Origin: Lepidodermella squamata
Taxonomy: Eukaryota; Animalia; Gastrotricha
Reading direction: 5' to 3'
NCBI GenBank assembly: GCA_047495785.1
Contig: JBLDXI010000012.1
Coordinates: forward strand, 434,001-498,000
DNA length: 64,000 bases
A model generated the notes under the pieces. It saw only the letters and a program-made list of their open reading frames with translations. It had not been told where the DNA came from and made no database searches. This document shows positions 1 to 64,000 of the stretch, in pieces. Made by a program: the position numbers and the translations under genes. How positions within the stretch are numbered: the first letter of the stretch is position 1; each line of letters begins with the position of its first letter.

Positions 1-36
1 AATTAGGGTGTTGAATTGATCGGTTACTAACATAAA

Positions 37-405
37 ATGTCCAAGCCGGCTGCTGCCCCCGGTAAAGAGCTACCCGTAAAAGACTTTGTTTCCTTGGACA
101 AATTGTGGCGCAATCGCTGTTATCACGAAGATGATGCTGCCCGAACATGGAATGCGAAATGGGGATTTCTAGTCGACAATTTTGAAGAGATCGCTCGTCA
201 TGGTATTCGCGTGAAAAAACCTGTTCCCCGACCCACTGCCGTTGAAGTGGAGCCATCTCCCAAACCCCACCCGCAAACTGTTGCTAGAGACATCGGCTGG
301 CGTTCTTCAGTCCCGGCTCTTAACCTTGAGAGATATGGCGGCTCTAAACCAAAGCCCTTATCTATACTTAAGCAGCTCAATTGGCCGACCGAAGCTTGCC
401 CATGA
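37..405 (+). CDS. CIMIP1: Ciliary microtubule inner protein CIMIP1 / C20orf85 (LLC1 family) homologue, single exon, 122 aa
   Basis: Motifs DFVxxDKLW...E..AA..W..KWGFL, PQT..RDIGWRS and terminal L.WP match the C20orf85/LLC1 family as I recall it. Confidence 0.75.
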   Translation: MSKPAAAPGKELPVKDFVSLDKLWRNRCYHEDDAARTWNAKWGFLVDNFEEIARHGIRVKKPVPRPTAVEVEPSPKPHPQTVARDIGWRSSVPALNLERYGGSKPKPLSILKQLNWPTEACP

Positions 406-719
406 GACACAATATTATTAACAGATTCGGAGACTTCAATCAATTGGCTAGCTTAAACTTTTTAATGCAACATTTTTATTTCAGTTTTTTAATCAATATC
501 CACCATTTCTAGGTGCCTGTCTGTTCTTCGCCTGTGATCTTCCTGATTGTGCCGTTTTTACCTAATATTTAATACTTCACCTCGGTGTCGACTCACTGCA
601 GATGTCATCCAGTATCCTATCACCACTTCCTTATCAATAAACTTTTTTGTTCAAACCAATAATTAATTCTTTATTAGGCTTTCAAAAATCAGATAAATTT
701 GCTCATCTTACAAGCAAAT

Positions 720-2319
720 ATGGTAAGTTCAAAATATATCTTCTGATACGTTCGCAAAGCTCTCTTTCACTAGGCCGAGGAACGGTTCGCTTTTATTGTT
801 GAATGGTACGATGGATCTGCAGCATTGATTCGCCGATACGAATTACTTTTCTACAACCGTGATAATTCCGTGGAAATGGTATATGCGCGTCATAACAATA
901 TATGTTGATAAATTTATGAAATCTTTTAGATCGACATCAAAAATCGGAAAATTTTCTTGCGAAGAACAAAGATAGAGTCTCTCAACTTGAAGGATCTGTA
1001 TATCGGTAGCACGGTTATGGTTTTTGGACGCCAGTTGAATATTATAGAGTACTCCGACGATTTTACAAGGCGCATATTTTCGTCCCAGAAAGAGAAGTGA
1101 GTTTTGGATAATGATTAATTCACTAGTATTAATTCACTGGATTATATTGTAGGACGTTTGCAATGATCAAACCTGATGGTCTCCCATACATCGGGCAAAT
1201 CTTGACTCTAATTAGCGAAAATGGCCTGATGATTACAAAACTGAAGATGACTCAGTTTTCAACTGAAGATGTTTACAGGCTGTATAACGATCACGTGCAC
1301 AAACCCTTCTTCAAGTGAGTTTTGTGTTTATATCAACTTGACTGGTGACAAAACTGATGTCCCAAACTAGAGACTTAATGCAACACTCGTTGAGTGGTGG
1401 TGTGGTTGGTATGGAACTTGTTGGCGAGCAGGCAATAGACAGATGGCGTCGAGTTCTCGGCCCAACAGATCCATCCGTTGCTCGCTCGGAGGCGCCAAAC
1501 AGTGTACGAGCTCGGTTTGCCATAGGTATGTACTGATAAAAGTTTTTTGTTAATAACGAATAACCCACCATTTGATATCTCCAGACGCCATCTCTATTAT
1601 TTTTACGGAGAAGATCTCGTGCCTTTTGTCTTGCTTTGTTATAAAGTTTTATTGTTTACTAATAGATACCATTCGCAACACGGCGCATGGCTCCGACTCA
1701 GTGGAAGCCGCCAAACGAGAGCTTGATTCATTTTTCATGTCAGGAGTTCAACAACGCCGCAATACAGCTGTTTTTCGTGACTGCACTTGCGCAGTCATCA
1801 AGCCGCATGCGGTGAAAGCCGGTAAATGATGAGAAAAAATCTCGATTGAAATCATCAATTAAAATGTTGTTGAAAAAATAACAGGCATTGCCGGTCGTAT
1901 CCTGGATAAAATAGTTGAGGCCAATTTTGAAATATCGGCCTTGGAGATGTTCACTCTGCAAAAGGGCCAAGCTGAAGAATTCTTTGAAGTAAGCCTCTGA
2001 CTCCACTTATATACTAATCTCACGCTTGTGTTCGTGTTAGATTTACAAAGGAGTAGTTCATGAGTACACTGAGATGGTGGCAGAAATGGTTTCTGGACCT
2101 TGCATCGCGTTGGAAATACGCGCGAAGGATGCAACGCGAACTTTCCGTGAGTTTTGCGGACCGGCTGACCCGGAACTGGCGCGACAACTGCGCCCGCGCA
2201 CCTTGCGCGCTATTTTCGGCAAAAACAAGGTACAAAACGCAGTGCATTGCACCGACTTGCCTGACGATGGCCTGCTCGAAGTGGAGTACTTCTTCAAGAT
2301 CCTCACTAATTGTCTGTGA
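720..2319 (+). CDS. NME7: Nucleoside diphosphate kinase 7 (DM10 + two NDK domains), multi-exon
   Basis: ATG 720-722 is directly followed by a GTAAG donor. Exon from 774 gives AEERFAFIVEWYD..LIRRYELLFY (DM10); later exons give TFAMIKPD, RNTAHGSDS, CTCAVIKPHAV and NAVHCTDLPDDGLLEVEYFF. Confidence 0.95.
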
Positions 2320-5115
2320 TAGCTCGCCAAATCTAGTGACAGCGAATCTTTGAAGTGATCTTATTGAATTAAAAATTATTGCTACTGGTCCGAATTGCTG
2401 AGAAATAGCTGTTTGTTACGCACTGTAAATTATACACGTTATTCAAATTACAACCGAATTTACGAAGCTTGGCTATTAAGCAAATAAATAAATTGTTGAC
2501 ACGCTGGTTAAAAAAATGAGTTCAACTTTAGACACGATGGCCACTTTATTAACGCTTCTCGCCACCAGATTTGAATGCCACCAGTTGGATACGACGATGG
2601 ACGGAAGGAGAGAGAGAGAATGAAACAAAATAACCGCGTTTGCGCATTTAGCCACAAATATTTGGTTAGACCATGCACTCGCGTGAGACACAAATAACAC
2701 ACAAGACACGCCTGGATTGAAGGACAGTTTGCAACTGGTAAAACAAATCAAATGCTAGGTTATATTCAACGACTGCGGAAGCACATATCAGCCGTTTTAA
2801 CGGACGGGAGAAGTGTAAGATCAATTAATCAACCATCTCGGATGACAATATTGTCAGAGAAATGGAGAAGAAAAGAACAGGCTTAGCACATGGGTTGAGT
2901 CGAACAGTCTAGGAGCCACATCAAGCTCAACAAGATCCTAAATATCAAGGTGGAGAGAATCGCGTCGCATTTCAGTTCTTGTAACAGCAGGCCTCATCGT
3001 GAGTTTTTCTATTTCGCATTACTTGCCATCATCTTTTCATCATTATTCAATTTTTCTAAAGATTTGTATTTATATTTATATTCAACTTTATAATATAATT
3101 ATAATAACATTACATTCGTTCGCATGCAGCGAAGAAAAAAGATATTTCTCTGTATATTGTGCACGCAATCGATATTTTACGAGAGAGGATTTGTTTCACC
3201 AATAATAATAATAATAATAACTTTAACGATATAACTGTCCGCAGACCAAAGAATTTTACAGTTTTAGAGAAAAACAATATATACTTCATTTTCAACTTTA
3301 TCCAAGATTTGTTACAGAGAAATAGACAGCATGTATACATAGATTTCTCAAAACGTTTCACCTTCATCATCTGCCCTTCTTGATACATTTACGATAATAG
3401 CAACACATACATTTATATATATATCACGATCGTAGAATGGCCACTCAGTTAACATCGCAATTTCTTATTGAGTTATTTACACATACAATGCGTTTAAAAA
3501 TTATTTTCAGCTACCCTTTTTTCATCATTATCATCATCAAAGCACGTGTTGCTCGAATAGCGGTACGCATACATCAGCAGAACAATGAATACCTAATTTC
3601 ATTCATACTATGCGCTTTTTTCATGAAGATAAAGGTCCATAGCGGGCACAATTAGTTTGAAAATCCTAATAATTATTGTGCAGGTGCGAAACAAAAGAAT
3701 TGATGAGCTGCATTAAGTCACATGAAAAACTTGATGAGCTGATCAAATAAAATTGGATTCGACTGGAATTCTTGGATGCTGTCAGAGGTTCAAACGCGAG
3801 TTCAGCGTAAATATATACGGCGACTTTATGCTTTTGTACAAAAAGTGAGACGGGTTTAGCTTTCAAAATATTGAACTGAAGAAAGAACGAAAAAAGTAAT
3901 TCGTCATCATCACCATCTGTACAAATCGGAAGTCATCAAATAGGCTTTCATCAAAAAATGCAGCAGGAATAGAAGACACTAATAATATAATATATTTCAT
4001 AATAGCATTGTTATGAACTTCGAGACGAGGAAAAAATAATTGACGGGCAAGTTATGAAGTTTATATTTCAAATATAAATGTTTCCCGCAGCCATATTCTC
4101 AATATATAATAAGATTTCAATAAAGAAAAATTACATCGCTTTTGCATACAGTTCACCAAAAATTATTTAAAAATTTACGAGGCATAAGGATTATAAAGCA
4201 AAGTCATATCTTGTTGTTTCCATCTGCCTTGTTTACAGCGGCACGGTTGCATAGGAAAGCTTATCAATAGTGAATTTCCATCCAGGAGATGAAACAACGC
4301 AGTAAATTGATGTAACGAGAAGAAAGCGACCGAAAAATAAGTTGCCAAACACCCTTATGCTTCAACATTCTTAATTACTGTTCATTTGATAATATCACTA
4401 TCGAGTAAATTTGATAGCCCCAAATGCATAATATAACAGTTGAATAAAACGAAGCTGCTCCAAGTCTCGAATATAATTGTGTTAGCAATAAATAGATGAA
4501 ATTAACCGGGTATTTTATGGTCAGATGTAATCTAAAATCCTTAACAACGTAACATGAAGAATAGGTGAATTGGATTCGCGGTAATGAAAAAATGATGAAG
4601 AATTTGACGCCTATTGATATTTTCGCCTGCTGTTGATTTTAAACTCAATTTATGAGACATTTGTAGTCGTTTGATGATGAATATATTTTCATGTTGGTGA
4701 TTTGGCTTTCGAATTTTTGTTTCCGGAGAAAAGTGAAGACGACAGTGAGGAGAAGTTGACAAAGTCGCGCTTTATGAGTCGAAATGCACTGAACAGATTT
4801 GCGCGAATGATGATGACAATAATAACGATGTTTTGGTTAATATTATATAATTGAAATAAACAACTAATAAATGTTTATTAGTGACAGCACTCATGTCGGA
4901 TACAATTCAAATTATCAGTCACGGCCAGACTTGATATCTTGAGGAGACGCATTGTGGTCATTCTTGCGATCGAGTTTAATCTTATTATTTTTCATCCAGT
5001 CAGTCTTGCAAGGCGCAATGATCGGGCGAATTCACATTATTATTCCAATAAATTCTCGTTTTTTGAAAGTCTTTGCGAATTTTAATAATTGCTAATACTT
5101 TGTTTATTGTTGAGG

Positions 5116-8100
5116 CTAATGAGAAGCCCCAACGCTGTCGAAAAACGATGTCAGATTTTTGATGTCAACACCGCGTCCGTCGCTGGCTGGTCCGTCCTTC
5201 CACGCAACAAAGTCTTCCACAGACACAACTTCTTTTTCGGAGAACTAGAAAATGAAAAAAATTATAAAAAATTCGAATGAAATTAGAAAATAAATTACGG
5301 TGGTGAATAGGCTAGACAGCAGATTAGGAGGGCGAGTTAGGCCAACAACCAGCTCGTGAGCACCGGTCAACACAGCCTGGCAATGCTTTTTGTTGTCTAT
5401 GCTGCAGAAGCGTTTCAGCACATCGAGCCGCGTGCTGAGATGCTTTTCCGACAACTTCGCTTTCGAATCCGAGCCTACGAGGCATGTGGAGCACAGGGCT
5501 TTGGTCAGCTCATGGATAAAACGAGGTGATTGCCGCTCTTGTTCACTGACAGATTTCTGAAATAAATTGGCAAATTATCAACAATATTGACGTAGATGAA
5601 AGACACTTCGCACGCATCAAACAAAAACCCACGCTACCCCACGCACTTTTTTAATTTCACGCTAAAAAAGTTCACCCTAGAAATTACCGAGTTCACTTCA
5701 TGTGTAGAAGAGATTTTCCTGATGCTCATTATTTTTCAAGTTTTCCGGGCCAGACGTGCATCGCAGGCAAAAAATGCCCCAACTTATCCGACACGGATCT
5801 ATGAAAACCATGACCCGCAACGTGAACAAATACAGAAATTCAAGCCAGAAAAAAATGGCTGGATGATTTTCATTGACACAATAATTCGAAAAAATATTTA
5901 AAAATGTTAATTACGAACCGTGATTTTGTCGATAGCATCATTATTTTGAGCTTCATTCGGCTCTTCATTGGGCCGCGCGGGGCTGAAGCTTGTGGAGAGA
6001 AGTTTTTCTAGCAAAATCCGAGTGTCGGCGACGCTGGAGGGTGCCGAAGTAGTTTGGTGGTCGGGAGAGTGGCACGAGGGAGTCGAGAAAGGCTCGGGCG
6101 CCTCGTCGTCATCACCGATATGTTTGACGAGCCACGCGAGGGATGGCTGTTTCGTGAAGTCGGTCGAAACCACCTTACCGAGCCCGGCCGCCCGGTAGAA
6201 CACGCCGGCTTGTTGCGGGCTTTGTTCTTCCGAGATGACCTTCAGGAAGTTCTCGCTTAACCGGTCCACATTGCTGGCCTGGGTCTGCGAGCAAACCGAG
6301 GCGAAAAACGAGTGATCGATTTGAGACGACTCGGCATGGAACAGCAAATGATACAATAATTTCGCCAGAGCCGACCAAAAGTGAGGCATATCGACCTCGA
6401 TATCGTCACCCTCGTCCACCACGCCGACAATGCCGTCTATTGTGGCCTTCCTCGATAACCGCCCAGAACGAGCAAGGTTTCCGAGTAAAGTGCCAATAAT
6501 TCCAGTCGATTTTTCATTCGACTCGAGACCGGATATTACAGCACTCTTCACCCACACAGACACGTTCTCCTGGGCCAAGGCGTTCGCGGCGTCAGTTAGG
6601 AAGTCGTCCATGTCCTGTAGCCGAATGAAAGTCTGGATTAAGGCGGAACCGCTCTTCGCGAGTTGCTCGTCCGACATCGGCTCGACGACGGTCGGCGAGG
6701 GTAGACCAGCATCCGACGCGCGCGCTGCAGGCAGCCGGTTTCCCATCGGGCCAGTAGTCGAGCGAGGTAGAGACGCGCCGAAATCTGGCCGCTTTGATGC
6801 ATTTTGAGGGGGAGCGTCCCGGTTCTTCTCCAGGCTTCTGGCGCCACGGTAGCCACCAGCGGCTGAGGAGTTCATAACAGCCGGAGCCATACCGGTCGCC
6901 GGGCGTTCATTAGCCGGAGCGGCTTGCGACGCCTGAGAGGCAGCACCCTTTGCCCAGCCGCTGCTACCCGCCGACCATTTCGGCTTAAGCGCGACGTTAC
7001 CACCGTCAGTTGAGGTTGTCGGGATAGAAACCGGGCCGAAAGACCGAATATCAGACGGCGATTCGTGGCCCCGTCCATCACCCTGCCTTGAGAGCTGACC
7101 ACTAGACGCAGTGTGGGGGATGTTGCCACCTCGGTGGCCGCGACCGCCTCCGCGCTGAGCACTTAATGTGCCCCGGTATTTCGAGGTTTCCTTCTCTTTC
7201 TCAGCCAGTTCGCGTTCAAGATCGCTGCGAATTTCGGCGATTTTCTTCGGGCCCTCAGCATCTCGTTGCTTGAAGACCCAACCGTCCTTCCGCGCGTCCA
7301 ACACGTCTTGAATAAAAAAGCGGATTCGAGACGACATTTTGCGCTCTTTAATAATATCCTCGAGCGCCTCAACGCAATGCTTCCACCACTGAATGTGGTC
7401 CTTCTTATTCGACTTCAGCACTTGATCTTCGAACTGCTTACCAATAGTTCGAAGAAGCTTACACAAACACTCCAGAGTATCTTCGTCCTGCTCTTTCATC
7501 AAACGATTGATGCAGTCGATGATAATCGCCTGAGTTAGTTCTTTTGTCTTGTACAACTCGCTGATGAGTCGGATGTTGCCCAAATACTTCTTTTTCAGGA
7601 CGAATTTATACTCTTCAAGGTCTTCCGACGCATTCTTCTTCTCCTCGGGCGTTCTCGCCTTGGCGAGAAGCTCTTCCAACTCGATTTGCCGCGCGGTGCC
7701 GTGATCGTGGTCTTCGAACTCGCGCTGGCAGTAGTTGAGCATAACCTTCTTGAACTGCAGTTTCTTGTTTTCTTTATCAATAAACTCGATTTTGTTCAAG
7801 AAAGTGCACATTTTCGCGTAGCATTCGACCAAATTCGGTTCAGAAATGGCCTTGTCGAAAATGATTCCAACAACGTCACTGAAGAGTTTTGCCTTGTCTG
7901 GAACCTTCTTCATGCGTTCGTCTTGCTCGGTGAGTAAAGCGTGCATGCGATGGGTCAGTAAATCGAAATTCTCTGGAGTCATTTTATTGAGAATGCCTCG
8001 GACTTCACGGCAAATGTCTTCCTCGGCAGTACGCTGCATGATGCGCTTCGTCGGCGGGACGTTCGGTTCGCGCTGCGACGGGCCACGAGGAGCGCCGCCA

Positions 8101-10088
8101 CGCTTGTCCCAAGATGCAGCACCGTCGAAGGGGTTGTCCGAGAAGGTCGGTTTCCGAACAACGTCTGGAATCATTTTCGCAAAAGCCGAGCTACTCGCAT
8201 TCGCTTTCAGTTCCATAAACTGTTGGCGCATGTACGTCCGATTTGTCGATGCCGATCCATCATCTGATTTCGACGGCTTTAGCACTGAAGGAGCCGCGGC
8301 GGCCACAGGGGCGACAGGGGCAACAACTGTTGGCTGGCTAGGCGCAGCGACCGGTTGAGGTGCCGGCTGTGGGGCAGTGGCTTTAACCGGGGCGGCGAGG
8401 GCGTCGCCGAAAAAGCTTGAGATTGCGGAATCTTTCGGCTTGGCGGCGGGCACATTCTGCGGGGTAGCAGGTCGAGCGTTCGCCTCTTGCGCGGCTTGTT
8501 TAACCTGCGCTGGTTGAGCAATCTCTTCCTCGGCCTTGATAGGTTCAGCAGCTTTAACCGGAGAAGGAGCAGCCGGCGCGGGCTTCGTCGGAGACGGCGC
8601 CGATACTTTAACTGGTTCAGCCTTGGCAGGGGGACCAACCTTCGCTGCCTTTGCGTAGCTCACAGTCGTCGAGGTATCTGGTTGAGCTGGCGTGGAAGAT
8701 GAGCCGGTATCCGAGGAAGCACCAGTGCTTTCTGTCGATTTGGCAGGCTCTGCTAACCGCTGGCTGACCTGCGCCTGAAAAAATCAATTATGGTTCATCC
8801 TCAAACAGTCAAAATATAGTTGAACGTACTGCGAACTCAAGAGCAACATTATTTTTCTTCGGAGCAGTTGAAGCAGCACCTTGAGCACCGGGCGCAGTTG
8901 CTGACATGACAGCGGCAGCACCTGGTGACTTCCTATCAGCTTCGTCAGAGGCTGGGGTAGCACTCAGGGTCGCTGAAGGGGCACTCGGCACTGCTGGAGC
9001 CGGAGGCTCAGCCGGGCGAGGTGGTGGCGGCAAATCAATTTCTTTCCCAGTGCTCGGATCTTCTATTTTAAGAATCTTTCTCTGCCGAGTAGGGGCGGGC
9101 TGCTGTGGCGGAGCAGCAGTGGGCATTGCCTGAGGTGCCACGTTTTGTGACTGCTGCTGCGGTAATGCTGCATTTTGAGACTGGGGTACAGTCGGAATGG
9201 CAGGTTGCTGTTGAATCAACACTTGCTGAGTGGGTGCATTCTGAGCAACATTGCCTGCAGCTCCAGTAGCGACATTGGGCATCTGGGCTTGAGCTTGCTG
9301 AGAAGACGCTGCAACGTTCTGTGCATAAAGTTGCTGAACGTAAGCTTGTTGCTGTTGTTGTTGTTGCTGCTGCTGCTGCTGCTGCTGTTGTGTCGGATTA
9401 TACTGGCGGTTTGCCATCTGAGGCCTTGCCGCGACAGGAGCTATAATACGCTTTCAAATGTAATTTTGAAATAACGAAGTCTAAACCAACTTACCATGAA
9501 CAGGGACAACAAAGTTGCCTTGACTCAAAAACAGGTTTGGATCGTAGCCATAGGGGTATTGAAGCTGCTGCGGAATCATCATGACGTTACCCTGAAACTG
9601 AAGTTGCTGCGCTTGAACGGCATTAACATCTGCCGCAAGGCCTTGCTGATGATACGCATTCGCAGCTAAGTGCTGATGCTGGAGTACATGCTGACCTTGC
9701 GGTCGGAACTGGACCTGTTGATGAAGGAAGGGCTGGGACATCGCTTGACCGGGGGCAACATTAGCGTAATAATATTGTTGGCCGTTGGCTTAAAGGTTGA
9801 ACAAATCATGTGATTGAATGCAATAAATATGACATTATGAACTCACAATAAACCTGCGGGTATCCTTGCTGAGCAGGTTGTTGCTGCATCAACTAAAATT
9901 AACGTAACGAGATTAGCTCTCGTTAAATAACACCTAGAAAAGCACACCCATCAACTTACAATGTATTGGGGTTGCGTCGAAGCCATAGGAGCAATGTGGT
10001 AAGCTTGTTGATCAGAGTGTTGTTGAGAGTTAGTTAATGTCTGGTAGGCGTAGGCTTGATTTTGATGATGGGAGTCATTCCCACTCAT
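5116..10088 (-). CDS. EIF4G: Eukaryotic translation initiation factor 4G, multi-exon
   Basis: Q/P-rich N-terminal exons, PABP-binding-like RKILKIEDPSTGKEI, MIF4G (VRGILNKMTPENF, LGNIRLISELY, SSRIRFFIQD), MA3, and W2 exons at ~5556-5300 and 5244-5116 ending FFDSVGASH*. Start codon and small 5' exons are less certain. Confidence 0.93.
9346..9390 (-). repeat. CAG/CAA repeat encoding a 15-residue polyQ in the eIF4G N-terminus
   Basis: Directly visible (TTG/CTG run on + strand). Confidence 0.9.
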
Positions 10089-11456
10089 TTCAAAAAAGCG
10101 AAAAAGCAGCCGGGGACTCCGTTTTAAAGCCCTGGCAAAAAATCTAGCAAAAGGCGTAAATTGTTAGTATCTGCAGCATAAGCAAGCAAAATATAACACA
10201 GATTTAAATATTATTCAGGACAATTAAATATTGAATCTCGTGCAAGGATTTGAAAAACAGCAAAAATCATTGTCCCTACACACTGATTTCTGCGATATAA
10301 AAACTGGGTCAGATGTTTAAAAGGCAATGAACGCAATACGGCCAGAGAGATGTATTGGTGTATGAACATACTATGCATTTTCTTAGTAAGCTATCAGCCG
10401 GCAACACGCAGCATACGGCCGCCGGGCTGGCAAAAAAATGAACGGGAACTTTGAGGACAGGTTTGCACGTTTTTGCGTCTCGGCAAAATCAACAAATCTC
10501 GACCGGAAATCGTTTTCTTTCCATTAAAATAGGGTATAAATAATTATAAATAGTTCATAATAATTTCAAAAAAATTTGCCGCAGTAGATAAAAATTGTGC
10601 CGCGAAATTGGAAAACTTTGGCATGCGCGCGCGATGTCTAAATGCGCGAGATGCTCGGCCCTCCCATCTACTCCCGTCTTTGACGCCACAACGTACTGAC
10701 GGGTTTCCCAGAACGAGGTATGAATCAAGTGTCAAGAACAAGACTATAATTTGTAGAAATGTCCAATCTGGAACAGGTAACTCATAAGTTCATAAGTAAC
10801 CCTTGCCGAGCCGAATAGGAATTGTGTAGTCTATTTCCTCCAGACGGTAATTCTTTTTGGTGACTGCTACAAAACTTTTACAAACGTGTTCACACATTTA
10901 CAGCTGCTTACATCGCAGCTTCTTTTACTATCGGCATTATTCTACTTGATATCAGAGCTTAGCTGATTTCGATACGTTTTGTGGTTTGTAACTGATGTAT
11001 GACTGAGGGTTTAGTGTTACAGCCCTCTTTTCAATCCTCATGTCATGCAGCATCGAATTCGATTTTCGGCTTCTTCGAGAACCAAGCATGTTGTGAATGG
11101 GGGCGAGTTTTTATAAGGCTGAACGCTGATTCAAGACGGCTCGATGTATTAACTCAGTAGTGATCCAAATGCGGTAAAAAATACCCAATTTGTTGAAAGG
11201 TTTTCTCTTCGAATTTACCCAAAACTATCGTCTAATGATTGAAAAATTGCTTTGAAATTTGATTGCTTAATCCCGTACTACCTGAAGCCGTATCAGCTGT
11301 TATTTTTTTTGATGCGGCCTCGCTGGTATTTGCGATTTTTCGCACTGTAATATCTTGTATACCTACACCTTTCATTACACTTCATTAATTATGTGTATCA
11401 TCAGCGTTTAAGTAACGGACAATGAGTTTGTATTATTTTCCATAGTTGCCGAAACA

Positions 11457-13474
11457 ATGGCCGTTGCTGACTTTGATACGATTTTAAAGGAACTAACAAG
11501 TGATATTCAGACTACCCTTTCTTCGGATACTCTATGTTGCGGTTCGTGTAAGAAGCCTTTAAAAGATCCACGTTACCTGCCGTGTCGCCATGTCCTCTGT
11601 GGCTCTTGCTATAAAGCGTCAGACAAGTCTGGAAGTAATATACCAGAGAAACCAAAATCGCGCCGTTCTAAGGAGAAGAAACCCACTTGCCCGGTTCAGT
11701 CGTGCAGTTTGCCTTACGAAACATCGGAAATAAAATCTGCCCTTGATATTAATGTCGGGCGATCTCTCCGATTTTTCGATGGCCTTCGTTCATTTGTCTC
11801 GGAAAACATTGGTCGCACCAGTCCTGCTGATTTTGCTCCCCCGCCGAAGGCTGCCGCTGATTTGGAAGCCCGTGTTACAATTAGCACATGCGAACTTTCA
11901 AACGAATCCGATGCATCATCGGCATCTTTGAACAGCAGACCTTCTTCAAGTGTAGCCGGCCAACCTAGTAAGCGTCAAAATTCTATTGAAAAGGCCGCCC
12001 CAAAGAAACGCGCTGCAAGCAAAGAGTCTAAAAAAGTCGTAGCGCGATCCAGCAAAAGTAAGACCGACGATATAGAGAACAAGGTTGACGTGTCGAGTAA
12101 TACGGAGAGTCGCGATTCTACCGAGACTTCAACTTCCGACGAGTTAGCCCCTAAATCGAATTCAAAACCTCAGAAAACTGTATCTTCCCCTTTGCCAAAA
12201 AATAACAACACAGCTCATCATTTGGACAAGAAAAATGCTAAAGGCGAGACTGCGCTGCAAAGAGCATGCAAAAAGAAAAGTGGGGCACTTGATGAAGTGA
12301 ATCGATTATTAGATGCTGGGGCAAACCCAAATGTCTGTGACAACGCTGGCTGGACTCCCTTACACGAAGCAGCTCAACGCGGTGACGATAAAGTTATATC
12401 AGCTTTGATTTCCAAGGGTGCTAATGTTAATATCAGATCTCAAGACGGTACAACTCCACTTCACGACGCAGCCGCGAGTGGGTCCCTCAAAGCAGTCGAG
12501 GCTTTATTGAAAGGCGGTGCCAATCCAGCAATCCAAGATTTCAGCCACAAAACCGCGATTGATTGTACTCAGTTGGAAGCTGTTCGAGAAATGTTAATGA
12601 AATCGCTCCAGTCATGTGATCAGAATGCAACATCGAACCAATCTACGGCATCTAGCTCAACTAATGGTGTCACTTCTAATAATGGAACTCCGTCTTCCTC
12701 CGTAGTCTTTGCACTTTCTGGCTTGAACAGTAGTCAGACCCCTGAATACAGCGAGAGATTACGATCTAGTTCCACGTTAAACGGAAGACTAAGTGACTCA
12801 GTATCACCTGAGGTTACTCATTTAGTTGTTACGACGCTGCCTGAAGACGACATAGTTTGCTCCCGGAGATCATTGAAATTTCTGCAAGCAGTAGCATGCG
12901 GGTGTTGGATTGTAAGCCTGAAGTGGTTGGATGAATCCCTCAAAGCTGGTCAATGGCTTCCAGAAGCAGATTATGAAGGTATAAAAAATAGTCCCGATAA
13001 TATAAGTATCTGACGATTTTTTATGTTTTAGTTGATGGCTGTGCTCGCGGTAATCCACATGCTGGTGGTCCAAAACGGTCCCGTCTTGGGCATCAATCGA
13101 GTTCAGGCCAAGCCGAGCCACCGTTATTTTCATCGTGCGGTCTTTACTTTCAAGGCCGGTTTGAACCTCCTGCCGCAATCGATCACGACGATTTGCAGGA
13201 TTTATCCGACTGGTTAGGTGCCAAGGTGTTGAAACGCGAACCCCGCGTCAAGTTGTCCCTAACCGCTCTTGGTCTTCAAGCACCACCTGTCTATCACGCC
13301 CCAAAGGAATCGAATGTTCGGGACTATTCAGTTTTTATAATTCGAGACCCAACACTAAGCCCGTTGCATCCAGCCCATCAAATTCGCTCGCCACCCTTGG
13401 CGACAGTGACTTATGACTGGTTCTTGACTTGCATCGAGTTGTGGCGATTACAAGACTTGCCGCCTGTTCAGTGA
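11457..13474 (+). CDS. BARD1: BRCA1-associated RING domain protein 1 (RING, ankyrin repeats, tandem BRCT); intron ~12979-13031
   Basis: C3HC4 RING (CGSC..LPCRHVLCGSC..CPV), ankyrins (KKNAKGETAL, DNAGWTPLHEA, GTTPLHDAA), BRCT (VTHLVV, RSLKFLQAVACGCWIVS..W, GAKVLKREP, VTYDWFLTCI). Confidence 0.92.
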
Positions 13475-13968
13475 TTGTTTTTCGTGTTACATACGATCCT
13501 CTTATTATGAAAATTTGATTACGTAATTCAAAAATAAAAATAAATGCTTGATATATAATTTATTCCGGCTTTTTTCGGTGTAACGGCATGCAGCAGTGAG
13601 GGAGAACCTTTGAAAATAACGAAAAGGAAAATTTCACCATTCCGTTTTTATTCGTGATCAACATCATCATCATCATCTCAATAAAGCTTTAGCGACTAAT
13701 TCATTCATTTTTCAAACAATGAGAACATAAAAAATAATTTTGACACATTTCAGCGAGCGTTTTTCTGTGATTTGTTTGCCTGGATACATCATTCGCAGCG
13801 ATTCTGTACAATTTTAAAAGACTTGATCGTGATTATAGCATGCGCACACGAAAAGGCGGTTGAAATAACAATAAAATTATTATTATGATAATCGAGCAGT
13901 TATTTACATATCGAGAAAAACGACAACAAAAAATGAGACAGCCGATTGTTGCTTCCGCATCGAAAATT

Positions 13969-16900
13969 TCACACGAGATCGCCTTGAAGTTCGAGCGGAA
14001 TTTCAGTTCGAACGGTGTCAGTTCGCGACATTGGCGGCATATTACCCGCCGGGACAACTTCACTGCCACCGCCGACGTGTTGGAACTGGAAAGGCATCGG
14101 TATTTGATAGACGCCAGCTGATTGCGAGCGATAGTCGTCTACAACCTGACTCGCCGAGCCGTCCAAAAAGTCGAGATTCGGCAAAATCGGCGACACATTG
14201 CTGTTCTCGACGCCGCCGAACAAATCACGATAAATGCTGCTCGACATAGCTGGATTAACGTGCTCAACAGCTGGGGCGTATTTCGGCTTCAACAGCAAAC
14301 CATCCGGTTTGAAAAAGCCCTGAACCGCCTCGACAAAATCGCTAGATTTACGCCTGGTTGAGGCGGATGATTTTATGGATTTACGATCGGCTTTATTCAT
14401 CGTCGATTCGTTGTAAAGCGGGTTAGCGCTTCCGTTACTTGTCGACGACGAGCATGATGCGCCGTTTGGTGTTAGCATGTCGACGCTTGTCGGGCCAGAC
14501 TCGGCTTCAGAGGCGGGCGGCGAGCTGTCTGAAGTAGCCGTAGTTTCGTGGTCCATTTTCGCGCCATCGCGCAGGAAACAGCACGAAGACGCGCGGCGAC
14601 CCGCAGCTTGTCTGGCAGCCTCCAAAAGTCGCTTCCTCCGAATTTTGATGCAGATAAAAATGTTGCAGAACAACAAAAACAACGCGGCTGAAACTGCGCA
14701 CAAAATGATGATAATTGCGGTTTCTTCAGGGCGGAGGCGAAATACGGCAAGAGGCGCGCCCAGAGTGGTAATTGGAATAACTGCGCACTTTTCCCACCGC
14801 TCGGTATCGGGAGCAGGGACCTTCTTCCAGAAGGTGAAGTTATAAATAGAACCAGGTACCAAATCGGTGATGTTAAACACGTGCCAATCGCCGTTGACAA
14901 AAATTGTCGACCAATACTCCTGTTCGTTTCCGCCTCGTTGAACCGAAACGCGCAGTTCACCTGGGGGTAGCACGGTGTTGGGGGCTAGCACCATTTCCTT
15001 TGTCGCCGATTTTGCGACGTAAAATTCGGCCGAGTTCGAAAACGCGCGAACTGCAGTGACGTTCATGTCGAAGAAAATCGCGTGCAGCGGCGTCTGGCCT
15101 ACCACGAAAATGTCGCTTTTTTGCTGCGAAATCACCTTATCGCCACGTGATTGCGTGATTTCGCATTCGTACTTCTGATTACCGGCTGGAATTACCCCAT
15201 TATCAACAAGTTTCCCGTCGAACATCGGCGAGCCATTCGCCCACCAGCGGTACTGGAATTTGCCGCCGCCGCCAGCTCCCGCTGCTGGTTTGCAACCGAC
15301 TTCTCTAACACTTCGCAGGTAGACTTGAACAGATTCAATAGGTCGATTCAGCTTGATATCTTGAGTCTCGTTGATTTTCTTCAACCTAACTTCGGGCGGG
15401 AATTCGGCGATGCAACCAATGCGGCGAACCTCGCCGGCTAGATCGACGTCCTGTTTCAGGTACGGGATGTGCAGTTTGATTGTTCGGAAATCAGCCGAGA
15501 CCGATTGAACGACATCGCCCTGTCGAATTGTGGCCGGGTCAAAGGTGAACCGGTTGACTTTGTACAGCGAGCTGACTGTGCATGAAACTTCAGCACTGTC
15601 CCCAACCCAAAATTCATCCGACTTTTTAGTAGCCGTATTGACGAAACGCATGCTCACGACATCGTCTAAAATACAAAAATTAAATTAATTGAACGCCAAA
15701 TAATAATTAAGGTAGCTTACGATTGATTCGAAGAGGGACTTGGAACTCAGTAGCACCAACAGGATTTTGCAAGGTGATAACGAGATAGGAGTCTAGATAG
15801 TTGAGATCTTCGTTAGTATTGAGCCGTTGCGGAATCCGAATCATCTCCCACGGCGGTCTCGCGCCGGCAACTTGCGCCGGGAATCCGCTCTGGGGCGATA
15901 AACGTTGAATGCTGGACGGGTTCGAAGCTGAAACGAGGCGAATTTCGACGCGTTGCGAATCGATTTGCGGATTAGCGTCAAAAGCACAATGTTCGCTGAT
16001 GTTATGACGGCCATTGAATTCAACAACAAATCGCGAAAAGCACCGCGATGGATTCATGGAACGAGGCTTATCTAAAAAAAACGAAAAAAATATATTGAAA
16101 AAAGCCTCCTTTTCGAACTTACAGAGAACTTCGAGGCGCCGATCTGTGGCTACAACAATTCCGAGTTTGGGATTGGTCGCTGTGCAACGAACAATCGACC
16201 CAGTTAAATCAGCTTTCGCAGTAAATTCGATAGTGGCATTGCAAAGGGAGACAGGTCCGGGTGAACACGTGTACGCAGGTTGACCCTCGGGCGCCTTAAA
16301 TTTCGGCTCTTCTCCCGTTGGCGAAAGGATCGCCCAGGCGATTTCTGGCACCGGGTTCGCCGCATTGATCTCGCAAATCGCCGACACAGTCTCGCCATCA
16401 TTGTAGGCAGCTGTTTGAGCAAATTTCACGTTGATCTCCTCAGGTCCATCTGAAAAAGGGTTGAATTTATTTGACTTGATAATTTTTTTCAGATATTACT
16501 TACAAAAAATGCGTAGGGTGACATCGGGCTGATTCGTAGGTGAATCGCCAGCAGTTGTGTCGATAGCCTTGCAGGTGACCTTGCATTCGTTGTCAACTTT
16601 AGTGACAAGTCGCGATAAGTACGCGCGGGCATGTTGCGGATCTGACGCGTCGATTTCCAAGGCCGTAGTTGCGTTAAACCGTTCTTCGTATCGCACCAGC
16701 CGCGCCATGATCTCCGGTGGCACCCCCTCGGTGAGAGCACCCGCATTGGCCGGGTCGTCGGAATAAATCGGGCAGGTGATGCTCCAAAACGTCTGGGCAG
16801 CCGCGCTAAGTTCACCGCCGGTCATGTCGCAGATGAACGTAGCATTTGCGCCGCTTTTGAACGAATAGACACCATGGACGATGTCACGTGACAACTCCTC

Positions 16901-18270
16901 CGATAAGGCAATCGAGCCTAACCTCACGGTATTTGGCGGAGCGAAGATAGGCAGAGACACGCTGTCAGACGCGCCGCTTCCGATGAAGTTATAAGCAATG
17001 CAGGAAATGGTCGTCTTACGCCCGCTTGATCGAACAGAATCAGCGATTTGGCTCGTCATAACGCCGTTCGGGATCAGGGACATCAAAACATCGGCCATAG
17101 GTGGCATCATCATCATCGACGTGTTGACCTCAGCTCCGTTGATAAGCAGACGAACAGCCGCCCTTGGGTTAGCGTCAACGTCCCCGCATTTGACCTTGAC
17201 CTTAGTCAAGTCATTAAACCCGATTTCGGTTTTACCGGGTGGTAGTTGGACGGTTAAAACTGGTTTCGTTGGCGCGTAGGCGATTGACATGAGCAAGTCG
17301 ACTGGTACTGATCTAGCGTAGGATAATTCGCTGCGGCATGTTAACGATTTGCCATTCATCTCTCGAGCGACAATCAGCGACATCCTGTTGACGATGAAAC
17401 CGTTTTCGACTACAACTTGCTGGCGTTCATAGCCGTCCGGCAGGCTCCAGATCAGCGATGGCCGTGACTGCGGGTTCACGTCCGGGATCCGGCAATCGAC
17501 GATGATTGTCTGCCCGGCTCGTAGATTTTCCAACTTGCTCGGGGTTACAATCGGTGTTTGCAGCGAATAAGTTCGAAGTTGGGTCGAAGCCTTCGTTTCA
17601 GCCCCGGCTGGGAAATTCGGGTGCTCAGCTGCGCAAGAAACAGTGACGACACTCGTCGCAACTTCGACCTCGATCAGGCTTGAAATTGTCAGCGTGCCGT
17701 TAGCTTCTTGCCTAATTTCAGCCGATTTCGGCTCGACGTCTTTACCATCGACTTGCCATTTGATCGAAGCAACAGGTCGGCCGTAACGGCTCTCACAAGT
17801 AACGAGTTGAACTTTATTATCAGGGCTGGTCGCAGGTTTCGCCCAAATGACAGGGGCCGCAGGAATTGCTGGAAAAAAAAATCAAAATATGCCTAAAATT
17901 TTCGGGAATTCGAACAAAATTTACCATGAACTTTGATGATAAATGATGCCATTGGGCTAGCCGTATCGGAGCATGAATAAGCACCCTCGTCCAAAAAGCC
18001 AACATTGCTGATGACAAGGTTCTTCCCATCGATGGCAACGTGTGACTTGCCCATCACCGGTCCGTTTGAAGTTGCCTCAACAATCGCGTAATTGTTCATC
18101 TGCCACCATTCTGGCCGTTCCTTTTCAGTCGGACAAGTTAGGGTGATTGAAGACCCGGCTAGCACCTGCTTCTCGTGAACAACTGGAGTCGCTGCCGATT
18201 CATCAGCGGCAACGAAGGTGGCGAATAGCGAAACGGCAATACAATTGAGTAATAATATCAACCTCCTCAT
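13969..18270 (-). CDS. Nephrin/Sns-like Ig-superfamily single-pass adhesion receptor, 5 coding exons
   Basis: Signal peptide, multiple Ig domains, FN3-like segment (ITDLVPGSIYNF), TM helix, and a tail ending PLELQGDLV that resembles the nephrin end (PFELRGHLV). Exons approx 18270-17925, 17868-16504, 16449-16123, 16071-15721, 15665-13969. Confidence 0.75.
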
Positions 18271-21200
18271 TCGCCGTTAAGAGGTGATTAAAAAATCTAT
18301 ATAACAAAAAAATGATGTTGACGATGAAAATGCGTTGGTCTAGTAGGTATGTTATCGACTGGCCAGTTCGGGCGAGTGGCTAACTTCCTGCCAGCAACTT
18401 CCGAGTGACTCTTCCGCAAGCGGCTAGAGATAAAACGGCCGCTGTCATAATTTAGGCGCAATTAACGCGCAGTTTTTAATTGACTGCGGTAAGTGTGTAA
18501 AGGAACGCCGAAAACGCAATTAAATTTAATGCATTTCCAATGATAACAAGAATCACTTGAACACTCGATAGATAGATGGGTAGATGGATGGATGTATGAA
18601 CGAGAGGCCACTAGCGCGCGTCAACAAGTGACAAGCGCGTCTATTTATAAAACACAGCTGATAGATGCTCTAGGTAATAAATGATTGCGTGAAAAGTTAA
18701 TGTGCCATCGCAAGGCGCGAACGCCCCAATGCGTTCGTGTCATCTGTCAAACAGTGCGGCGATGGGCATAAAACCGTTCGTATACGTAGAAATTTTCGAA
18801 TTAATGCCGGATGGATGAACGGTGGTGAAGAAGGTTTTGAACGATTTCGTAATAAAATTAAAAGCACGCCAACGCCTCGTTACGCCACCAGGGCGTTGAG
18901 GTGTAATATATTCATTAAAATTTTGCAGCTGCGCTGGCCTTTTTCGACCGAGGCCAGGTTAAACCTTGGGCTTAGCGAGGTGAGAACAGCGCGAAGTATA
19001 ACGGGCGTGAAAAGATCAAGTCTGAGGTATTGCGTGCGCGTGAAGGCGCGTGCGCTTCAAACGTCTTGATTTTTCCCGCGACGAGTCATCGCTAATCACA
19101 CCGGTGGTTTAGCCCGGCAGGCAGGGTGTGTGTGATTTACACGGGCAGAAAATTTAGTGGGCAACGTGAATTGAGGCGGGTTGTTAGAACAAAGGCGTGC
19201 GTTAGCTTTGGCGTCTGTGCAGCCGTAAAAGCGCGCAACAGGCTTGACCGGAAGCAGGGTGGCCAAATCTCGGAAATTATAGCCGCGCCACGGCGACTTG
19301 TTACTAACGTCCGGCTATACGTCCGGCGCCTTAACCGCGCAGTTTATTATACTATAAATTTTCTATTATCATCACCCCACAACTGCGACATGAGCTCATA
19401 GCCGATATTTTAGTTGAAATGAATTGAAAATATATAAGTATATAAGCATATCGGGATTAGGTGCAAAGCGAAGCCCGTTTTGGCCCCAGCGACGCGTTGT
19501 TAATCTTTGAAAACAAACTCAATTGATTGACGCTTTGTTTAGAAGTAACGCGAGCGGGAGCGTGTCTCTAAAAAATAACCTGCCCATTTTTTGCAGCGTT
19601 TATTAAATTTTTTAGTCTGCAGTGTGTGTGTCGGCACGACTTTTATGGCTCGGGAGCGAAAAGGGGATTAGCCGCGAGCGCGAAACGGTTGTTTTCGGCA
19701 GCTGCGCGGGCGCTTAAATTATTACGCGCCGCCGAAAGTGTGAGGATGAGCGGGATGAAGTGAGAGCGAGCGAGACATCATTTGTCACTGCGACGCCGCG
19801 GCTTTGCATTCTGATTTCTGCGCTCGCGCTCGCGCAGATGTAACAACGCGCTAATAATAATAAACAGCAGCCGAGCGATATAAAACACGGATCTCGAAGA
19901 GCAGATTTTTCTGCGCCGGCGAGTATCGCTGTTGCGAACGGGGAATTCCAAGCCCTTGTGACGCGGCGTTGTTGTTGGCTACCAACAGAGAAAAATTCAG
20001 GAGAAAAGTGCGCGGCTGAGAGTTGACGACATTAGAACAATAACATTATGCAAATTTGTTGTTTTTTATAAGCACTATGACAAATTTCGAAAAATTAATG
20101 ACAATTATCACGCAAATAAGGCCTTAGCTCATCAACACCGGATTTTATTGTTGTTGTCGAATTGTCGATGATTTACTCGCTCGTTTGTAAGTTTGTATGA
20201 TATGGCGAGGGTAAACAAACTAAAAATTGTCTTGTCAGTTGACGCACATTAATTCGGCGTATAATATACCTATAGAGATAAAAATTTATTTACTCCCGCT
20301 AATGGCGGAAGGAAGGCCATATATTGTAAAATTGAATAAACAAAAAGTCAATCGGCCGCTTAAAAAAATGCATTTGTATGACCTCGCTCGCATAAAAGCG
20401 ACGTAAACAAAATCGAGAGATTAAGGTGGAATGACCTCGAAAAACAAAATGCGCGGGGATCGAACATGCTATTGGCTCGATGGCAATTAGGTAAATAGCG
20501 ATACCTATATATTTGAAATGCGGAAACGATGTTGCCTGCGCTGAAAATGCCTTGAGAGCGCCTTGACATGCCTGAGCGCAAAGTCACGTCGCGGCTATTT
20601 TTCTGAAGATATCGGTTGCTCAACATGAAATACCGTCTATCATCCTCATATAAGATAATACGCGACAAACGTCAAGCGGGGATCACAGCGCAGAGATGGG
20701 CGCGCGAGCGTACACAAGTAAAGCCTTGAGACGTCTCGTTGTTTCAACAACAAATCAACGAGTGTTGGGTTATTGGGCTGCTGCTATTGGGCTTTGACAC
20801 GACAAGTATAGTGCGGGCGGGGATGATATGATAACAACAAGCACTTGGTTTGTTGTCGATCTGTGTCGTGTCGGTTACAGGCGGGCATCAGGGTGGGTGG
20901 CCAGAAATCTGTGCTTGACATTCCTCGGTGTCCGGCCGTCGTCCGCTCTGAGGGGTATCATGGCAAACAAGCCCGCAGTAGCAGCAGCGGCCCCAAGTCG
21001 AGTAATTTGTTGTTTGGCGACCGTCGTTGGGGTTCGCCTTCCCATCATCATACCTTAGATGTTTCGCGTTAGATTAATAACAACAGTAAAACAATACCAA
21101 CCAGCCAAATATCAATGTTTTGGGCCAACTTGAAGCCCGGCCTAACGCCAATATAGCAATTTCACGGCTATTGTGTTCCGGGTCGCGCGCCCTGCTTGTA

Positions 21201-24200
21201 AAGACAACACGTTTTAGTATCAGTATTTTCGCGTCGAGATAAAACAAACTGCGGGAGAGGGGAAGACAGCAATAACGCACAAATACCAACAACACGAACA
21301 ACCGCCGCACTTGACTTGGCGGCGATCAGAGATTAAAGCGCTTGTTTTTACTACAACAAGCCCAGCAGTAAAATATATACCTACCGATTGGTTATAAATA
21401 CGCGTATAATTAATGATTATCGTATAGCTGGGTTCTTATATAGTAGGGTGACCACTCCAAGCCGCGAAAATACGAAAAGAATAAGAAGACGGGGGACGCG
21501 CAAAAACAAGCGGCCTGGAGGTTCTCGATTTCACAGAGTATATTATATCCGCTTATATAGTAATAATTACCAGTGACGAGATTATGCTAATAGGTAATGA
21601 TAACAATAAACAAGATGATGCCCGTGCGTGGATGATGAATCGCGCGCGGCAGACAAACATATTGCTGCGGCGGAAGTAAAAATGTCAAGACGGAAACAAG
21701 ATAGCTATTTTGTTTGCGGTGCAAAAATGTGTCTCTTTTGCAGCTTGGACACAGGTGAGATGGCCATATCAACGCTGAGTTGGCGTGTTTTTTGGCCCCC
21801 AGGCCGGTTAATGCCAACCCGCGGCTCAAAAAACCTGACAGCTTTGTCTCTTCTACTACTGCTGCTGCTGCTAATTTATTTACCGAACAGTTACCTACGA
21901 GTATCATGCTCGAGAAATTGTGATATATAAATAATTATATCAGTGACATTGCACCGAGAGCTACACCCAACTGCATATCCTTCTGGTAGCTGGAATCAGG
22001 AATTTCCTAGCCCGACCTGAAGTAAGGGCAAGAAATAACGTTCGAGCGAAAATTGTATAAAAATTATTCAATACTAAAATTGTTTTGGGAAAATGGAAAA
22101 TTTAACCTCGGGCGTCGACTGATAATTGGGTGAAGCAAAATTTGCGAAAATTACAATTGATCGCAGAAAAATAACGCCGTATTTAAAGGAAGGGAAGAAG
22201 AGAACTGCCGCCTGTCTAACCTTGTTTCGGTAATATCAAAAAACTTGAAAACACGTGTTTCTTATTACGCTACATTATAATGCTCGAGTTATGCATAATG
22301 GCGATACCTAATATGCGTATACTTACAACAAGCCATCACGAGCCGTTGCGCTTAGGCTCGGGCGAAAAAGTGCGAGAGTGAGAGATCACCATTATCATAA
22401 TATCATAATAATAATTCGTGTCAAAAAAAATAATAAATGAATATTATTATTAGTAGTAATGTTTTATGTTAGCGGAGGGCGCGCGAGAGTGTTGCGTACA
22501 CTTAATAATGGCGAAAAATGCACAGCGCCTTAAAAAAAGTCTTTTGTCGTAAAATTCGCGAGCGAGCGCGCGCGCTTAATAATAACAGCACGGGCAGCTG
22601 CGGTAACAGTAGCAAAAAAAGGCCGCCGTGGAATCGCGAGTCACTTGTTGTGCGCGACACCGGTATAGCCGGGAAGTAAAAAGGTTTATTTGGGGGTAAA
22701 TAATTCGCGTGATATTTTTGTAGCTTGTTTTTAGTCTCACACTTTATCTGAGATGATTAACTGCTAACGAGCGGCTGTAGCTAGGAAAAACATTGAAGTT
22801 ATGTGGTTGCGGTCAGTTTTTTAAAGCGCCATAACATAGGTTCCGGCAGGCGAGTTGATTGTGAACACGCAAAAACGTGCCGAGCAGCTTTCAAAGTGTG
22901 AACATTTTGTAGCAGTAACAGCAACAAATTATTAACACAAATACAGAGGGGGCAAAGCGATGATAATGATGATAACATGTTTTTACGAACCAAAGCGATA
23001 CTTTCGAGAGGATTCGCACCTCGACGGGGCATTTCGAAAATATTGGCATTTTCGCTGCGCGTCGCGTGCGCCAAAACTCGACGCGCGCAACAATATTTAG
23101 GCGCCGCTCAGCGCATTCAAATGCGCGCTCATTATCAAGAACGATGAGTCGACGGCGGGAAGGATGCAATAATACTAAAAAAAACTATTTTTCAGGAAAA
23201 AACAAAGTAGATAATTTCTGCCTTAAATTAGGCCGGCTATTATCGAGCCGATTTTTTTTCGTATCAACCTATATTTTAAGGAGGCTTGATGAGGTTAACA
23301 ACAAATAAACAAGGCTAACGGATGATAAAATATCTTCGCCGATATGCGCGGCAATTACAATTACGGCCGAAAACACCAGCTGGGCAATGATAACAGTAAA
23401 TATTGAAAACTGGCTACGGTAGCTTTAACTACTTGGTTGCTACCGGACGCGCTTGGCCATCGATGCGCGTCCTCTTGGCGTGTATTTTTGCGCAGAAGAA
23501 ATAAACAAGCGCAGTATCCATATTTTGGCATAAACACACGCTTCATATTATCAGCAGCAGAAGCAACAAAGCTAACAACAAAACTGAAAACACGCCGGTT
23601 ATCGTATATCCCGAATGTGATAATAACATATGGTCGCGCGCGATCGATTTCGATTGTCATCGCTATGACCCCGAACTGCATAAGTGCTAATCTCATCAAA
23701 ACTGGCTGAGAGATAGTTTTGAGAAAAGTTGAATAGCCAGGATCGATGTTGTATGCTAACAGCAATAAACCGAGCAGTCATCGCGGGCTGTGAGAGAGAG
23801 ACATATCACGGCCAGACATCATCATTAAGGAGGCGCGTGAAAATCTACGCTAGCCTGAGCAGGCAAGTGGCGTCGAAGCCTATTTATCGTGCGCGCCTCG
23901 CCAATTTTTAGGGGCCGCGCACGATTTTTGTTGCACCCTGCGATACGATACCGCATATTAGCAACAATTCAACATTCCCGCGCATTGGCGATGGAAATTC
24001 ACACCAATACCGATAGCGTATCGAGAGAGAGCAGGGTGTTGAATTTGCATGTTATGCGATCGAAATATTATTGTTCGTAAAATCACAAGGTGGCTCTAAT
24101 TAAGCAGCAACTGCAATGTGTACTAATGTAACGATGGTTCAGATTTTAAATGGCGTGGAACGACGAAAAATTCGGCAACCATGCGGATCGCCGAAACGTG

Positions 24201-27110
24201 ACGCCGCACGCCGAAAGTCCGGTGCTGGTTTTTGTTTCAAAAATATCGTGAAAAACACCTAAAAGACGAGCGAAAAACCACTTCAACAAATAAATTTATG
24301 TATTGAGAAAAAATGAAAGAAATATATTAAATTTAATTTAAAAGAAAATTACTTCATCAAAAATATGTTTACGACAAATTAATAATAATTTCACGGCTGA
24401 ATTCGAAGAAAACCTAAATTACCATGCCAATATGTTAACTCCAGCTCTGTTGAAAAAGGCCGGAACTCATGAGAGTCATTCGAAACGTTTCAAGGTTGCG
24501 AAATCGCCCTTTATCTACTCAATTGTACAACGGTGCAGATGTAAAGTGGTCTGGTGTCGCGGTTGCCAGTTTTTATTTGCGCTCATGGCAAGGATAACAC
24601 AGGTAAGTAGGCGCTTATGCCTGTAAGATAAGTCAAGTTCTCGCGTGCTGACAGGCTCTTTATCGGTGGCGCGAGTCAAGGCACGTCGATGCTCTCTGGC
24701 GCTGATGTACTCGTGAGAACGCGCCGCGCACCGACGCGCGCAATTTGTCGGAAATATTTACCCGCAAAGTTATAATATTTATTGCCCGTTTATTAACAGG
24801 CGTTGATGATGATGCTGATGAGATGGCACAGCTATTTGTATAGCTTAAACCTATACCTATGCGTGTATAATTGGTCGAGGGTTGGTCGAGAGATGTTATC
24901 GACACTGGTTGATATTTTATACGTCTTGGTCAGTTTCGCGCAGTTTTCGAGTGCACGCGCTAAGGAGTATATTTACACTTATCCGGGGCGCGTCCAGGTG
25001 TTGGCAGCGGCCGGGCGCGCGCCCTCAAGTGAGTGCCATTGATGAATAAGCATCGGCTCATGATTGCGCTTATTATTTTTAGCCACTAACATTTATAAAC
25101 ACGCGCGTTGATATACTGCTGCTTTCTTCTCACGAATTATTAAAAGTGTTGGCCGCGCCTGATTACTCGCCATCATGTCTTATTATTATTGTAAAATATC
25201 TCATCTCAACGATATGAAAGTGGCCGATCTATATAGAGAGAGATAGGCGGCGCCAACGGAATCGCTACTGGTTGTAACGACGATGAATAGCAATAAAGCA
25301 GGACTAATTATGCCAGTCAGCCAGCCAGCTGAACTAAAAGTGGCCCACCGAGAGCCGCGGCCGGTCAGCGATACATGCCGGCACAGGCGCGACGTCATCA
25401 TCGCTCGTTTTACGCCGCCTGCCGCCGCCGCCGCCGCCTCGGCCCTGTTTTAAAATTTATGATGGCGGGCGTGTGCAAACGTGACTGTTCATCTATTTCC
25501 AGCCTGGAACCGCATCATCATCATCATCGCTCCTATGCATAATTAACATGTGCCCATTTGACCTCTACTTGATCAGCCTATAGAATACCGGCTTTAAATA
25601 CTATCATATCTCGCCAGGAATGGCCGCAAGTGATCGAGGTGAAAGTTGCAAAAAAATTAATGCGATGTTTATTAAGGAATAAACAAAAATCATGAATAAA
25701 TTTGGGCATGTTGAAGTTATTTACCAATCATTTTGTTTTTATTTACTTTATTTTTGACATGCGGTGTTCTCTTTAGCGGAGATGGCCGGAAATGAAAAAT
25801 CATCGACGTTTTTCGTTGGTAAGCTGGTAACATCAGGATTCATGACGTCTTCGTTCAAGCGTAACTGGCAGAGCTTAACCTAATTTCAAAGCTGAGAATA
25901 TAGCATAATTTGGGTTATCTGGGACATAAAATTCGCTGCTTGCGTAAAATTAAGACCAGTCATGCTTCAGTGATGCCTTGATTATCAGCGCGAGATTACT
26001 ATGAAAAAAGCTTACAAAAATGCATCCATCTGATCTCTGATGAACGAAACGGAGATTTTCGGAATTTTTTATTCATTTATATATAATAGGAAATCCTTCT
26101 TTCTTTTTTTCCTATATCAACTATTAGGAATATTGTGTAAGCAAGCATCGGTTCTTTTACATATCGTAAAACAGGTCATTTCCAGGTATTACCCAGCGAA
26201 TTTCGACAACTTTTTTCCAATTCCGACTTTTCATTTTTTCACGGGGGCTCAAACAATGAGGCGCGGAGGCCTTAATATCGAGAGTGATGAGCTAGGGTAA
26301 GGGAAGAGTCGGGATTTGGGTTTCCGGATCAACGTCCGTGCCGTATAACGTTATTTTTGGGTGAAGCCAGCGATCTTTTTTTCGCTAAATACATAATGCG
26401 CAGGATTAAATAAACCGCGCGACGTCATAAATAGTAAAATAACGTGATCCCACTCGCGAAAAAAATGTCCGCTTAAGTCCGAATCTATCAAGCTTAGTTC
26501 AAGGTTCAAGCTTATTAGTGGTTACTAATCACCTCAAAAATATTGTCTCATTTGCGTCATTCAACCATTTACCGAAACCTTGTATATCGCCTATTAAAAA
26601 AACCTGTGATTTAATACTTTTTAAACTGATTGTCGTCTCTTTTTCGGGTCATATCGAGGGATGGGCGACTCGCCTAGAAACAAAACGAATGACGTCATAC
26701 GTGATACGCAAAAGAGGCGTTCTTTTTCTAGCGTTTGACTTGGCAAAGATGCAAAACGCCATTTGTTTCTGTTCGAGGCGTGTCTTTGTAGTGCCCATCC
26801 TATTTCGCCATGTCCTATCCCAGATACCTAGGTCTGAGTTACATGATTTAGCTCTAATGTAGGTACACTTTTTATATTGAAAACGCTGTAACACTTTAAG
26901 AAAAACAACGACGGCGCCGATTGATCCTTATACGTGTGGGGCTTCCGCGGGAAGTATTAAAAAATCGATGACAAGAAGGGGCGGACTTCCTTTTTAAATT
27001 TTCACGCACTGTTCACGGATATCAGATTACAAAGACGAAATTAAGCATATAAAGCATCGGCAATGCTGACGATGGTCAGCGGATCGTCTTTTTCACTCTT
27101 CAATTCTACA

Positions 27111-27500
27111 ATGACGGGAAATCTTCGCTTCAACTGTTGGGCATTGATAATGGCACTCGCAATTCTAACTGGCATTTCCAGAGCGAAACCAATCGTAGTC
27201 GTAACCCGCGAAATGCTAGATGCTGATGCAGGGTCAGATGAATCACCATGGTCAGATTTGATAGCAACTGCCCAGCAGAAAGAGCCATCTCGTTCCCGCA
27301 GCAATTTTTGGTCGCCTTCTAATAGTGATTTCGATGAAGAAGCTCTTCTTAATCAGCAAATGGATATGGATAGGTTTAACATGCATCTCGTCTCCGAACT
27401 ATCACGCAACGCCTACCTTAAAGGGGATGTGCCACCATTGATGTCATATCTGCTCGCCCGGGATCATCAATCCGCGTCGAATGCTGCCCGATGGGGGTGA
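27111..27500 (+). CDS. Secreted peptide precursor P1 (unassigned tandem family)
   Basis: Signal peptide from ATG 27111, acidic spacer, C-term SRNAYLKGDVPPLMSYLLAR...RWG*; TATA ~27048, AATAAA 27576. Confidence 0.85.
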   Translation: MTGNLRFNCWALIMALAILTGISRAKPIVVVTREMLDADAGSDESPWSDLIATAQQKEPSRSRSNFWSPSNSDFDEEALLNQQMDMDRFNMHLVSELSRNAYLKGDVPPLMSYLLARDHQSASNAARWG

Positions 27501-29335
27501 AAATTCGAGATGGAAACTTGACGATATGCTCTGTTTTAGTTGAAATTAAAACCTACGGCAATTGTTATTACCTTGAATAAAGAAGATTCTTATTACGCTC
27601 ATAGGATTAGCTTAATTTTAATGAATTGCGAACTCCCGGGTATATGGGATCGAACGTATGGAAGGTAACTATAAATAATGGAAAAAATAGTCAACAACAC
27701 TACGAAAACATCTCTCTTTCCTATGCGACTCAAATTAGTCCGTTTTTCGACCAACACACCTCGCAATTTCCTTATGGTACGAAGTTATAGAGGACATGTT
27801 TATGCTCTCTCAAATTTATTCAAGTTCAATTGGAACTTTTCAGCTACATGCAATTTCAGTGGATCAACTTGGCAGCGTTTTTGTCCTTCTATTCGCGGAG
27901 GTTAATGACATTTCGAGGTTAGATTTTTCCCACGAAAGTGGGCCAAAATGAGGGCGATAAAAAGTCCTCAGGTGCCTTTTGAAGGTGAGGTCGAGACAAG
28001 CCGATGGCCAAAGCAGGATTTCGATTCTCATAATTTTAAGAGCGATGGCTTTAACAGTATTTTCAATCATCTTTAGTCTCCCATGAAGCAAGGACTGCTC
28101 ATCTGCATGGTGAATAATCTGCTATTCCGAGGCATCGATGTCAACGTCATGCCTTTGCGAGTTAAAGCTGGTTAAATATCTATTGCTTCAATATGCTATT
28201 CAAGGTTATAATAAAATGTGGAAAAGTCCGTTCGTCTGACATCAGACCACAATATAAATCTAAATTTCATCCTTCCGTGACAGCCGCTTCCACCTCCACC
28301 TCCCATATTATGACTTGGTTGAATCTAGAGTGCTTCCGGCCAATATTTTTTCATCCCTTTTGAACTTCCATTGAGGAAATTCAATCTGGCGAGATGTGAA
28401 AAACAAAAGTTAAGGTTGTCAATATTCCTAATTATTATTGTCGTTGCAAACCAGATAGAGACTAAAACCTTGTTTTCTTAGAGGCCCCGCAAACACAACC
28501 TTCACAAGGGAACTTGATCATATACCTATAATGTAAGGGGTCATAAAATTGAACTTCTTAATCATTAAATTTAACCATTATTGTCATCTGTGTTTTCTTT
28601 GTGATTGCGATCTTCAAGGCTGCGTCCAAGTTGCTCCCGGTTTTGTCCAAGTTTCATGGTTGAAACCGTTCCAGAAAACAGCTTTCGATGGTGAAAATTC
28701 AAGTTTATCTATTTTTGCGGAAAACTCCCCGCAAAACGTTGTTGATTTGAGGTGTGTCCTTAAATAATTCATTTCAAAGCGGACGACGCCCCGTAATTAG
28801 CAATCGATTAGCGTGAATTGCATAAAAATCACTCGCTAAAAGCAAACTCTCAGACATCCACAGCAGACATGGTATGCCATCGGTATTTTGAATCCATGCC
28901 AAACGAAATGGCAACACATTATATAATTAATTTATCAAGCTATTATCTTGTATATTATAATAATTAAAAGAATCCACTGTGAATTAGTCAAATGAAACCA
29001 GGCTATAATGAAATTTTGAAATTGGAAACCCACGCAGAGACATCACGCACCACATTGAATATTTTAGCACCCGATACGTTTCTCTTAAAATCATGATTTT
29101 GTTGCACAAACCCGTGGGCGCGAATTTTAAGGCTGATTTGATCCACCTGGAATAATTGCTGAAACGCAGTTGCTGCACGGGGGCGTTTTGTCAATGTTAT
29201 CGTCCAAACTAATTTCGAAAATTAGTGCAATCGAGGTTGAAGGTCTTTCGAACCTTCGCACACGTCTGATTTTCAATACTCCATATAAGTTGTGGAGTCA
29301 ACTTAAACATTTTTTTAAAGGCTGTGTTCCCGACG

Positions 29336-29659
29336 ATGAAAGTCTTGGAAATGATTGTATTTACATCCGCTTTGATGTCAGCGGGCAGTTGTATGCCAAT
29401 GGCTAAACGCTTTTTTGCACCCTACGCAGGCGATTACCTTCAGGATGCCAGCCAAGCTCCCGTTCAACCTATGGATTTGGACCCAGCTGGTCTAGACGAT
29501 TCTTTGTTCAATAGCAGTGGCTATAATGGCATGCTTAAAGAAGTTTCACATGAGTCACGCAGTGCTCATCTCAACGGCGAGGTCCCACCCCTGCTATCTT
29601 ATTTACTATTCCGAGGAGGCGGCGTTAATTACCAAACAATGCGTGTCGCTATTGGCTAG
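29336..29659 (+). CDS. Secreted peptide precursor P2
   Basis: Signal peptide, KR site, C-term SRSAHLNGEVPPLLSYLLFR...VAIG*; TATA ~29284, AATAAA ~29708. Confidence 0.85.
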   Translation: MKVLEMIVFTSALMSAGSCMPMAKRFFAPYAGDYLQDASQAPVQPMDLDPAGLDDSLFNSSGYNGMLKEVSHESRSAHLNGEVPPLLSYLLFRGGGVNYQTMRVAIG

Positions 29660-29995
29660 TGTGGGACATGATTTTCCATGCGACCCTTATTGATTTTTGC
29701 TTTGAGAAATAAACACTGACTGCTCGGGAAATTTCATAGCTTTTCGGAAATTTGATTCACAAATGTTAAATTATGGAAAACTTATAACTGACCGATTCAA
29801 AATGTAATAAAGCTGTTGCTATGCGGAAAAGCCGATTATACTCTAGCGTAATACCATGTTCTGCCGCTAATCGCGCGGACTTCCTTCCTGATGAATGCCT
29901 CGCGTGAACATTATCGCGGTCAACTGAGCAGCAACTATTACACCTATATAGGGCGCTATGGTCGAGAATTTATGCGCAAATATTATTTTGAAAAA

Positions 29996-30355
29996 ATGGC
30001 AAGCTTTTACAATATAGCTCTGACACTACTTTTATTATGCGTCCCTGTACACCTTTTCCCAATCTTTAAGCGAGATTTTGATGAGTTTGACACACCGATC
30101 GAATTCTCCGATAGCCTGCCTCTCTTTCTCAATCAATGGGTTGTATTGGAGCCGAACGATGACCTATTGCACGCAAGCCATAATGGTCTTCTACTGATGA
30201 ACGCAGGCGACGAAGAGGACGACGGGTTCCGGCAGTCGATTGCTGAAGGCACGAGGAGTGCTTATCTACAGGGTGACATCCCACCTTTGATGTCTTATAT
30301 TTTATACCGTGATCATTCGCAAGCTTCAAATGGCGCCAAATATGGAAAGCGTTGA
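29996..30355 (+). CDS. Secreted peptide precursor P3
   Basis: Signal peptide from ATG 29996, KR site, C-term TRSAYLQGDIPPLMSYILYR...KYGKR*; TATATA ~29945, AATAAA ~30392. Confidence 0.87.
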   Translation: MASFYNIALTLLLLCVPVHLFPIFKRDFDEFDTPIEFSDSLPLFLNQWVVLEPNDDLLHASHNGLLLMNAGDEEDDGFRQSIAEGTRSAYLQGDIPPLMSYILYRDHSQASNGAKYGKR

Positions 30356-30747
30356 ACGCTTGAACATTCTGCCCCTCTCACGAACGAAGCAAAATAAAAC
30401 TATAGTATTTATAATTGATGTTATAATTGAAGTCATCGAACAAGAGTGTTCCACCCACACAGGTAAAGTTCAAAGAGGACTGCGAAATACGTCACCACAC
30501 GTGAGCCTCTGTCTTACACGTGCTCCGTGTTCCCAATTTCCAGGTCACGTTATAGGCTGTAAACAATTGTTAAGAGTCTCAACAATCAACAAATTGGCTT
30601 TAAAGGCGTAGGTATGTCTCTTATCTATTGCATTTCCTTAATCCACTGACATACACACCTTCGCAATTCATAATTGTTATTACGCCAAACGCCAATATAA
30701 GCTAATATAGCATGCCGAGCGTTACGTAAAATTGGATCTTCGATAAA

Positions 30748-30943
30748 CAGGGTTGTGATCGAAAGAAAAGTGCAAACTTTGAGTCTGTAAAACATTTGAA
30801 GGGGTGATCCTGGCGGGCCAATTTTTCTACCACAGGTAGCTCTTGGGTATGGCTCACGCCAGGTAAAATTTGGCTCTTATCGGGTCGTTCATTGTTGCGT
30901 AACAAAATGGCTAATTTACACTTTTCTTTCGATCACAACCCTG
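30748..30943. mobile_element. MITE-like element, 196 bp, 29-bp terminal inverted repeats
   Basis: CAGGGTTGTGATCGAAAGAAAAGTGCAAA (30748-30776) matches the reverse complement of 30915-30943 at 28/29. No clear target-site duplication. Confidence 0.75.
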
Positions 30944-31523
30944 AAAATCTAATAAAAAAACAGCCGATAGCTTATTCGATGACCTTATAGGCTTGGAAAA
31001 TCTGACGCATTAAACTATTCATTTCTAAAAAGCGACCGCGTTAACTGAGACTTGCAAGTAAAATTTTCGAAAATAAATTACTCTACATAAAATCATTTGC
31101 GGGACCTTCCAGAATGTTATCCCAACGTAATGCTATTGATAGAAATTCGCTGAAGGACAGCGGCCGAACGAAAAAGATCAGCTACCCATCAAGTTCTTGG
31201 GGCGTGAAGGCATGTTTCCATGCTAATAATCAAATGTTACTCGCCGTACACAATATTATGCGCGACTTCGCAATTGATTTTGACATTTTTATTAACAATG
31301 TGTCTTTTCATGCACCATTGCGCGCCTGCTTTAATTTTAAGACAAACCTTGGGCGTGTAGTAATCGGCACGGGCAATGGAGTAGACATAGTAAATGCGAA
31401 CTCGATACATAAAAACGTCATAGTTGATTTGTCACTCCGTAAATAGTTCTGATTTCACCGGTTAAATTCGCAATTCGAATGAGAAATTCGGATCAGTGTT
31501 ACAATTCATTGCTCGAGTGAACC

Positions 31524-31946
31524 ATGGCAAAATTACTGTTACTCATCCTTGCTACAGCAATAACTTTCTCTCTGCTCATCGAAAACTGTTCTTCACATCG
31601 GGCTACCCTTAAGGGTAAAAGACGCAATCCAAATACTCTGAAGACAACGCGACAAGCTAAAACTGATGATTCGAAGCAACAGCCCAAAACTGCCGCTCAA
31701 GCCAAGTTGAAAGAATTCTTGGATAGATGGACTCCGGCAGAGCTTGACGATTTTTTCGGCAAAATCAGTGCCCAACAACTAGCGCCGATGAATCAAGAAG
31801 ATTTCTCGAACAACTTGTTCGGTCAGTCGATTGCCGAAAGCACGAGAAGCGCGTACCTGAACGGCAATATTCCGCCCCTCATGTCATATCTGCTGTACCG
31901 CAATCACGCATCTTCTCAAGCTAATACAGCTAGATCGATGGGGTAA
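31524..31946 (+). CDS. Secreted peptide precursor P4
   Basis: Signal peptide, KRR site, C-term TRSAYLNGNIPPLMSYLLYR...RSMG*. Confidence 0.88.
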   Translation: MAKLLLLILATAITFSLLIENCSSHRATLKGKRRNPNTLKTTRQAKTDDSKQQPKTAAQAKLKEFLDRWTPAELDDFFGKISAQQLAPMNQEDFSNNLFGQSIAESTRSAYLNGNIPPLMSYLLYRNHASSQANTARSMG

Positions 31947-32290
31947 TAAACGAAGCAGGGCGATTTTGACTGAAAATCAGACCTTTCAAGTTAATCGGTG
32001 ATTCATGTACACATTTTTTTACTCGCGCCCTTCCGAAATATGCGATGATCATTTTATTCAATTATTTGTTGATCTGTTTAATTATAATAAAATCAAATTA
32101 TTAAGTTATGTAGCACTTCCTTGGCGTATTTTCGCAGCGTAATATAATTTCCTGTGGTCGTCTGAGGGCCACCCTTGGAACCAAGTGGGTGTGACAAATG
32201 ATGGGTCACGCGACGACTGAAGCGGAAAAATCGTCACCAAACAGTATTTAAAATGGCTGAATTGATCATATATCTACATTAACCGATAAA

Positions 32291-32692
32291 ATGCTTCTTA
32301 TCATTTTGACAGTAGCTCTCATCTCAATTATGCATCTATCGAAGGCAACACCGATTGCTCATCAATTTGCAGAGGAGCGAGAAACAAGCGACTGGCAGAC
32401 CGAGGCAGTCACGCGGAAACCACAAGCTTCCACAATTTTCAGCCGCAGAACTAAGCTGATCTCAGATCTGATGCAGGCTAAAAAGTACGACAGGATTCTA
32501 CAGTCATCGTTCGCCGATCACAACGAGTGGGGCGTCAGCAATGGCGATGAATTTTTAGGGTTTTCACAGCCGCCTCTCTCACAGCAAACTCGAATGGGCG
32601 TGTTTGACGGCAGCGTAGCGCCCCTGCAGTCTTACCTGTTGTTTCGAGGCGATAATGCTTACTTGACTGCTATGAAAAACGCGATGGGTTAA
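32291..32692 (+). CDS. Secreted peptide precursor P5 (most divergent member)
   Basis: Signal peptide, C-term TRMGVFDGSVAPLQSYLLFR...NAMG*; AATAAA 32758. Confidence 0.83.
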   Translation: MLLIILTVALISIMHLSKATPIAHQFAEERETSDWQTEAVTRKPQASTIFSRRTKLISDLMQAKKYDRILQSSFADHNEWGVSNGDEFLGFSQPPLSQQTRMGVFDGSVAPLQSYLLFRGDNAYLTAMKNAMG

Positions 32693-33225
32693 ATCAACAA
32701 GTTCATTCCTACTCAAGGTAGAGGATTCTATTTTCGATGGCTTATGGTTTATCATTCAATAAAGTATCGCGCAGGATTCGCAATGTGTAATATTTAGTTT
32801 GGCTTCCACACTTCAAAATATGTATATGAATGAGTCAATTTTAGATCAACCGGACACGTACATGAAAGATCTTCGGGTATTCGTTCAAATTCTGAATGAA
32901 TTCCCATCGCAGTTGTAAATCGCCTTAAAATTTAAATCAGGCGAAAGCCCACAGAATCGCGAACAAAAAATGTGTCCTTTCATTAGAACATTATTACCCT
33001 ATTTCAGGCAGCTATAAATCTATTTTCTAGGCTCTTGTCTATTATATTAAAATAATCAGCTCAATAAATTTTCCTGTTTTTCAATTTGAAATAACGCGGA
33101 AATAAATCAGCCTGATATCAGCAATTTTCCAAATCATTTTTAGCCAAATTCGTTCAATGTTTCGTTCCTTCTCAATTTAATGCCGCGAATAGATTAGTTT
33201 ATTTAAATTTGACCAAGAATTTATA

Positions 33226-33534
33226 ATGTGGTCGCTGCTTCTATGCGTCATTGCTGCCATCCACCAGGCTATGTCAGCACCTGTCTATTACTTGTTGGAA
33301 TTTCCTTCCTTCAGCTTGATGACTGATGATGGTGACCTGTTTCCCGATGACGGCTATGGGTCTGCGGACGATCGCCTTACAGAACTAGAGCATCTCAACA
33401 CTAATTATCTCAATCTAGCATCCGAAACCTCTCGCATTGCATACCTGAGCGGCCAAATACCGCCTTTACTGTCTTTTATCCTTGATAGAGGCGACTCACG
33501 TGGAACCAGCTACATGCGTGCAATAGGAAAATAG
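33226..33534 (+). CDS. Secreted peptide precursor P6
   Basis: Signal peptide, acidic spacer, C-term SRIAYLSGQIPPLLSFILDR...RAIGK*; AATAAA 33578. Confidence 0.85.
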   Translation: MWSLLLCVIAAIHQAMSAPVYYLLEFPSFSLMTDDGDLFPDDGYGSADDRLTELEHLNTNYLNLASETSRIAYLSGQIPPLLSFILDRGDSRGTSYMRAIGK

Positions 33535-33582
33535 TCATACATTATTTATTAATATTTTTCAATTTGAGATGGCGAGTAATAA

Positions 33583-33618
33583 ACACTGTTGCAAAAACTT
33601 GTGGCCCTGAAAAGGGCC
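33583..33618 (-). terminator. Histone 3' stem-loop plus downstream element (H3)
   Basis: Minus strand GGCCCTTTTCAGGGCC (33603-33618) followed by ACAAGTTTTTGCAACAGTGT. Confidence 0.93.
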
Positions 33619-33649
33619 GGTCGGTGTTGATTTTTAGTGAACCAGTCGC

Positions 33650-34081
<432 letters not shown>

Positions 34082-34288
34082 TTAAAATGCAAAAATGCAA
34101 ATTCAATTTAGATTGATACAACCGACAAATGAGACGAGTGTGAGTCGTAAAAGGTGCTCACTAAAGCGCGGGAGCACCCACCAATGAAAAGGGTGCGCAA
34201 TTATAGAGGGTGACCAATGAGGCGCGTGCTCTATTATTGCGAATAAAAAGGGTCCATTTTTCACCGGAAACGTTGTTAGTAGCACTAA

Positions 34289-34639
<351 letters not shown>

Positions 34640-34694
34640 GCGGTCACCTGCTATTTCGACTACAGCTCTCACCATCAGCTCTCGACTACTAACC

Positions 34695-34730
34695 GGCCCT
34701 TTTCAGGGCCACAAGTTGTTGCAACAGTGT
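34695..34730 (+). terminator. Histone 3' stem-loop plus downstream element (H4)
   Basis: GGCCCTTTTCAGGGCC ACAAGTTGTTGCAACAGTGT, AATAAA ~34757. Confidence 0.93.
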
Positions 34731-35480
34731 TCACGATGACCAATGAATTAGTGACGAATAAATGTTGCGTATAACCGTTTTTGATTAGCTTGTTGTCAGT
34801 TTCATTAATTCACAATATAAGTGTCGCGAATGTTGGCATCCAATCTAGCGTAGCACTAGAGGATGTGCCCTGAAATCACCTCAAAAGCAATATCTACAAA
34901 AACTTATACACCTGTAAAAGTTGTGGCGTGTAGCTGACAAATCACTCAGTCACTGAACTTGTCGCTTTACAATTTTGTTTTCACGAACGGTAACGGAGGT
35001 TTAATTTTCTCGTCATAATTTTAAAGTAGTAACCTTTTCAATAAATATGCGTTGAAATGAATGTGAGGAAAAATAATTAACACCTAACATCTAGCATCCT
35101 ATTCAGGTAGGTAGAAAATTTTTACAGCCATCCCAATCGACATCACTTTTTGCTCCAGAAAACTACAAATGATATTATTTTCTGATTTTCTGGACCTAAC
35201 ACATTGTTTTGTCTATAATAAGACGCGGCTTTGACATATTTTTCTTCTTCTACATATTGATTGCAACCAACAATGGCATCGAATAGCGACAAGTCCCTCA
35301 ATTTCTTGGTAATAGGGTTCCCGCTACAAAGGTTTCAGATCACCCAACTGGAAAACCGTCAACTGTCATATGACAACATGGGGCGAGACGCCGCCAGCAC
35401 TAAATACACGATGATGTGTTTGATTTCGCACGTACATTCCATTCAAGTTCCTTTATTTTAAATACCATGAATTCATTGAA

Positions 35481-35541
35481 ACACTGTTGCAACAACTTGT
35501 GGCCCTGAAAAGGGCCGGTTCATGCTTTTCAAAAGCTGCGA
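35481..35541 (-). pseudogene. Orphan histone 3' cassette (copy of the H2A 3' end) with no intact histone ORF
   Basis: Perfect stem-loop 35501-35516 and downstream element 35481-35500, plus ~25 nt nearly identical to the H2A 3'UTR (36232-36256). Confidence 0.75.
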
Positions 35542-35705
35542 AAGAAAATCTGCGGTGACGCTAGTGGTTTGAGGTTTCGAGGCGGAATCACTCCTGTTCT
35601 TTCGAAGTCGTTTCGATTTTTGTTTCAATTTTCAAGTCCATATCAATTACGGCAACTCGAATACTGCTACCCGACTACGGCATCGTGACCTCAATTACCT
35701 GTATA

Positions 35706-36131
35706 CTGTATATCTACTCATTTTCGGTGGTCACTAATTTTCGGTTTTGGAGATTTCGGACCTGTACTTTTAATTTCGGTGGATTTGAATTCGGTTTGAG
35801 AGTTGATCCTGAGAAAAAAAATTCGAAATTAGTCACTTTAAAATTGATTTCAGTGCTTTGATTTCGTGTTTTTACACGCTATGAGGAGATAATCACTGCT
35901 TTAGCAGCGTCAATGTCTGCTGCTTCCAATATCCCTACTACCTAAAATTGCAGGTAACACAATTTTGGCACATTTTACCCTACTTTACCATGATGAAGCT
36001 GTATTGTAGAAAAGAACAATAAATTGGCCGAATTTATTTTCGGTGATTTTGAATTCGGTGTTTCCTCAAAAACACCGAATTCAAAGATCAAACCGAAAAT
36101 TAGTGACCACCGAAAAATAGTAGATATACAG
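35706..36131. mobile_element. MITE, 426 bp, ~41-bp TIRs, TA on both flanks (Tc1/mariner-pogo type)
   Basis: CTGTATATCTACT(C)ATTTTCGGTGGTCACTAATTTTCGGTTT at both ends in inverted orientation (one indel); TA at 35704-35705 and 36132-36133; internal perfect 16-bp hairpin 36048-36085. Confidence 0.85.
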
Positions 36132-36195
36132 TATCTGGGGCATCAAATCCAAAAATTTAATTTGAAATTGCGAAACCGAATGACCTTTATTACAT

Positions 36196-36231
36196 ACACT
36201 GTTGCAACAACTTGTGGCCCTGAAAAGGGCC
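36196..36231 (-). terminator. Histone 3' stem-loop plus downstream element (H2A)
   Basis: Stem-loop 36216-36231, element 36196-36215, AATAAA 36186-36191 (minus). Confidence 0.93.
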
Positions 36232-36275
36232 GGTTCATGCTTTCTAAAAGCTGCGATGAGATGGAAGTGAGTCGC

Positions 36276-36719
36276 TTATTGAGACTGGCTGGCGGCGGCC
36301 TTCTTCTTGCCACCCGAAGCCGGCTTGGCAGCGGGTGCCTCGGCGGTCTTCTTCGGCAGCAAGACGGTCTGGATGTTGGGCAGAACACCGCCTTGGGCAA
36401 TCGTAACGTGCGATAGCAGCTTGTTTAACTCCTCGTCGTTGCGGATCGCCAGTTGGATGTGGCGAGGCACGATGCGCGTCTTCTTGTTGTCACGAGCGGC
36501 GTTGCCAGCCAACTCGAGCACTTCAGCGGCCAGGTATTCCATGACGGCGGCGAGGTACACGGGCGCACCCGCACCGACACGCTCGGCGTAGTTACCGCGC
36601 TTCAACAGACGGGTGATACGACCGACCGGAAACTGGAGACCGGCACGCGACGACTTGGTCTTCGCCTTCTGGCGGTTGGCCTTGCCTCCCTTACCACGAC
36701 CGGCAGCTGGAGCGGACAT
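36276..36719 (-). CDS. H2A: Histone H2A with extended H2A.X-like C-terminal tail ending SQSQ
   Basis: [31 protein letters not shown]; tail [16 protein letters not shown]. Confidence 0.97.
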
Positions 36720-37101
36720 TTTTGTTGTTTGAGTTTTAAAAGCGGAAAGAATGCGAAATTTGCAGTCTGAGCACGAACAATTTTGCCGACACCTGATTTT
36801 TCCTTATATACCCCGCTTTGGCATTTATTTCGCGCCTTTCGATTGTCTTTTGAAATTCGTATAATCTGTTTACGGCTTTATTAACCAATCGAGTCGTAAA
36901 AGCGCGCGCCTCATTACGGCACACGCACCAGTTTGATTGGTCACCCAGGCACGCGCCATAAATAATTTGAACACCGGATGCGCCAGGGTGCGCGCACTAA
37001 TGCCGGCCGGATGTTATAATGATAGCGAAATTGCGTGCATCGGTGTTCGGAAGCTCATAATAATTATTCGCTTGTCAAATCTCGCTTGATTTCAATCGAT
37101 C

Positions 37102-37476
37102 ATGTCGCCCAAAGTTACTGGTAAAGTCGCGTCGAAGGGTTCGAAGAAGGCCGCGAAGCCGAAGACCGCAGGCGAGAAGAAGAAGCGCCATCGCCGCCGC
37201 GAGTCGTACAACATCTACATCTACAAGGTGTTGAAGCAGGTTCACCCTGACACCGGCATCTCCGGCAAGGCCATGGCCATCATGAACTCGTTCGTCAACG
37301 ACATCTTCGAGCGCATCGCCCTCGAGTCGTCGCGCCTGGCCCACTACAACAAGAAGGCCACCATCAGCAGTCGAGAGGTACAAACGGCTGTGCGTCTCCT
37401 GCTGCCTGGTGAGCTCGCCAAGCACGCCGTTTCAGAAGGTACCAAGGCCGTCACCAAGTACACCAGCTCGAAATAA
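37102..37476 (+). CDS. H2B: Histone H2B
   Basis: [42 protein letters not shown]. Confidence 0.99.
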
Positions 37477-37517
37477 GCTGCCCTGAAGACATCAACACCG
37501 TCTTCTGACTCCGAACC

Positions 37518-37553
37518 GGCCCTTTTCAGGGCCACAAGTTGTTGCAACAGTGT
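37518..37553 (+). terminator. Histone 3' stem-loop plus downstream element (H2B)
   Basis: GGCCCTTTTCAGGGCC ACAAGTTGTTGCAACAGTGT, AATAAA ~37586. Confidence 0.93.
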
Positions 37554-37648
37554 CACAAGTGCACAGAAACAAACACGGATTACCAAATAAAACGTTTTAT
37601 TTTTCTTACAAATCGATTTCGTACAAAATTAGATTCCTAAACCATTGC

Positions 37649-38226
37649 CTATTGAATTGGCAGCGGGCGACCATTAGGGTTGTTGAGGGCGACGAAACTG
37701 GTCGAAAGAGCGTTCAATACATGCCATGCCAAAATAGGAAGCATCATTTGACCAGCGAAAACTGAAATCGAATGAAAGGCGTAGTAACAGCTAGCGGTTG
37801 ACATAACAAGAAGACCGGATGTAACCGCGGCACCTCCAAACCATCCGTGTTCGAAGAAGAGCATTCCGAATAAGCGGTTAAGAGCCAAATTGACAAAGTA
37901 GAAAAAAGCCGGCATGGTGATACTCGTGTTTTTCGTCGCGTGCTGATACCAAATCAGGTAGGACGACGTACCCATTATAATGTAGACGATCAGCCAAACG
38001 ATTGGGAAGAGCCAATCAGGAGGCATCCACCTAAACAAAAAAACGTTATTACCCACTAAAATGAGGATGAAATAACTTATCATGGCTTTTTGACGCGATG
38101 GTACCAACTCGGAATCGCGAGATGACTACCGATAGGAATGAAACCGAGAAACAGCGGCAAGGCAATACAGAAGATGTAGGCCACAGTCGCCACGAGCCGA
38201 TTAACCGTGTAAACTTCGATGGTCAT
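37649..38226 (-). CDS. TSPO: TSPO paralogue T1 (divergent; intron 38031-38080 has an AT donor, possibly a pseudogene)
   Basis: WYHRVKKP..WMPPDWLFPIVW, hydrophobic helices, terminal NNPNG shared with the other copies. Confidence 0.75.
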
Positions 38227-38393
38227 AATTATTCCTAATTAAAAAAGATTAATTATCAAATTTTATTGCAAAGACGTGGTTGCACATGAGCCCTAAACTG
38301 TTGAGGAAGATGGGTTTCCAAGATTCAGTTTATTTCAGATGATTACTTCTAAAATTTGATGTTACTTTAGCAATAAAAGTGATGTAAAAATTG

Positions 38394-39073
38394 TCAAAAA
38401 AGAGGGCGGCTGTCATCGATAAATTCTGACTCGAAGCCTTTTCCGCTATTCGGATTGTTAATAGCGATCCAAGTGTTGATGACGAATTCCAGAACCAACC
38501 AACCGGCGTATGGCATCATCATGAAAGAGGCTACTCGCGAGATACGGTAGAACAAAATGACACAGGCGACAACAGCGAACCAAAGCAGGCCAACGTCGGC
38601 AGCGGCGGCTTTGAATAGTTGATGGCCGAAAAACAGTTGCGTGTAAGTGCTGTTCAGAACAAGCGTGACGACGTAGGATAGAGCGGCCCAACTAATGTCA
38701 GCCTGATGCTTCGAGTGATGCCGCCAAACCAGGTACGAAGCCATGCCACAGGCGAAGTAGATGAAGGTCCACATCGCGTGAAACAACCACTGCGGCGGCA
38801 TGAAACTAATAACAAAAACTAGGTTAAACAAAATCGCAGAAAATTGTATGCTTACGTTGGCTTCTTGAGACCGCCGTACCAATCGGCACGGTGAGCAAGC
38901 TGATAGCTATTCCAGCCGAGGAAAAACGGAAGCGCCATGCAGATGATGAACGCCGCCATGCAGCTTGTTCGCGAAGTTTTGCGTGGTAGCTGTTGCTGAT
39001 GAGCGACAGGGCTGAAATGCGGCAACATCGGCGTCATCGAGTTGGCTAACAACTGTTGCTTCATAGGATCCAT
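38394..39073 (-). CDS. TSPO: TSPO paralogue T2; intron 38806-38855
   Basis: WYGGLKKPTFMPPQWLF, MPYAGWL, NNPN. Confidence 0.88.
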
Positions 39074-39158
39074 GATTTTAGCAATAATGTGAAATGATGA
39101 GCTAGTTGTAATTCAGTCGGAAAGATGTGAATGCTCATTTACTGCTGCGTTTTTCAGC

Positions 39159-39187
39159 TTTATAAGCATAAGATCACGATTACGTCA
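39159..39187 (-). promoter_or_regulatory. Putative promoter of TSPO T2: TATAAA plus CRE/bZIP-like TGACGTAA
   Basis: Minus-strand TATAAAG at ~39158-39164 and TGACGTAA 39180-39187, about 90-110 nt upstream of the ATG. Confidence 0.45.
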
Positions 39188-39366
39188 CGCTGTTCTGTTT
39201 CTTTTAGACTCAATCGACCTTGTTTCGTAACAAAACAATGCAAAAAATCTTGAAAATTATTTTAATTATTTTTTTGATGCACTCATAAAAAACGACTTCG
39301 CAAACGCAGTTCGTTCGCAGCTGGTACGATGTTTCCTGAGAAAACACTATAACCCAAACTAATATA

Positions 39367-40255
39367 CCGTAATAAAGTGGTATGTTGTATGGGGCTACTT
39401 GAACGGGAAAATACTTTTCCGAAGCTAGCCTGTAGCTGTAGAACTTCAACTCCACAAATTTTATATCAGAATCATATCGCTTAATTGTCGAGGTTGAACC
39501 CCGATCGTAAACCAATGAAATCAACCCGTTCTAACCTAGCGATCGGGACCAAATGGCCGCATGACTATCTCACTCGAAGATGAACCATATATGGCACAAA
39601 TTAGGACGATGAACCATCGCCCACCTTGCGATACGCGCAAATTTTAGGTAGCATTTTCCACTTAAAAATCGGCCAAGTTACACCTTAAAATGCAGGTGAC
39701 TAATCTCTTGATACCGGCAGCAGATTTCCAATTCCAAGGTGTCTCATTCGATAGCTACCATTGAGAGGAATCTGTTGGTGGAAACGCTTATTGTACCATG
39801 GCCCCTAAATCCCCTAATTTCCCTAAATTAGCGTTCAAAATCTCGAGACCTAAAATCGATCGGCTGATGAAACCAATCGATGAAAATCGGAGATCACTTT
39901 TCGAATGCGGATAAATGGCGGTTCTAGTATCATTGTAGGAAAAGACATTCGATTTTGATTTTGATCGCATGGATTCCTTCGGTTACTCGCCTTGGATTCG
40001 GTACTCACCAAAATTCTACCGGAAATCGAACTTGTAAAAAAATTTCCCCCTAACTTTTCCCGTTTTTTTTATACTTGGTAATATGTTTCATTGGTGTAAA
40101 TTTTACACATCTAGGCCTGGCTTTCCTTGGGCTATCCAGCGGTATCCCACTCATGGGGTCTTTACCTTGCCGGCTTCGATAATTTGAGTGGCCAAAGTCA
40201 CCCCTTTTTGACATGTCAAAGTCACACCACTGTGCAAAGTCACCCCAAATTACGG
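39367..40255. mobile_element. Decayed non-autonomous pogo/Tc1-mariner-like element
   Basis: TA|CCGTAAT ... ATTACGG|TA termini; right end has three CAAAGTCAC(C/A)CC direct repeats (40193, 40217, 40235). Left boundary is weak. Confidence 0.5.
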
Positions 40256-40645
40256 TATATACACTTAAATGGGAAGTTGAGAATGTAATAGGGAAGTTGA
40301 GAAATTAAAGTTAAAAAGTGGAAAAATCTGTGTTTTTTCTTGGAAAATATGTGCTACAGAATGTTCCCGCTGCAATTTTTTTTCAACAAAAATCGCTGTC
40401 ATTTTTTATGTAGATTCGGCGACGAGGTGACTATTATCTGTCGCTTATTTCCGGTAATATGGTTCAGAAAAACTCTCATACAATATTCCATCTAAGCCAA
40501 ATTTTATTTGAAAGTGTATAAAGATTGTTCCGAATTCCAAGGAAATGAAAGCAAGTACAAATTACCAGCATTATTGCAGTAAACAAAAACAAGAGATTTA
40601 AGCATGCTTTAATACAAGCTGCTATAAAAAAGAAATTATGACAGG

Positions 40646-41284
40646 TTAAGGAGCATAACTCGGAGGTGCGTTTTGATTTTTGCCGTCCGGATTGTATATC
40701 ACAATGTAAACGGACAGCGAGCAAGCAATAGCCAGCCAGATCACGTAGGGAAACAAAAGTCCAGCAGCGATTCTTGAAACACGCCAAAATAGGACAATAC
40801 AGGCAACAACAACGATTATCAGCAGAATAATATCAACAAGACTCGCTACCAGCCAGCCCTTGCCAAAAAACATGGGTGTCCAAATGCCATTGAGCATGAG
40901 AGATACGGCGTAGACCAGCAGTGGGATGGTCACATTCGCGCCGTTTCGCACGTGGAAGAACCAGAGTAAGAAACTAGCGACGCCCATCAAAACGTAGAGT
41001 AAGGTCCAAACGACGGGAAACACCCAACCAGGCGGCATCCACCTTAATTACAGGGAAAATAATTAATTTTTCGATTTTTATGAAAAAAAATCAACTTACG
41101 GAGGCTTATTGATTCGTTTATACCAATCGTTGTCTTCAGTTCGGCCAACGCTTGTCGATCCGATGAAACCAATCACATTAGGGAAGGCGATCATAACAAT
41201 CGCAACTGCAACGGCGATGATTGGATTAACAGGGTATCTGCGCGGGCGGTCATCAGATTCATTTGCAATTTTTCCAGACTCCAT
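40646..41284 (-). CDS. TSPO: TSPO paralogue T3; intron 41043-41099
   Basis: WYKRINKPPWMPPGWVFPVVW, WTPMFF, FPYVIWL. Confidence 0.93.
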
Positions 41285-41401
41285 TATATCAAAATAACTA
41301 AGGATAGATTAGGAAATAATCAAAAAATATTTAGTGAAAATTCGATAATAAAAAACAACAATTTTTCAGTTCATATTGCGAGAATTCTTGAATAAAACCG
41401 G

Positions 41402-42031
41402 CTAATTTTGGCTTGGGCCAGTCGTCGTCGTGTCAATAAATAAACCGGGCTGATTTTTGCCGTCTTTGTTGTAAAGAGCCAGGTACGTGTTGAGCGAAAT
41501 AGCAATACACAGCCAAATCGCGTATGAAATCATCATAATACCAGCAGCGAGCGAGATTCGCCAGAAGAGCACAATGCAGGTGATCACAGCGAAAAACAGC
41601 AGAATCAAATCGGCGAGGCCGAGTTTGAACCACGCGTTGCCGAAAACAATCGGCGTCCAGTAGCCGTTAAGCAGAAGTTGAACGGCGTAGACAACAGCGG
41701 GTATCGTGATATCAACGCCCCGCCTGACGTGATTGAGCCATAGGAGGAAACTCGCCGTTCCCATGAGAATGTACAAAGTCGTCCAAACAACACCGAAAAC
41801 CCAGCCGGGCGGGGTCCATGGAGCTTTTTTGATGTGTTTGTACCAGTCTTGTTGCGTCACATCGCCGGTAGATAGCCCGCCGATGCCTCCGATAGCCAAG
41901 GGGTAGCTGATGCAAACGATCGCAACAAGAACGGCGAGGCAACAATTGACTTTCTTCGGACGAATATTGGGCGTGGACGCCGAAATTTCATCAGAAAATT
42001 CATTCTCGAGCTTGATTTTATCAGAATTCAT
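41402..42031 (-). CDS. TSPO: TSPO paralogue T4, intronless
   Basis: WYKHIKKAPWTPPGWVFGVVW, WTPIVFG. Confidence 0.93.
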   Translation of the reverse strand: MNSDKIKLENEFSDEISASTPNIRPKKVNCCLAVLVAIVCISYPLAIGGIGGLSTGDVTQQDWYKHIKKAPWTPPGWVFGVVWTTLYILMGTASFLLWLNHVRRGVDITIPAVVYAVQLLLNGYWTPIVFGNAWFKLGLADLILLFFAVITCIVLFWRISLAAGIMMISYAIWLCIAISLNTYLALYNKDGKNQPGLFIDTTTTGPSQN

Positions 42032-42191
42032 CTTTCAACATAAATTCTATAGGTAAATTTTAGAAATAAGCGAATAGGAATTTTTTCTTTGGTTTCTATG
42101 AACGATTTATGGGAAATTCACAACGACTTGATTTCATTGAGATTTTTCTCGAAAACCAACAAATTAATACGAAAAAACAGGCAGTGAGAAC

Positions 42192-42728
42192 TCAATTTGA
42201 TTTCTTTTCCTTCGGAATTCCATTCGGATTCTTGATTGCGATGTAGAGGTTCAACGTAAAGGCAAGAGATAGCCACGCGATGTAAGGTATCAATAAATTA
42301 GCGGCAGTTTCATTAATCTCTCGAAATTTGATGAAACTAGCAACTGCAGTTGTCCAAATGGCGACAATGTCAATAGCGCCAAGCCAAAATCGACCGGCGC
42401 CGAAAAACAGCGGACCCCAAAGGCTGTTGAAAACCAAATTAGCCGCATAGGTAGCCAAAGCGATTTGAACAGCCTCGGTTTTGTCGTCGTATTGGCGAAC
42501 GATTAGGAAGGACGAAGTGCCCATCAACAGGTATAGGATAGACCAAACCGGGCCGAAAACCCAATCAGGAGGATTCCATGGGGCCTTCTTAATCCTTTTG
42601 TACCACGTATCGATGGCTTTCCAGTTCATTTTTGAGACAGCGCTCGGGAAGAATCCGATCCCGAGAGGTATGCCAACGCATGCTATCCATAGTAGGGTGA
42701 GACAAAATCCAGTGGTACACTCTGTCAT
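42192..42728 (-). CDS. TSPO: TSPO paralogue T5, intronless
   Basis: WYKRIKKAPWNPPDWVFGPVW, IPYIAWLSLAFTLN. Confidence 0.95.
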   Translation of the reverse strand: MTECTTGFCLTLLWIACVGIPLGIGFFPSAVSKMNWKAIDTWYKRIKKAPWNPPDWVFGPVWSILYLLMGTSSFLIVRQYDDKTEAVQIALATYAANLVFNSLWGPLFFGAGRFWLGAIDIVAIWTTAVASFIKFREINETAANLLIPYIAWLSLAFTLNLYIAIKNPNGIPKEKKSN

Positions 42729-42890
42729 AATTTAAAGCTCTAAAATAAATAACAAAAAATTAAAGAAGGAAATTTTCATTGAAATTAACAAGAAAAAACA
42801 TCAAGACATACAACAAGGCAAAAAAGCACAAGCTAATGAGATAATAACAAAGGCAGTTAGGGAAGATCTGAACCGAAACCAGATACTTTT

Positions 42891-43469
42891 TTAATTCGAC
42901 TTCTTGCTTTGGGGAGCCCCATTCGGGTTATTGATGGCAACGTAGAGATTCAGTGTGAATGCGAGGCTGAGCCATGCGATGTATGGCACCAATAAATAAG
43001 CAGCGATTTCATTAATCGCTTGAAACTTGATGTAGCTGGCTACGGCAGTAGCCCAGATGGCAGCAATGTCAAGCGCTCCGAGCCAGAAGCGGCCATGGCC
43101 GAAGAACAGCGGAGTCCAGATGCCATTGAAAAACAAATTGGCCGCGTAAGTAATCAGGGCGCATTGAACAGCTTCAGTTTTTTCGTCATACTGGCGTAGA
43201 ACCAGGTAAGAAGCCGTTCCCATTAGGATGTATAGAACAGTCCAGACAGGGCCGAAAACCCAGTCAGGTGGGTTCCATCTGTAATAAAGGATTATTTCAA
43301 CAAAGCTAATAGTAATTTATTCAAGCACTTACGGAGCCTTCTTAATTTTCTGATACCAGGTCTTGACTGCATCCCTGGTAATAGTCGAGCCGTGGAATCC
43401 CATACCGAGAGGAATGCCAACGCAGGCCATCCACATTAAAGTTAAGCACCAGCAAGTGCAGTCAGACAT
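42891..43469 (-). CDS. TSPO: TSPO paralogue T6; intron 43279-43332
   Basis: WYQKIKKAP|WNPPDWVFGPVW, WTPLFFG, VPYIAWLSLAFTLN. Confidence 0.95.
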
Positions 43470-43752
43470 TTTTAATGTTTCACTATTAAAATAATTCGTA
43501 TTGATTGAAAATAAAACAATTCATTTACCTCAATCAAAATAATTCAGGGTGAATACTCCCATTTTCTGGGGTGACGTTAAGCGAAAATTTAGCGAGAGCA
43601 AGATTTTCACAACGAGTAAAAGATTGCATCGAAGAAAAGCACCGCGAAGATCACATATACGAAAAAAAAATTCAGAAAAAATAGCAGTTTCAAGCTGTTC
43701 AATCGAGAGAAATCTGTCAAAACAAATCAGTAGCCAGTTTTTAGACAAGCCA

Positions 43753-44277
43753 TTAAGTAGTTTTCTTGATTGGCCGAGGCCCATTCGGATTCGCGATAGC
43801 CACGTAAACATTGGCCGTTGACCCAATTGTCAGCCAAATCATGTAAGGAATCAGAAAATACGGGGCATATTCATCGACTTCCGCGTATTTGACCATGCAC
43901 AGGGCAGTAGTTATCCAGACTCCAATAATGTCAAATGAAGCCAGCCAAAATCGGCCCAAGTAGAAGTAAAAGGTGGTCCAAATAGCTTGGAGAAATGCAT
44001 TTACAGCATAGATAGTCAAAGCCGCCTTAACCAATTCGGGTTTTTCGTTGTATTGACGAAGGACAAGGAAAGAAGCGGTACCAATGCAAAGATAGAGAAT
44101 GATCCAAGCCGGCACATAAGCCCAGCTTGGAGGTGCCCAGGGTGCTTCTTTCACTCTGTTTCGCCATGTTTTAAGCGAACCTTTAGCTATCTGCGCTCCG
44201 ATAAATCCGCCGACCAGTGGCACAGCAACATTGGCCAGCCAAAGCAAGACCTGCTGATATATGGGCCACCCAATCAT
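43753..44277 (-). CDS. TSPO: TSPO paralogue T7, intronless
   Basis: APWAPPSWAYVPAW, IPYMIWL; first ATG at 44277. Confidence 0.92.
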   Translation of the reverse strand: MIGWPIYQQVLLWLANVAVPLVGGFIGAQIAKGSLKTWRNRVKEAPWAPPSWAYVPAWIILYLCIGTASFLVLRQYNEKPELVKAALTIYAVNAFLQAIWTTFYFYLGRFWLASFDIIGVWITTALCMVKYAEVDEYAPYFLIPYMIWLTIGSTANVYVAIANPNGPRPIKKTT

Positions 44278-44356
44278 TTCTACTTTAATTTCTCTAGTCA
44301 GCAAAAAATAATCAATTTTAAAGCGATTTTAGGCCGGAAAAATAAAGAAATTTGAT

Positions 44357-44977
44357 TCAATTTGCTTTTTTCACAGAGTCTTTCGAAACGGCAGGGTTAT
44401 TGATGGCCATGTAAAGGTTTAAAGTGAGCGAAAACGTTAGCCAGGCTATATAAGGCACCAACAAATAGGCAGCAGTCGTTGAAATCGGGTAAAACAGAGC
44501 AATTGTTGCAGCGATTGTTACCCACAAAGCGAGCAGGTTGAACAATGCCAGTGATAACAAGCCTTTCCCGAAAAATAGGAAGTTCCATAGCAGGTTCAAA
44601 AACAAACAGATTGCGTAAGTAATAGCCGGCAGGGTAATACTAACGCCATTGGATGCATGCTCATGCCATACTATATGAATCGAAAATCGGTGGTTTTCGT
44701 TAATTAGATTACTTCGTTAATTAATCACCTAAATACGATGCGTAGCCAGATGTTATGTATAAAGGCATCCAAACTACAGGGAACACCCAGTCCGGAGGAT
44801 TCCAGCTAAAATAATAAATTAATTTGTGCTTGTGAGATAAAATTAATAAAATTACGGAGCCTTTTTAACATCTTTGTACCACGTTTGTTTAGCTTTCTTA
44901 CTGGATTTTCCATTGATGATGCCAATGATAACAGGAAGCAAAACAAACGCGGCAAGTGTGCACGTATCGCAAGTCAT
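44357..44977 (-). CDS. TSPO: TSPO paralogue T8; introns 44806-44855 and 44671-44728
   Basis: WYKDVKKAP|WNPPDWVFPVVW, VPYIAWL. Confidence 0.92.
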
Positions 44978-45155
44978 TTTGCAAAATATGTTAATAGCAC
45001 CTATCCAGAAAATAGTATGGGGTCTTTAGCAATTGATTAAAAATAACGAATCACTGAAAAAGAATACATGGAAGAAGCGGCAACCGAGTATTCAAAATAA
45101 TTGACACCGGAGATCGATAATCAGAGGGAAGATTTGAAAACTCGAAACCAGAGTG

Positions 45156-45768
45156 TTATTTTTGTTTATCTCCAGTTTTAGGAATTCCATCGTTGTGAAG
45201 AGCGACGTAAACGCAGAGGGTTGTAGCCAGGGTAACCCAAAACATGTAAGGCGACAACAAATAGGCAGCTGTTGCCGAAATCGGATAAAATAAGACGATG
45301 CAGGCAGCAACAGATACTCCCAATAGAAAAGAGACAATTGTGGCCAATTTGAAATACCCCCAGTGGAAGAATATTGGAATCCAAATCAAGTTGAAAAACA
45401 GGCTGGAAATGTAGGCGATTGACGGCAACGTAATGTCAACGCCGTGTTTGCTATGCTCTTGCCAAACTAATTGTCAAGTACTCATTAGCAATATTTATCA
45501 AAAAGACAGTTTCTTACCTAAATGAGTGGCATAGCCAGAAGTTAGATATATTATAAACCAAGCAACTGGGATAACTTTCTGCGGAGGATGCCAACTAGAA
45601 AATTTGATTTTTAATTTCAATAATAATCCTAATTCTTTGAACTTACGGTGCCTTTTTAAGATCCTTGTACCACGTTTTTGTAGCTTTCGATGTTAATCCA
45701 AAACCTGACCAGCCTAGTGCAAAAGGGACGAGAATGTGGGCGGCCAAAGACCACGGTGAATCAGTCAT
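45156..45768 (-). CDS. TSPO: TSPO paralogue T9; introns 45595-45646 and 45467-45517
   Basis: WYKDLKKAP|WHPPQKVIPVAW, WIPIFF, SPYMFWV. Confidence 0.9.
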
Positions 45769-45980
45769 TTTGTCAAGGCAAAATATCTAATAAATTATAT
45801 GTAAGAACTCATTGCCTTTACTTTAAATAGAAATCATCACTCTTCTTATAGTATAGGCCCAAGACAAAATTCAGAAATTAAAATCGGCAGTTTTATAGCA
45901 AGATATCATTGAAGACGATCAAATAGGAAGACGATTGTCAAAATGTCATGAAATCAAAGCGCAAAAATTATTAGCAGTTT

Positions 45981-46549
45981 TTATGATGACTTAGCATGAG
46001 GTCCATCAGGATTGTAGACTGCGATGTAGAGGTTAAGCGTAAATGCGAGCGAGACCCACGAGATATACGGTATCAACAAGTAAGCCGCAACAGTTGAGAT
46101 CGGGTAGAACACGATAATAGAGCCTAAGATGGTTAACCAGAGCACTGCCATTTCGGCCGCGGCGGTTTTAAACATGCCGAACCAAAAGAATATCGGCGTC
46201 CATAAGGTGTTCAGCACAAGACTTGATCCGTAAACAACAGCTGGTAGGGTGATATCAATCTTGTGTTCATTGTGTTCGCGCCATATCAAGAATGATGAAA
46301 TGCCCATAAGTGTGTAGAGCGTGGTCCAAACGGGGCCAAACACCCAATTCGGAGGATTCCATCTGCAATACAGAATTATCAACAATGCTGTATATTTTTT
46401 CATAGAGCATAATGTGCTTACGGAGCGCGCTTAATGCGTTTATACCATGTTTGAATGGCGCCTCTCGTTAAAAAAGAACCGCTAAATCCGATAAATAATG
46501 GGATGCCAATAAAACCAGATAGAGCGACAATTTCGTCATAAGACAGCAT
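45981..46549 (-). CDS. TSPO: TSPO paralogue T10 (first in transcription order); intron 46363-46421
   Basis: WYKRIKRAP|WNPPNWVFGPVW, WTPIFF, IPYISWVSLAFTLN. Confidence 0.95.
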
Positions 46550-46691
46550 TTCCAGTGACAAGAAATAATTGAACAACAAATATATAAAATCTACGGAAAA
46601 ATAAGCTTGTTGTTATTATGATGTCAAGTAAGAATAATTGCTTTTCTCCCTCAAGTGTGCAGTTCTTTAGTGTTAGCGCCAACCGTCTCGC

Positions 46692-46699
46692 CTTTTATA
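46692..46699 (-). promoter_or_regulatory. TATA box upstream of the TSPO array
   Basis: Minus-strand TATAAAAG about 145 nt upstream of the T10 ATG. Confidence 0.5.
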
Positions 46700-49274
46700 T
46701 CCTTACACGGCCTTGATAACATGGACACCCCTGATACTTGAGACACATGCATTTACTCTGCTGTTTGCGTATCAGCTGCATGCATTACGAAATACGCTCG
46801 TTCATATCACATAGTCCAATGCAGGCAAGTATATTTATACTGTTTTTGTTCCGTACTATTTTTTGCCATTTACGTGATGGGGAGAAACGAGTAAATGGTG
46901 GCTGAAAAAATCCCCGGGAGCAAAGTGCGCGATCTACCTATTTTGTTTGCTTAGCTCAAATCAGAAAGACGCCACATATCTAATTAAAACAAGGCGTGCC
47001 GTAAAATGATAAAAATCCTAGTTTTCATCGCAGGACATACGCGGGACACAATTAAGGTCACTGTAGTATCTCGCGATGAAAATTAAAATGTCTATCACTG
47101 TCGTGTGGCTCTATTGTTCGTTCATTTTAGCAAAACCCACTTGGAAGAGAATAGTCCAAGTTTTGAGTGGTATTATTTGGATCACAACAAATTCGTGCAT
47201 CAACATTATTGCACGCTACTTTTTCTATGAAGTTGTACTTTAGAAATTGCTCGAATACTTTTCCATCGTAACTAACGGATGTGCCAAATTTATCCACGAA
47301 TAGGAAGCACAAATCCTCCAAATTAAACGAAGCGAGCTGAAAAAAACAAAAAATGAACGTGAGAAATAGAGGTTAGTGATTGATGCCCAAGTCTGATATT
47401 GAGGTGTTTACGAAAATACCTATCAACCCGTTTATTAAAGGCATGATTGCTTTTGCATAGAAAAAATATAATGAAGTTTTGACATTCATTAACATGTTAA
47501 TTATTTTACAGCCGAACCAAGCCATCATTTTCTCAAATATCAGCAAAAAAATCAAAATTTAATCAACAGGCTTGTTTACGTTATTAAGGTTATTAAGGTT
47601 ATTAAGAACGTTTTGGTTGCGGAAAATATCAATATTACCTGTTATCTTGCGAAAGGAAGCACGGAATTTCTAAGCACGACGTTTCACTTCATGCAAAAGG
47701 AGGCCGCTAAAGTTGACGACGTTCTTTCATGACTCACAATCTGCTGCCCTTTCCCTCATTCAGGGCGGTTCCCCGAAATGGGCAATCAAGTCAGGCATCT
47801 CAGCGTCTCCGGTAGTATAGTAACGATCAATGATCATCAGCACTGATAAATCTGTTTATGCATCTTAGCTCTTGACTGAGCAATTTCGGGAAGGTGAAAA
47901 GAGCTCTGCTGATGTGTGTTATATACATCTGTATAATTAGATGAGATACCAGTCTAGTGGATGCAGTAAAATAGTATCAGAATACTAGCAGACTAGTTTT
48001 TCACTCCGAGGAGTTCAACAGCCGCGCGAGCAGTTCGACCAGCTTGAGGAAAGAAGGATGTTTGATAATAATCACCGACCGTCGGTGGTACTGCTGGCTA
48101 TGCACCCCTTAGCACCCGCTACGATCACATGCAAGAACAGCAACTTGTAATGTCCAATGAAGCGAATGGCCATTGTTGTAACAGTCTCAAATCTTGGAGT
48201 GAAGGTTTTAGCGTATCATGGATATCATACACAGCCGCCTGAGCTGTTTCCGGTGATCGAGAAGAGTCCACGCCGCTTTGGGCAGACCATTAGTAACGCA
48301 GCTAAAGGCTATAGAATTAAATGGGTAACATATAAAATTATCATCATCAGATAAGGCTGTGCCAAAAGAACTGCTGTGTCCCAGTAAACACGGCCGAAGA
48401 AAACTTACCGCGCAAACGCGCGAAACTAATTTAAATAATGTTTGGAAACTTTGTTAAAAAATTACACTGTACATTTTATTTGCGTTACTAGAAATAAATG
48501 TTTACAAATGTGATAAACGTTCTAACTCGCAATATTTTTTTGGTTTTTTTTTTTGATAACTTTTTTCGTGATCTCGAGTATAGCACCATTTCAAGTTTCA
48601 AGCTTGTTGAATGGGACCTGAACCTTGTATTCTGTATTCCCAGGGCAGATTGCCGGAGACCTGGAGTTTGTTAGGAAACCTTAAAACTTGTGAAAATCAA
48701 GTTTTATTTCTCAAAAATCGTAACAAATACGTAATGGTAACCACGCCTTGTTCGAAGCTCGAATCCTACCAAATCTTTCATGCCACCATATTCATTTTAT
48801 CTATTAAAACTGGCTCGTTAAAGCCCGGGGTGCACCTTTACCCCAGTGTTTAATGTTCAATGGTCAGCCCGCGAAACGGGCATCGATCAATAGCGCCCTC
48901 CTTGAACTTTGAAATTCATCATTTTGATTTTACGCAATAGCCTTGTTGCTCTAAAAGAACGCCTTTTGCTACCCGTGACCCCTATACCTGGTCCTATTTG
49001 CAGCGACAGAGCCGTGTATCCCGACAATAAGCTCAAAGCTCGAAAGTGTTTTTTCTTTCATTGATAGTTGATAGATTGCTCGATTTATGCTCGATTATTG
49101 CAATGTCCGAACAGGTTTTCTCAGCGATCGCTTTTACCTATACTTCCTCTAATGCTGTGTACTGCGGACTAAACTTGGTTAATGCACACAATTTTCCTGT
49201 CTACTTGTTACCTACCTGTCGCATTTTCTAGCTTATAGACAACTATTATCTAAAAGCGCGAGAACATTTATAAA

Positions 49275-49915
49275 ATGTTAAAAGTCGGTCAAACGTTGTA
49301 TTCATTTCGTATCGTTTCGTCGCGATTTTTCAGTGCGAAAGCTTCCCCAAGGGTGTTTTTTGACGTCTCTGTTGATGATAAGAAGGAAGGAAAGATAGTC
49401 TTCGAACTGTTTTCTGACACTGTGCCGAAAACTGCTGAAAACTTCCGCGCCCTATGCACGGGTGAGAAAGGTACTGGAAAATCGGGAAAGCCCTTACACT
49501 TCAAAGGTTCAATCTTCCATCGAGTTATTCCCAAGTTTATGGCACAGGGCGGTGACTTTACTCGCGGTATTTCTGTCTTTAAATGAATATAATTCTGTTT
49601 TTAATCGTTAAATATTGTGCAGGTAATGGCACTGGTGGTGAAAGCATTTACGGCGCCAAGTTCCCTGATGAGAACTTTAAATTGAAGCATGATATTCCCG
49701 GTCTTTTATCTATGGCGAATGCTGGTCCCAATACTAATGGTTCCCAGTTCTTCATTACTTTTGTGCCTTGCCCTTGGTTAGACGGGAAACACGTTGTATT
49801 TGGTAAAGTTGTAGAGGGACTGGAAATCTTGAAGAAACTTGAAGCTCTCGGCTCTGCCTCTGGTCAAACCAAGAAGCGTATCGTTGTTTCAGACAGCGGC
49901 GAAGTCAAGGCCTAG
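49275..49915 (+). CDS. PPIF: Cyclophilin PPIase with probable mitochondrial presequence (cyclophilin D-like); intron 49567-49622
   Basis: R/S-rich, acid-free N-terminus; [52 protein letters not shown]; divergent loop GKSGKPLH. Confidence 0.85.
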
Positions 49916-50013
49916 AATCCAATTGTGTCGCTCATACACAAAATTAATCGAACTTTGTGCCTTTAAATAATTTACTAAACATTTTGTTTTGTATTAGATA
50001 GTTTTACTTTGCT

Positions 50014-51012
50014 ATGTCCGGGAAGAAATCTGGTGGTGAGGAAGCGGAGCCGTCTGATCAGTTTGACGGATCTGATGTGGAACAGTCTGAAGATGTTTCA
50101 GAGGTTGAACAAAGTCCTGGAAATATGTCTAGCGACGGCGAAAATGCCGTGCGTCAGCGCCGCAACCAGTCCGGTGAAGAGGAGTTCTCCGATGGTGGCT
50201 CACCTTTGCCCGCTAACAATGATACAGATGATGAAAAGGGAAAAGTAAATGTTTTTTTCTGGGGCGTTGTAGCTCTTGTTATGGCTGTCGGTTTGCTTGG
50301 TTTGTATTACGCCGGCCAACCCGATAGCCCTGCTTCATCCCACCCGCTCATGGCTGACGTCAGCAATGTGATCAAGAAATTCAACTTATCTGCGTCGGTT
50401 AATAAAAATATGATGGCAACGTTCAGTGAGATGATTGAAAGCCAGCGACCCGTCGTTGTTTTTGTTGCTTCATCGGAACCCGGCCACGTCAACCCAGCTG
50501 TTACTCAGTGCCTTTTCAAGTCACTTATTCGTAAGTTTAGCGATCACTACAAGCCCAAAAGTGAAGCGAAGAAGATCGACCTTCGAAATTCGCTCACTTC
50601 GATCAAGGAGAAGTGCACTGAAGGCGATGTTTCGCGTTGTGTTTCGAATAAATTTATCGAGTTGTTTAAAACTTCGCTTGAAAACACCAAAGTGCTGTGG
50701 ATTGATGGCTTGGAAGCTTTGAACTACGATCCTGGACTCATTGTATCGATGAACAGCTTTGCTGACCACAGCGAAGCCCCGGTTAAACAATCTTTGATTT
50801 TCATTACCGCCAACTTTGAGGGTGATGCCAAGAAGCCGATTACCACTGCTACAAAGTCGTACTTCCAAAAGATCTGGACCAAGAATTCAAAGGGGTGCAA
50901 AGTCGGTGATATTTCTTGCATGACCACCGACAATTTCCATGCTGTTTGGACTCGCATTGGCGAGTTTGTGATCGACGCTAAGGGTCTTTCAAGCTTGCCA
51001 GACTTTTGTTAA
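50014..51012 (+). CDS. TOR1AIP: Torsin-1A-interacting protein-like (LAP1/LULL1), type II membrane protein
   Basis: Acidic N-terminus, one TM helix, luminal AAA+-like domain with RPVVVFVA, FADHSEAP (cf. YCDHENA) and VWTRI (cf. LWSRI arginine finger). Confidence 0.75.
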   Translation: MSGKKSGGEEAEPSDQFDGSDVEQSEDVSEVEQSPGNMSSDGENAVRQRRNQSGEEEFSDGGSPLPANNDTDDEKGKVNVFFWGVVALVMAVGLLGLYYAGQPDSPASSHPLMADVSNVIKKFNLSASVNKNMMATFSEMIESQRPVVVFVASSEPGHVNPAVTQCLFKSLIRKFSDHYKPKSEAKKIDLRNSLTSIKEKCTEGDVSRCVSNKFIELFKTSLENTKVLWIDGLEALNYDPGLIVSMNSFADHSEAPVKQSLIFITANFEGDAKKPITTATKSYFQKIWTKNSKGCKVGDISCMTTDNFHAVWTRIGEFVIDAKGLSSLPDFC

Positions 51013-51290
51013 TTGAGGGTCAAACTCTCTGAACAGCAAATCACGTTTTTTGAGAGTCCAATCTCAACATTTTGGTGGTTGGAATAACAATAATGGAGAG
51101 CAATATCCTATATATCCTATATAAAATATCTGAAATACGTGTGCATAGAAGCTCCGATTCATGTGTTCTCGCTTTCCATTTGATGAAAACGCTTTCAGAA
51201 TATCATCCGGGTGTAAATTTAACAATAGTCATTGCTTATTTATGGATTTTTTTTCTGTATTTCATAGGTTTTTATCCTTAACTAACCCTG

Positions 51291-54200
51291 ATGGCCCTCA
51301 AACCCCGGCCAAAAGTGATAGCCGACGAGTTATTTGAAAGATGGCTTCGAAAGCCGGGGACTTTGGATCTTCTCAATGCGGCTCTCAACAAAATCGCCAA
51401 AGGTAATTTTTCTCTCGATTTGATTGTTTTTTTGAATAAATGAATTTGATAGGCGAAACACCTCTTGATTCAATCGGCTCCGGTGCAAGTTCACCCCAAG
51501 CCTCTGAAGTTCCAGCGCTTTCCCTCGGTTCTTCTTCACGACCCTCAGCCGTTGGATTGGCGGCGCCGCCTAAGGGCTCGTCGAGTCCAGCTGCGACTAA
51601 CAGTCCACGCCGCCAAGTCTTCACGGAACAAACCAACAAAGTTCTGGTGAGTTGCTATTGTTGACTTGCAATTTTCCCAATCTCATCGATTTTCCCATCA
51701 TCGTCGTCTCATCCGGGACACAGATAATGAGATCAGCCTGTTTCTTAAGGACTAGTGCAGTAGGAAAATGCAGTCTAGAAAACGAAAAAAAAATCAATTT
51801 GTTCATTCGAATGAACACAAAATATACAGCAGTAATGCGCCTTGATAACGACGATATTAGTAATTATTTTACAAAATATTGAAATCGCTCTCAGCATCGG
51901 TTATCAGGAGCATATTATCAATAGCAAATTAACGCGAATTGTTGCTATATTTATTTTCAGTTGAGCGACCTCAATTCACAACAGTTATATATTTTTCGTA
52001 CCTCCATATAATTATTTGTCCACTTTATTGTCAATTTTGGTGAAAACTCTTAGCCGGTGTTCTACTTGCAACGCCAACATCTCGAACCCCTTAGTAGTAC
52101 ATGATGCCAGCGCATAGATATGCCTGTTGACGGTGATTTTCAAACACTCGTTACTTACAACTTGTATCTTCGTGCTGCACAAAAGAAGCCGAGGTGTTGT
52201 TGATGGTGTTGTTGTTGTTGTTATTTGTCGTCGTGGCCAGGCATCAAATGATATTCCCAAGGCACTCTCTGTCGCACGTATAAACACATGCGTATCTCGT
52301 ACAAAAGAGATTGACGTCAAAGAGGTGGCACAAGCACGCCATCGTTTTAGAGCTTATTTATCTCCAGCGATTGGATGCTAAAGTTGAGTAAGTGTTGTTT
52401 GCCCCCTTTTTCACTTGTGCTTATTCGTTGCGCGCACCTCGTAGCAGGAAAAAAAACGAAACGATGCATCAGCGTTTCGACTCATCAGGCAGCTATTTTT
52501 TATATACACCCCAGTATAACAGAAACCAGCCTTGTAGCCGTAATTTGACCCAACTGCGCGGCTAATGTGTCTGCCTTATTACTATACTATTAAGTAGTTG
52601 GTATATCTATAACGCATTTGCCTCACCTTTTCTTTATCATATACTATATAAAAACCATATGCTGTAGGAGATACTTAACCATCATAGTTGACCTTCCTTT
52701 ATCTTCATTAAGGCAGATTATAGTTCGTTAAGCGTAGGCTAATCATTTGTCCCAATCACTGCTGCTGGTTTCGATTAGTAGCAGCCTATTGCGATCGGTG
52801 TTTTTGCGCCGATATTAATAAATCTACCTGCGTCTGCGTTACGAGATTGCCGATAACAAGCTGCTATCATGTAGGGAAAAAATGCCTTGTAATTAGCCGG
52901 CTTGAGTCTTCTCTCATGACGCGCGTTCGATCAAGCTTTTAATATCTCTCTCTATGACGCCCTGTTCATCTCAATTCATTTAAAATCAGCTGCACTTAGT
53001 CCGGATAGGTTGCTATCTCTGCGAAGCCTTTAAAATTGATTTTTTCTCTCTTCATTTTGCGTAGCTTTGAGTGCACTACATAATTGAAAGTTTCTCGCGT
53101 CGTCGTCTTCTGACGGCTGTACATGATCAGCGATAACCTCGCATCGTTTTGCTGCTGTCTATATGGGCGACACGGTAGCTGCTTGTAGTAGCAGTGATTT
53201 TGAGAAGCTCGTAGCATCGCCTGTTTATTACGTGACGGTGCGAGCCGCTCCTCTGCGCGCTACTTTGATCGATCACCGCGCCTCACGCTCGGTTCACGCG
53301 TGCGATCTGTGCCTCGCCGCGACTAGTCTTGGTTATTCCGACTGCGCTTGCTCCATCCACTACGGCTTCTGTACGTCAGTCGTGTTGGAAAAAGCAAAAG
53401 ACGACGAGTCAACGCAGCTTCTCTGCCCTGTTCCTGTACCTATCAAACTCGTAGACCCCTCCTGTCCGCCCGTTAAACCCGCCCCACCGAAACGAACCTT
53501 TAAACAGCCTATTAGCCAGCACTTGTTAGATTGGCAAAGCAAGAGCGCTAACATGTTACTAGGCGGGCTGGATTCAGCCTCGAAACAGCCACCTCTAGCC
53601 CTGCTGTCTTCGGCGGCGAATGCAGCGAAATCGCTGATTGATCGAGTGAAGGCGGGGGAAGGATTCCGCAGCAGTGCAACGAGTTCTGCGACGTCTTCAT
53701 CGCCTCCGAATCCTTCGCTATTCTCGTCATTTGCATTCTCGCCGGGCGGTCCGCCGAAATCGCCAGCAGACGGTCCGCCTTTCCACAATTTCGGCCGGCA
53801 CAGCCTGTCTAATATTCACGGCGATTTGCCACCGCCGCCTAATCACGCTCCTCACGCTCCTAACGAGCATTTCATCGTGCGAGTCCCGGCCACTCACATG
53901 GGTCTGAGCGGGCCGCTGAGTCCAACATCGACGTCAGCCGCATTTTTAAGGCGGTCTTCGGCTCCGCCTTCAGTCGCTCCATTATCACATAATTCGGTTA
54001 ATAAACAGGATTTGGCATTGATAGCAATTTTAGGCGATTGTGTCCCCGGGATATGGGCATCAAATTACAATCATCTCTCATCTTATTTTTTCGCGCTCAA
54101 CTAAAAAATTAATCATCCATTAAGAGGGACGCATCAATCACGAGATAAGTAAAACCAGGATTTTATCGATTGAAGAATTTTTTATTCATTTTAATGATTA

Positions 54201-56626
54201 TTTTTCTTATTTTTTGCAGTCACAGCCATCGCCAAATCAATCGCAGTCCAATCAGTCTTCATCGAACGGTCTGATATCACCTCAACAACAGTCGACCCCT
54301 CTGACCAATGGGCGGCCGCAGCAGCAGCAAAGCTCGCAGCCGGCTCAAACCGTCAACCAGAAACAACCCCTCGCGCCTTCGATTGTTCCGCCTTCCAGCA
54401 GCGACAAGTTGGGCGCCTCTCAGCAGCAACCGGCTAGTCTTCAGAAGTCACTGCCGCCTATGGATGCTCACAAGCAGTTGGCATCTATCAACAGCATCAG
54501 CATTCCTCGGTTTTTCTACCCCCTCGGCAAGCCGGTGTCTAGCGAACTGCTGCGGCAACAAACCGACCGCCTTGTCGCGGCCTTCGACAAACTCGGCAAC
54601 GTGGCCACGCGCGTTCAAGTCGGTGAAATCGCCAAAGATTGCCTTGGTTTAGGCCGATATTGGCGCGTACCGCTGTTTTTGAAAGCTCAAAACCTATCAG
54701 GCGTTGTTGATAGGTCAGAATACGTCACGAAAGACGCCTTCCTTAACATGTGGAAAAAGTGAGTGTAATTTCATCAGAAATAAACTTCTATTTTCAAGTT
54801 ACATTTGTCCACTTTTTTTACGGTGGACGACTTGGACCCAAATTTAGCTAATCAGATACTTTGCCCAATATCAAATCTTTCATAAATCTTCCACCTTAAA
54901 AAAGTGAAAATTTTAATTTTCGCCAACCAAAATTCGCATTTGATCTCAATTTTTAATTTTAATCGTTTAATTTTTAATTTTTTAGAATGACCACGCAGTG
55001 TTTCGACAATGCTTCGAGATTTATCTGGCTATTAAGCTCCTCGTCCCCTGCCGTGTTACCCTCGTCGTTGGTCCAGCAATCGACCGGCCAACCTGTCTCG
55101 GCAGCGCCTAAGCGGCCGGGCACAGCCGCCGGCTCGCTGACCGCCCCGGTGCCGTCGTCTTGCCTGTTCGCGTTGCCACAAGACTTCATTCCAATGATGC
55201 AGGACATCGTCGACAATCACCCGAGTCTCGATTTTCTGCGCGACGCCAAGGAGTTCCACTCGCGGTACATGCACACGGTGATCGCACGCATCTTCTACGC
55301 TATCAACCGGTCGTGGTCGGGCCGCCTCGTCGTCGCCGAGTTGCGGCAGTCGCGTTTCCTCGACGCGTTGGCGCGGCTCGACGACGAAGACGTGAACCGC
55401 TCGACCGAGTTCTTCTCCTACGAACACTTCTATGTGATATACTGCAAATTCTGGGAGTTGGACAAAGACCACGACCTGCTGATTACGCGAGATGAATTAT
55501 CTACCCACAACAATCATGGTAAGGAATAATTTTTTAATTGAATTTTCACTCTATTAATAATTTGTGTGTAGCAATCAGCCCTCGCATAATCGATCGCATA
55601 TTTTCCGGTGCTGTGACAAAGGGGCGTTGCTTGAAGGAAGGAAAGATGAGCTACAACGAGTTTGTGTGGTTTCTAATATCCGAGGAGGACAAGAAGCACC
55701 CGACCAGCATCGAGTACTGGTTCCGATGCATGGATCTCGACGGCGATGGCTATTTGACCACGTTTGAGATGGAGTTTTTCTACGAGGAACAACACCAGCG
55801 GCTCATGCAGATGAGCATAGAGCCGTTGTCGCTGAAAGATCTCATCTGCCAACTGCTCGACATGGTCAACCCGAAAATACCCGGCAAAATCACGCTGTCC
55901 GACTTGAAAGCGTGCCGGCTGAGCGACGTTTTCTTCAACACTTTCATCAACATTTACAAGTACATCGATTACGAACAGAAGGACCCGTTCTCGAATTTAC
56001 GAGAGCTTGAACAAATGGGCGACTCGAACGTGCCGGTCACCGACTGGGAGCGATTCGCCGCGCAAGAGTACATGGCCCTCGTTGCCGAGGAAACGAGTAA
56101 CGACGGCGGAACTGGTGGCAATGGCGGCAATGGCATGGGCTCTTCCGCGGGCAATTAGTGAGTTGAATTTGCTTTCAATACCCAGTTTTTAATTGATATC
56201 AAACATGAAATAATAGCTCATCCGGCGGTCAGTCGCAATTTTAAATCGCTTGATGTCTCCATCCCTTAAAACCGACAATAGGTACCTGCCTTCCTTTAGC
56301 CCTCAATCATATAAACATCGTTGTTTTCGTGTATGATTGTTGTCGTTATGTGCGTGTTTAATTATTTACGAATTTATTTACCAAATGCTTAGGCGTCCTT
56401 ATCGTCATAATAGCTTCGGTTTAGTTCCTTTATATACAGCAGCAATGTACATATTTGTGCATCACGTCACTAATAATTTTGGCATAGAGTGGCATATAGT
56501 TGGATCAATATTTATGATAGCGTCGATTAACTTGTTTTTCTTCTGTTTTTCAGCAACCAGAATGACGATGGTGATGCTTCACTGGCTCGAATATCCGGTT
56601 TAGGCTGTTCGGACGACGAATTTTAG
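51291..56626 (+). CDS. PPP2R3: PP2A regulatory subunit B'' (PR70/PR72 family), multi-exon, alternative C-termini
   Basis: Exons 51291-51402 (ADELFERWL), 51453-51646, 54220-54758 (IPRFFYP), 54986-55518 (FSYEHFYVIYCKFWELD), 55572-56157 (SIEYWFRCMDLDGDG); terminal exon either 56217-56244 or 56554-56626. Confidence 0.92.
53163..53996 (+). CDS. Probable alternative first coding exon of PPP2R3 inside intron 2
   Basis: Long Ser/Pro-rich ORF with its own ATG, upstream acceptor ~53064 and phase-0 donor (TCG|GTTAAT, 53997) compatible with the 54220 exon. Confidence 0.55.
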
Positions 56627-57697
56627 CTCGTTATAGCCGTTTTTCAGTGCTCACAAGGCGACGACGATTGTGAACTTGACCCGAAAGCTGCACCTGTGTT
56701 AAATTTTTTACGTATATATTTACTATGATCGCCTGCTCGTAGTCAAAAAATCTGTATCTGAGTGTTTCTTAATCTCATATACCATGCCCAAAACGTGTAC
56801 ACAGGTCTCATCAAACAAAATTAATCTCGCAGAAAAATCGATAATTAAAGCGCAAATCCACGAAGAAGTGCTTTCGCCTCGGGTTCGGAACTTACTACGA
56901 TAATCTGACGCGTAATTATTATATTATCCGCCGCCGAGCTCATCGAAAAATACGTGTATATGTTTTTGCATTGATTTTGGCTGCGGAGACGCTATTAACG
57001 GGATTCAATATCACTATATTACGAGGGAAGAAATGTTGCCCAAAATGAACGAACTAATAAAGATGCCCAAGCAGCGTTGTTTTTGCTGTACATTTTATCG
57101 AAGGATTGTCAAAAATGCGAACACTTATATTATTCTACGAAATCTCAATTCAATTATTCTTTTTTCGGAATCGTCGCTAATTTTCTGCCTACTACAACAA
57201 AAATTATACTATGTTTTCTGCGTATGAAAATGAAACGAACAGAGTATTCTTATTACTTTGCGTATATGGATTTGTTTTTCTCGTAATTTTTGGCCGATTG
57301 CTGTACGTTTTACTAGCGAGATGTGCGACGTATCATGTTGTGCGATTGCCACGCGCTAGAAAATGGAGAGAGGAATAAAAAGATTTGCTGAGAATAACCG
57401 TTGTGTTATGTATCAAATTTTATTCAATTTTCGCTCAGAAACGATAAAATTCGTTCAACAACGCATTTGCATTATAATAATAACAACAAATAATAGTATA
57501 AGAATAATGCAATGTAGCAGTAATAATACCGTAAAATCGAAAGATTCGCAGCATAAAAATCGAAATAATAATCGGCAAGTGAATCGTCACAGAGGTTTTG
57601 AAAAAATGATTGCCACCACCCGCTTGATAGAAAAAGAAACAATTGACAAGCATAGCTTTGAATTAACCGTAAATATCAAATAATTGTCAATAGTTAT

Positions 57698-60600
57698 TCA
57701 ATCTTCGGCTCCTTCTAGGTTTTCAACAGTTTTCTCGTCTGAAGTCGCGGTTTGAGCTTCACCCGTTGGAACCTCCTCGTCTTTGTTAGGCTCCTCAAAA
57801 GAAACATCCGGAGTAGTTTCAGTCAAGTTCGAATCGCTTTTAGACGGCGATGGGCTAGATGAGTTGGCTTCGATTTGCTTCAGTCTAGCCTCCAAAATAG
57901 TGCGAATAACTTCGACGGCCATCGTAATTCCGCTGGATTTCGAAAAATTACCCGGCGATCGGATGTCTTCGGTTATAACGGATTCACGCCCGGTAGCGGC
58001 CAGCTCAGAGAGCGCGGCCTCGGCGATACGAATAGCAGAAGATAGGTCAGAGTTCTGAAATTTACCACTAGCAACTTCGTGAGCAGTTTGGCCATCCAAG
58101 GTCTAAAATTTAACCATAGCAAATAACAAAAATTTCGATTTTTTTGAAGATTCGTACCATGTGTTCAATAATTAGCCGCTGATTGATTTCCTTCAACAAC
58201 AGTAAGCATCCAACAGCAGTTGAATTTCCGATGGTAGCGTGGACCAGCGGCGTCTGACCCCGCGAGTCCTTCACATCCACCTTAGCACCATGGGCAAGCA
58301 GCAGCTGAGCACACAGAACGCGGTCACTCCTCGCTGCCAGCATCAACGGAGTCATTTTATTCTCGTCAATCAACTCACAGTTCGGATCAGCGCCCCAACA
58401 AGACAACGCAGCTAGTGCTAGACGCAAATTGCCGACTTCAGCTGCTTTCGCCAAGAGCAAATTCGGCGTCAGCGTTACAATCGGGCGCAATTCGCTAGAT
58501 AGCTGGCTGGGCTCCTCTTGACCGAGGTACAAAACCTGTTTGTTAACCTTCGACGGGTCAGACGGACGGCCTGACAACGTCCAGTAGTGATAGTTGGATG
58601 AAAACGTGTCAAAACTAGTGACAAACTCCTTTTTAATATATTTCCGGTAAATAAATTCGGCACGTGACGTGCGGTCCCACGCCTGTCGCGAGTACGTCAC
58701 GACCGGGCAAATTTCTTCGAGCAGTTCGTTAAGGTAGTTGTTACCCGTGCTCTTCAGCAGTAGGATCATTTCAATGGGCAGCGCGTCGAGTTGCAGCGAC
58801 CGAACCCGGCTGACGTCGACTGTCAGCCCGCGGTGAACACCTGAGCATTCGATGCACATCAAACAGCCGAGGTTTTGCGAGTACCACGTCGGCTTGCTTG
58901 CATAGCAGTCCACGCACTGATTATTTCCAGGAACTGATGCGATTTCCTGAAAAAACAACAGACGTAATCTTAATTTCGGTAGCTCATATGGGTCTCTCAT
59001 CGATAATAGACAAGGAAATAACGACTCCGGGAATTCGGGAGAATTTCGCAGGGTGATCAAAGCGGACAAAAATGTCGAAATTTACCGTAATGCGGGGTAA
59101 TTGGGAACGGGATAGCTTAGGACAATTTTGACTTTTTCTAGATTTTTTGTACCTAAACTTAACAAATATGGTTTTTTGCAGGACATTTTCCGATTGATAG
59201 CTTTCGTTTGACATTTGACATTAAAGATGATTGAAGATAAATGGATCTTTTAAAACGTTACAAGCAACGTGGCTTCAAATTTTGTTTTTGGATCCCCTAA
59301 TGTCTTACTTATGATAAAATATTTTCAAATAAAAAATCGGTATTTTTACTTGCCTTCTCTCGGAAATCGAGGAAAGAATTGTCGAAGATCCGTTTAAGCA
59401 GGGCACCTACTTCAAGGTCAGGAAAACAATCGAGTAATTTTGGACAAGATTTGTCATTTTCAAACAATTGAAAACCGAAGATTTGCTATAATTTTCAAAT
59501 TTGTAAGAAACCGAGTTTTATAACTGCTTGAGGAAAAGGGGATTTTTCATTTGGGAAAATGTTATTTTGATCAAAATTAACTCTCATTACGGTACGGAAA
59601 AAATGATGTTTTTCCAGTTTTACTTGAGTAAATTCCGAACTTTTTTGCACGGCAGATTATATTTTCAAAATGCGTTCTAAGATGGTAGTTATAAAATAGA
59701 AGAAATACGAAAGTGAACTTCAAGTTGGAAACTTACACCAAGAACAGCGGCGCTCATCGATTTTCGCTTTTCCTCGATTGCCGCAGACTGCTCGCTGGCG
59801 TGGTCACCATTCGAGTTTCCACCCGTCGTAAGCGACTGCGAGCCATTTGCCGAGTCCATCGTAGCCGACGCGGCTTTGTGGATAGCACTGATCCAAGAAC
59901 GCATGTCCTCCTCAGACTCGGCCTGGAAAATGTGCGACTGCTGGTTGATCAACACGATTTCGAAGCAATAACGCCGTTCCGAGTCGCGAACCTCGCGAAC
60001 ACTGACCAATCTAACATCGGGTACAACAGTTTTCGGCGTCGAATCCTGCTCTTCCGGCCGCGTGTAGTAGAAACTCGACCCTTCGATGACAAACCAACGC
60101 CGAGGCCAGTGACGGGCCATGCGGCTTTCCGGTTTCCGGAATAAGTAACCCTGCTTCCTAACAGGTTCAGAGTTACCGATCGACCCGCCCGAATCGGTCG
60201 AACTAGCTGCTGCAACGATAGCGGCAGTATCAGCCGCCATAACTCCACCCTGTTGCGCGTTCGCGCTAGCCTCCAATAATTGCTTAAGGCGACCCGACAA
60301 TTTTTTCGCCGAGTCATTAACGCTGTCCTGTTCATCGCGCAAGCACCGCCGCTCTAATTTCAGGTCCGCAACAGCTTTATCGTCTAGTTGCCCGTGGCAG
60401 AATGAAATGTAGTCGGCAAAAATCTCAACAACAGATAGAAAAGTTTCTCGGATGAATAGAACAGAGTCGTTGGAGGTTCGCGACAAGCTCGCGACAAGGC
60501 TAAGACCCGACTGTCTTAGCGATAGCTTCGAACTTCCGACCAGTTTTTCGACTTCGAAACGCTCGGCCACTCGAGTTTTTGGCACTTCACTGAAGCGGCC

Positions 60601-61023
60601 TAGCGCGACGTTGTAATCGCGCCAATTCGTGTCATACCGCTGCTTTTCGTTTTTCATCGGGCGAAGTGTCTCATCGACATAAAGTTGAACCTTATCGACA
60701 ATGCAACGGCCTAAATCGCTGACCATGTAGTGATCGAAATATTTGCGTAAAACGTCAAGTTTGTGGATGAAAGTATCGAGTTTGCTAGCTACACCGTGAT
60801 CGCCGCGCTCGGAGAAAAATTTCGACATGACAACAGAAGCGGCGAGGAAATCACTCATCGATTTAGAATACGATTCGCCTTGTTTAACAAAATCCTGGCA
60901 ACTTGTTTGGAGCAGCAATAACCGCGACTCGAGCACATCGAAATCTGTTAATTGCTTCGTGAGTTGCGTTCGAAATGTGGGGCTGTCCTGCAGGCATTCG
61001 TTCAACAAAGCATCAGTGTCCAT
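57698..61023 (-). CDS. ACAP: ACAP/centaurin-beta ArfGAP (BAR-PH-ArfGAP-ankyrin)
   Basis: ECLQDSPTFR (BAR), KQGYLFRK..WPRRWF..QAESEEDMRSWI (PH), CVDC..CIECSGVHR..SRVRSL (ArfGAP), ankyrins. Exons approx 61023-59737, 58946-58158, 58102-57698. Confidence 0.92.
59085..59592. mobile_element. MITE-like element in ACAP intron 1
   Basis: TA|CCGTAATGCGGGGTAATT ... AATTAACTCTCATTACGG|TA, imperfect ~18-bp TIR; same CCGTAAT terminus as 39367-40255. Confidence 0.55.
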
Positions 61024-61864
61024 AGTTTTTTGCCAGCTCAAGTTAAAATACGATAAAAAACACTATTCACGATAATTGCCCAGATGAATGATGAATTCGA
61101 ATAGAACTTAAAAATGGAAGACAATCAGAAAATACAGTAGCTAATGAAAACTTGAGCTGAAATTCTATTCGAGAGTAAATGATTTTCCTCAACCCACCGG
61201 AATTCAAGGGTTCGAAATACATTATTTGCATAACCTAATATTTACCGTCAGAAAAAAGTTAAAGGTCATGTGGAGCAATTTTGGTCGCATCACATATTCT
61301 TGCAATTTAAGATATTCTTGCAGTGAGCTGTTCGGAATTGAAAAGGCGTTTCCCAACCAGAATATCTTTAAGCGGAACCAAAGTCCAAGAGTTCGAACCA
61401 GACGTGAGCAAATTATGAAAAATTCCAGTCATATTCTGAACCTTATGGCCAGTCCTCAACAAGGAGAGTTTTATCGTCTTTTATTTCGAATTTTTCAAAT
61501 TAATCCAGAAAATTTGGAAAATGCGTTTTCAAAGGAATTAATTACTCAAAATATGGTTCCACAACAACAACTTTGGTTCCGTCACAAGTAAGACCCTTTC
61601 CCAACTTCGATCTATTTAAGACAGTAGTTTTGAAAGACGAACTTCAATTCTCAGATTTTTTCCTATTTTTCCATACTTCAAAAAAACCAGGTTAGCTCAT
61701 TCTGAGCTCAGTAAGGTTCTCTGTCCAAGTTCATAAAAATTCCTGCTTTCAGCGATGAATTATTGCTAGAAAATTATGCGAAACTCGAAATGAAGTCCCT
61801 TTTCAAACGTTTTTAATCACAAAACAACTCATAAAAACGGCTTTGTTGCGTGCTATAGGCTGTA

Positions 61865-63299
61865 TCACTTTTTAGTAATGCGTTTGAGCAAGCGGACGAA
61901 TACCGAAGTACCCGATGAAATAGTTATCACCTCGATGGCGCACGCGCCGAGGACACACATGACTGAACACGCGTAATAGAGATAGACGAACGAGCCGAAC
62001 CAGTCTCGCATGAATCCACCAAGTTGCAACGAAGCGTAGCCTACAATGTTAGGCAACGAAATTAAGCCAATAGCTGGGCCAACCAGGTCAATGCCTACAA
62101 CTAGCCGAATCCCGGGGAACAAACTGACAATAATAGCCGACCAAAGAAACCCTACAATCGCGCTAGTGGCTACCATGGATGAATAGTCGGTGAAAAGAGG
62201 ATAGACTGCGAATAAAATCGCGAGAAGAGCTAACGCTAATTGGTTCATGTGGTGAGGATTCATGATTTTGAAGTGTAAAACAACGCCAAGAAGAACGCGA
62301 CTGATAATTTCCCCAACCCCAGAGACCGTCGTTAAAATAGCCTGGTCAAAGCGGTCTACAATGCCCCGGTCTTGGACATGGGCCTGTTGGTACATGATCC
62401 AATTAATGAGAGAGGAAATTGCGGCGAAATACGCAAAGTAGAAGACAATGAGGCGCTTCGTGTTTAGGCAAGCTTTATAGCGCAGTAAAACTTGTTTGCA
62501 GCAATAACAAGACTCGGCATTTGACGTAGAATCGCTGTCTTCTTGCTCTACTGTAATCACCTGCTTTTCGCTGTCAGTTTCACTTGGCGGCTCGACTCTG
62601 AAATTGACGGAATAAAGAGATAAGATTATTTTACCATAGGGTTATACGGGGCTTACTGGGGCGTAACTTTATCAGGGTTGCGAAACAACGTTCCGGATAT
62701 GAATAAATGAAGGTAGAAGCACGCGAGGATTAACAGCGAGCCAGATAGGCCGTAATTAGAGATAGCCAATTGCATGATAGGCGGCATAATTAGCGGGCCG
62801 AACGACGCGCCGGTGAGGCCGAGCGCTGACGCGATGGCGATTTTCTTGTCGAAATACCGCGGAATCATTTGCGAACTTGGATTCAGTGTCATAGCCGAGC
62901 CGAGACCGACGAGCAACCCGTACGTGCCCGTCAGATCGCCGATTGATTTGGCGAAAACCGATGAAACAGCCCCGGCGACCATGACAAACGCGCCGACGAG
63001 TACAACTGGACGCGAGCCGTATCTCTCCGCCAAAAACGAAAATATTAAGGCTGAAAAAAAAAGAAATTTTTTTAAACTTGTCTAACAATGCGTGATAAGT
63101 GCTTACAGGTAGCTGTTTCGGCGGTTCGCTGAGTAAAACTGACAATGGAAGTCATAGAATTGGTCGCATTGTACTGTTCGCGAAGGTAGACAAAGAAAAC
63201 ACCGTTTTGTTTACTAGTTCCAAAAACGCATGTTGACGTGATGAAAAGACCGAAAACGATCGCCCAACCGTAGCCGCCGTCGGGGCGAGCCGTGGTCAT
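61865..63299 (-). CDS. SLC16: Monocarboxylate transporter family (SLC16, MFS); introns 63051-63106 and 62598-62656
   Basis: PDGGYGWAIV signature, ERYGSR, YFDKKIAIA, multiple TM helices. Confidence 0.9.
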
Positions 63300-63493
63300 A
63301 TCAACTCAACGATAAATACCTAAATAATAACACAAAATATCAACCAATTTCCAGCAACCGAAAAACAATTTTTAGTACCACTCCAATAAATTTTTGTTTT
63401 AAAAATAAACGATAAAAATTATTTCGGTTTCAAAGTCGGTAGGAAAGAGGGTATTGGCATTGATTGCGCAAAGAAAGAAAAACAGAAAAAAAA

Positions 63494-63972
63494 CTATGGA
63501 TCACGTTTCACAACAGGATCAGATCTGTCATTGATATGAGCAGCAGTTTTCTTATTATGATTGGAACACTTCGAGAATTTGTGAAAAATAGAATCTTCTC
63601 GTATCCATGCAATTAATTCAATGGCGGTAATGCCGAGGACCAGCATACCTGCGCATGCATAGTAAACAAAAACGAAAGAACCGGTTCGGTCACGGATGTA
63701 ACCGCTCAGTTGAACGGAGGCGTAGGCTAGGAAAACAGGTAGACATAACAGGCCGAAAGCTGGACTCGTAAGTTCAATGCCGACGACCATTCGCAGCATT
63801 GGCACGATACAGACTACAATCGACGACCAAATAGCAGCCGCGAAACCGCAGCAAATCGCAATTACCCAATAATTTCCAACGAAAGGATATAGACTTAGTA
63901 GGATTAGGAAACAAATTGAAGCAATTTGGTGCACGCGGTGAGGTGATATTATGCCAGACTGGAGAAGCATAC
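63494..63972 (-). CDS. SLC16: Last exon of a second SLC16 paralogue (5' part outside the window)
   Basis: Colinear with the C-terminal half of 61865-63299 (VVGIEL..AFGL, GYIRD.TGSF..VYYAC). Confidence 0.85.
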
Positions 63973-64000
63973 CTGATAAAGAAATTGTTTAAGGTAGATT

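Follow-up and report, generated by a model that had tools for sequence, protein, structure and literature searches.

Why does a stretch of animal DNA hold a whole series of TSPO genes, are the copies real, and where did they come from? Animals carry one to two TSPO genes (PMC3790746), and the canonical animal TSPO locus sampled here, that of Tubulanus, is a single gene. The sequence analyzed, referred to here as the window, is a stretch of 64,000 nucleotides from the gastrotrich Lepidodermella squamata, for which an earlier note had claimed ten TspO/MBR genes on one strand within positions 37649-46549. When the whole window was scanned with the HMM in six frames, exactly 10 TSPO loci were retrieved, all on the minus strand in this interval and none elsewhere. 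The main coding pieces of all ten matched PF03073 with E values of 1e-16 to 1e-42 and scores of 60 to 145 bits (gathering cutoff, 24), and each gene has an ATG, a stop codon, and a consistent frame. The limits were exact to the base, position 37649 being the first base of the stop codon of gene J and position 46549 the A of the ATG of gene A. There was no Rfam match in 36000-50000.

The genes, all on the minus strand, are named A to J (T10 to T1 in the earlier note). There are no introns in D, F, and G, a single one in each of A, E, H, I, and J, and two each in B and C; eight of the nine introns are GT-AG introns of 50 to 59 nt, the exception being that of J. Gene A (T10; 45981..46549; 169 amino acids [aa]; PF03073 E value of 1.3e-35) consists of exons 46549-46422 and 46362-45981, separated by a phase 2 GT-AG intron at 46363-46421. 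Genes B (T9; 45156..45768; 169 aa) and C (T8; 44357..44977; 170 aa) have three exons each, with GT-AG introns at 45595-45646 and 45467-45517 in B and at 44806-44855 and 44671-44728 in C. The intronless copies are D (T7; 43753..44277; 174 aa; E value of 5e-33), F (T5; 42192..42728; 178 aa; E value of 1.4e-42), and G (T4; 41402..42031; 209 aa; E value of 2.9e-38). Two exons flanking a GT-AG intron make up E (T6; 42891..43469; 174 aa; intron 43279-43332), H (T3; 40646..41284; 193 aa; intron 41043-41099), and I (T2; 38394..39073; 209 aa; intron 38806-38855), and J (T1; 37649..38226) encodes 175 aa after removal of the intron at 38031-38080. The N-terminal extensions noted earlier for T2 to T4 are evident in the lengths of I, H, and G, given that the other copies measure 169 to 178 aa. 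In the 1.57-kb spacer between H and I (39074..40645), TSPO homology was not found. Spliced genes were analyzed exon by exon, and the sequences searched or folded whole were the intronless copies and database proteins.

The strong divergence between copies that had been described is reflected in pairwise identities of 26 to 77%. Out of 37 columns conserved in the family, H keeps 34, E 33, F 31, A 30, G 29, C 27, I 26, B 24, J 23, and D, the most altered copy, 22. The earlier ranking of copies into near-canonical and altered ones agrees with these counts, although the near-canonical group also includes H (T3), which the note had left out. The motifs that it quoted were recovered as well, namely, WHPPQKVIP in B (T9), FMPPQWLF in I (T2), and PWNPPDWVFGPVW and PYIAWLSLAFTLN in E and F. 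Modeled with AF2, F reached a pLDDT of 86.7, and Foldseek aligned the model with RsTSPO, the top match, and BcTSPO at a probability of 1.00 and TM scores of 0.72 to 0.85; F also matches mouse TSPO (2MGY) with an E value of 5e-23. The five-helix TSPO fold is thus modeled for F and is predicted from the alignment for the other nine copies. The equivalents of W51 and W138 of BcTSPO (alignment columns 52 and 142), which are tryptophans needed for protoporphyrin IX binding and photo-oxidation (PMC10598825), are tryptophan in all ten copies, and the WY..KKP / W.PP.W loop is also kept in all of them. From these conserved residues we infer that the array proteins may bind tetrapyrroles (PpIX/heme).

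The subfamilies differ in the lining of the cavity, at the equivalents of mouse L49, A50, P51, I52, and A147, and these differences at pocket-lining sites are conserved between species. Gene B has the pocket motif WHPPQKVIPVAW, and gene A shares the motif WNPPNWVFGPVW with rel1, its ortholog in a relative. In gene I, the TM2 motif FMPPQWLFHAMW includes a His, and a Glu occupies the position of human A147; both residues are kept by the I ortholog P0241 (L085), and I and sp3_I read FMPPQW(L/V)FHA(M/V)W, with the Glu at the A147 position. Since pocket variation is also seen between TSPOs of different organisms, a new ligand is not necessarily implied. A CRAC-like sequence after TM5, defined by the loose pattern L/V-x-Y-x-K/R, was found in F, G, and H only; as it is absent from 7 of the 10 copies, the CRAC motif was rejected as a feature of the family.

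We then considered whether the expansion is confined to this genome. A metagenome contig of a relative (L001) carries an orthologous array of five TSPO genes. The flank at 49332..56147 of the window is collinear with positions 1851-7491 of that contig (tblastx) and contains, according to gene calls and Pfam, genes for a cyclophilin-type PPIase, two other proteins, and a PP2A B''-like EF-hand subunit; these collinear flanks indicate that the L001 locus is orthologous. In a third species (L085), the orthologs of I and J are adjacent. In the tree, a single clade (100/98) unites the ten copies with seven orthologs, which come from the two relatives; inside it, the pairs A-rel1 (in L001), I-sp3_I, and J-sp3_J are starred and G groups with rel3 and rel4. 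Intron 1 is common to seven copies, rel1, and rel5 and is therefore ancestral to the TSPO array family. An exact look-up of F in public assemblies had nothing on record, and a search of JGI metagenome contigs with the alignment of G, H, rel3, and rel4 yielded 80 loci with identities of at most 42%, which added no eukaryotic relatives and are likely bacterial, judging from this low identity. A literature search found no report of a tandem expansion of TSPO in animals, and TSPO goes unmentioned in the gastrotrich genome paper; a match in the Tridacna literature was false, caused by the string "TsPOT." Similar expansions in related animals, which the earlier note named as grounds for refuting its reading, are in part borne out, and the picture of a novelty of one species is weakened: orthologous arrays exist in at least two relatives, whereas the canonical animal loci sampled (Tubulanus) are single-gene. 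Judged from the sequences of these loci, the expansion is a property of a lineage and not of one genome.

Expression was examined in run X2, which contains a SMART adapter as well as a poly-T loose end and is thus cDNA; run X1 is a DNA run. The X2 stretch compared comprises the eight genes A to H, with I and J outside it, and cDNA contigs cover all eight. Six of the seven introns of A to H were spliced exactly, in genes A, B, C, E, and H. Intron-exact CT..AC joints were present for A (46362/46422), C (both introns), E, and H, and intron 2 of B was seen to be spliced via a loose end at 45470; splicing of intron 1 of B was not seen in X2. The DNA run X1 contained none of the X2 spliced joints. 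Gene D was among the genes with the highest X2 depths (~800 to 2000), values that are derived from contigs and cannot rank genes, and a poly-T loose end places a poly(A) end of E near 42760. The spacers are also covered by X2, and some signal could correspond to unprocessed or read-through RNA or to DNA carry-over.

Between X2 and the window, 32 of 39 coding differences were synonymous among the differences listed (40 of 106), including 5 of 5 in E and 7 of 8 in G. For the pair E-F, dN/dS was 0.06; dS exceeded 1.5 for every paralog pair and is thus saturated, so that dN/dS between paralogs is uninformative for most pairs. Saturated dS, together with the identities of 26 to 77%, indicates that the duplications are old. 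These data support the conclusion that the copies, of which A to H are expressed, are real and diverged paralogs under strong purifying selection and not debris. The possibility, mentioned in the earlier note, that most copies are unexpressed or neutral is contradicted by the cDNA contigs over all eight genes examined, five of which have spliced joints, and by this selection.

Gene J stands apart. Its donor reads ATAAGT, making its intron AT-AG, and an alternative in-frame GT donor is located at 38104. In the tree its branch measures 0.87, compared with 0.33 for the J ortholog; the latter, sp3_J (L085), is continuous across the place of the intron, where it reads KKPWWCPP, and it keeps some residues that J does not have. 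At the place of the J donor, rel5, a possible J ortholog, has GTAATT. Because of the AT-AG donor and the long branch, copy J may be decaying.

The reading that we consider likely is that of an old, lineage-specific, subfunctionalized tandem family of ten TSPO genes. An ancestral array would have had several members before the split from at least two relatives, and later duplications would have given rise to B/C, D/E/F, and G/H. Nine copies look intact and are retained by purifying selection. An ancestral tetrapyrrole-binding role would have been split among paralogs with different ligand preferences, perhaps also divided by cell type or membrane. Tetrapyrrole binding, subfunctionalization, and any physiological role of the array are predicted from sequence and are put forward as such. 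The diversified tetrapyrrole/sterol repertoire proposed in the earlier note is borne out as far as real diverged paralogs, purifying selection, and subfamily-specific pockets are concerned, but its sterol part is weakened, given a CRAC-like motif in 3 of 10 copies.

Several other explanations were weighed against this one. It is extremely unlikely that most copies are dead or dying and evolve neutrally around one or two working genes: J, with its unusual donor, longest branch, and lost residues, would fit, and conserved columns have changed in B, D, and I too, but all ten reading frames are open despite saturated dS, a distant species retains the altered motifs of I and J, the listed coding differences are mostly synonymous, and the spliced cDNA largely refutes this explanation for A to H. 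Horizontal transfer of a bacterial TspO into the lineage, followed by intron gain and expansion, was suggested by a word search with F, which returned mostly bacterial matches at 45 to 50% identity, and by a 61-row mixture-model tree that placed the family together with three high-GC bacterial TspOs (97/97); furthermore, several array copies are intronless, and neither intron position is common with the Tubulanus TSPO gene. When 24 more bacterial rows were added, however, the three high-GC TspOs joined bacterial clades and the family became sister to all canonical eukaryotic TSPOs, the joint clade being starred (97/90). In an AU test, the family and the eukaryotes as one clade were not rejected (p 0.11), the best profile matches outside the family are eukaryotic (plants, chytrids, Capsaspora, and animals), and intron 1 is ancestral to the family. 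A bacterial origin, proposed from the word search and two trees, was accordingly dropped once these 24 relatives of P0266 were included, and we regard such a transfer as highly improbable. The family does not nest within the canonical animal TSPO clade, and family plus canonical animals as one clade was rejected by the AU test on a smaller set (p 0.021), the group having been named post hoc; a long-branch effect may account for this position outside the canonical animal TSPOs. The array clearly illustrates how a subfamily that branches deeply and evolves fast would be misread as a bacterial transfer from a quickly built tree.

Two further alternatives concern the use of the copies. An operon-like, cotranscribed unit that raises TSPO dosage through interchangeable paralogs would agree with stop-to-ATG spacers of 79 to 283 nt (with one exception), a pyrimidine-rich AG 8 to 40 nt upstream of each ATG, the poly(A) end of E 32 nt before the ATG of F, and cDNA contigs that span the B-C and C-D spacers, although contigs cannot prove a single transcript. 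Identities of 26 to 77%, saturated dS, and species-conserved subfamily differences argue against interchangeable copies, and no leader sequence was present among the loose ends listed, which makes this explanation very unlikely; cotranscription and diversification are compatible with each other. An expansion for the binding or transport of sterols instead of tetrapyrroles is quite unlikely. It would be in line with the cholesterol binding of mammalian TSPO (PMC3790746) and the CRAC-like motif of F, G, and H, but the other copies do not have this motif, and it is the residues involved in porphyrin binding and catalysis that are invariant. Within the favored reading of an old, diversified family, a more specific version, in which the array would be a dedicated heme/porphyrin handling system, with I coordinating heme via its TM2 His and the Glu at the A147 position and the others taking different tetrapyrroles, for example, dietary chlorophyll catabolites, appears doubtful.

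Comparison with known systems places the array as follows. (i) Canonical animal TSPOs (mouse 2MGY and human) belong to the same Pfam family, have the five-helix fold, and share the WY..KP / W.PP.W loop, LN..W.P.FF, and PY..W with the array. They differ in that there is one copy instead of ten in tandem, at 35 to 50% identity to the array, which lies outside the canonical clade of plants, fungi, Capsaspora, and animals in the tree, ends in IA..NP.G where canonical animal TSPOs have the ..W(R/K).N CRAC region, and has two intron positions, none in common with Tubulanus TSPO. (ii) Vertebrate TSPO2 (erythroid; birds and mammals) likewise results from duplication of TSPO and has a changed ligand pocket, and the PPQK of copy B resembles the PPNK of Latimeria P0191 ("translocator protein" at NCBI; "Translocator protein 2" in UniRef). 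TSPO2, however, arose by a duplication in vertebrates that added just one gene (PMC3790746, PMC8243069), whereas the array unites five or more ancient subfamilies, which the trees show to be unrelated to TSPO2. (iii) Bacterial TspOs (RsTSPO 4UC1/8E7X, heme bound, and BcTSPO 4RYI) are the best structural matches to the F model, and their catalytic/binding tryptophans are kept; unlike them, the array has spliceosomal introns and poly(A) and is not nested in bacteria. (iv) Several diverged TSPO isoforms linked to stress/porphyrin metabolism exist in moss (PpTSPO1 and paralogs) and Fremyella (PMC8243069). Plant AtTSPO has an N-terminal extension, as do G, H, and I; the plant and cyanobacterial copies represent a different kingdom and independent duplications, and a ten-gene tandem array was not found reported.

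TSPO is of major importance as a target of drugs and imaging, yet its physiological function is still disputed. With one TSPO gene, or two in birds and mammals, its roles are not separable genetically in the usual animals. The array offers a natural panel of variants for binding, structural, and localization studies and, if the copies are ligand specific, would reveal the cavity residues on which tetrapyrrole selectivity depends. If it were indeed a heme/porphyrin handling system, gastrotrichs would be a natural system in which TSPO function is genetically split.

Ten TspO/MBR family genes, named A to J from the highest to the lowest coordinate, lie on the minus strand at 37649-46549. The main coding piece of all ten genes matched the Pfam family PF03073 (E values of 1e-16 to 1e-42), and a six-frame HMM scan of the entire 64 kb retrieved no TspO/MBR locus beyond these ten. 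All models have an ATG start, a terminal stop, and a length divisible by three, and they encode proteins of 169 to 209 amino acids. Introns are absent from D, F, and G. A single phase-2 intron, within the proline codon of KKAP|W.PP, is common to A, E, H, I, and J, and B and C combine this intron with a second one, of phase 1, located at YL|VW. Intron length ranges from 50 to 59 nt, with GT-AG boundaries in eight of nine cases. The window is eukaryotic DNA and elsewhere contains long-exon genes, e.g., those for MIF4G/MA3, RING-ankyrin-BRCT, and BAR-PH-ArfGAP-ankyrin proteins. Adjoining J downstream is a divergent histone pair (H2A, minus; H2B, plus; 36276-37476) with a G+C content above that of the array. 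Invertebrates have been described to possess one TSPO gene, birds and mammals two, and some plants and cyanobacteria a few isoforms (PMC3790746, PMC8243069); the literature searched held no report of an animal TSPO array like A to J.

Contigs of a DNA run (X1) and of a second run (X2), identified as cDNA by its SMART adapter and poly-T loose end, were compared with the window over 40640-46620, i.e., genes A to H. In X2, joints with CT..AC ends precisely remove the single introns of A, E, and H and both introns of C, and splicing of B intron 2 is visible as a loose end; no intron-skipping joints of A, B, C, E, or H were found in X1. The intronless genes D, F, and G likewise lie under X2 contigs, and since the runs consist of contigs, depth cannot rank the genes. 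The stop-to-ATG spacers are 212, 178, 79, 283, 162, 160, 117, 1572, and 167 nt long, and a pyrimidine-rich tract with a terminal AG is found 8 to 40 nt upstream of every ATG. The poly(A) end of E is located 32 nt ahead of the ATG of F (poly-T loose end at 42760, AATGAA at 42780), and cDNA contigs bridge the B-C and C-D spacers. Spacer lengths, AG tracts, the E poly(A) site, and spacer-crossing cDNA fit operon-like processing; no leader sequence was seen among the loose ends listed. The 1.57-kb spacer (39074-40645), which has neither TSPO homology nor an Rfam match, divides the array into A-H and I-J.

Synonymous changes account for 32 of the 39 coding differences listed when the runs were compared with the window. 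The paralogs share 26 to 77% identity, dS exceeds 1.5 in every pair, and dN/dS of E-F is 0.06. Together, these values mark the copies as old and under constraint, neither recent nor homogenized. An X1 contig omits 140 nt of the F-G spacer (42032-42171; joint 42031 to 42172), suggesting that a second haplotype carries a deletion, and small indels cluster at 43662-43723. Within F (42525-42573), an alternative contig in both runs shows 11 differences within 50 nt, mostly synonymous, and represents a diverged allele or, alternatively, sequence converted from E.

The best database match, P0001, is located on ENA metagenome contigs L001 to L003, where five tandem TSPO genes (rel1 to rel5) were found, two with introns at the window positions. 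Since the A-side genes, namely, those for a PPIase and a PP2A B'' subunit with two genes of no assigned identity between them, are collinear between window 49332-56147 and L001 1851-7491, a metagenome eukaryote, the locus is orthologous. The PP2A B''-like EF-hand subunit is 88 to 91% identical and the cyclophilin about 77%; a sulfite-oxidase-like gene adjoins the array on L001, and the window has no such gene at that place. The 1.6-kb JGI contig L085 comes from a third species and carries orthologs of I and J (sp3_I and sp3_J) next to each other at 45-1441, 210 nt apart. Both are uninterrupted where the window genes carry introns; the introns are either missing from this species or spliced out of a contig that represents a two-gene transcript. 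Orthologs are 50 to 57% identical. The trees unite the ten window genes with their seven orthologs from both relatives in a single clade (100/98), with well-supported pairs A-rel1, I-sp3_I, and J-sp3_J; G and H cluster with rel3 and rel4, B and C loosely with rel2, and D, E, and F are left unpaired. The TSPO of the nemertean Tubulanus is a single gene with different intron positions. By homology to its ortholog, the J junction must be KKPW|WMPP; the donor is then ATAAGT and the intron AT-AG, the sole exception to GT-AG; a relative has GTAATT at this position. J also lacks residues kept by its ortholog and has a branch about 2.6 times the length of the ortholog's, so this copy may be decaying.

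In smaller trees, three high-GC bacterial TspOs stood beside the array family. Adding 24 further bacterial sequences drew these neighbors into bacterial clades and placed the family as sister to the clade of canonical eukaryotic TSPOs (plants, fungi, Capsaspora, and animals; joint support, 97/90). A single clade of the family and all canonical eukaryotes was not rejected by the AU test (P = 0.11); nesting among canonical animals was marginally rejected (P = 0.021) with a smaller set and a group named post hoc from the tree. We interpret the family as a long-stemmed TSPO lineage of eukaryotic, probably animal, origin and consider bacterial transfer unlikely.

The F protein as modeled by AF2 (pLDDT 86.7) matches the bacterial proteins RsTSPO, including heme-bound 8E7X, and BcTSPO, and its alignment with mouse TSPO spans residues 5 to 157. 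All ten copies keep the equivalents of BcTSPO W51 and W138, both of which are needed for protoporphyrin IX binding and photo-oxidation (PMC10598825). Paralog differences cluster in the W.PP.W....W segment and at the position of human A147, where they are subfamily-specific and retained across species: in this segment A and rel1 are identical, and I and its ortholog have Phe in place of the first Trp, His in TM2, and Glu at the A147 position. A CRAC-like motif is present only in F, G, and H. Judged from sequence, the array proteins are predicted most likely to bind tetrapyrroles. We read the array as an old, lineage-specific TSPO family whose members have probably been subfunctionalized.

Follow-up and report, generated by a model that had tools for sequence, protein, structure and literature searches.

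The operons of nematodes, flatworms and tunicates are resolved by a spliced leader (SL) added in trans. Caenorhabditis operon spacers have a median length near 100-112 nt (PMC7986045). In the SL2-type operons of C. elegans, genes lie on the same strand behind a single upstream promoter, with internal promoters optional, and are separated by U-rich spacers of ~100 nt with an unpaired 3' splice site before the ATG; the upstream genes carry AAUAAA ahead of the spacer, and the genes joined in nematode operons are mostly unrelated. Flatworms have a single SL type, the Schistosoma SL RNA being 90 nt long (PMC7986045), and intercistronic distances in the candidate operons of Schistosoma mansoni average 233 nt, with 99 nt as the median (PMC12582326). 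Most flatworm operons (S. mansoni, Macrostomum lignano) pair genes whose functions are unrelated. Gastrotrichs probably have the flatworms as their sister phylum. Tunicate operon spacers measure ~1 nt in Ciona and 31-57 nt in Oikopleura (PMC7986045). In both tunicates one SL resolves operons and also caps monocistronic genes, and first genes may be trans-spliced too. In kinetoplastids, which are protists, genes throughout the genome are without promoters of their own; their tandem arrays (e.g. of tubulin) consist of paralogues that are co-transcribed and separated by SL addition, with polyadenylation coupled to the acceptor downstream and no need for AAUAAA.

Here we describe a tandem array of ten TSPO genes (T10 to T1, in order of transcription), all on the minus strand, in a window of 64,000 nt of the gastrotrich Lepidodermella squamata. 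Each gene matches the Pfam family TspO_MBR (PF03073; E = 1e-18 to 1e-42), with bit scores of 66-145 against a curated cut-off of 24. All TSPO sequence searches used single exons as queries and no joined (spliced) protein model, and a script verified the start and stop codons. The first gene of an eight-gene block is T10 (45981-46549; E = 2.5e-35 on exon 2), which has one intron of 59 nt (46421-46363) and whose ATG, read earlier as 46548, is placed at 46549 by the script. It is followed by T9 (45156-45768; two introns; E = 3e-18, last exon), T8 (44357-44977; two introns; E = 2.5e-20), the intron-less T7 (43753-44277; E = 4.6e-33, a full-length match), T6 (42891-43469; one intron; E = 6e-36), the intron-less T5 (42192-42728; E = 1.4e-42; 77% identical to T6), T4 (41402-42031; also intron-less; E = 2.9e-38) and T3 (40646-41284; one intron; E = 3.5e-31), which closes the block. 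Beyond a 1.4-kb gap that holds short chance repeats and no terminal repeats lie T2 (38394-39073; one intron; E = 6e-27) and T1 (37649-38226; E = 1.2e-22). The single 50-nt intron of T1 (38080-38031) was read from the sequence and compared with C2, an intron-less orthologue from another species, at the KKPWW motif; its donor is ATAAGT, with a non-canonical AT in place of GT.

The stop-to-ATG spacers are exactly as first reported, at 212, 178, 79, 283, 162, 160 and 117 nt from T10 to T3 and 167 nt between T2 and T1, and are T-rich (37-52% T on the sense strand). These sizes fit operons known from Caenorhabditis and S. mansoni, the median and mean of the latter both falling within the 79-283 nt of the TSPO array, whereas tunicate spacers are much shorter. 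Before every downstream ATG we found the TAG that the earlier note had listed, and the minus-strand sites are those of T9 (45787-45789; 18 nt before the ATG and the sole TAG of its 212-nt spacer), T8 (45001-45003; 23 nt; sole TAG of 178 nt), T7 (44294-44296; 16 nt), T6 (G at 43483; 13 nt), T5 (42740-42742; 11 nt, with T at 14 of the 17 bases before the TAG), T4 (42047-42049; 15 nt), T3 (41298-41300; 13 nt, containing the sole AG counted in the 117-nt spacer) and T1 (38235-38237; 8 nt). The eight spacers (1358 nt) contain 13 TAGs in all, eight of which fall in the zone 5-30 nt before the ATG that makes up 15% of the sequence; the zone TAG is the sole TAG in half of the spacers (4 of 8), and a TAG in all eight zones at once arose in just 6 of 20,000 composition-preserving shuffles. 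TAG placement is thus beyond chance. The 17 nt before these sites contain 8-14 pyrimidines (mean 11.3), compared with 7-13 (mean 10.1) before nine real intron acceptors of the array genes, and by this measure the acceptor-like sites appear to resemble the 3' splice sites of L. squamata's own TSPO introns. A second strong site, a T-tract with CAG (G at 45054), lies in the T8 spacer.

The acceptors had been described as unpaired, which holds within the spacer for at least T8, T7, T4 and T3, whose spacers (79 nt in the case of T7) lack a donor-like motif, but may not hold for T6, where the acceptor may be paired because a GTAAAT (43528) sits 46 nt before the TAG and could delimit a cis intron of that length (43483-43528, minus strand). 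Weaker donor-like words are present in the T9, T5 and T1 spacers. Within the same window, a histone pair and four tandem peptide genes have no such sites, and their spacers (345 nt to 2.4 kb) are larger than most spacers of the array. The first gene, T10, also has a tract and TAG, 41 nt before its ATG (46591), as do two non-clustered genes, a BARD1-like gene and ORF 50014. Since T10, these two genes and the first gene of a relative's TSPO block (B1, below) all bear the site, it would mark trans-splicing or a leader intron generally and not operons as such.

TATA boxes were confirmed on the minus strand before T10 (TATAAAA, 46693-46699, 150 nt before the ATG) and before T2 (TATAAAG, 39158-39164, 91 nt before the ATG). 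The 3.3 kb upstream of T10 contain no minus-strand open reading frame of at least 130 aa and none at all above 110 aa. The earlier note missed a further perfect TATAAAA in the T10-T9 spacer (45891-45897, minus strand, 129 nt before the T9 ATG), which is a possible internal promoter. At the 3' ends, the reported AATAAA was found both after T3 (40503-40508, minus strand, 137 nt past the stop) and after T1 (37596-37601, minus strand, 47 nt past the stop). Two more copies, missed in the earlier note, lie at 38334 and 38267 in the T2-T1 spacer (38262-38334, minus strand), which places them 96 and 29 nt upstream of the T1 acceptor. When each spacer was scanned, neither AATAAA nor ATTAAA was present between the stop and the next acceptor for T10 to T4, and, leaders aside, no canonical poly(A) hexamer occurs from the T10 start up to the AATAAA of T3. 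Given this absence from the inner spacers of T10-T3, read-through of the block is likely. The array departs here from C. elegans, whose upstream genes do carry the signal; AAUAAA about 100 nt before the trans-splice site, the SL2-type arrangement, is seen only for T2 and not for T10 to T4.

A comparable arrangement occurs in a related species known from a metagenome, in which the TSPO genes B1 to B4 form a tight block with spacers of 155, 172 and 152 nt. Each spacer has a T-tract and TAG 15-27 nt before the ATG, and B1, the first gene, likewise bears an acceptor-like site. The spacers before B2, B3 and B4 have no donor-like motif and no poly(A) hexamer ahead of the acceptor, the one ATTAAA of the B4 leader being located after it, and no TATA word was found in these three inner spacers. 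Downstream of B4 come an AATAAA, a gap of ~690 nt, a TATAAAA and a further gene, B5, so the split between T10-T3 and T2-T1 has a counterpart in a four-gene block, a break and one more gene. The two species share a collinear order of subfamilies (T10 with B1, T9/T8 with B2, T4/T3 with B3/B4 and T2 with B5; the T9/T8-B2 grouping is weakly supported), and this collinearity is held at just 36-57% protein identity (57% for T10 and B1). In a third species, a contig of 1599 nt (L005) carries together C1 and C2, intron-less orthologues of T2 (56% identity to C1) and T1. Its ends roughly fit the predicted T2-T1 unit, and it may be RNA- or DNA-derived; intron loss is common in the TSPO family, which tempers any reading of its intron-less genes. 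The 5' end of L005 was considered as a conserved leader and rejected, having no match in the L. squamata genome, and four other short TSPO contigs (L167-L169 and L177) belong to unrelated organisms. The spacers are unalignable, yet the TAG motif is retained in all three species. The array layout is old and kept in relatives.

From the gene models, signals, non-chance TAG placement and conserved layout observed here, we infer co-transcription and trans-splicing of the array. We give a probability of about 0.5 to the reading that the TSPO genes form two operon-like units, T10-T3 and T2-T1, resolved by SL trans-splicing. RNA polymerase II would start at the TATA promoter ahead of T10, and again ahead of T2, and would read on to the end of the block, as its inner spacers are free of canonical poly(A) signals. 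An unpaired 3' splice site, 8-23 nt ahead of the ATG, would then serve to free each downstream frame, most likely by accepting a trans-added SL as happens in the operons of nematodes, flatworms and tunicates, and additional internal promoters may exist, for example before T9 or T6, as in the 'hybrid' operons of nematodes. In strand, U-rich spacers, acceptor position and promoter arrangement such units would be like the SL2-type operons of C. elegans. They would differ from nematode operons in consisting of paralogues only, and from the functionally mixed gene pairs of flatworms; the SL1/SL2 split is a C. elegans feature with no known equivalent in the array, where leader use itself is conjectural. 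The array also differs from those of kinetoplastids in having TATA promoters and ordinary introns. The polycistrons of eight and two genes proposed in the earlier note stand as far as the acceptor sites, the hexamer-free spacers and the split recurring in the relative are concerned, while their leader and joint transcript are presumed. We count against the operon reading the perfect TATAAAA in the T10-T9 spacer, the T6 acceptor that can be paired with a donor 46 nt upstream, the AT donor of T1, and the 3' ends of T10 to T4, which have no canonical hexamer to account for them. Because T2 has AATAAA signals of its own, it could be a gene separate from T1. The negative searches for an SL RNA gene and for transcripts of the array, given next, also weigh against this reading.

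Searches for an SL RNA gene in the L. squamata genome, using Rfam models, donor-plus-Sm patterns and snRNA-promoter patterns, found none and returned only a satellite, copies of repeats or transposons, tRNA genes and unrelated singletons. The sole match to the Rfam SL1 model was a 29-nt satellite, and the SL2 model had zero matches. The pattern GGTAAGT followed by AATTTTGG matched an intron within a repeated gene, and GGTAA followed by AATTTTTGG matched a transposon family. An snRNA promoter element, GCATATGCAAAT, located ~64 nt upstream and derived from 20 U1 and U2 loci, gave no SL-like gene when a 3' box or a donor was required as well; repeats of ~90 nt near U1 genes proved to be tRNA genes, and in the rDNA spacer a promoter-like element recurs, though nothing there makes a convincing SL RNA. 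Our literature search found no paper on trans-splicing in Gastrotricha. For transcripts, the intron-less T5, T4 and T7 had zero exact matches, and exact look-ups of two histones, ten other intron-less proteins and a GALM gene gave no L. squamata transcript. Identity did not exceed 57% in a T5 word search or in a search with a ten-paralogue profile, the best protein matches to array genes being 52-57% identical and all from other species; a metagenome scan with a T5/T6/T10/B1 profile found none above 48%, and most of its matches look like bacterial TSPO genes.

The genes could instead be trans-spliced but monocistronic, each driven by its own compact promoter, located either in the spacer or within the preceding gene's 3' end, the TAGs taking an SL or ending a short outron and the tight spacing reflecting tandem duplication in a compact genome. 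The TATAAAA at 45897, the other TATA-like words available in such AT-rich spacers, T2's own AATAAA and the occurrence of the site on first and non-clustered genes would all suit this arrangement. We nevertheless regard it as somewhat unlikely, given that a 3' UTR plus a promoter would be cramped in spacers of 79 and 117 nt, that no canonical hexamer would terminate separate T10-T4 transcripts, that the relative's inner spacers are devoid of TATA words, and that order and tightness have been retained at such low protein identity.

It is rather improbable that no SL is involved and that the TAGs are ordinary cis acceptors, either ending short leader introns with donors in the spacer or linking a shared non-coding exon upstream to alternative genes downstream. 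The T6 spacer does offer a plausible mini-intron, near in size to the 50-59-nt introns of T10 and T1, and weaker donor-like words precede T9, T5 and T1, but the spacers before T8, T7, T4, T3, B2, B3 and B4 have no donor-like motif, and a donor within the preceding coding region would yield out-of-frame or truncated products. The short, fixed distance from motif to ATG in all copies, first genes included, could also point to something other than a splice site, either a core promoter or initiator with very short leaders or a translation context inherited by duplication. This we also consider improbable: the accompanying 10-17-nt pyrimidine tract is indistinguishable from that of real acceptors, the motif persists in three species although the spacers cannot be aligned, and the histone genes, with clear promoters, lack it.

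Within the operon reading, we tentatively suggest that paralogue-only units of eight and two genes may have arisen by tandem duplication inside the unit, in an order predating the split of two gastrotrich lineages, and that they would be SL-resolved, with poly(A) addition tied to the acceptor downstream and not to AAUAAA. Such kinetoplastid-style coupling would explain the hexamers missing from the array. If true, the locus would be a clear animal operon enlarged by duplication of its own genes, in which as many as eight variants of a single membrane protein would have their co-expression fixed; Gastrotricha would join the phyla with operons, and animal 3'-end formation would occur without a canonical hexamer. 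The TSPO family is known for sterol and porphyrin binding, and most animals have one or two TSPO genes. A genome-wide scan of L. squamata added a copy on contig C60 to the ten of the array, and a total of eleven TSPO genes is a marked expansion of the family for such a small genome.

The TSPO array of Lepidodermella squamata runs from 46549 to 37649 on the minus strand of the window, and all ten of its genes, T10 to T1 in transcription order, clear the cut-off of the Pfam TspO_MBR profile by a wide margin, with start and stop codons verified by script for every gene. All searches with the array used single exons by reference. Seven genes are interrupted by an intron at a common position, immediately upstream of the W-x-P-P motif; a second one is present in T9 and T8, and T7, T5 and T4 are intron-less. 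The array is old, as its members share no more than 31-77% identity with T5. An eleventh TSPO gene lies outside it (G000:C60:378535-378897, minus strand, 101.8 bits) in the assembly that we searched, G000, which comprises 121.2 Mb in 151 contigs and includes the window as G000:C12:434001-498000. The published genome of this species measures 122 Mb in 157 contigs, and the paper describing it is silent on trans-splicing, operons and TSPO (PMC11660948). Directly after T1 sits a divergent H2A/H2B pair (window 36276-37476), whose H2A (147 aa) carries an extended tail that is rich in alanine and lysine and terminates in SQSQ; an identical H2B protein is also encoded on an ENA freshwater metagenome contig (L001).

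An earlier note had read the array as trans-spliced operons, and its description of the spacers held: these measure 212, 178, 79, 283, 162, 160, 117 and 167 nt, are 37-52% T, and in 8/8 cases carry a TAG exactly where it was placed, with the G 8-23 nt before the downstream ATG. Only 13 TAGs occur in the 1358 nt of the eight spacers; 8 of them, one per spacer, fall 5-30 nt before an ATG, and in four spacers the acceptor-like TAG is the sole one. Shuffling put a TAG in this zone of all eight spacers in only 6 of 20,000 trials. The 17 nt preceding these sites hold 8-14 pyrimidines, compared with 7-13 at the nine genuine acceptors of introns within these genes. No comparable site was found in controls from the same window, namely the H2A/H2B pair and four tandem peptide genes spaced 345 nt to 2.4 kb apart, while a signal of the same acceptor-like type, a T-tract and TAG 11-18 nt before the ATG, does precede a BARD1-like gene with RING, ankyrin and BRCT domains (signal at window 11446-11456) and ORF 50014-51012 (49996-50013). 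Given this placement, the pyrimidine counts, the controls and the two further genes, the TAG motif is a genuine signal, specific to particular genes and of the 3'-splice-site type, and its occurrence extends beyond clustered genes; a motif unrelated to splicing is an improbable account of it. The sites could instead be acceptors of cis-spliced leader introns, which we consider unlikely: the spacers before T8, T7, T4 and T3 contain no donor-like words, while a GTAAAT sits 46 nt before the T6 TAG, and the stretch between them could be a cis mini-intron.

The TATA boxes previously noted were recovered as a TATAAAA ahead of T10 and a TATAAAG ahead of T2, at distances of 150 and 91 nt, respectively, from the start codons; an additional perfect TATAAAA lies in the T10-T9 spacer (45897). 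From the T10 stop to the T3 acceptor, no AATAAA or ATTAAA stands ahead of any acceptor, and the two ATTAAA words that do occur lie downstream of acceptors, within the leaders of T7 and T6. The AATAAA after T3 (40508) and T1 (37601) had been listed correctly, but two more in the T2-T1 spacer (38334, 38267) had been missed. The best explanation, to which we assign a probability of about 0.5, would be two transcription units, T10-T3 and T2-T1, resolved by a spliced leader (SL). Each would be transcribed as a single unit, with the polymerase reading through inner spacers because they lack poly(A) signals, and the unpaired acceptors would receive the leader. The proposed polycistrons are partly supported, by the acceptor-like sites, the inner spacers free of poly(A) signals and the spacer sizes, but not by the AATAAA signals of T2-T1. 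These signals, together with the AT donor in T1, make T2-T1 the weaker half on sequence grounds, yet potential evidence from a transcript (L005, below) exists for this half alone. The main rival, that the TSPO genes are trans-spliced yet separately transcribed, is a less likely but serious possibility.

Operon spacers in Caenorhabditis have a median of about 100-112 nt (PMC7986045), and those in Schistosoma a median of 99 nt with a mean of 233 nt (PMC12582326); the spacer sizes seen here are compatible with both. The TSPO array differs from the C. elegans type in that AAUAAA is missing after T10 to T4, which by analogy recalls polyadenylation coupled to the downstream acceptor. The sole intron of T1 (window 38031-38080, minus strand) opens with ATAAGT instead of GT and closes with a normal TAG; the frame is otherwise intact, and the unspliced intron leads to an immediate TGA. 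T1, which is on a long branch, may be a dying gene, have an odd intron or reflect an assembly error.

Five TSPO genes of a single related species, B1 to B5, were found on three ENA metagenome contigs (L003:9800-14260; also L002 and L004), flanked by a sulfite-oxidase-like gene and UBR4. The spacers of B1-B4 are 155, 172 and 152 nt, and a long T-tract and TAG lie 15-27 nt before each ATG from B1 to B4. Donor-like words are missing at these sites, and so are canonical hexamers upstream of the acceptor; the B4 leader has a single ATTAAA downstream of it. After B4 come AATAAA, a gap of ~690 nt, TATAAAA, B5 and a further AATAAA. A maximum-likelihood tree of the TSPO genes of three species groups T10 with B1 and T4/T3 with B3/B4, joins T9/T8 to B2 (and T10/B1) with weak support only (SH-aLRT 48), unites T2 with B5 and C1, and T1 with C2, and leaves T7/T6/T5 as a separate clade. 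The genes flanking the array differ between species. Since subfamily order, tight block, break before the T2-type gene and signals are shared at cross-species identities of 36-57%, all of them are older than the divergence of these species. The novel element is an operon-like unit that consists solely of paralogues and is conserved across species.

The third species is represented by a single JGI contig (L005, 1599 nt), on which C1 and C2 are intron-less and 209 nt apart; a T-tract and TAG precede the ATG of C2 by 22 nt. The contig begins 44 nt before the C1 ATG and terminates in a fold-back, ~50 nt beyond the stop of C2. A spliced dicistronic RNA would look like this, and we lean towards an RNA origin, a reading tempered by the frequency of intron loss in the TSPO family. 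The ENA samples of the related species also contain its GALM-SIRT5 gene pair (L094-L097). Another operon-like run, in which an ammonium-transporter gene, an unknown gene and a GALM gene share a strand with gaps of only 41 and 59 nt, was seen in a Logan contig of 4104 nt (L093, SRR24204725).

Sequence look-ups found no L. squamata transcripts of the array genes, and our literature search found no report of trans-splicing in Gastrotricha. An SL RNA gene was not detected in G000 with the Rfam SL1 and SL2 models, with two donor-plus-Sm patterns, in the rDNA spacer, or with patterns built on an snRNA promoter element derived from the U1 and U2 genes; this negative result carries little weight, since neither the Sm site nor the promoter of a new SL RNA can be presumed. 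The nematode SL1 model gave one weak but false match (L006, G000:C29:3415414-3418513), which came from a satellite of >2.6 kb with a unit of ~29 nt (…CTGTCGCTTGAAGAGAAA…). The motif GGTAAG followed by AATTTTTGG led, on seven G000 contigs (L170-L176), to a dispersed repeat, probably a transposon, >447 nt long and ~92% identical among copies. The rDNA unit (L101, G000:C2:2909700-2918400) is ~8.46 kb long and carries a 5S gene on the opposite strand of its spacer; a 26-nt element before this gene recurs ~525 nt away in the spacer, with nothing recognisable behind the second copy. G000 contains at least 42 U1 and at least 47 U2 genes (loci L102-L121), many of which have in common a GCATATGCAAAT element ~64 nt before the gene and are followed by an A-rich box, and leucine-type tRNA genes lie near several of the U1 genes.
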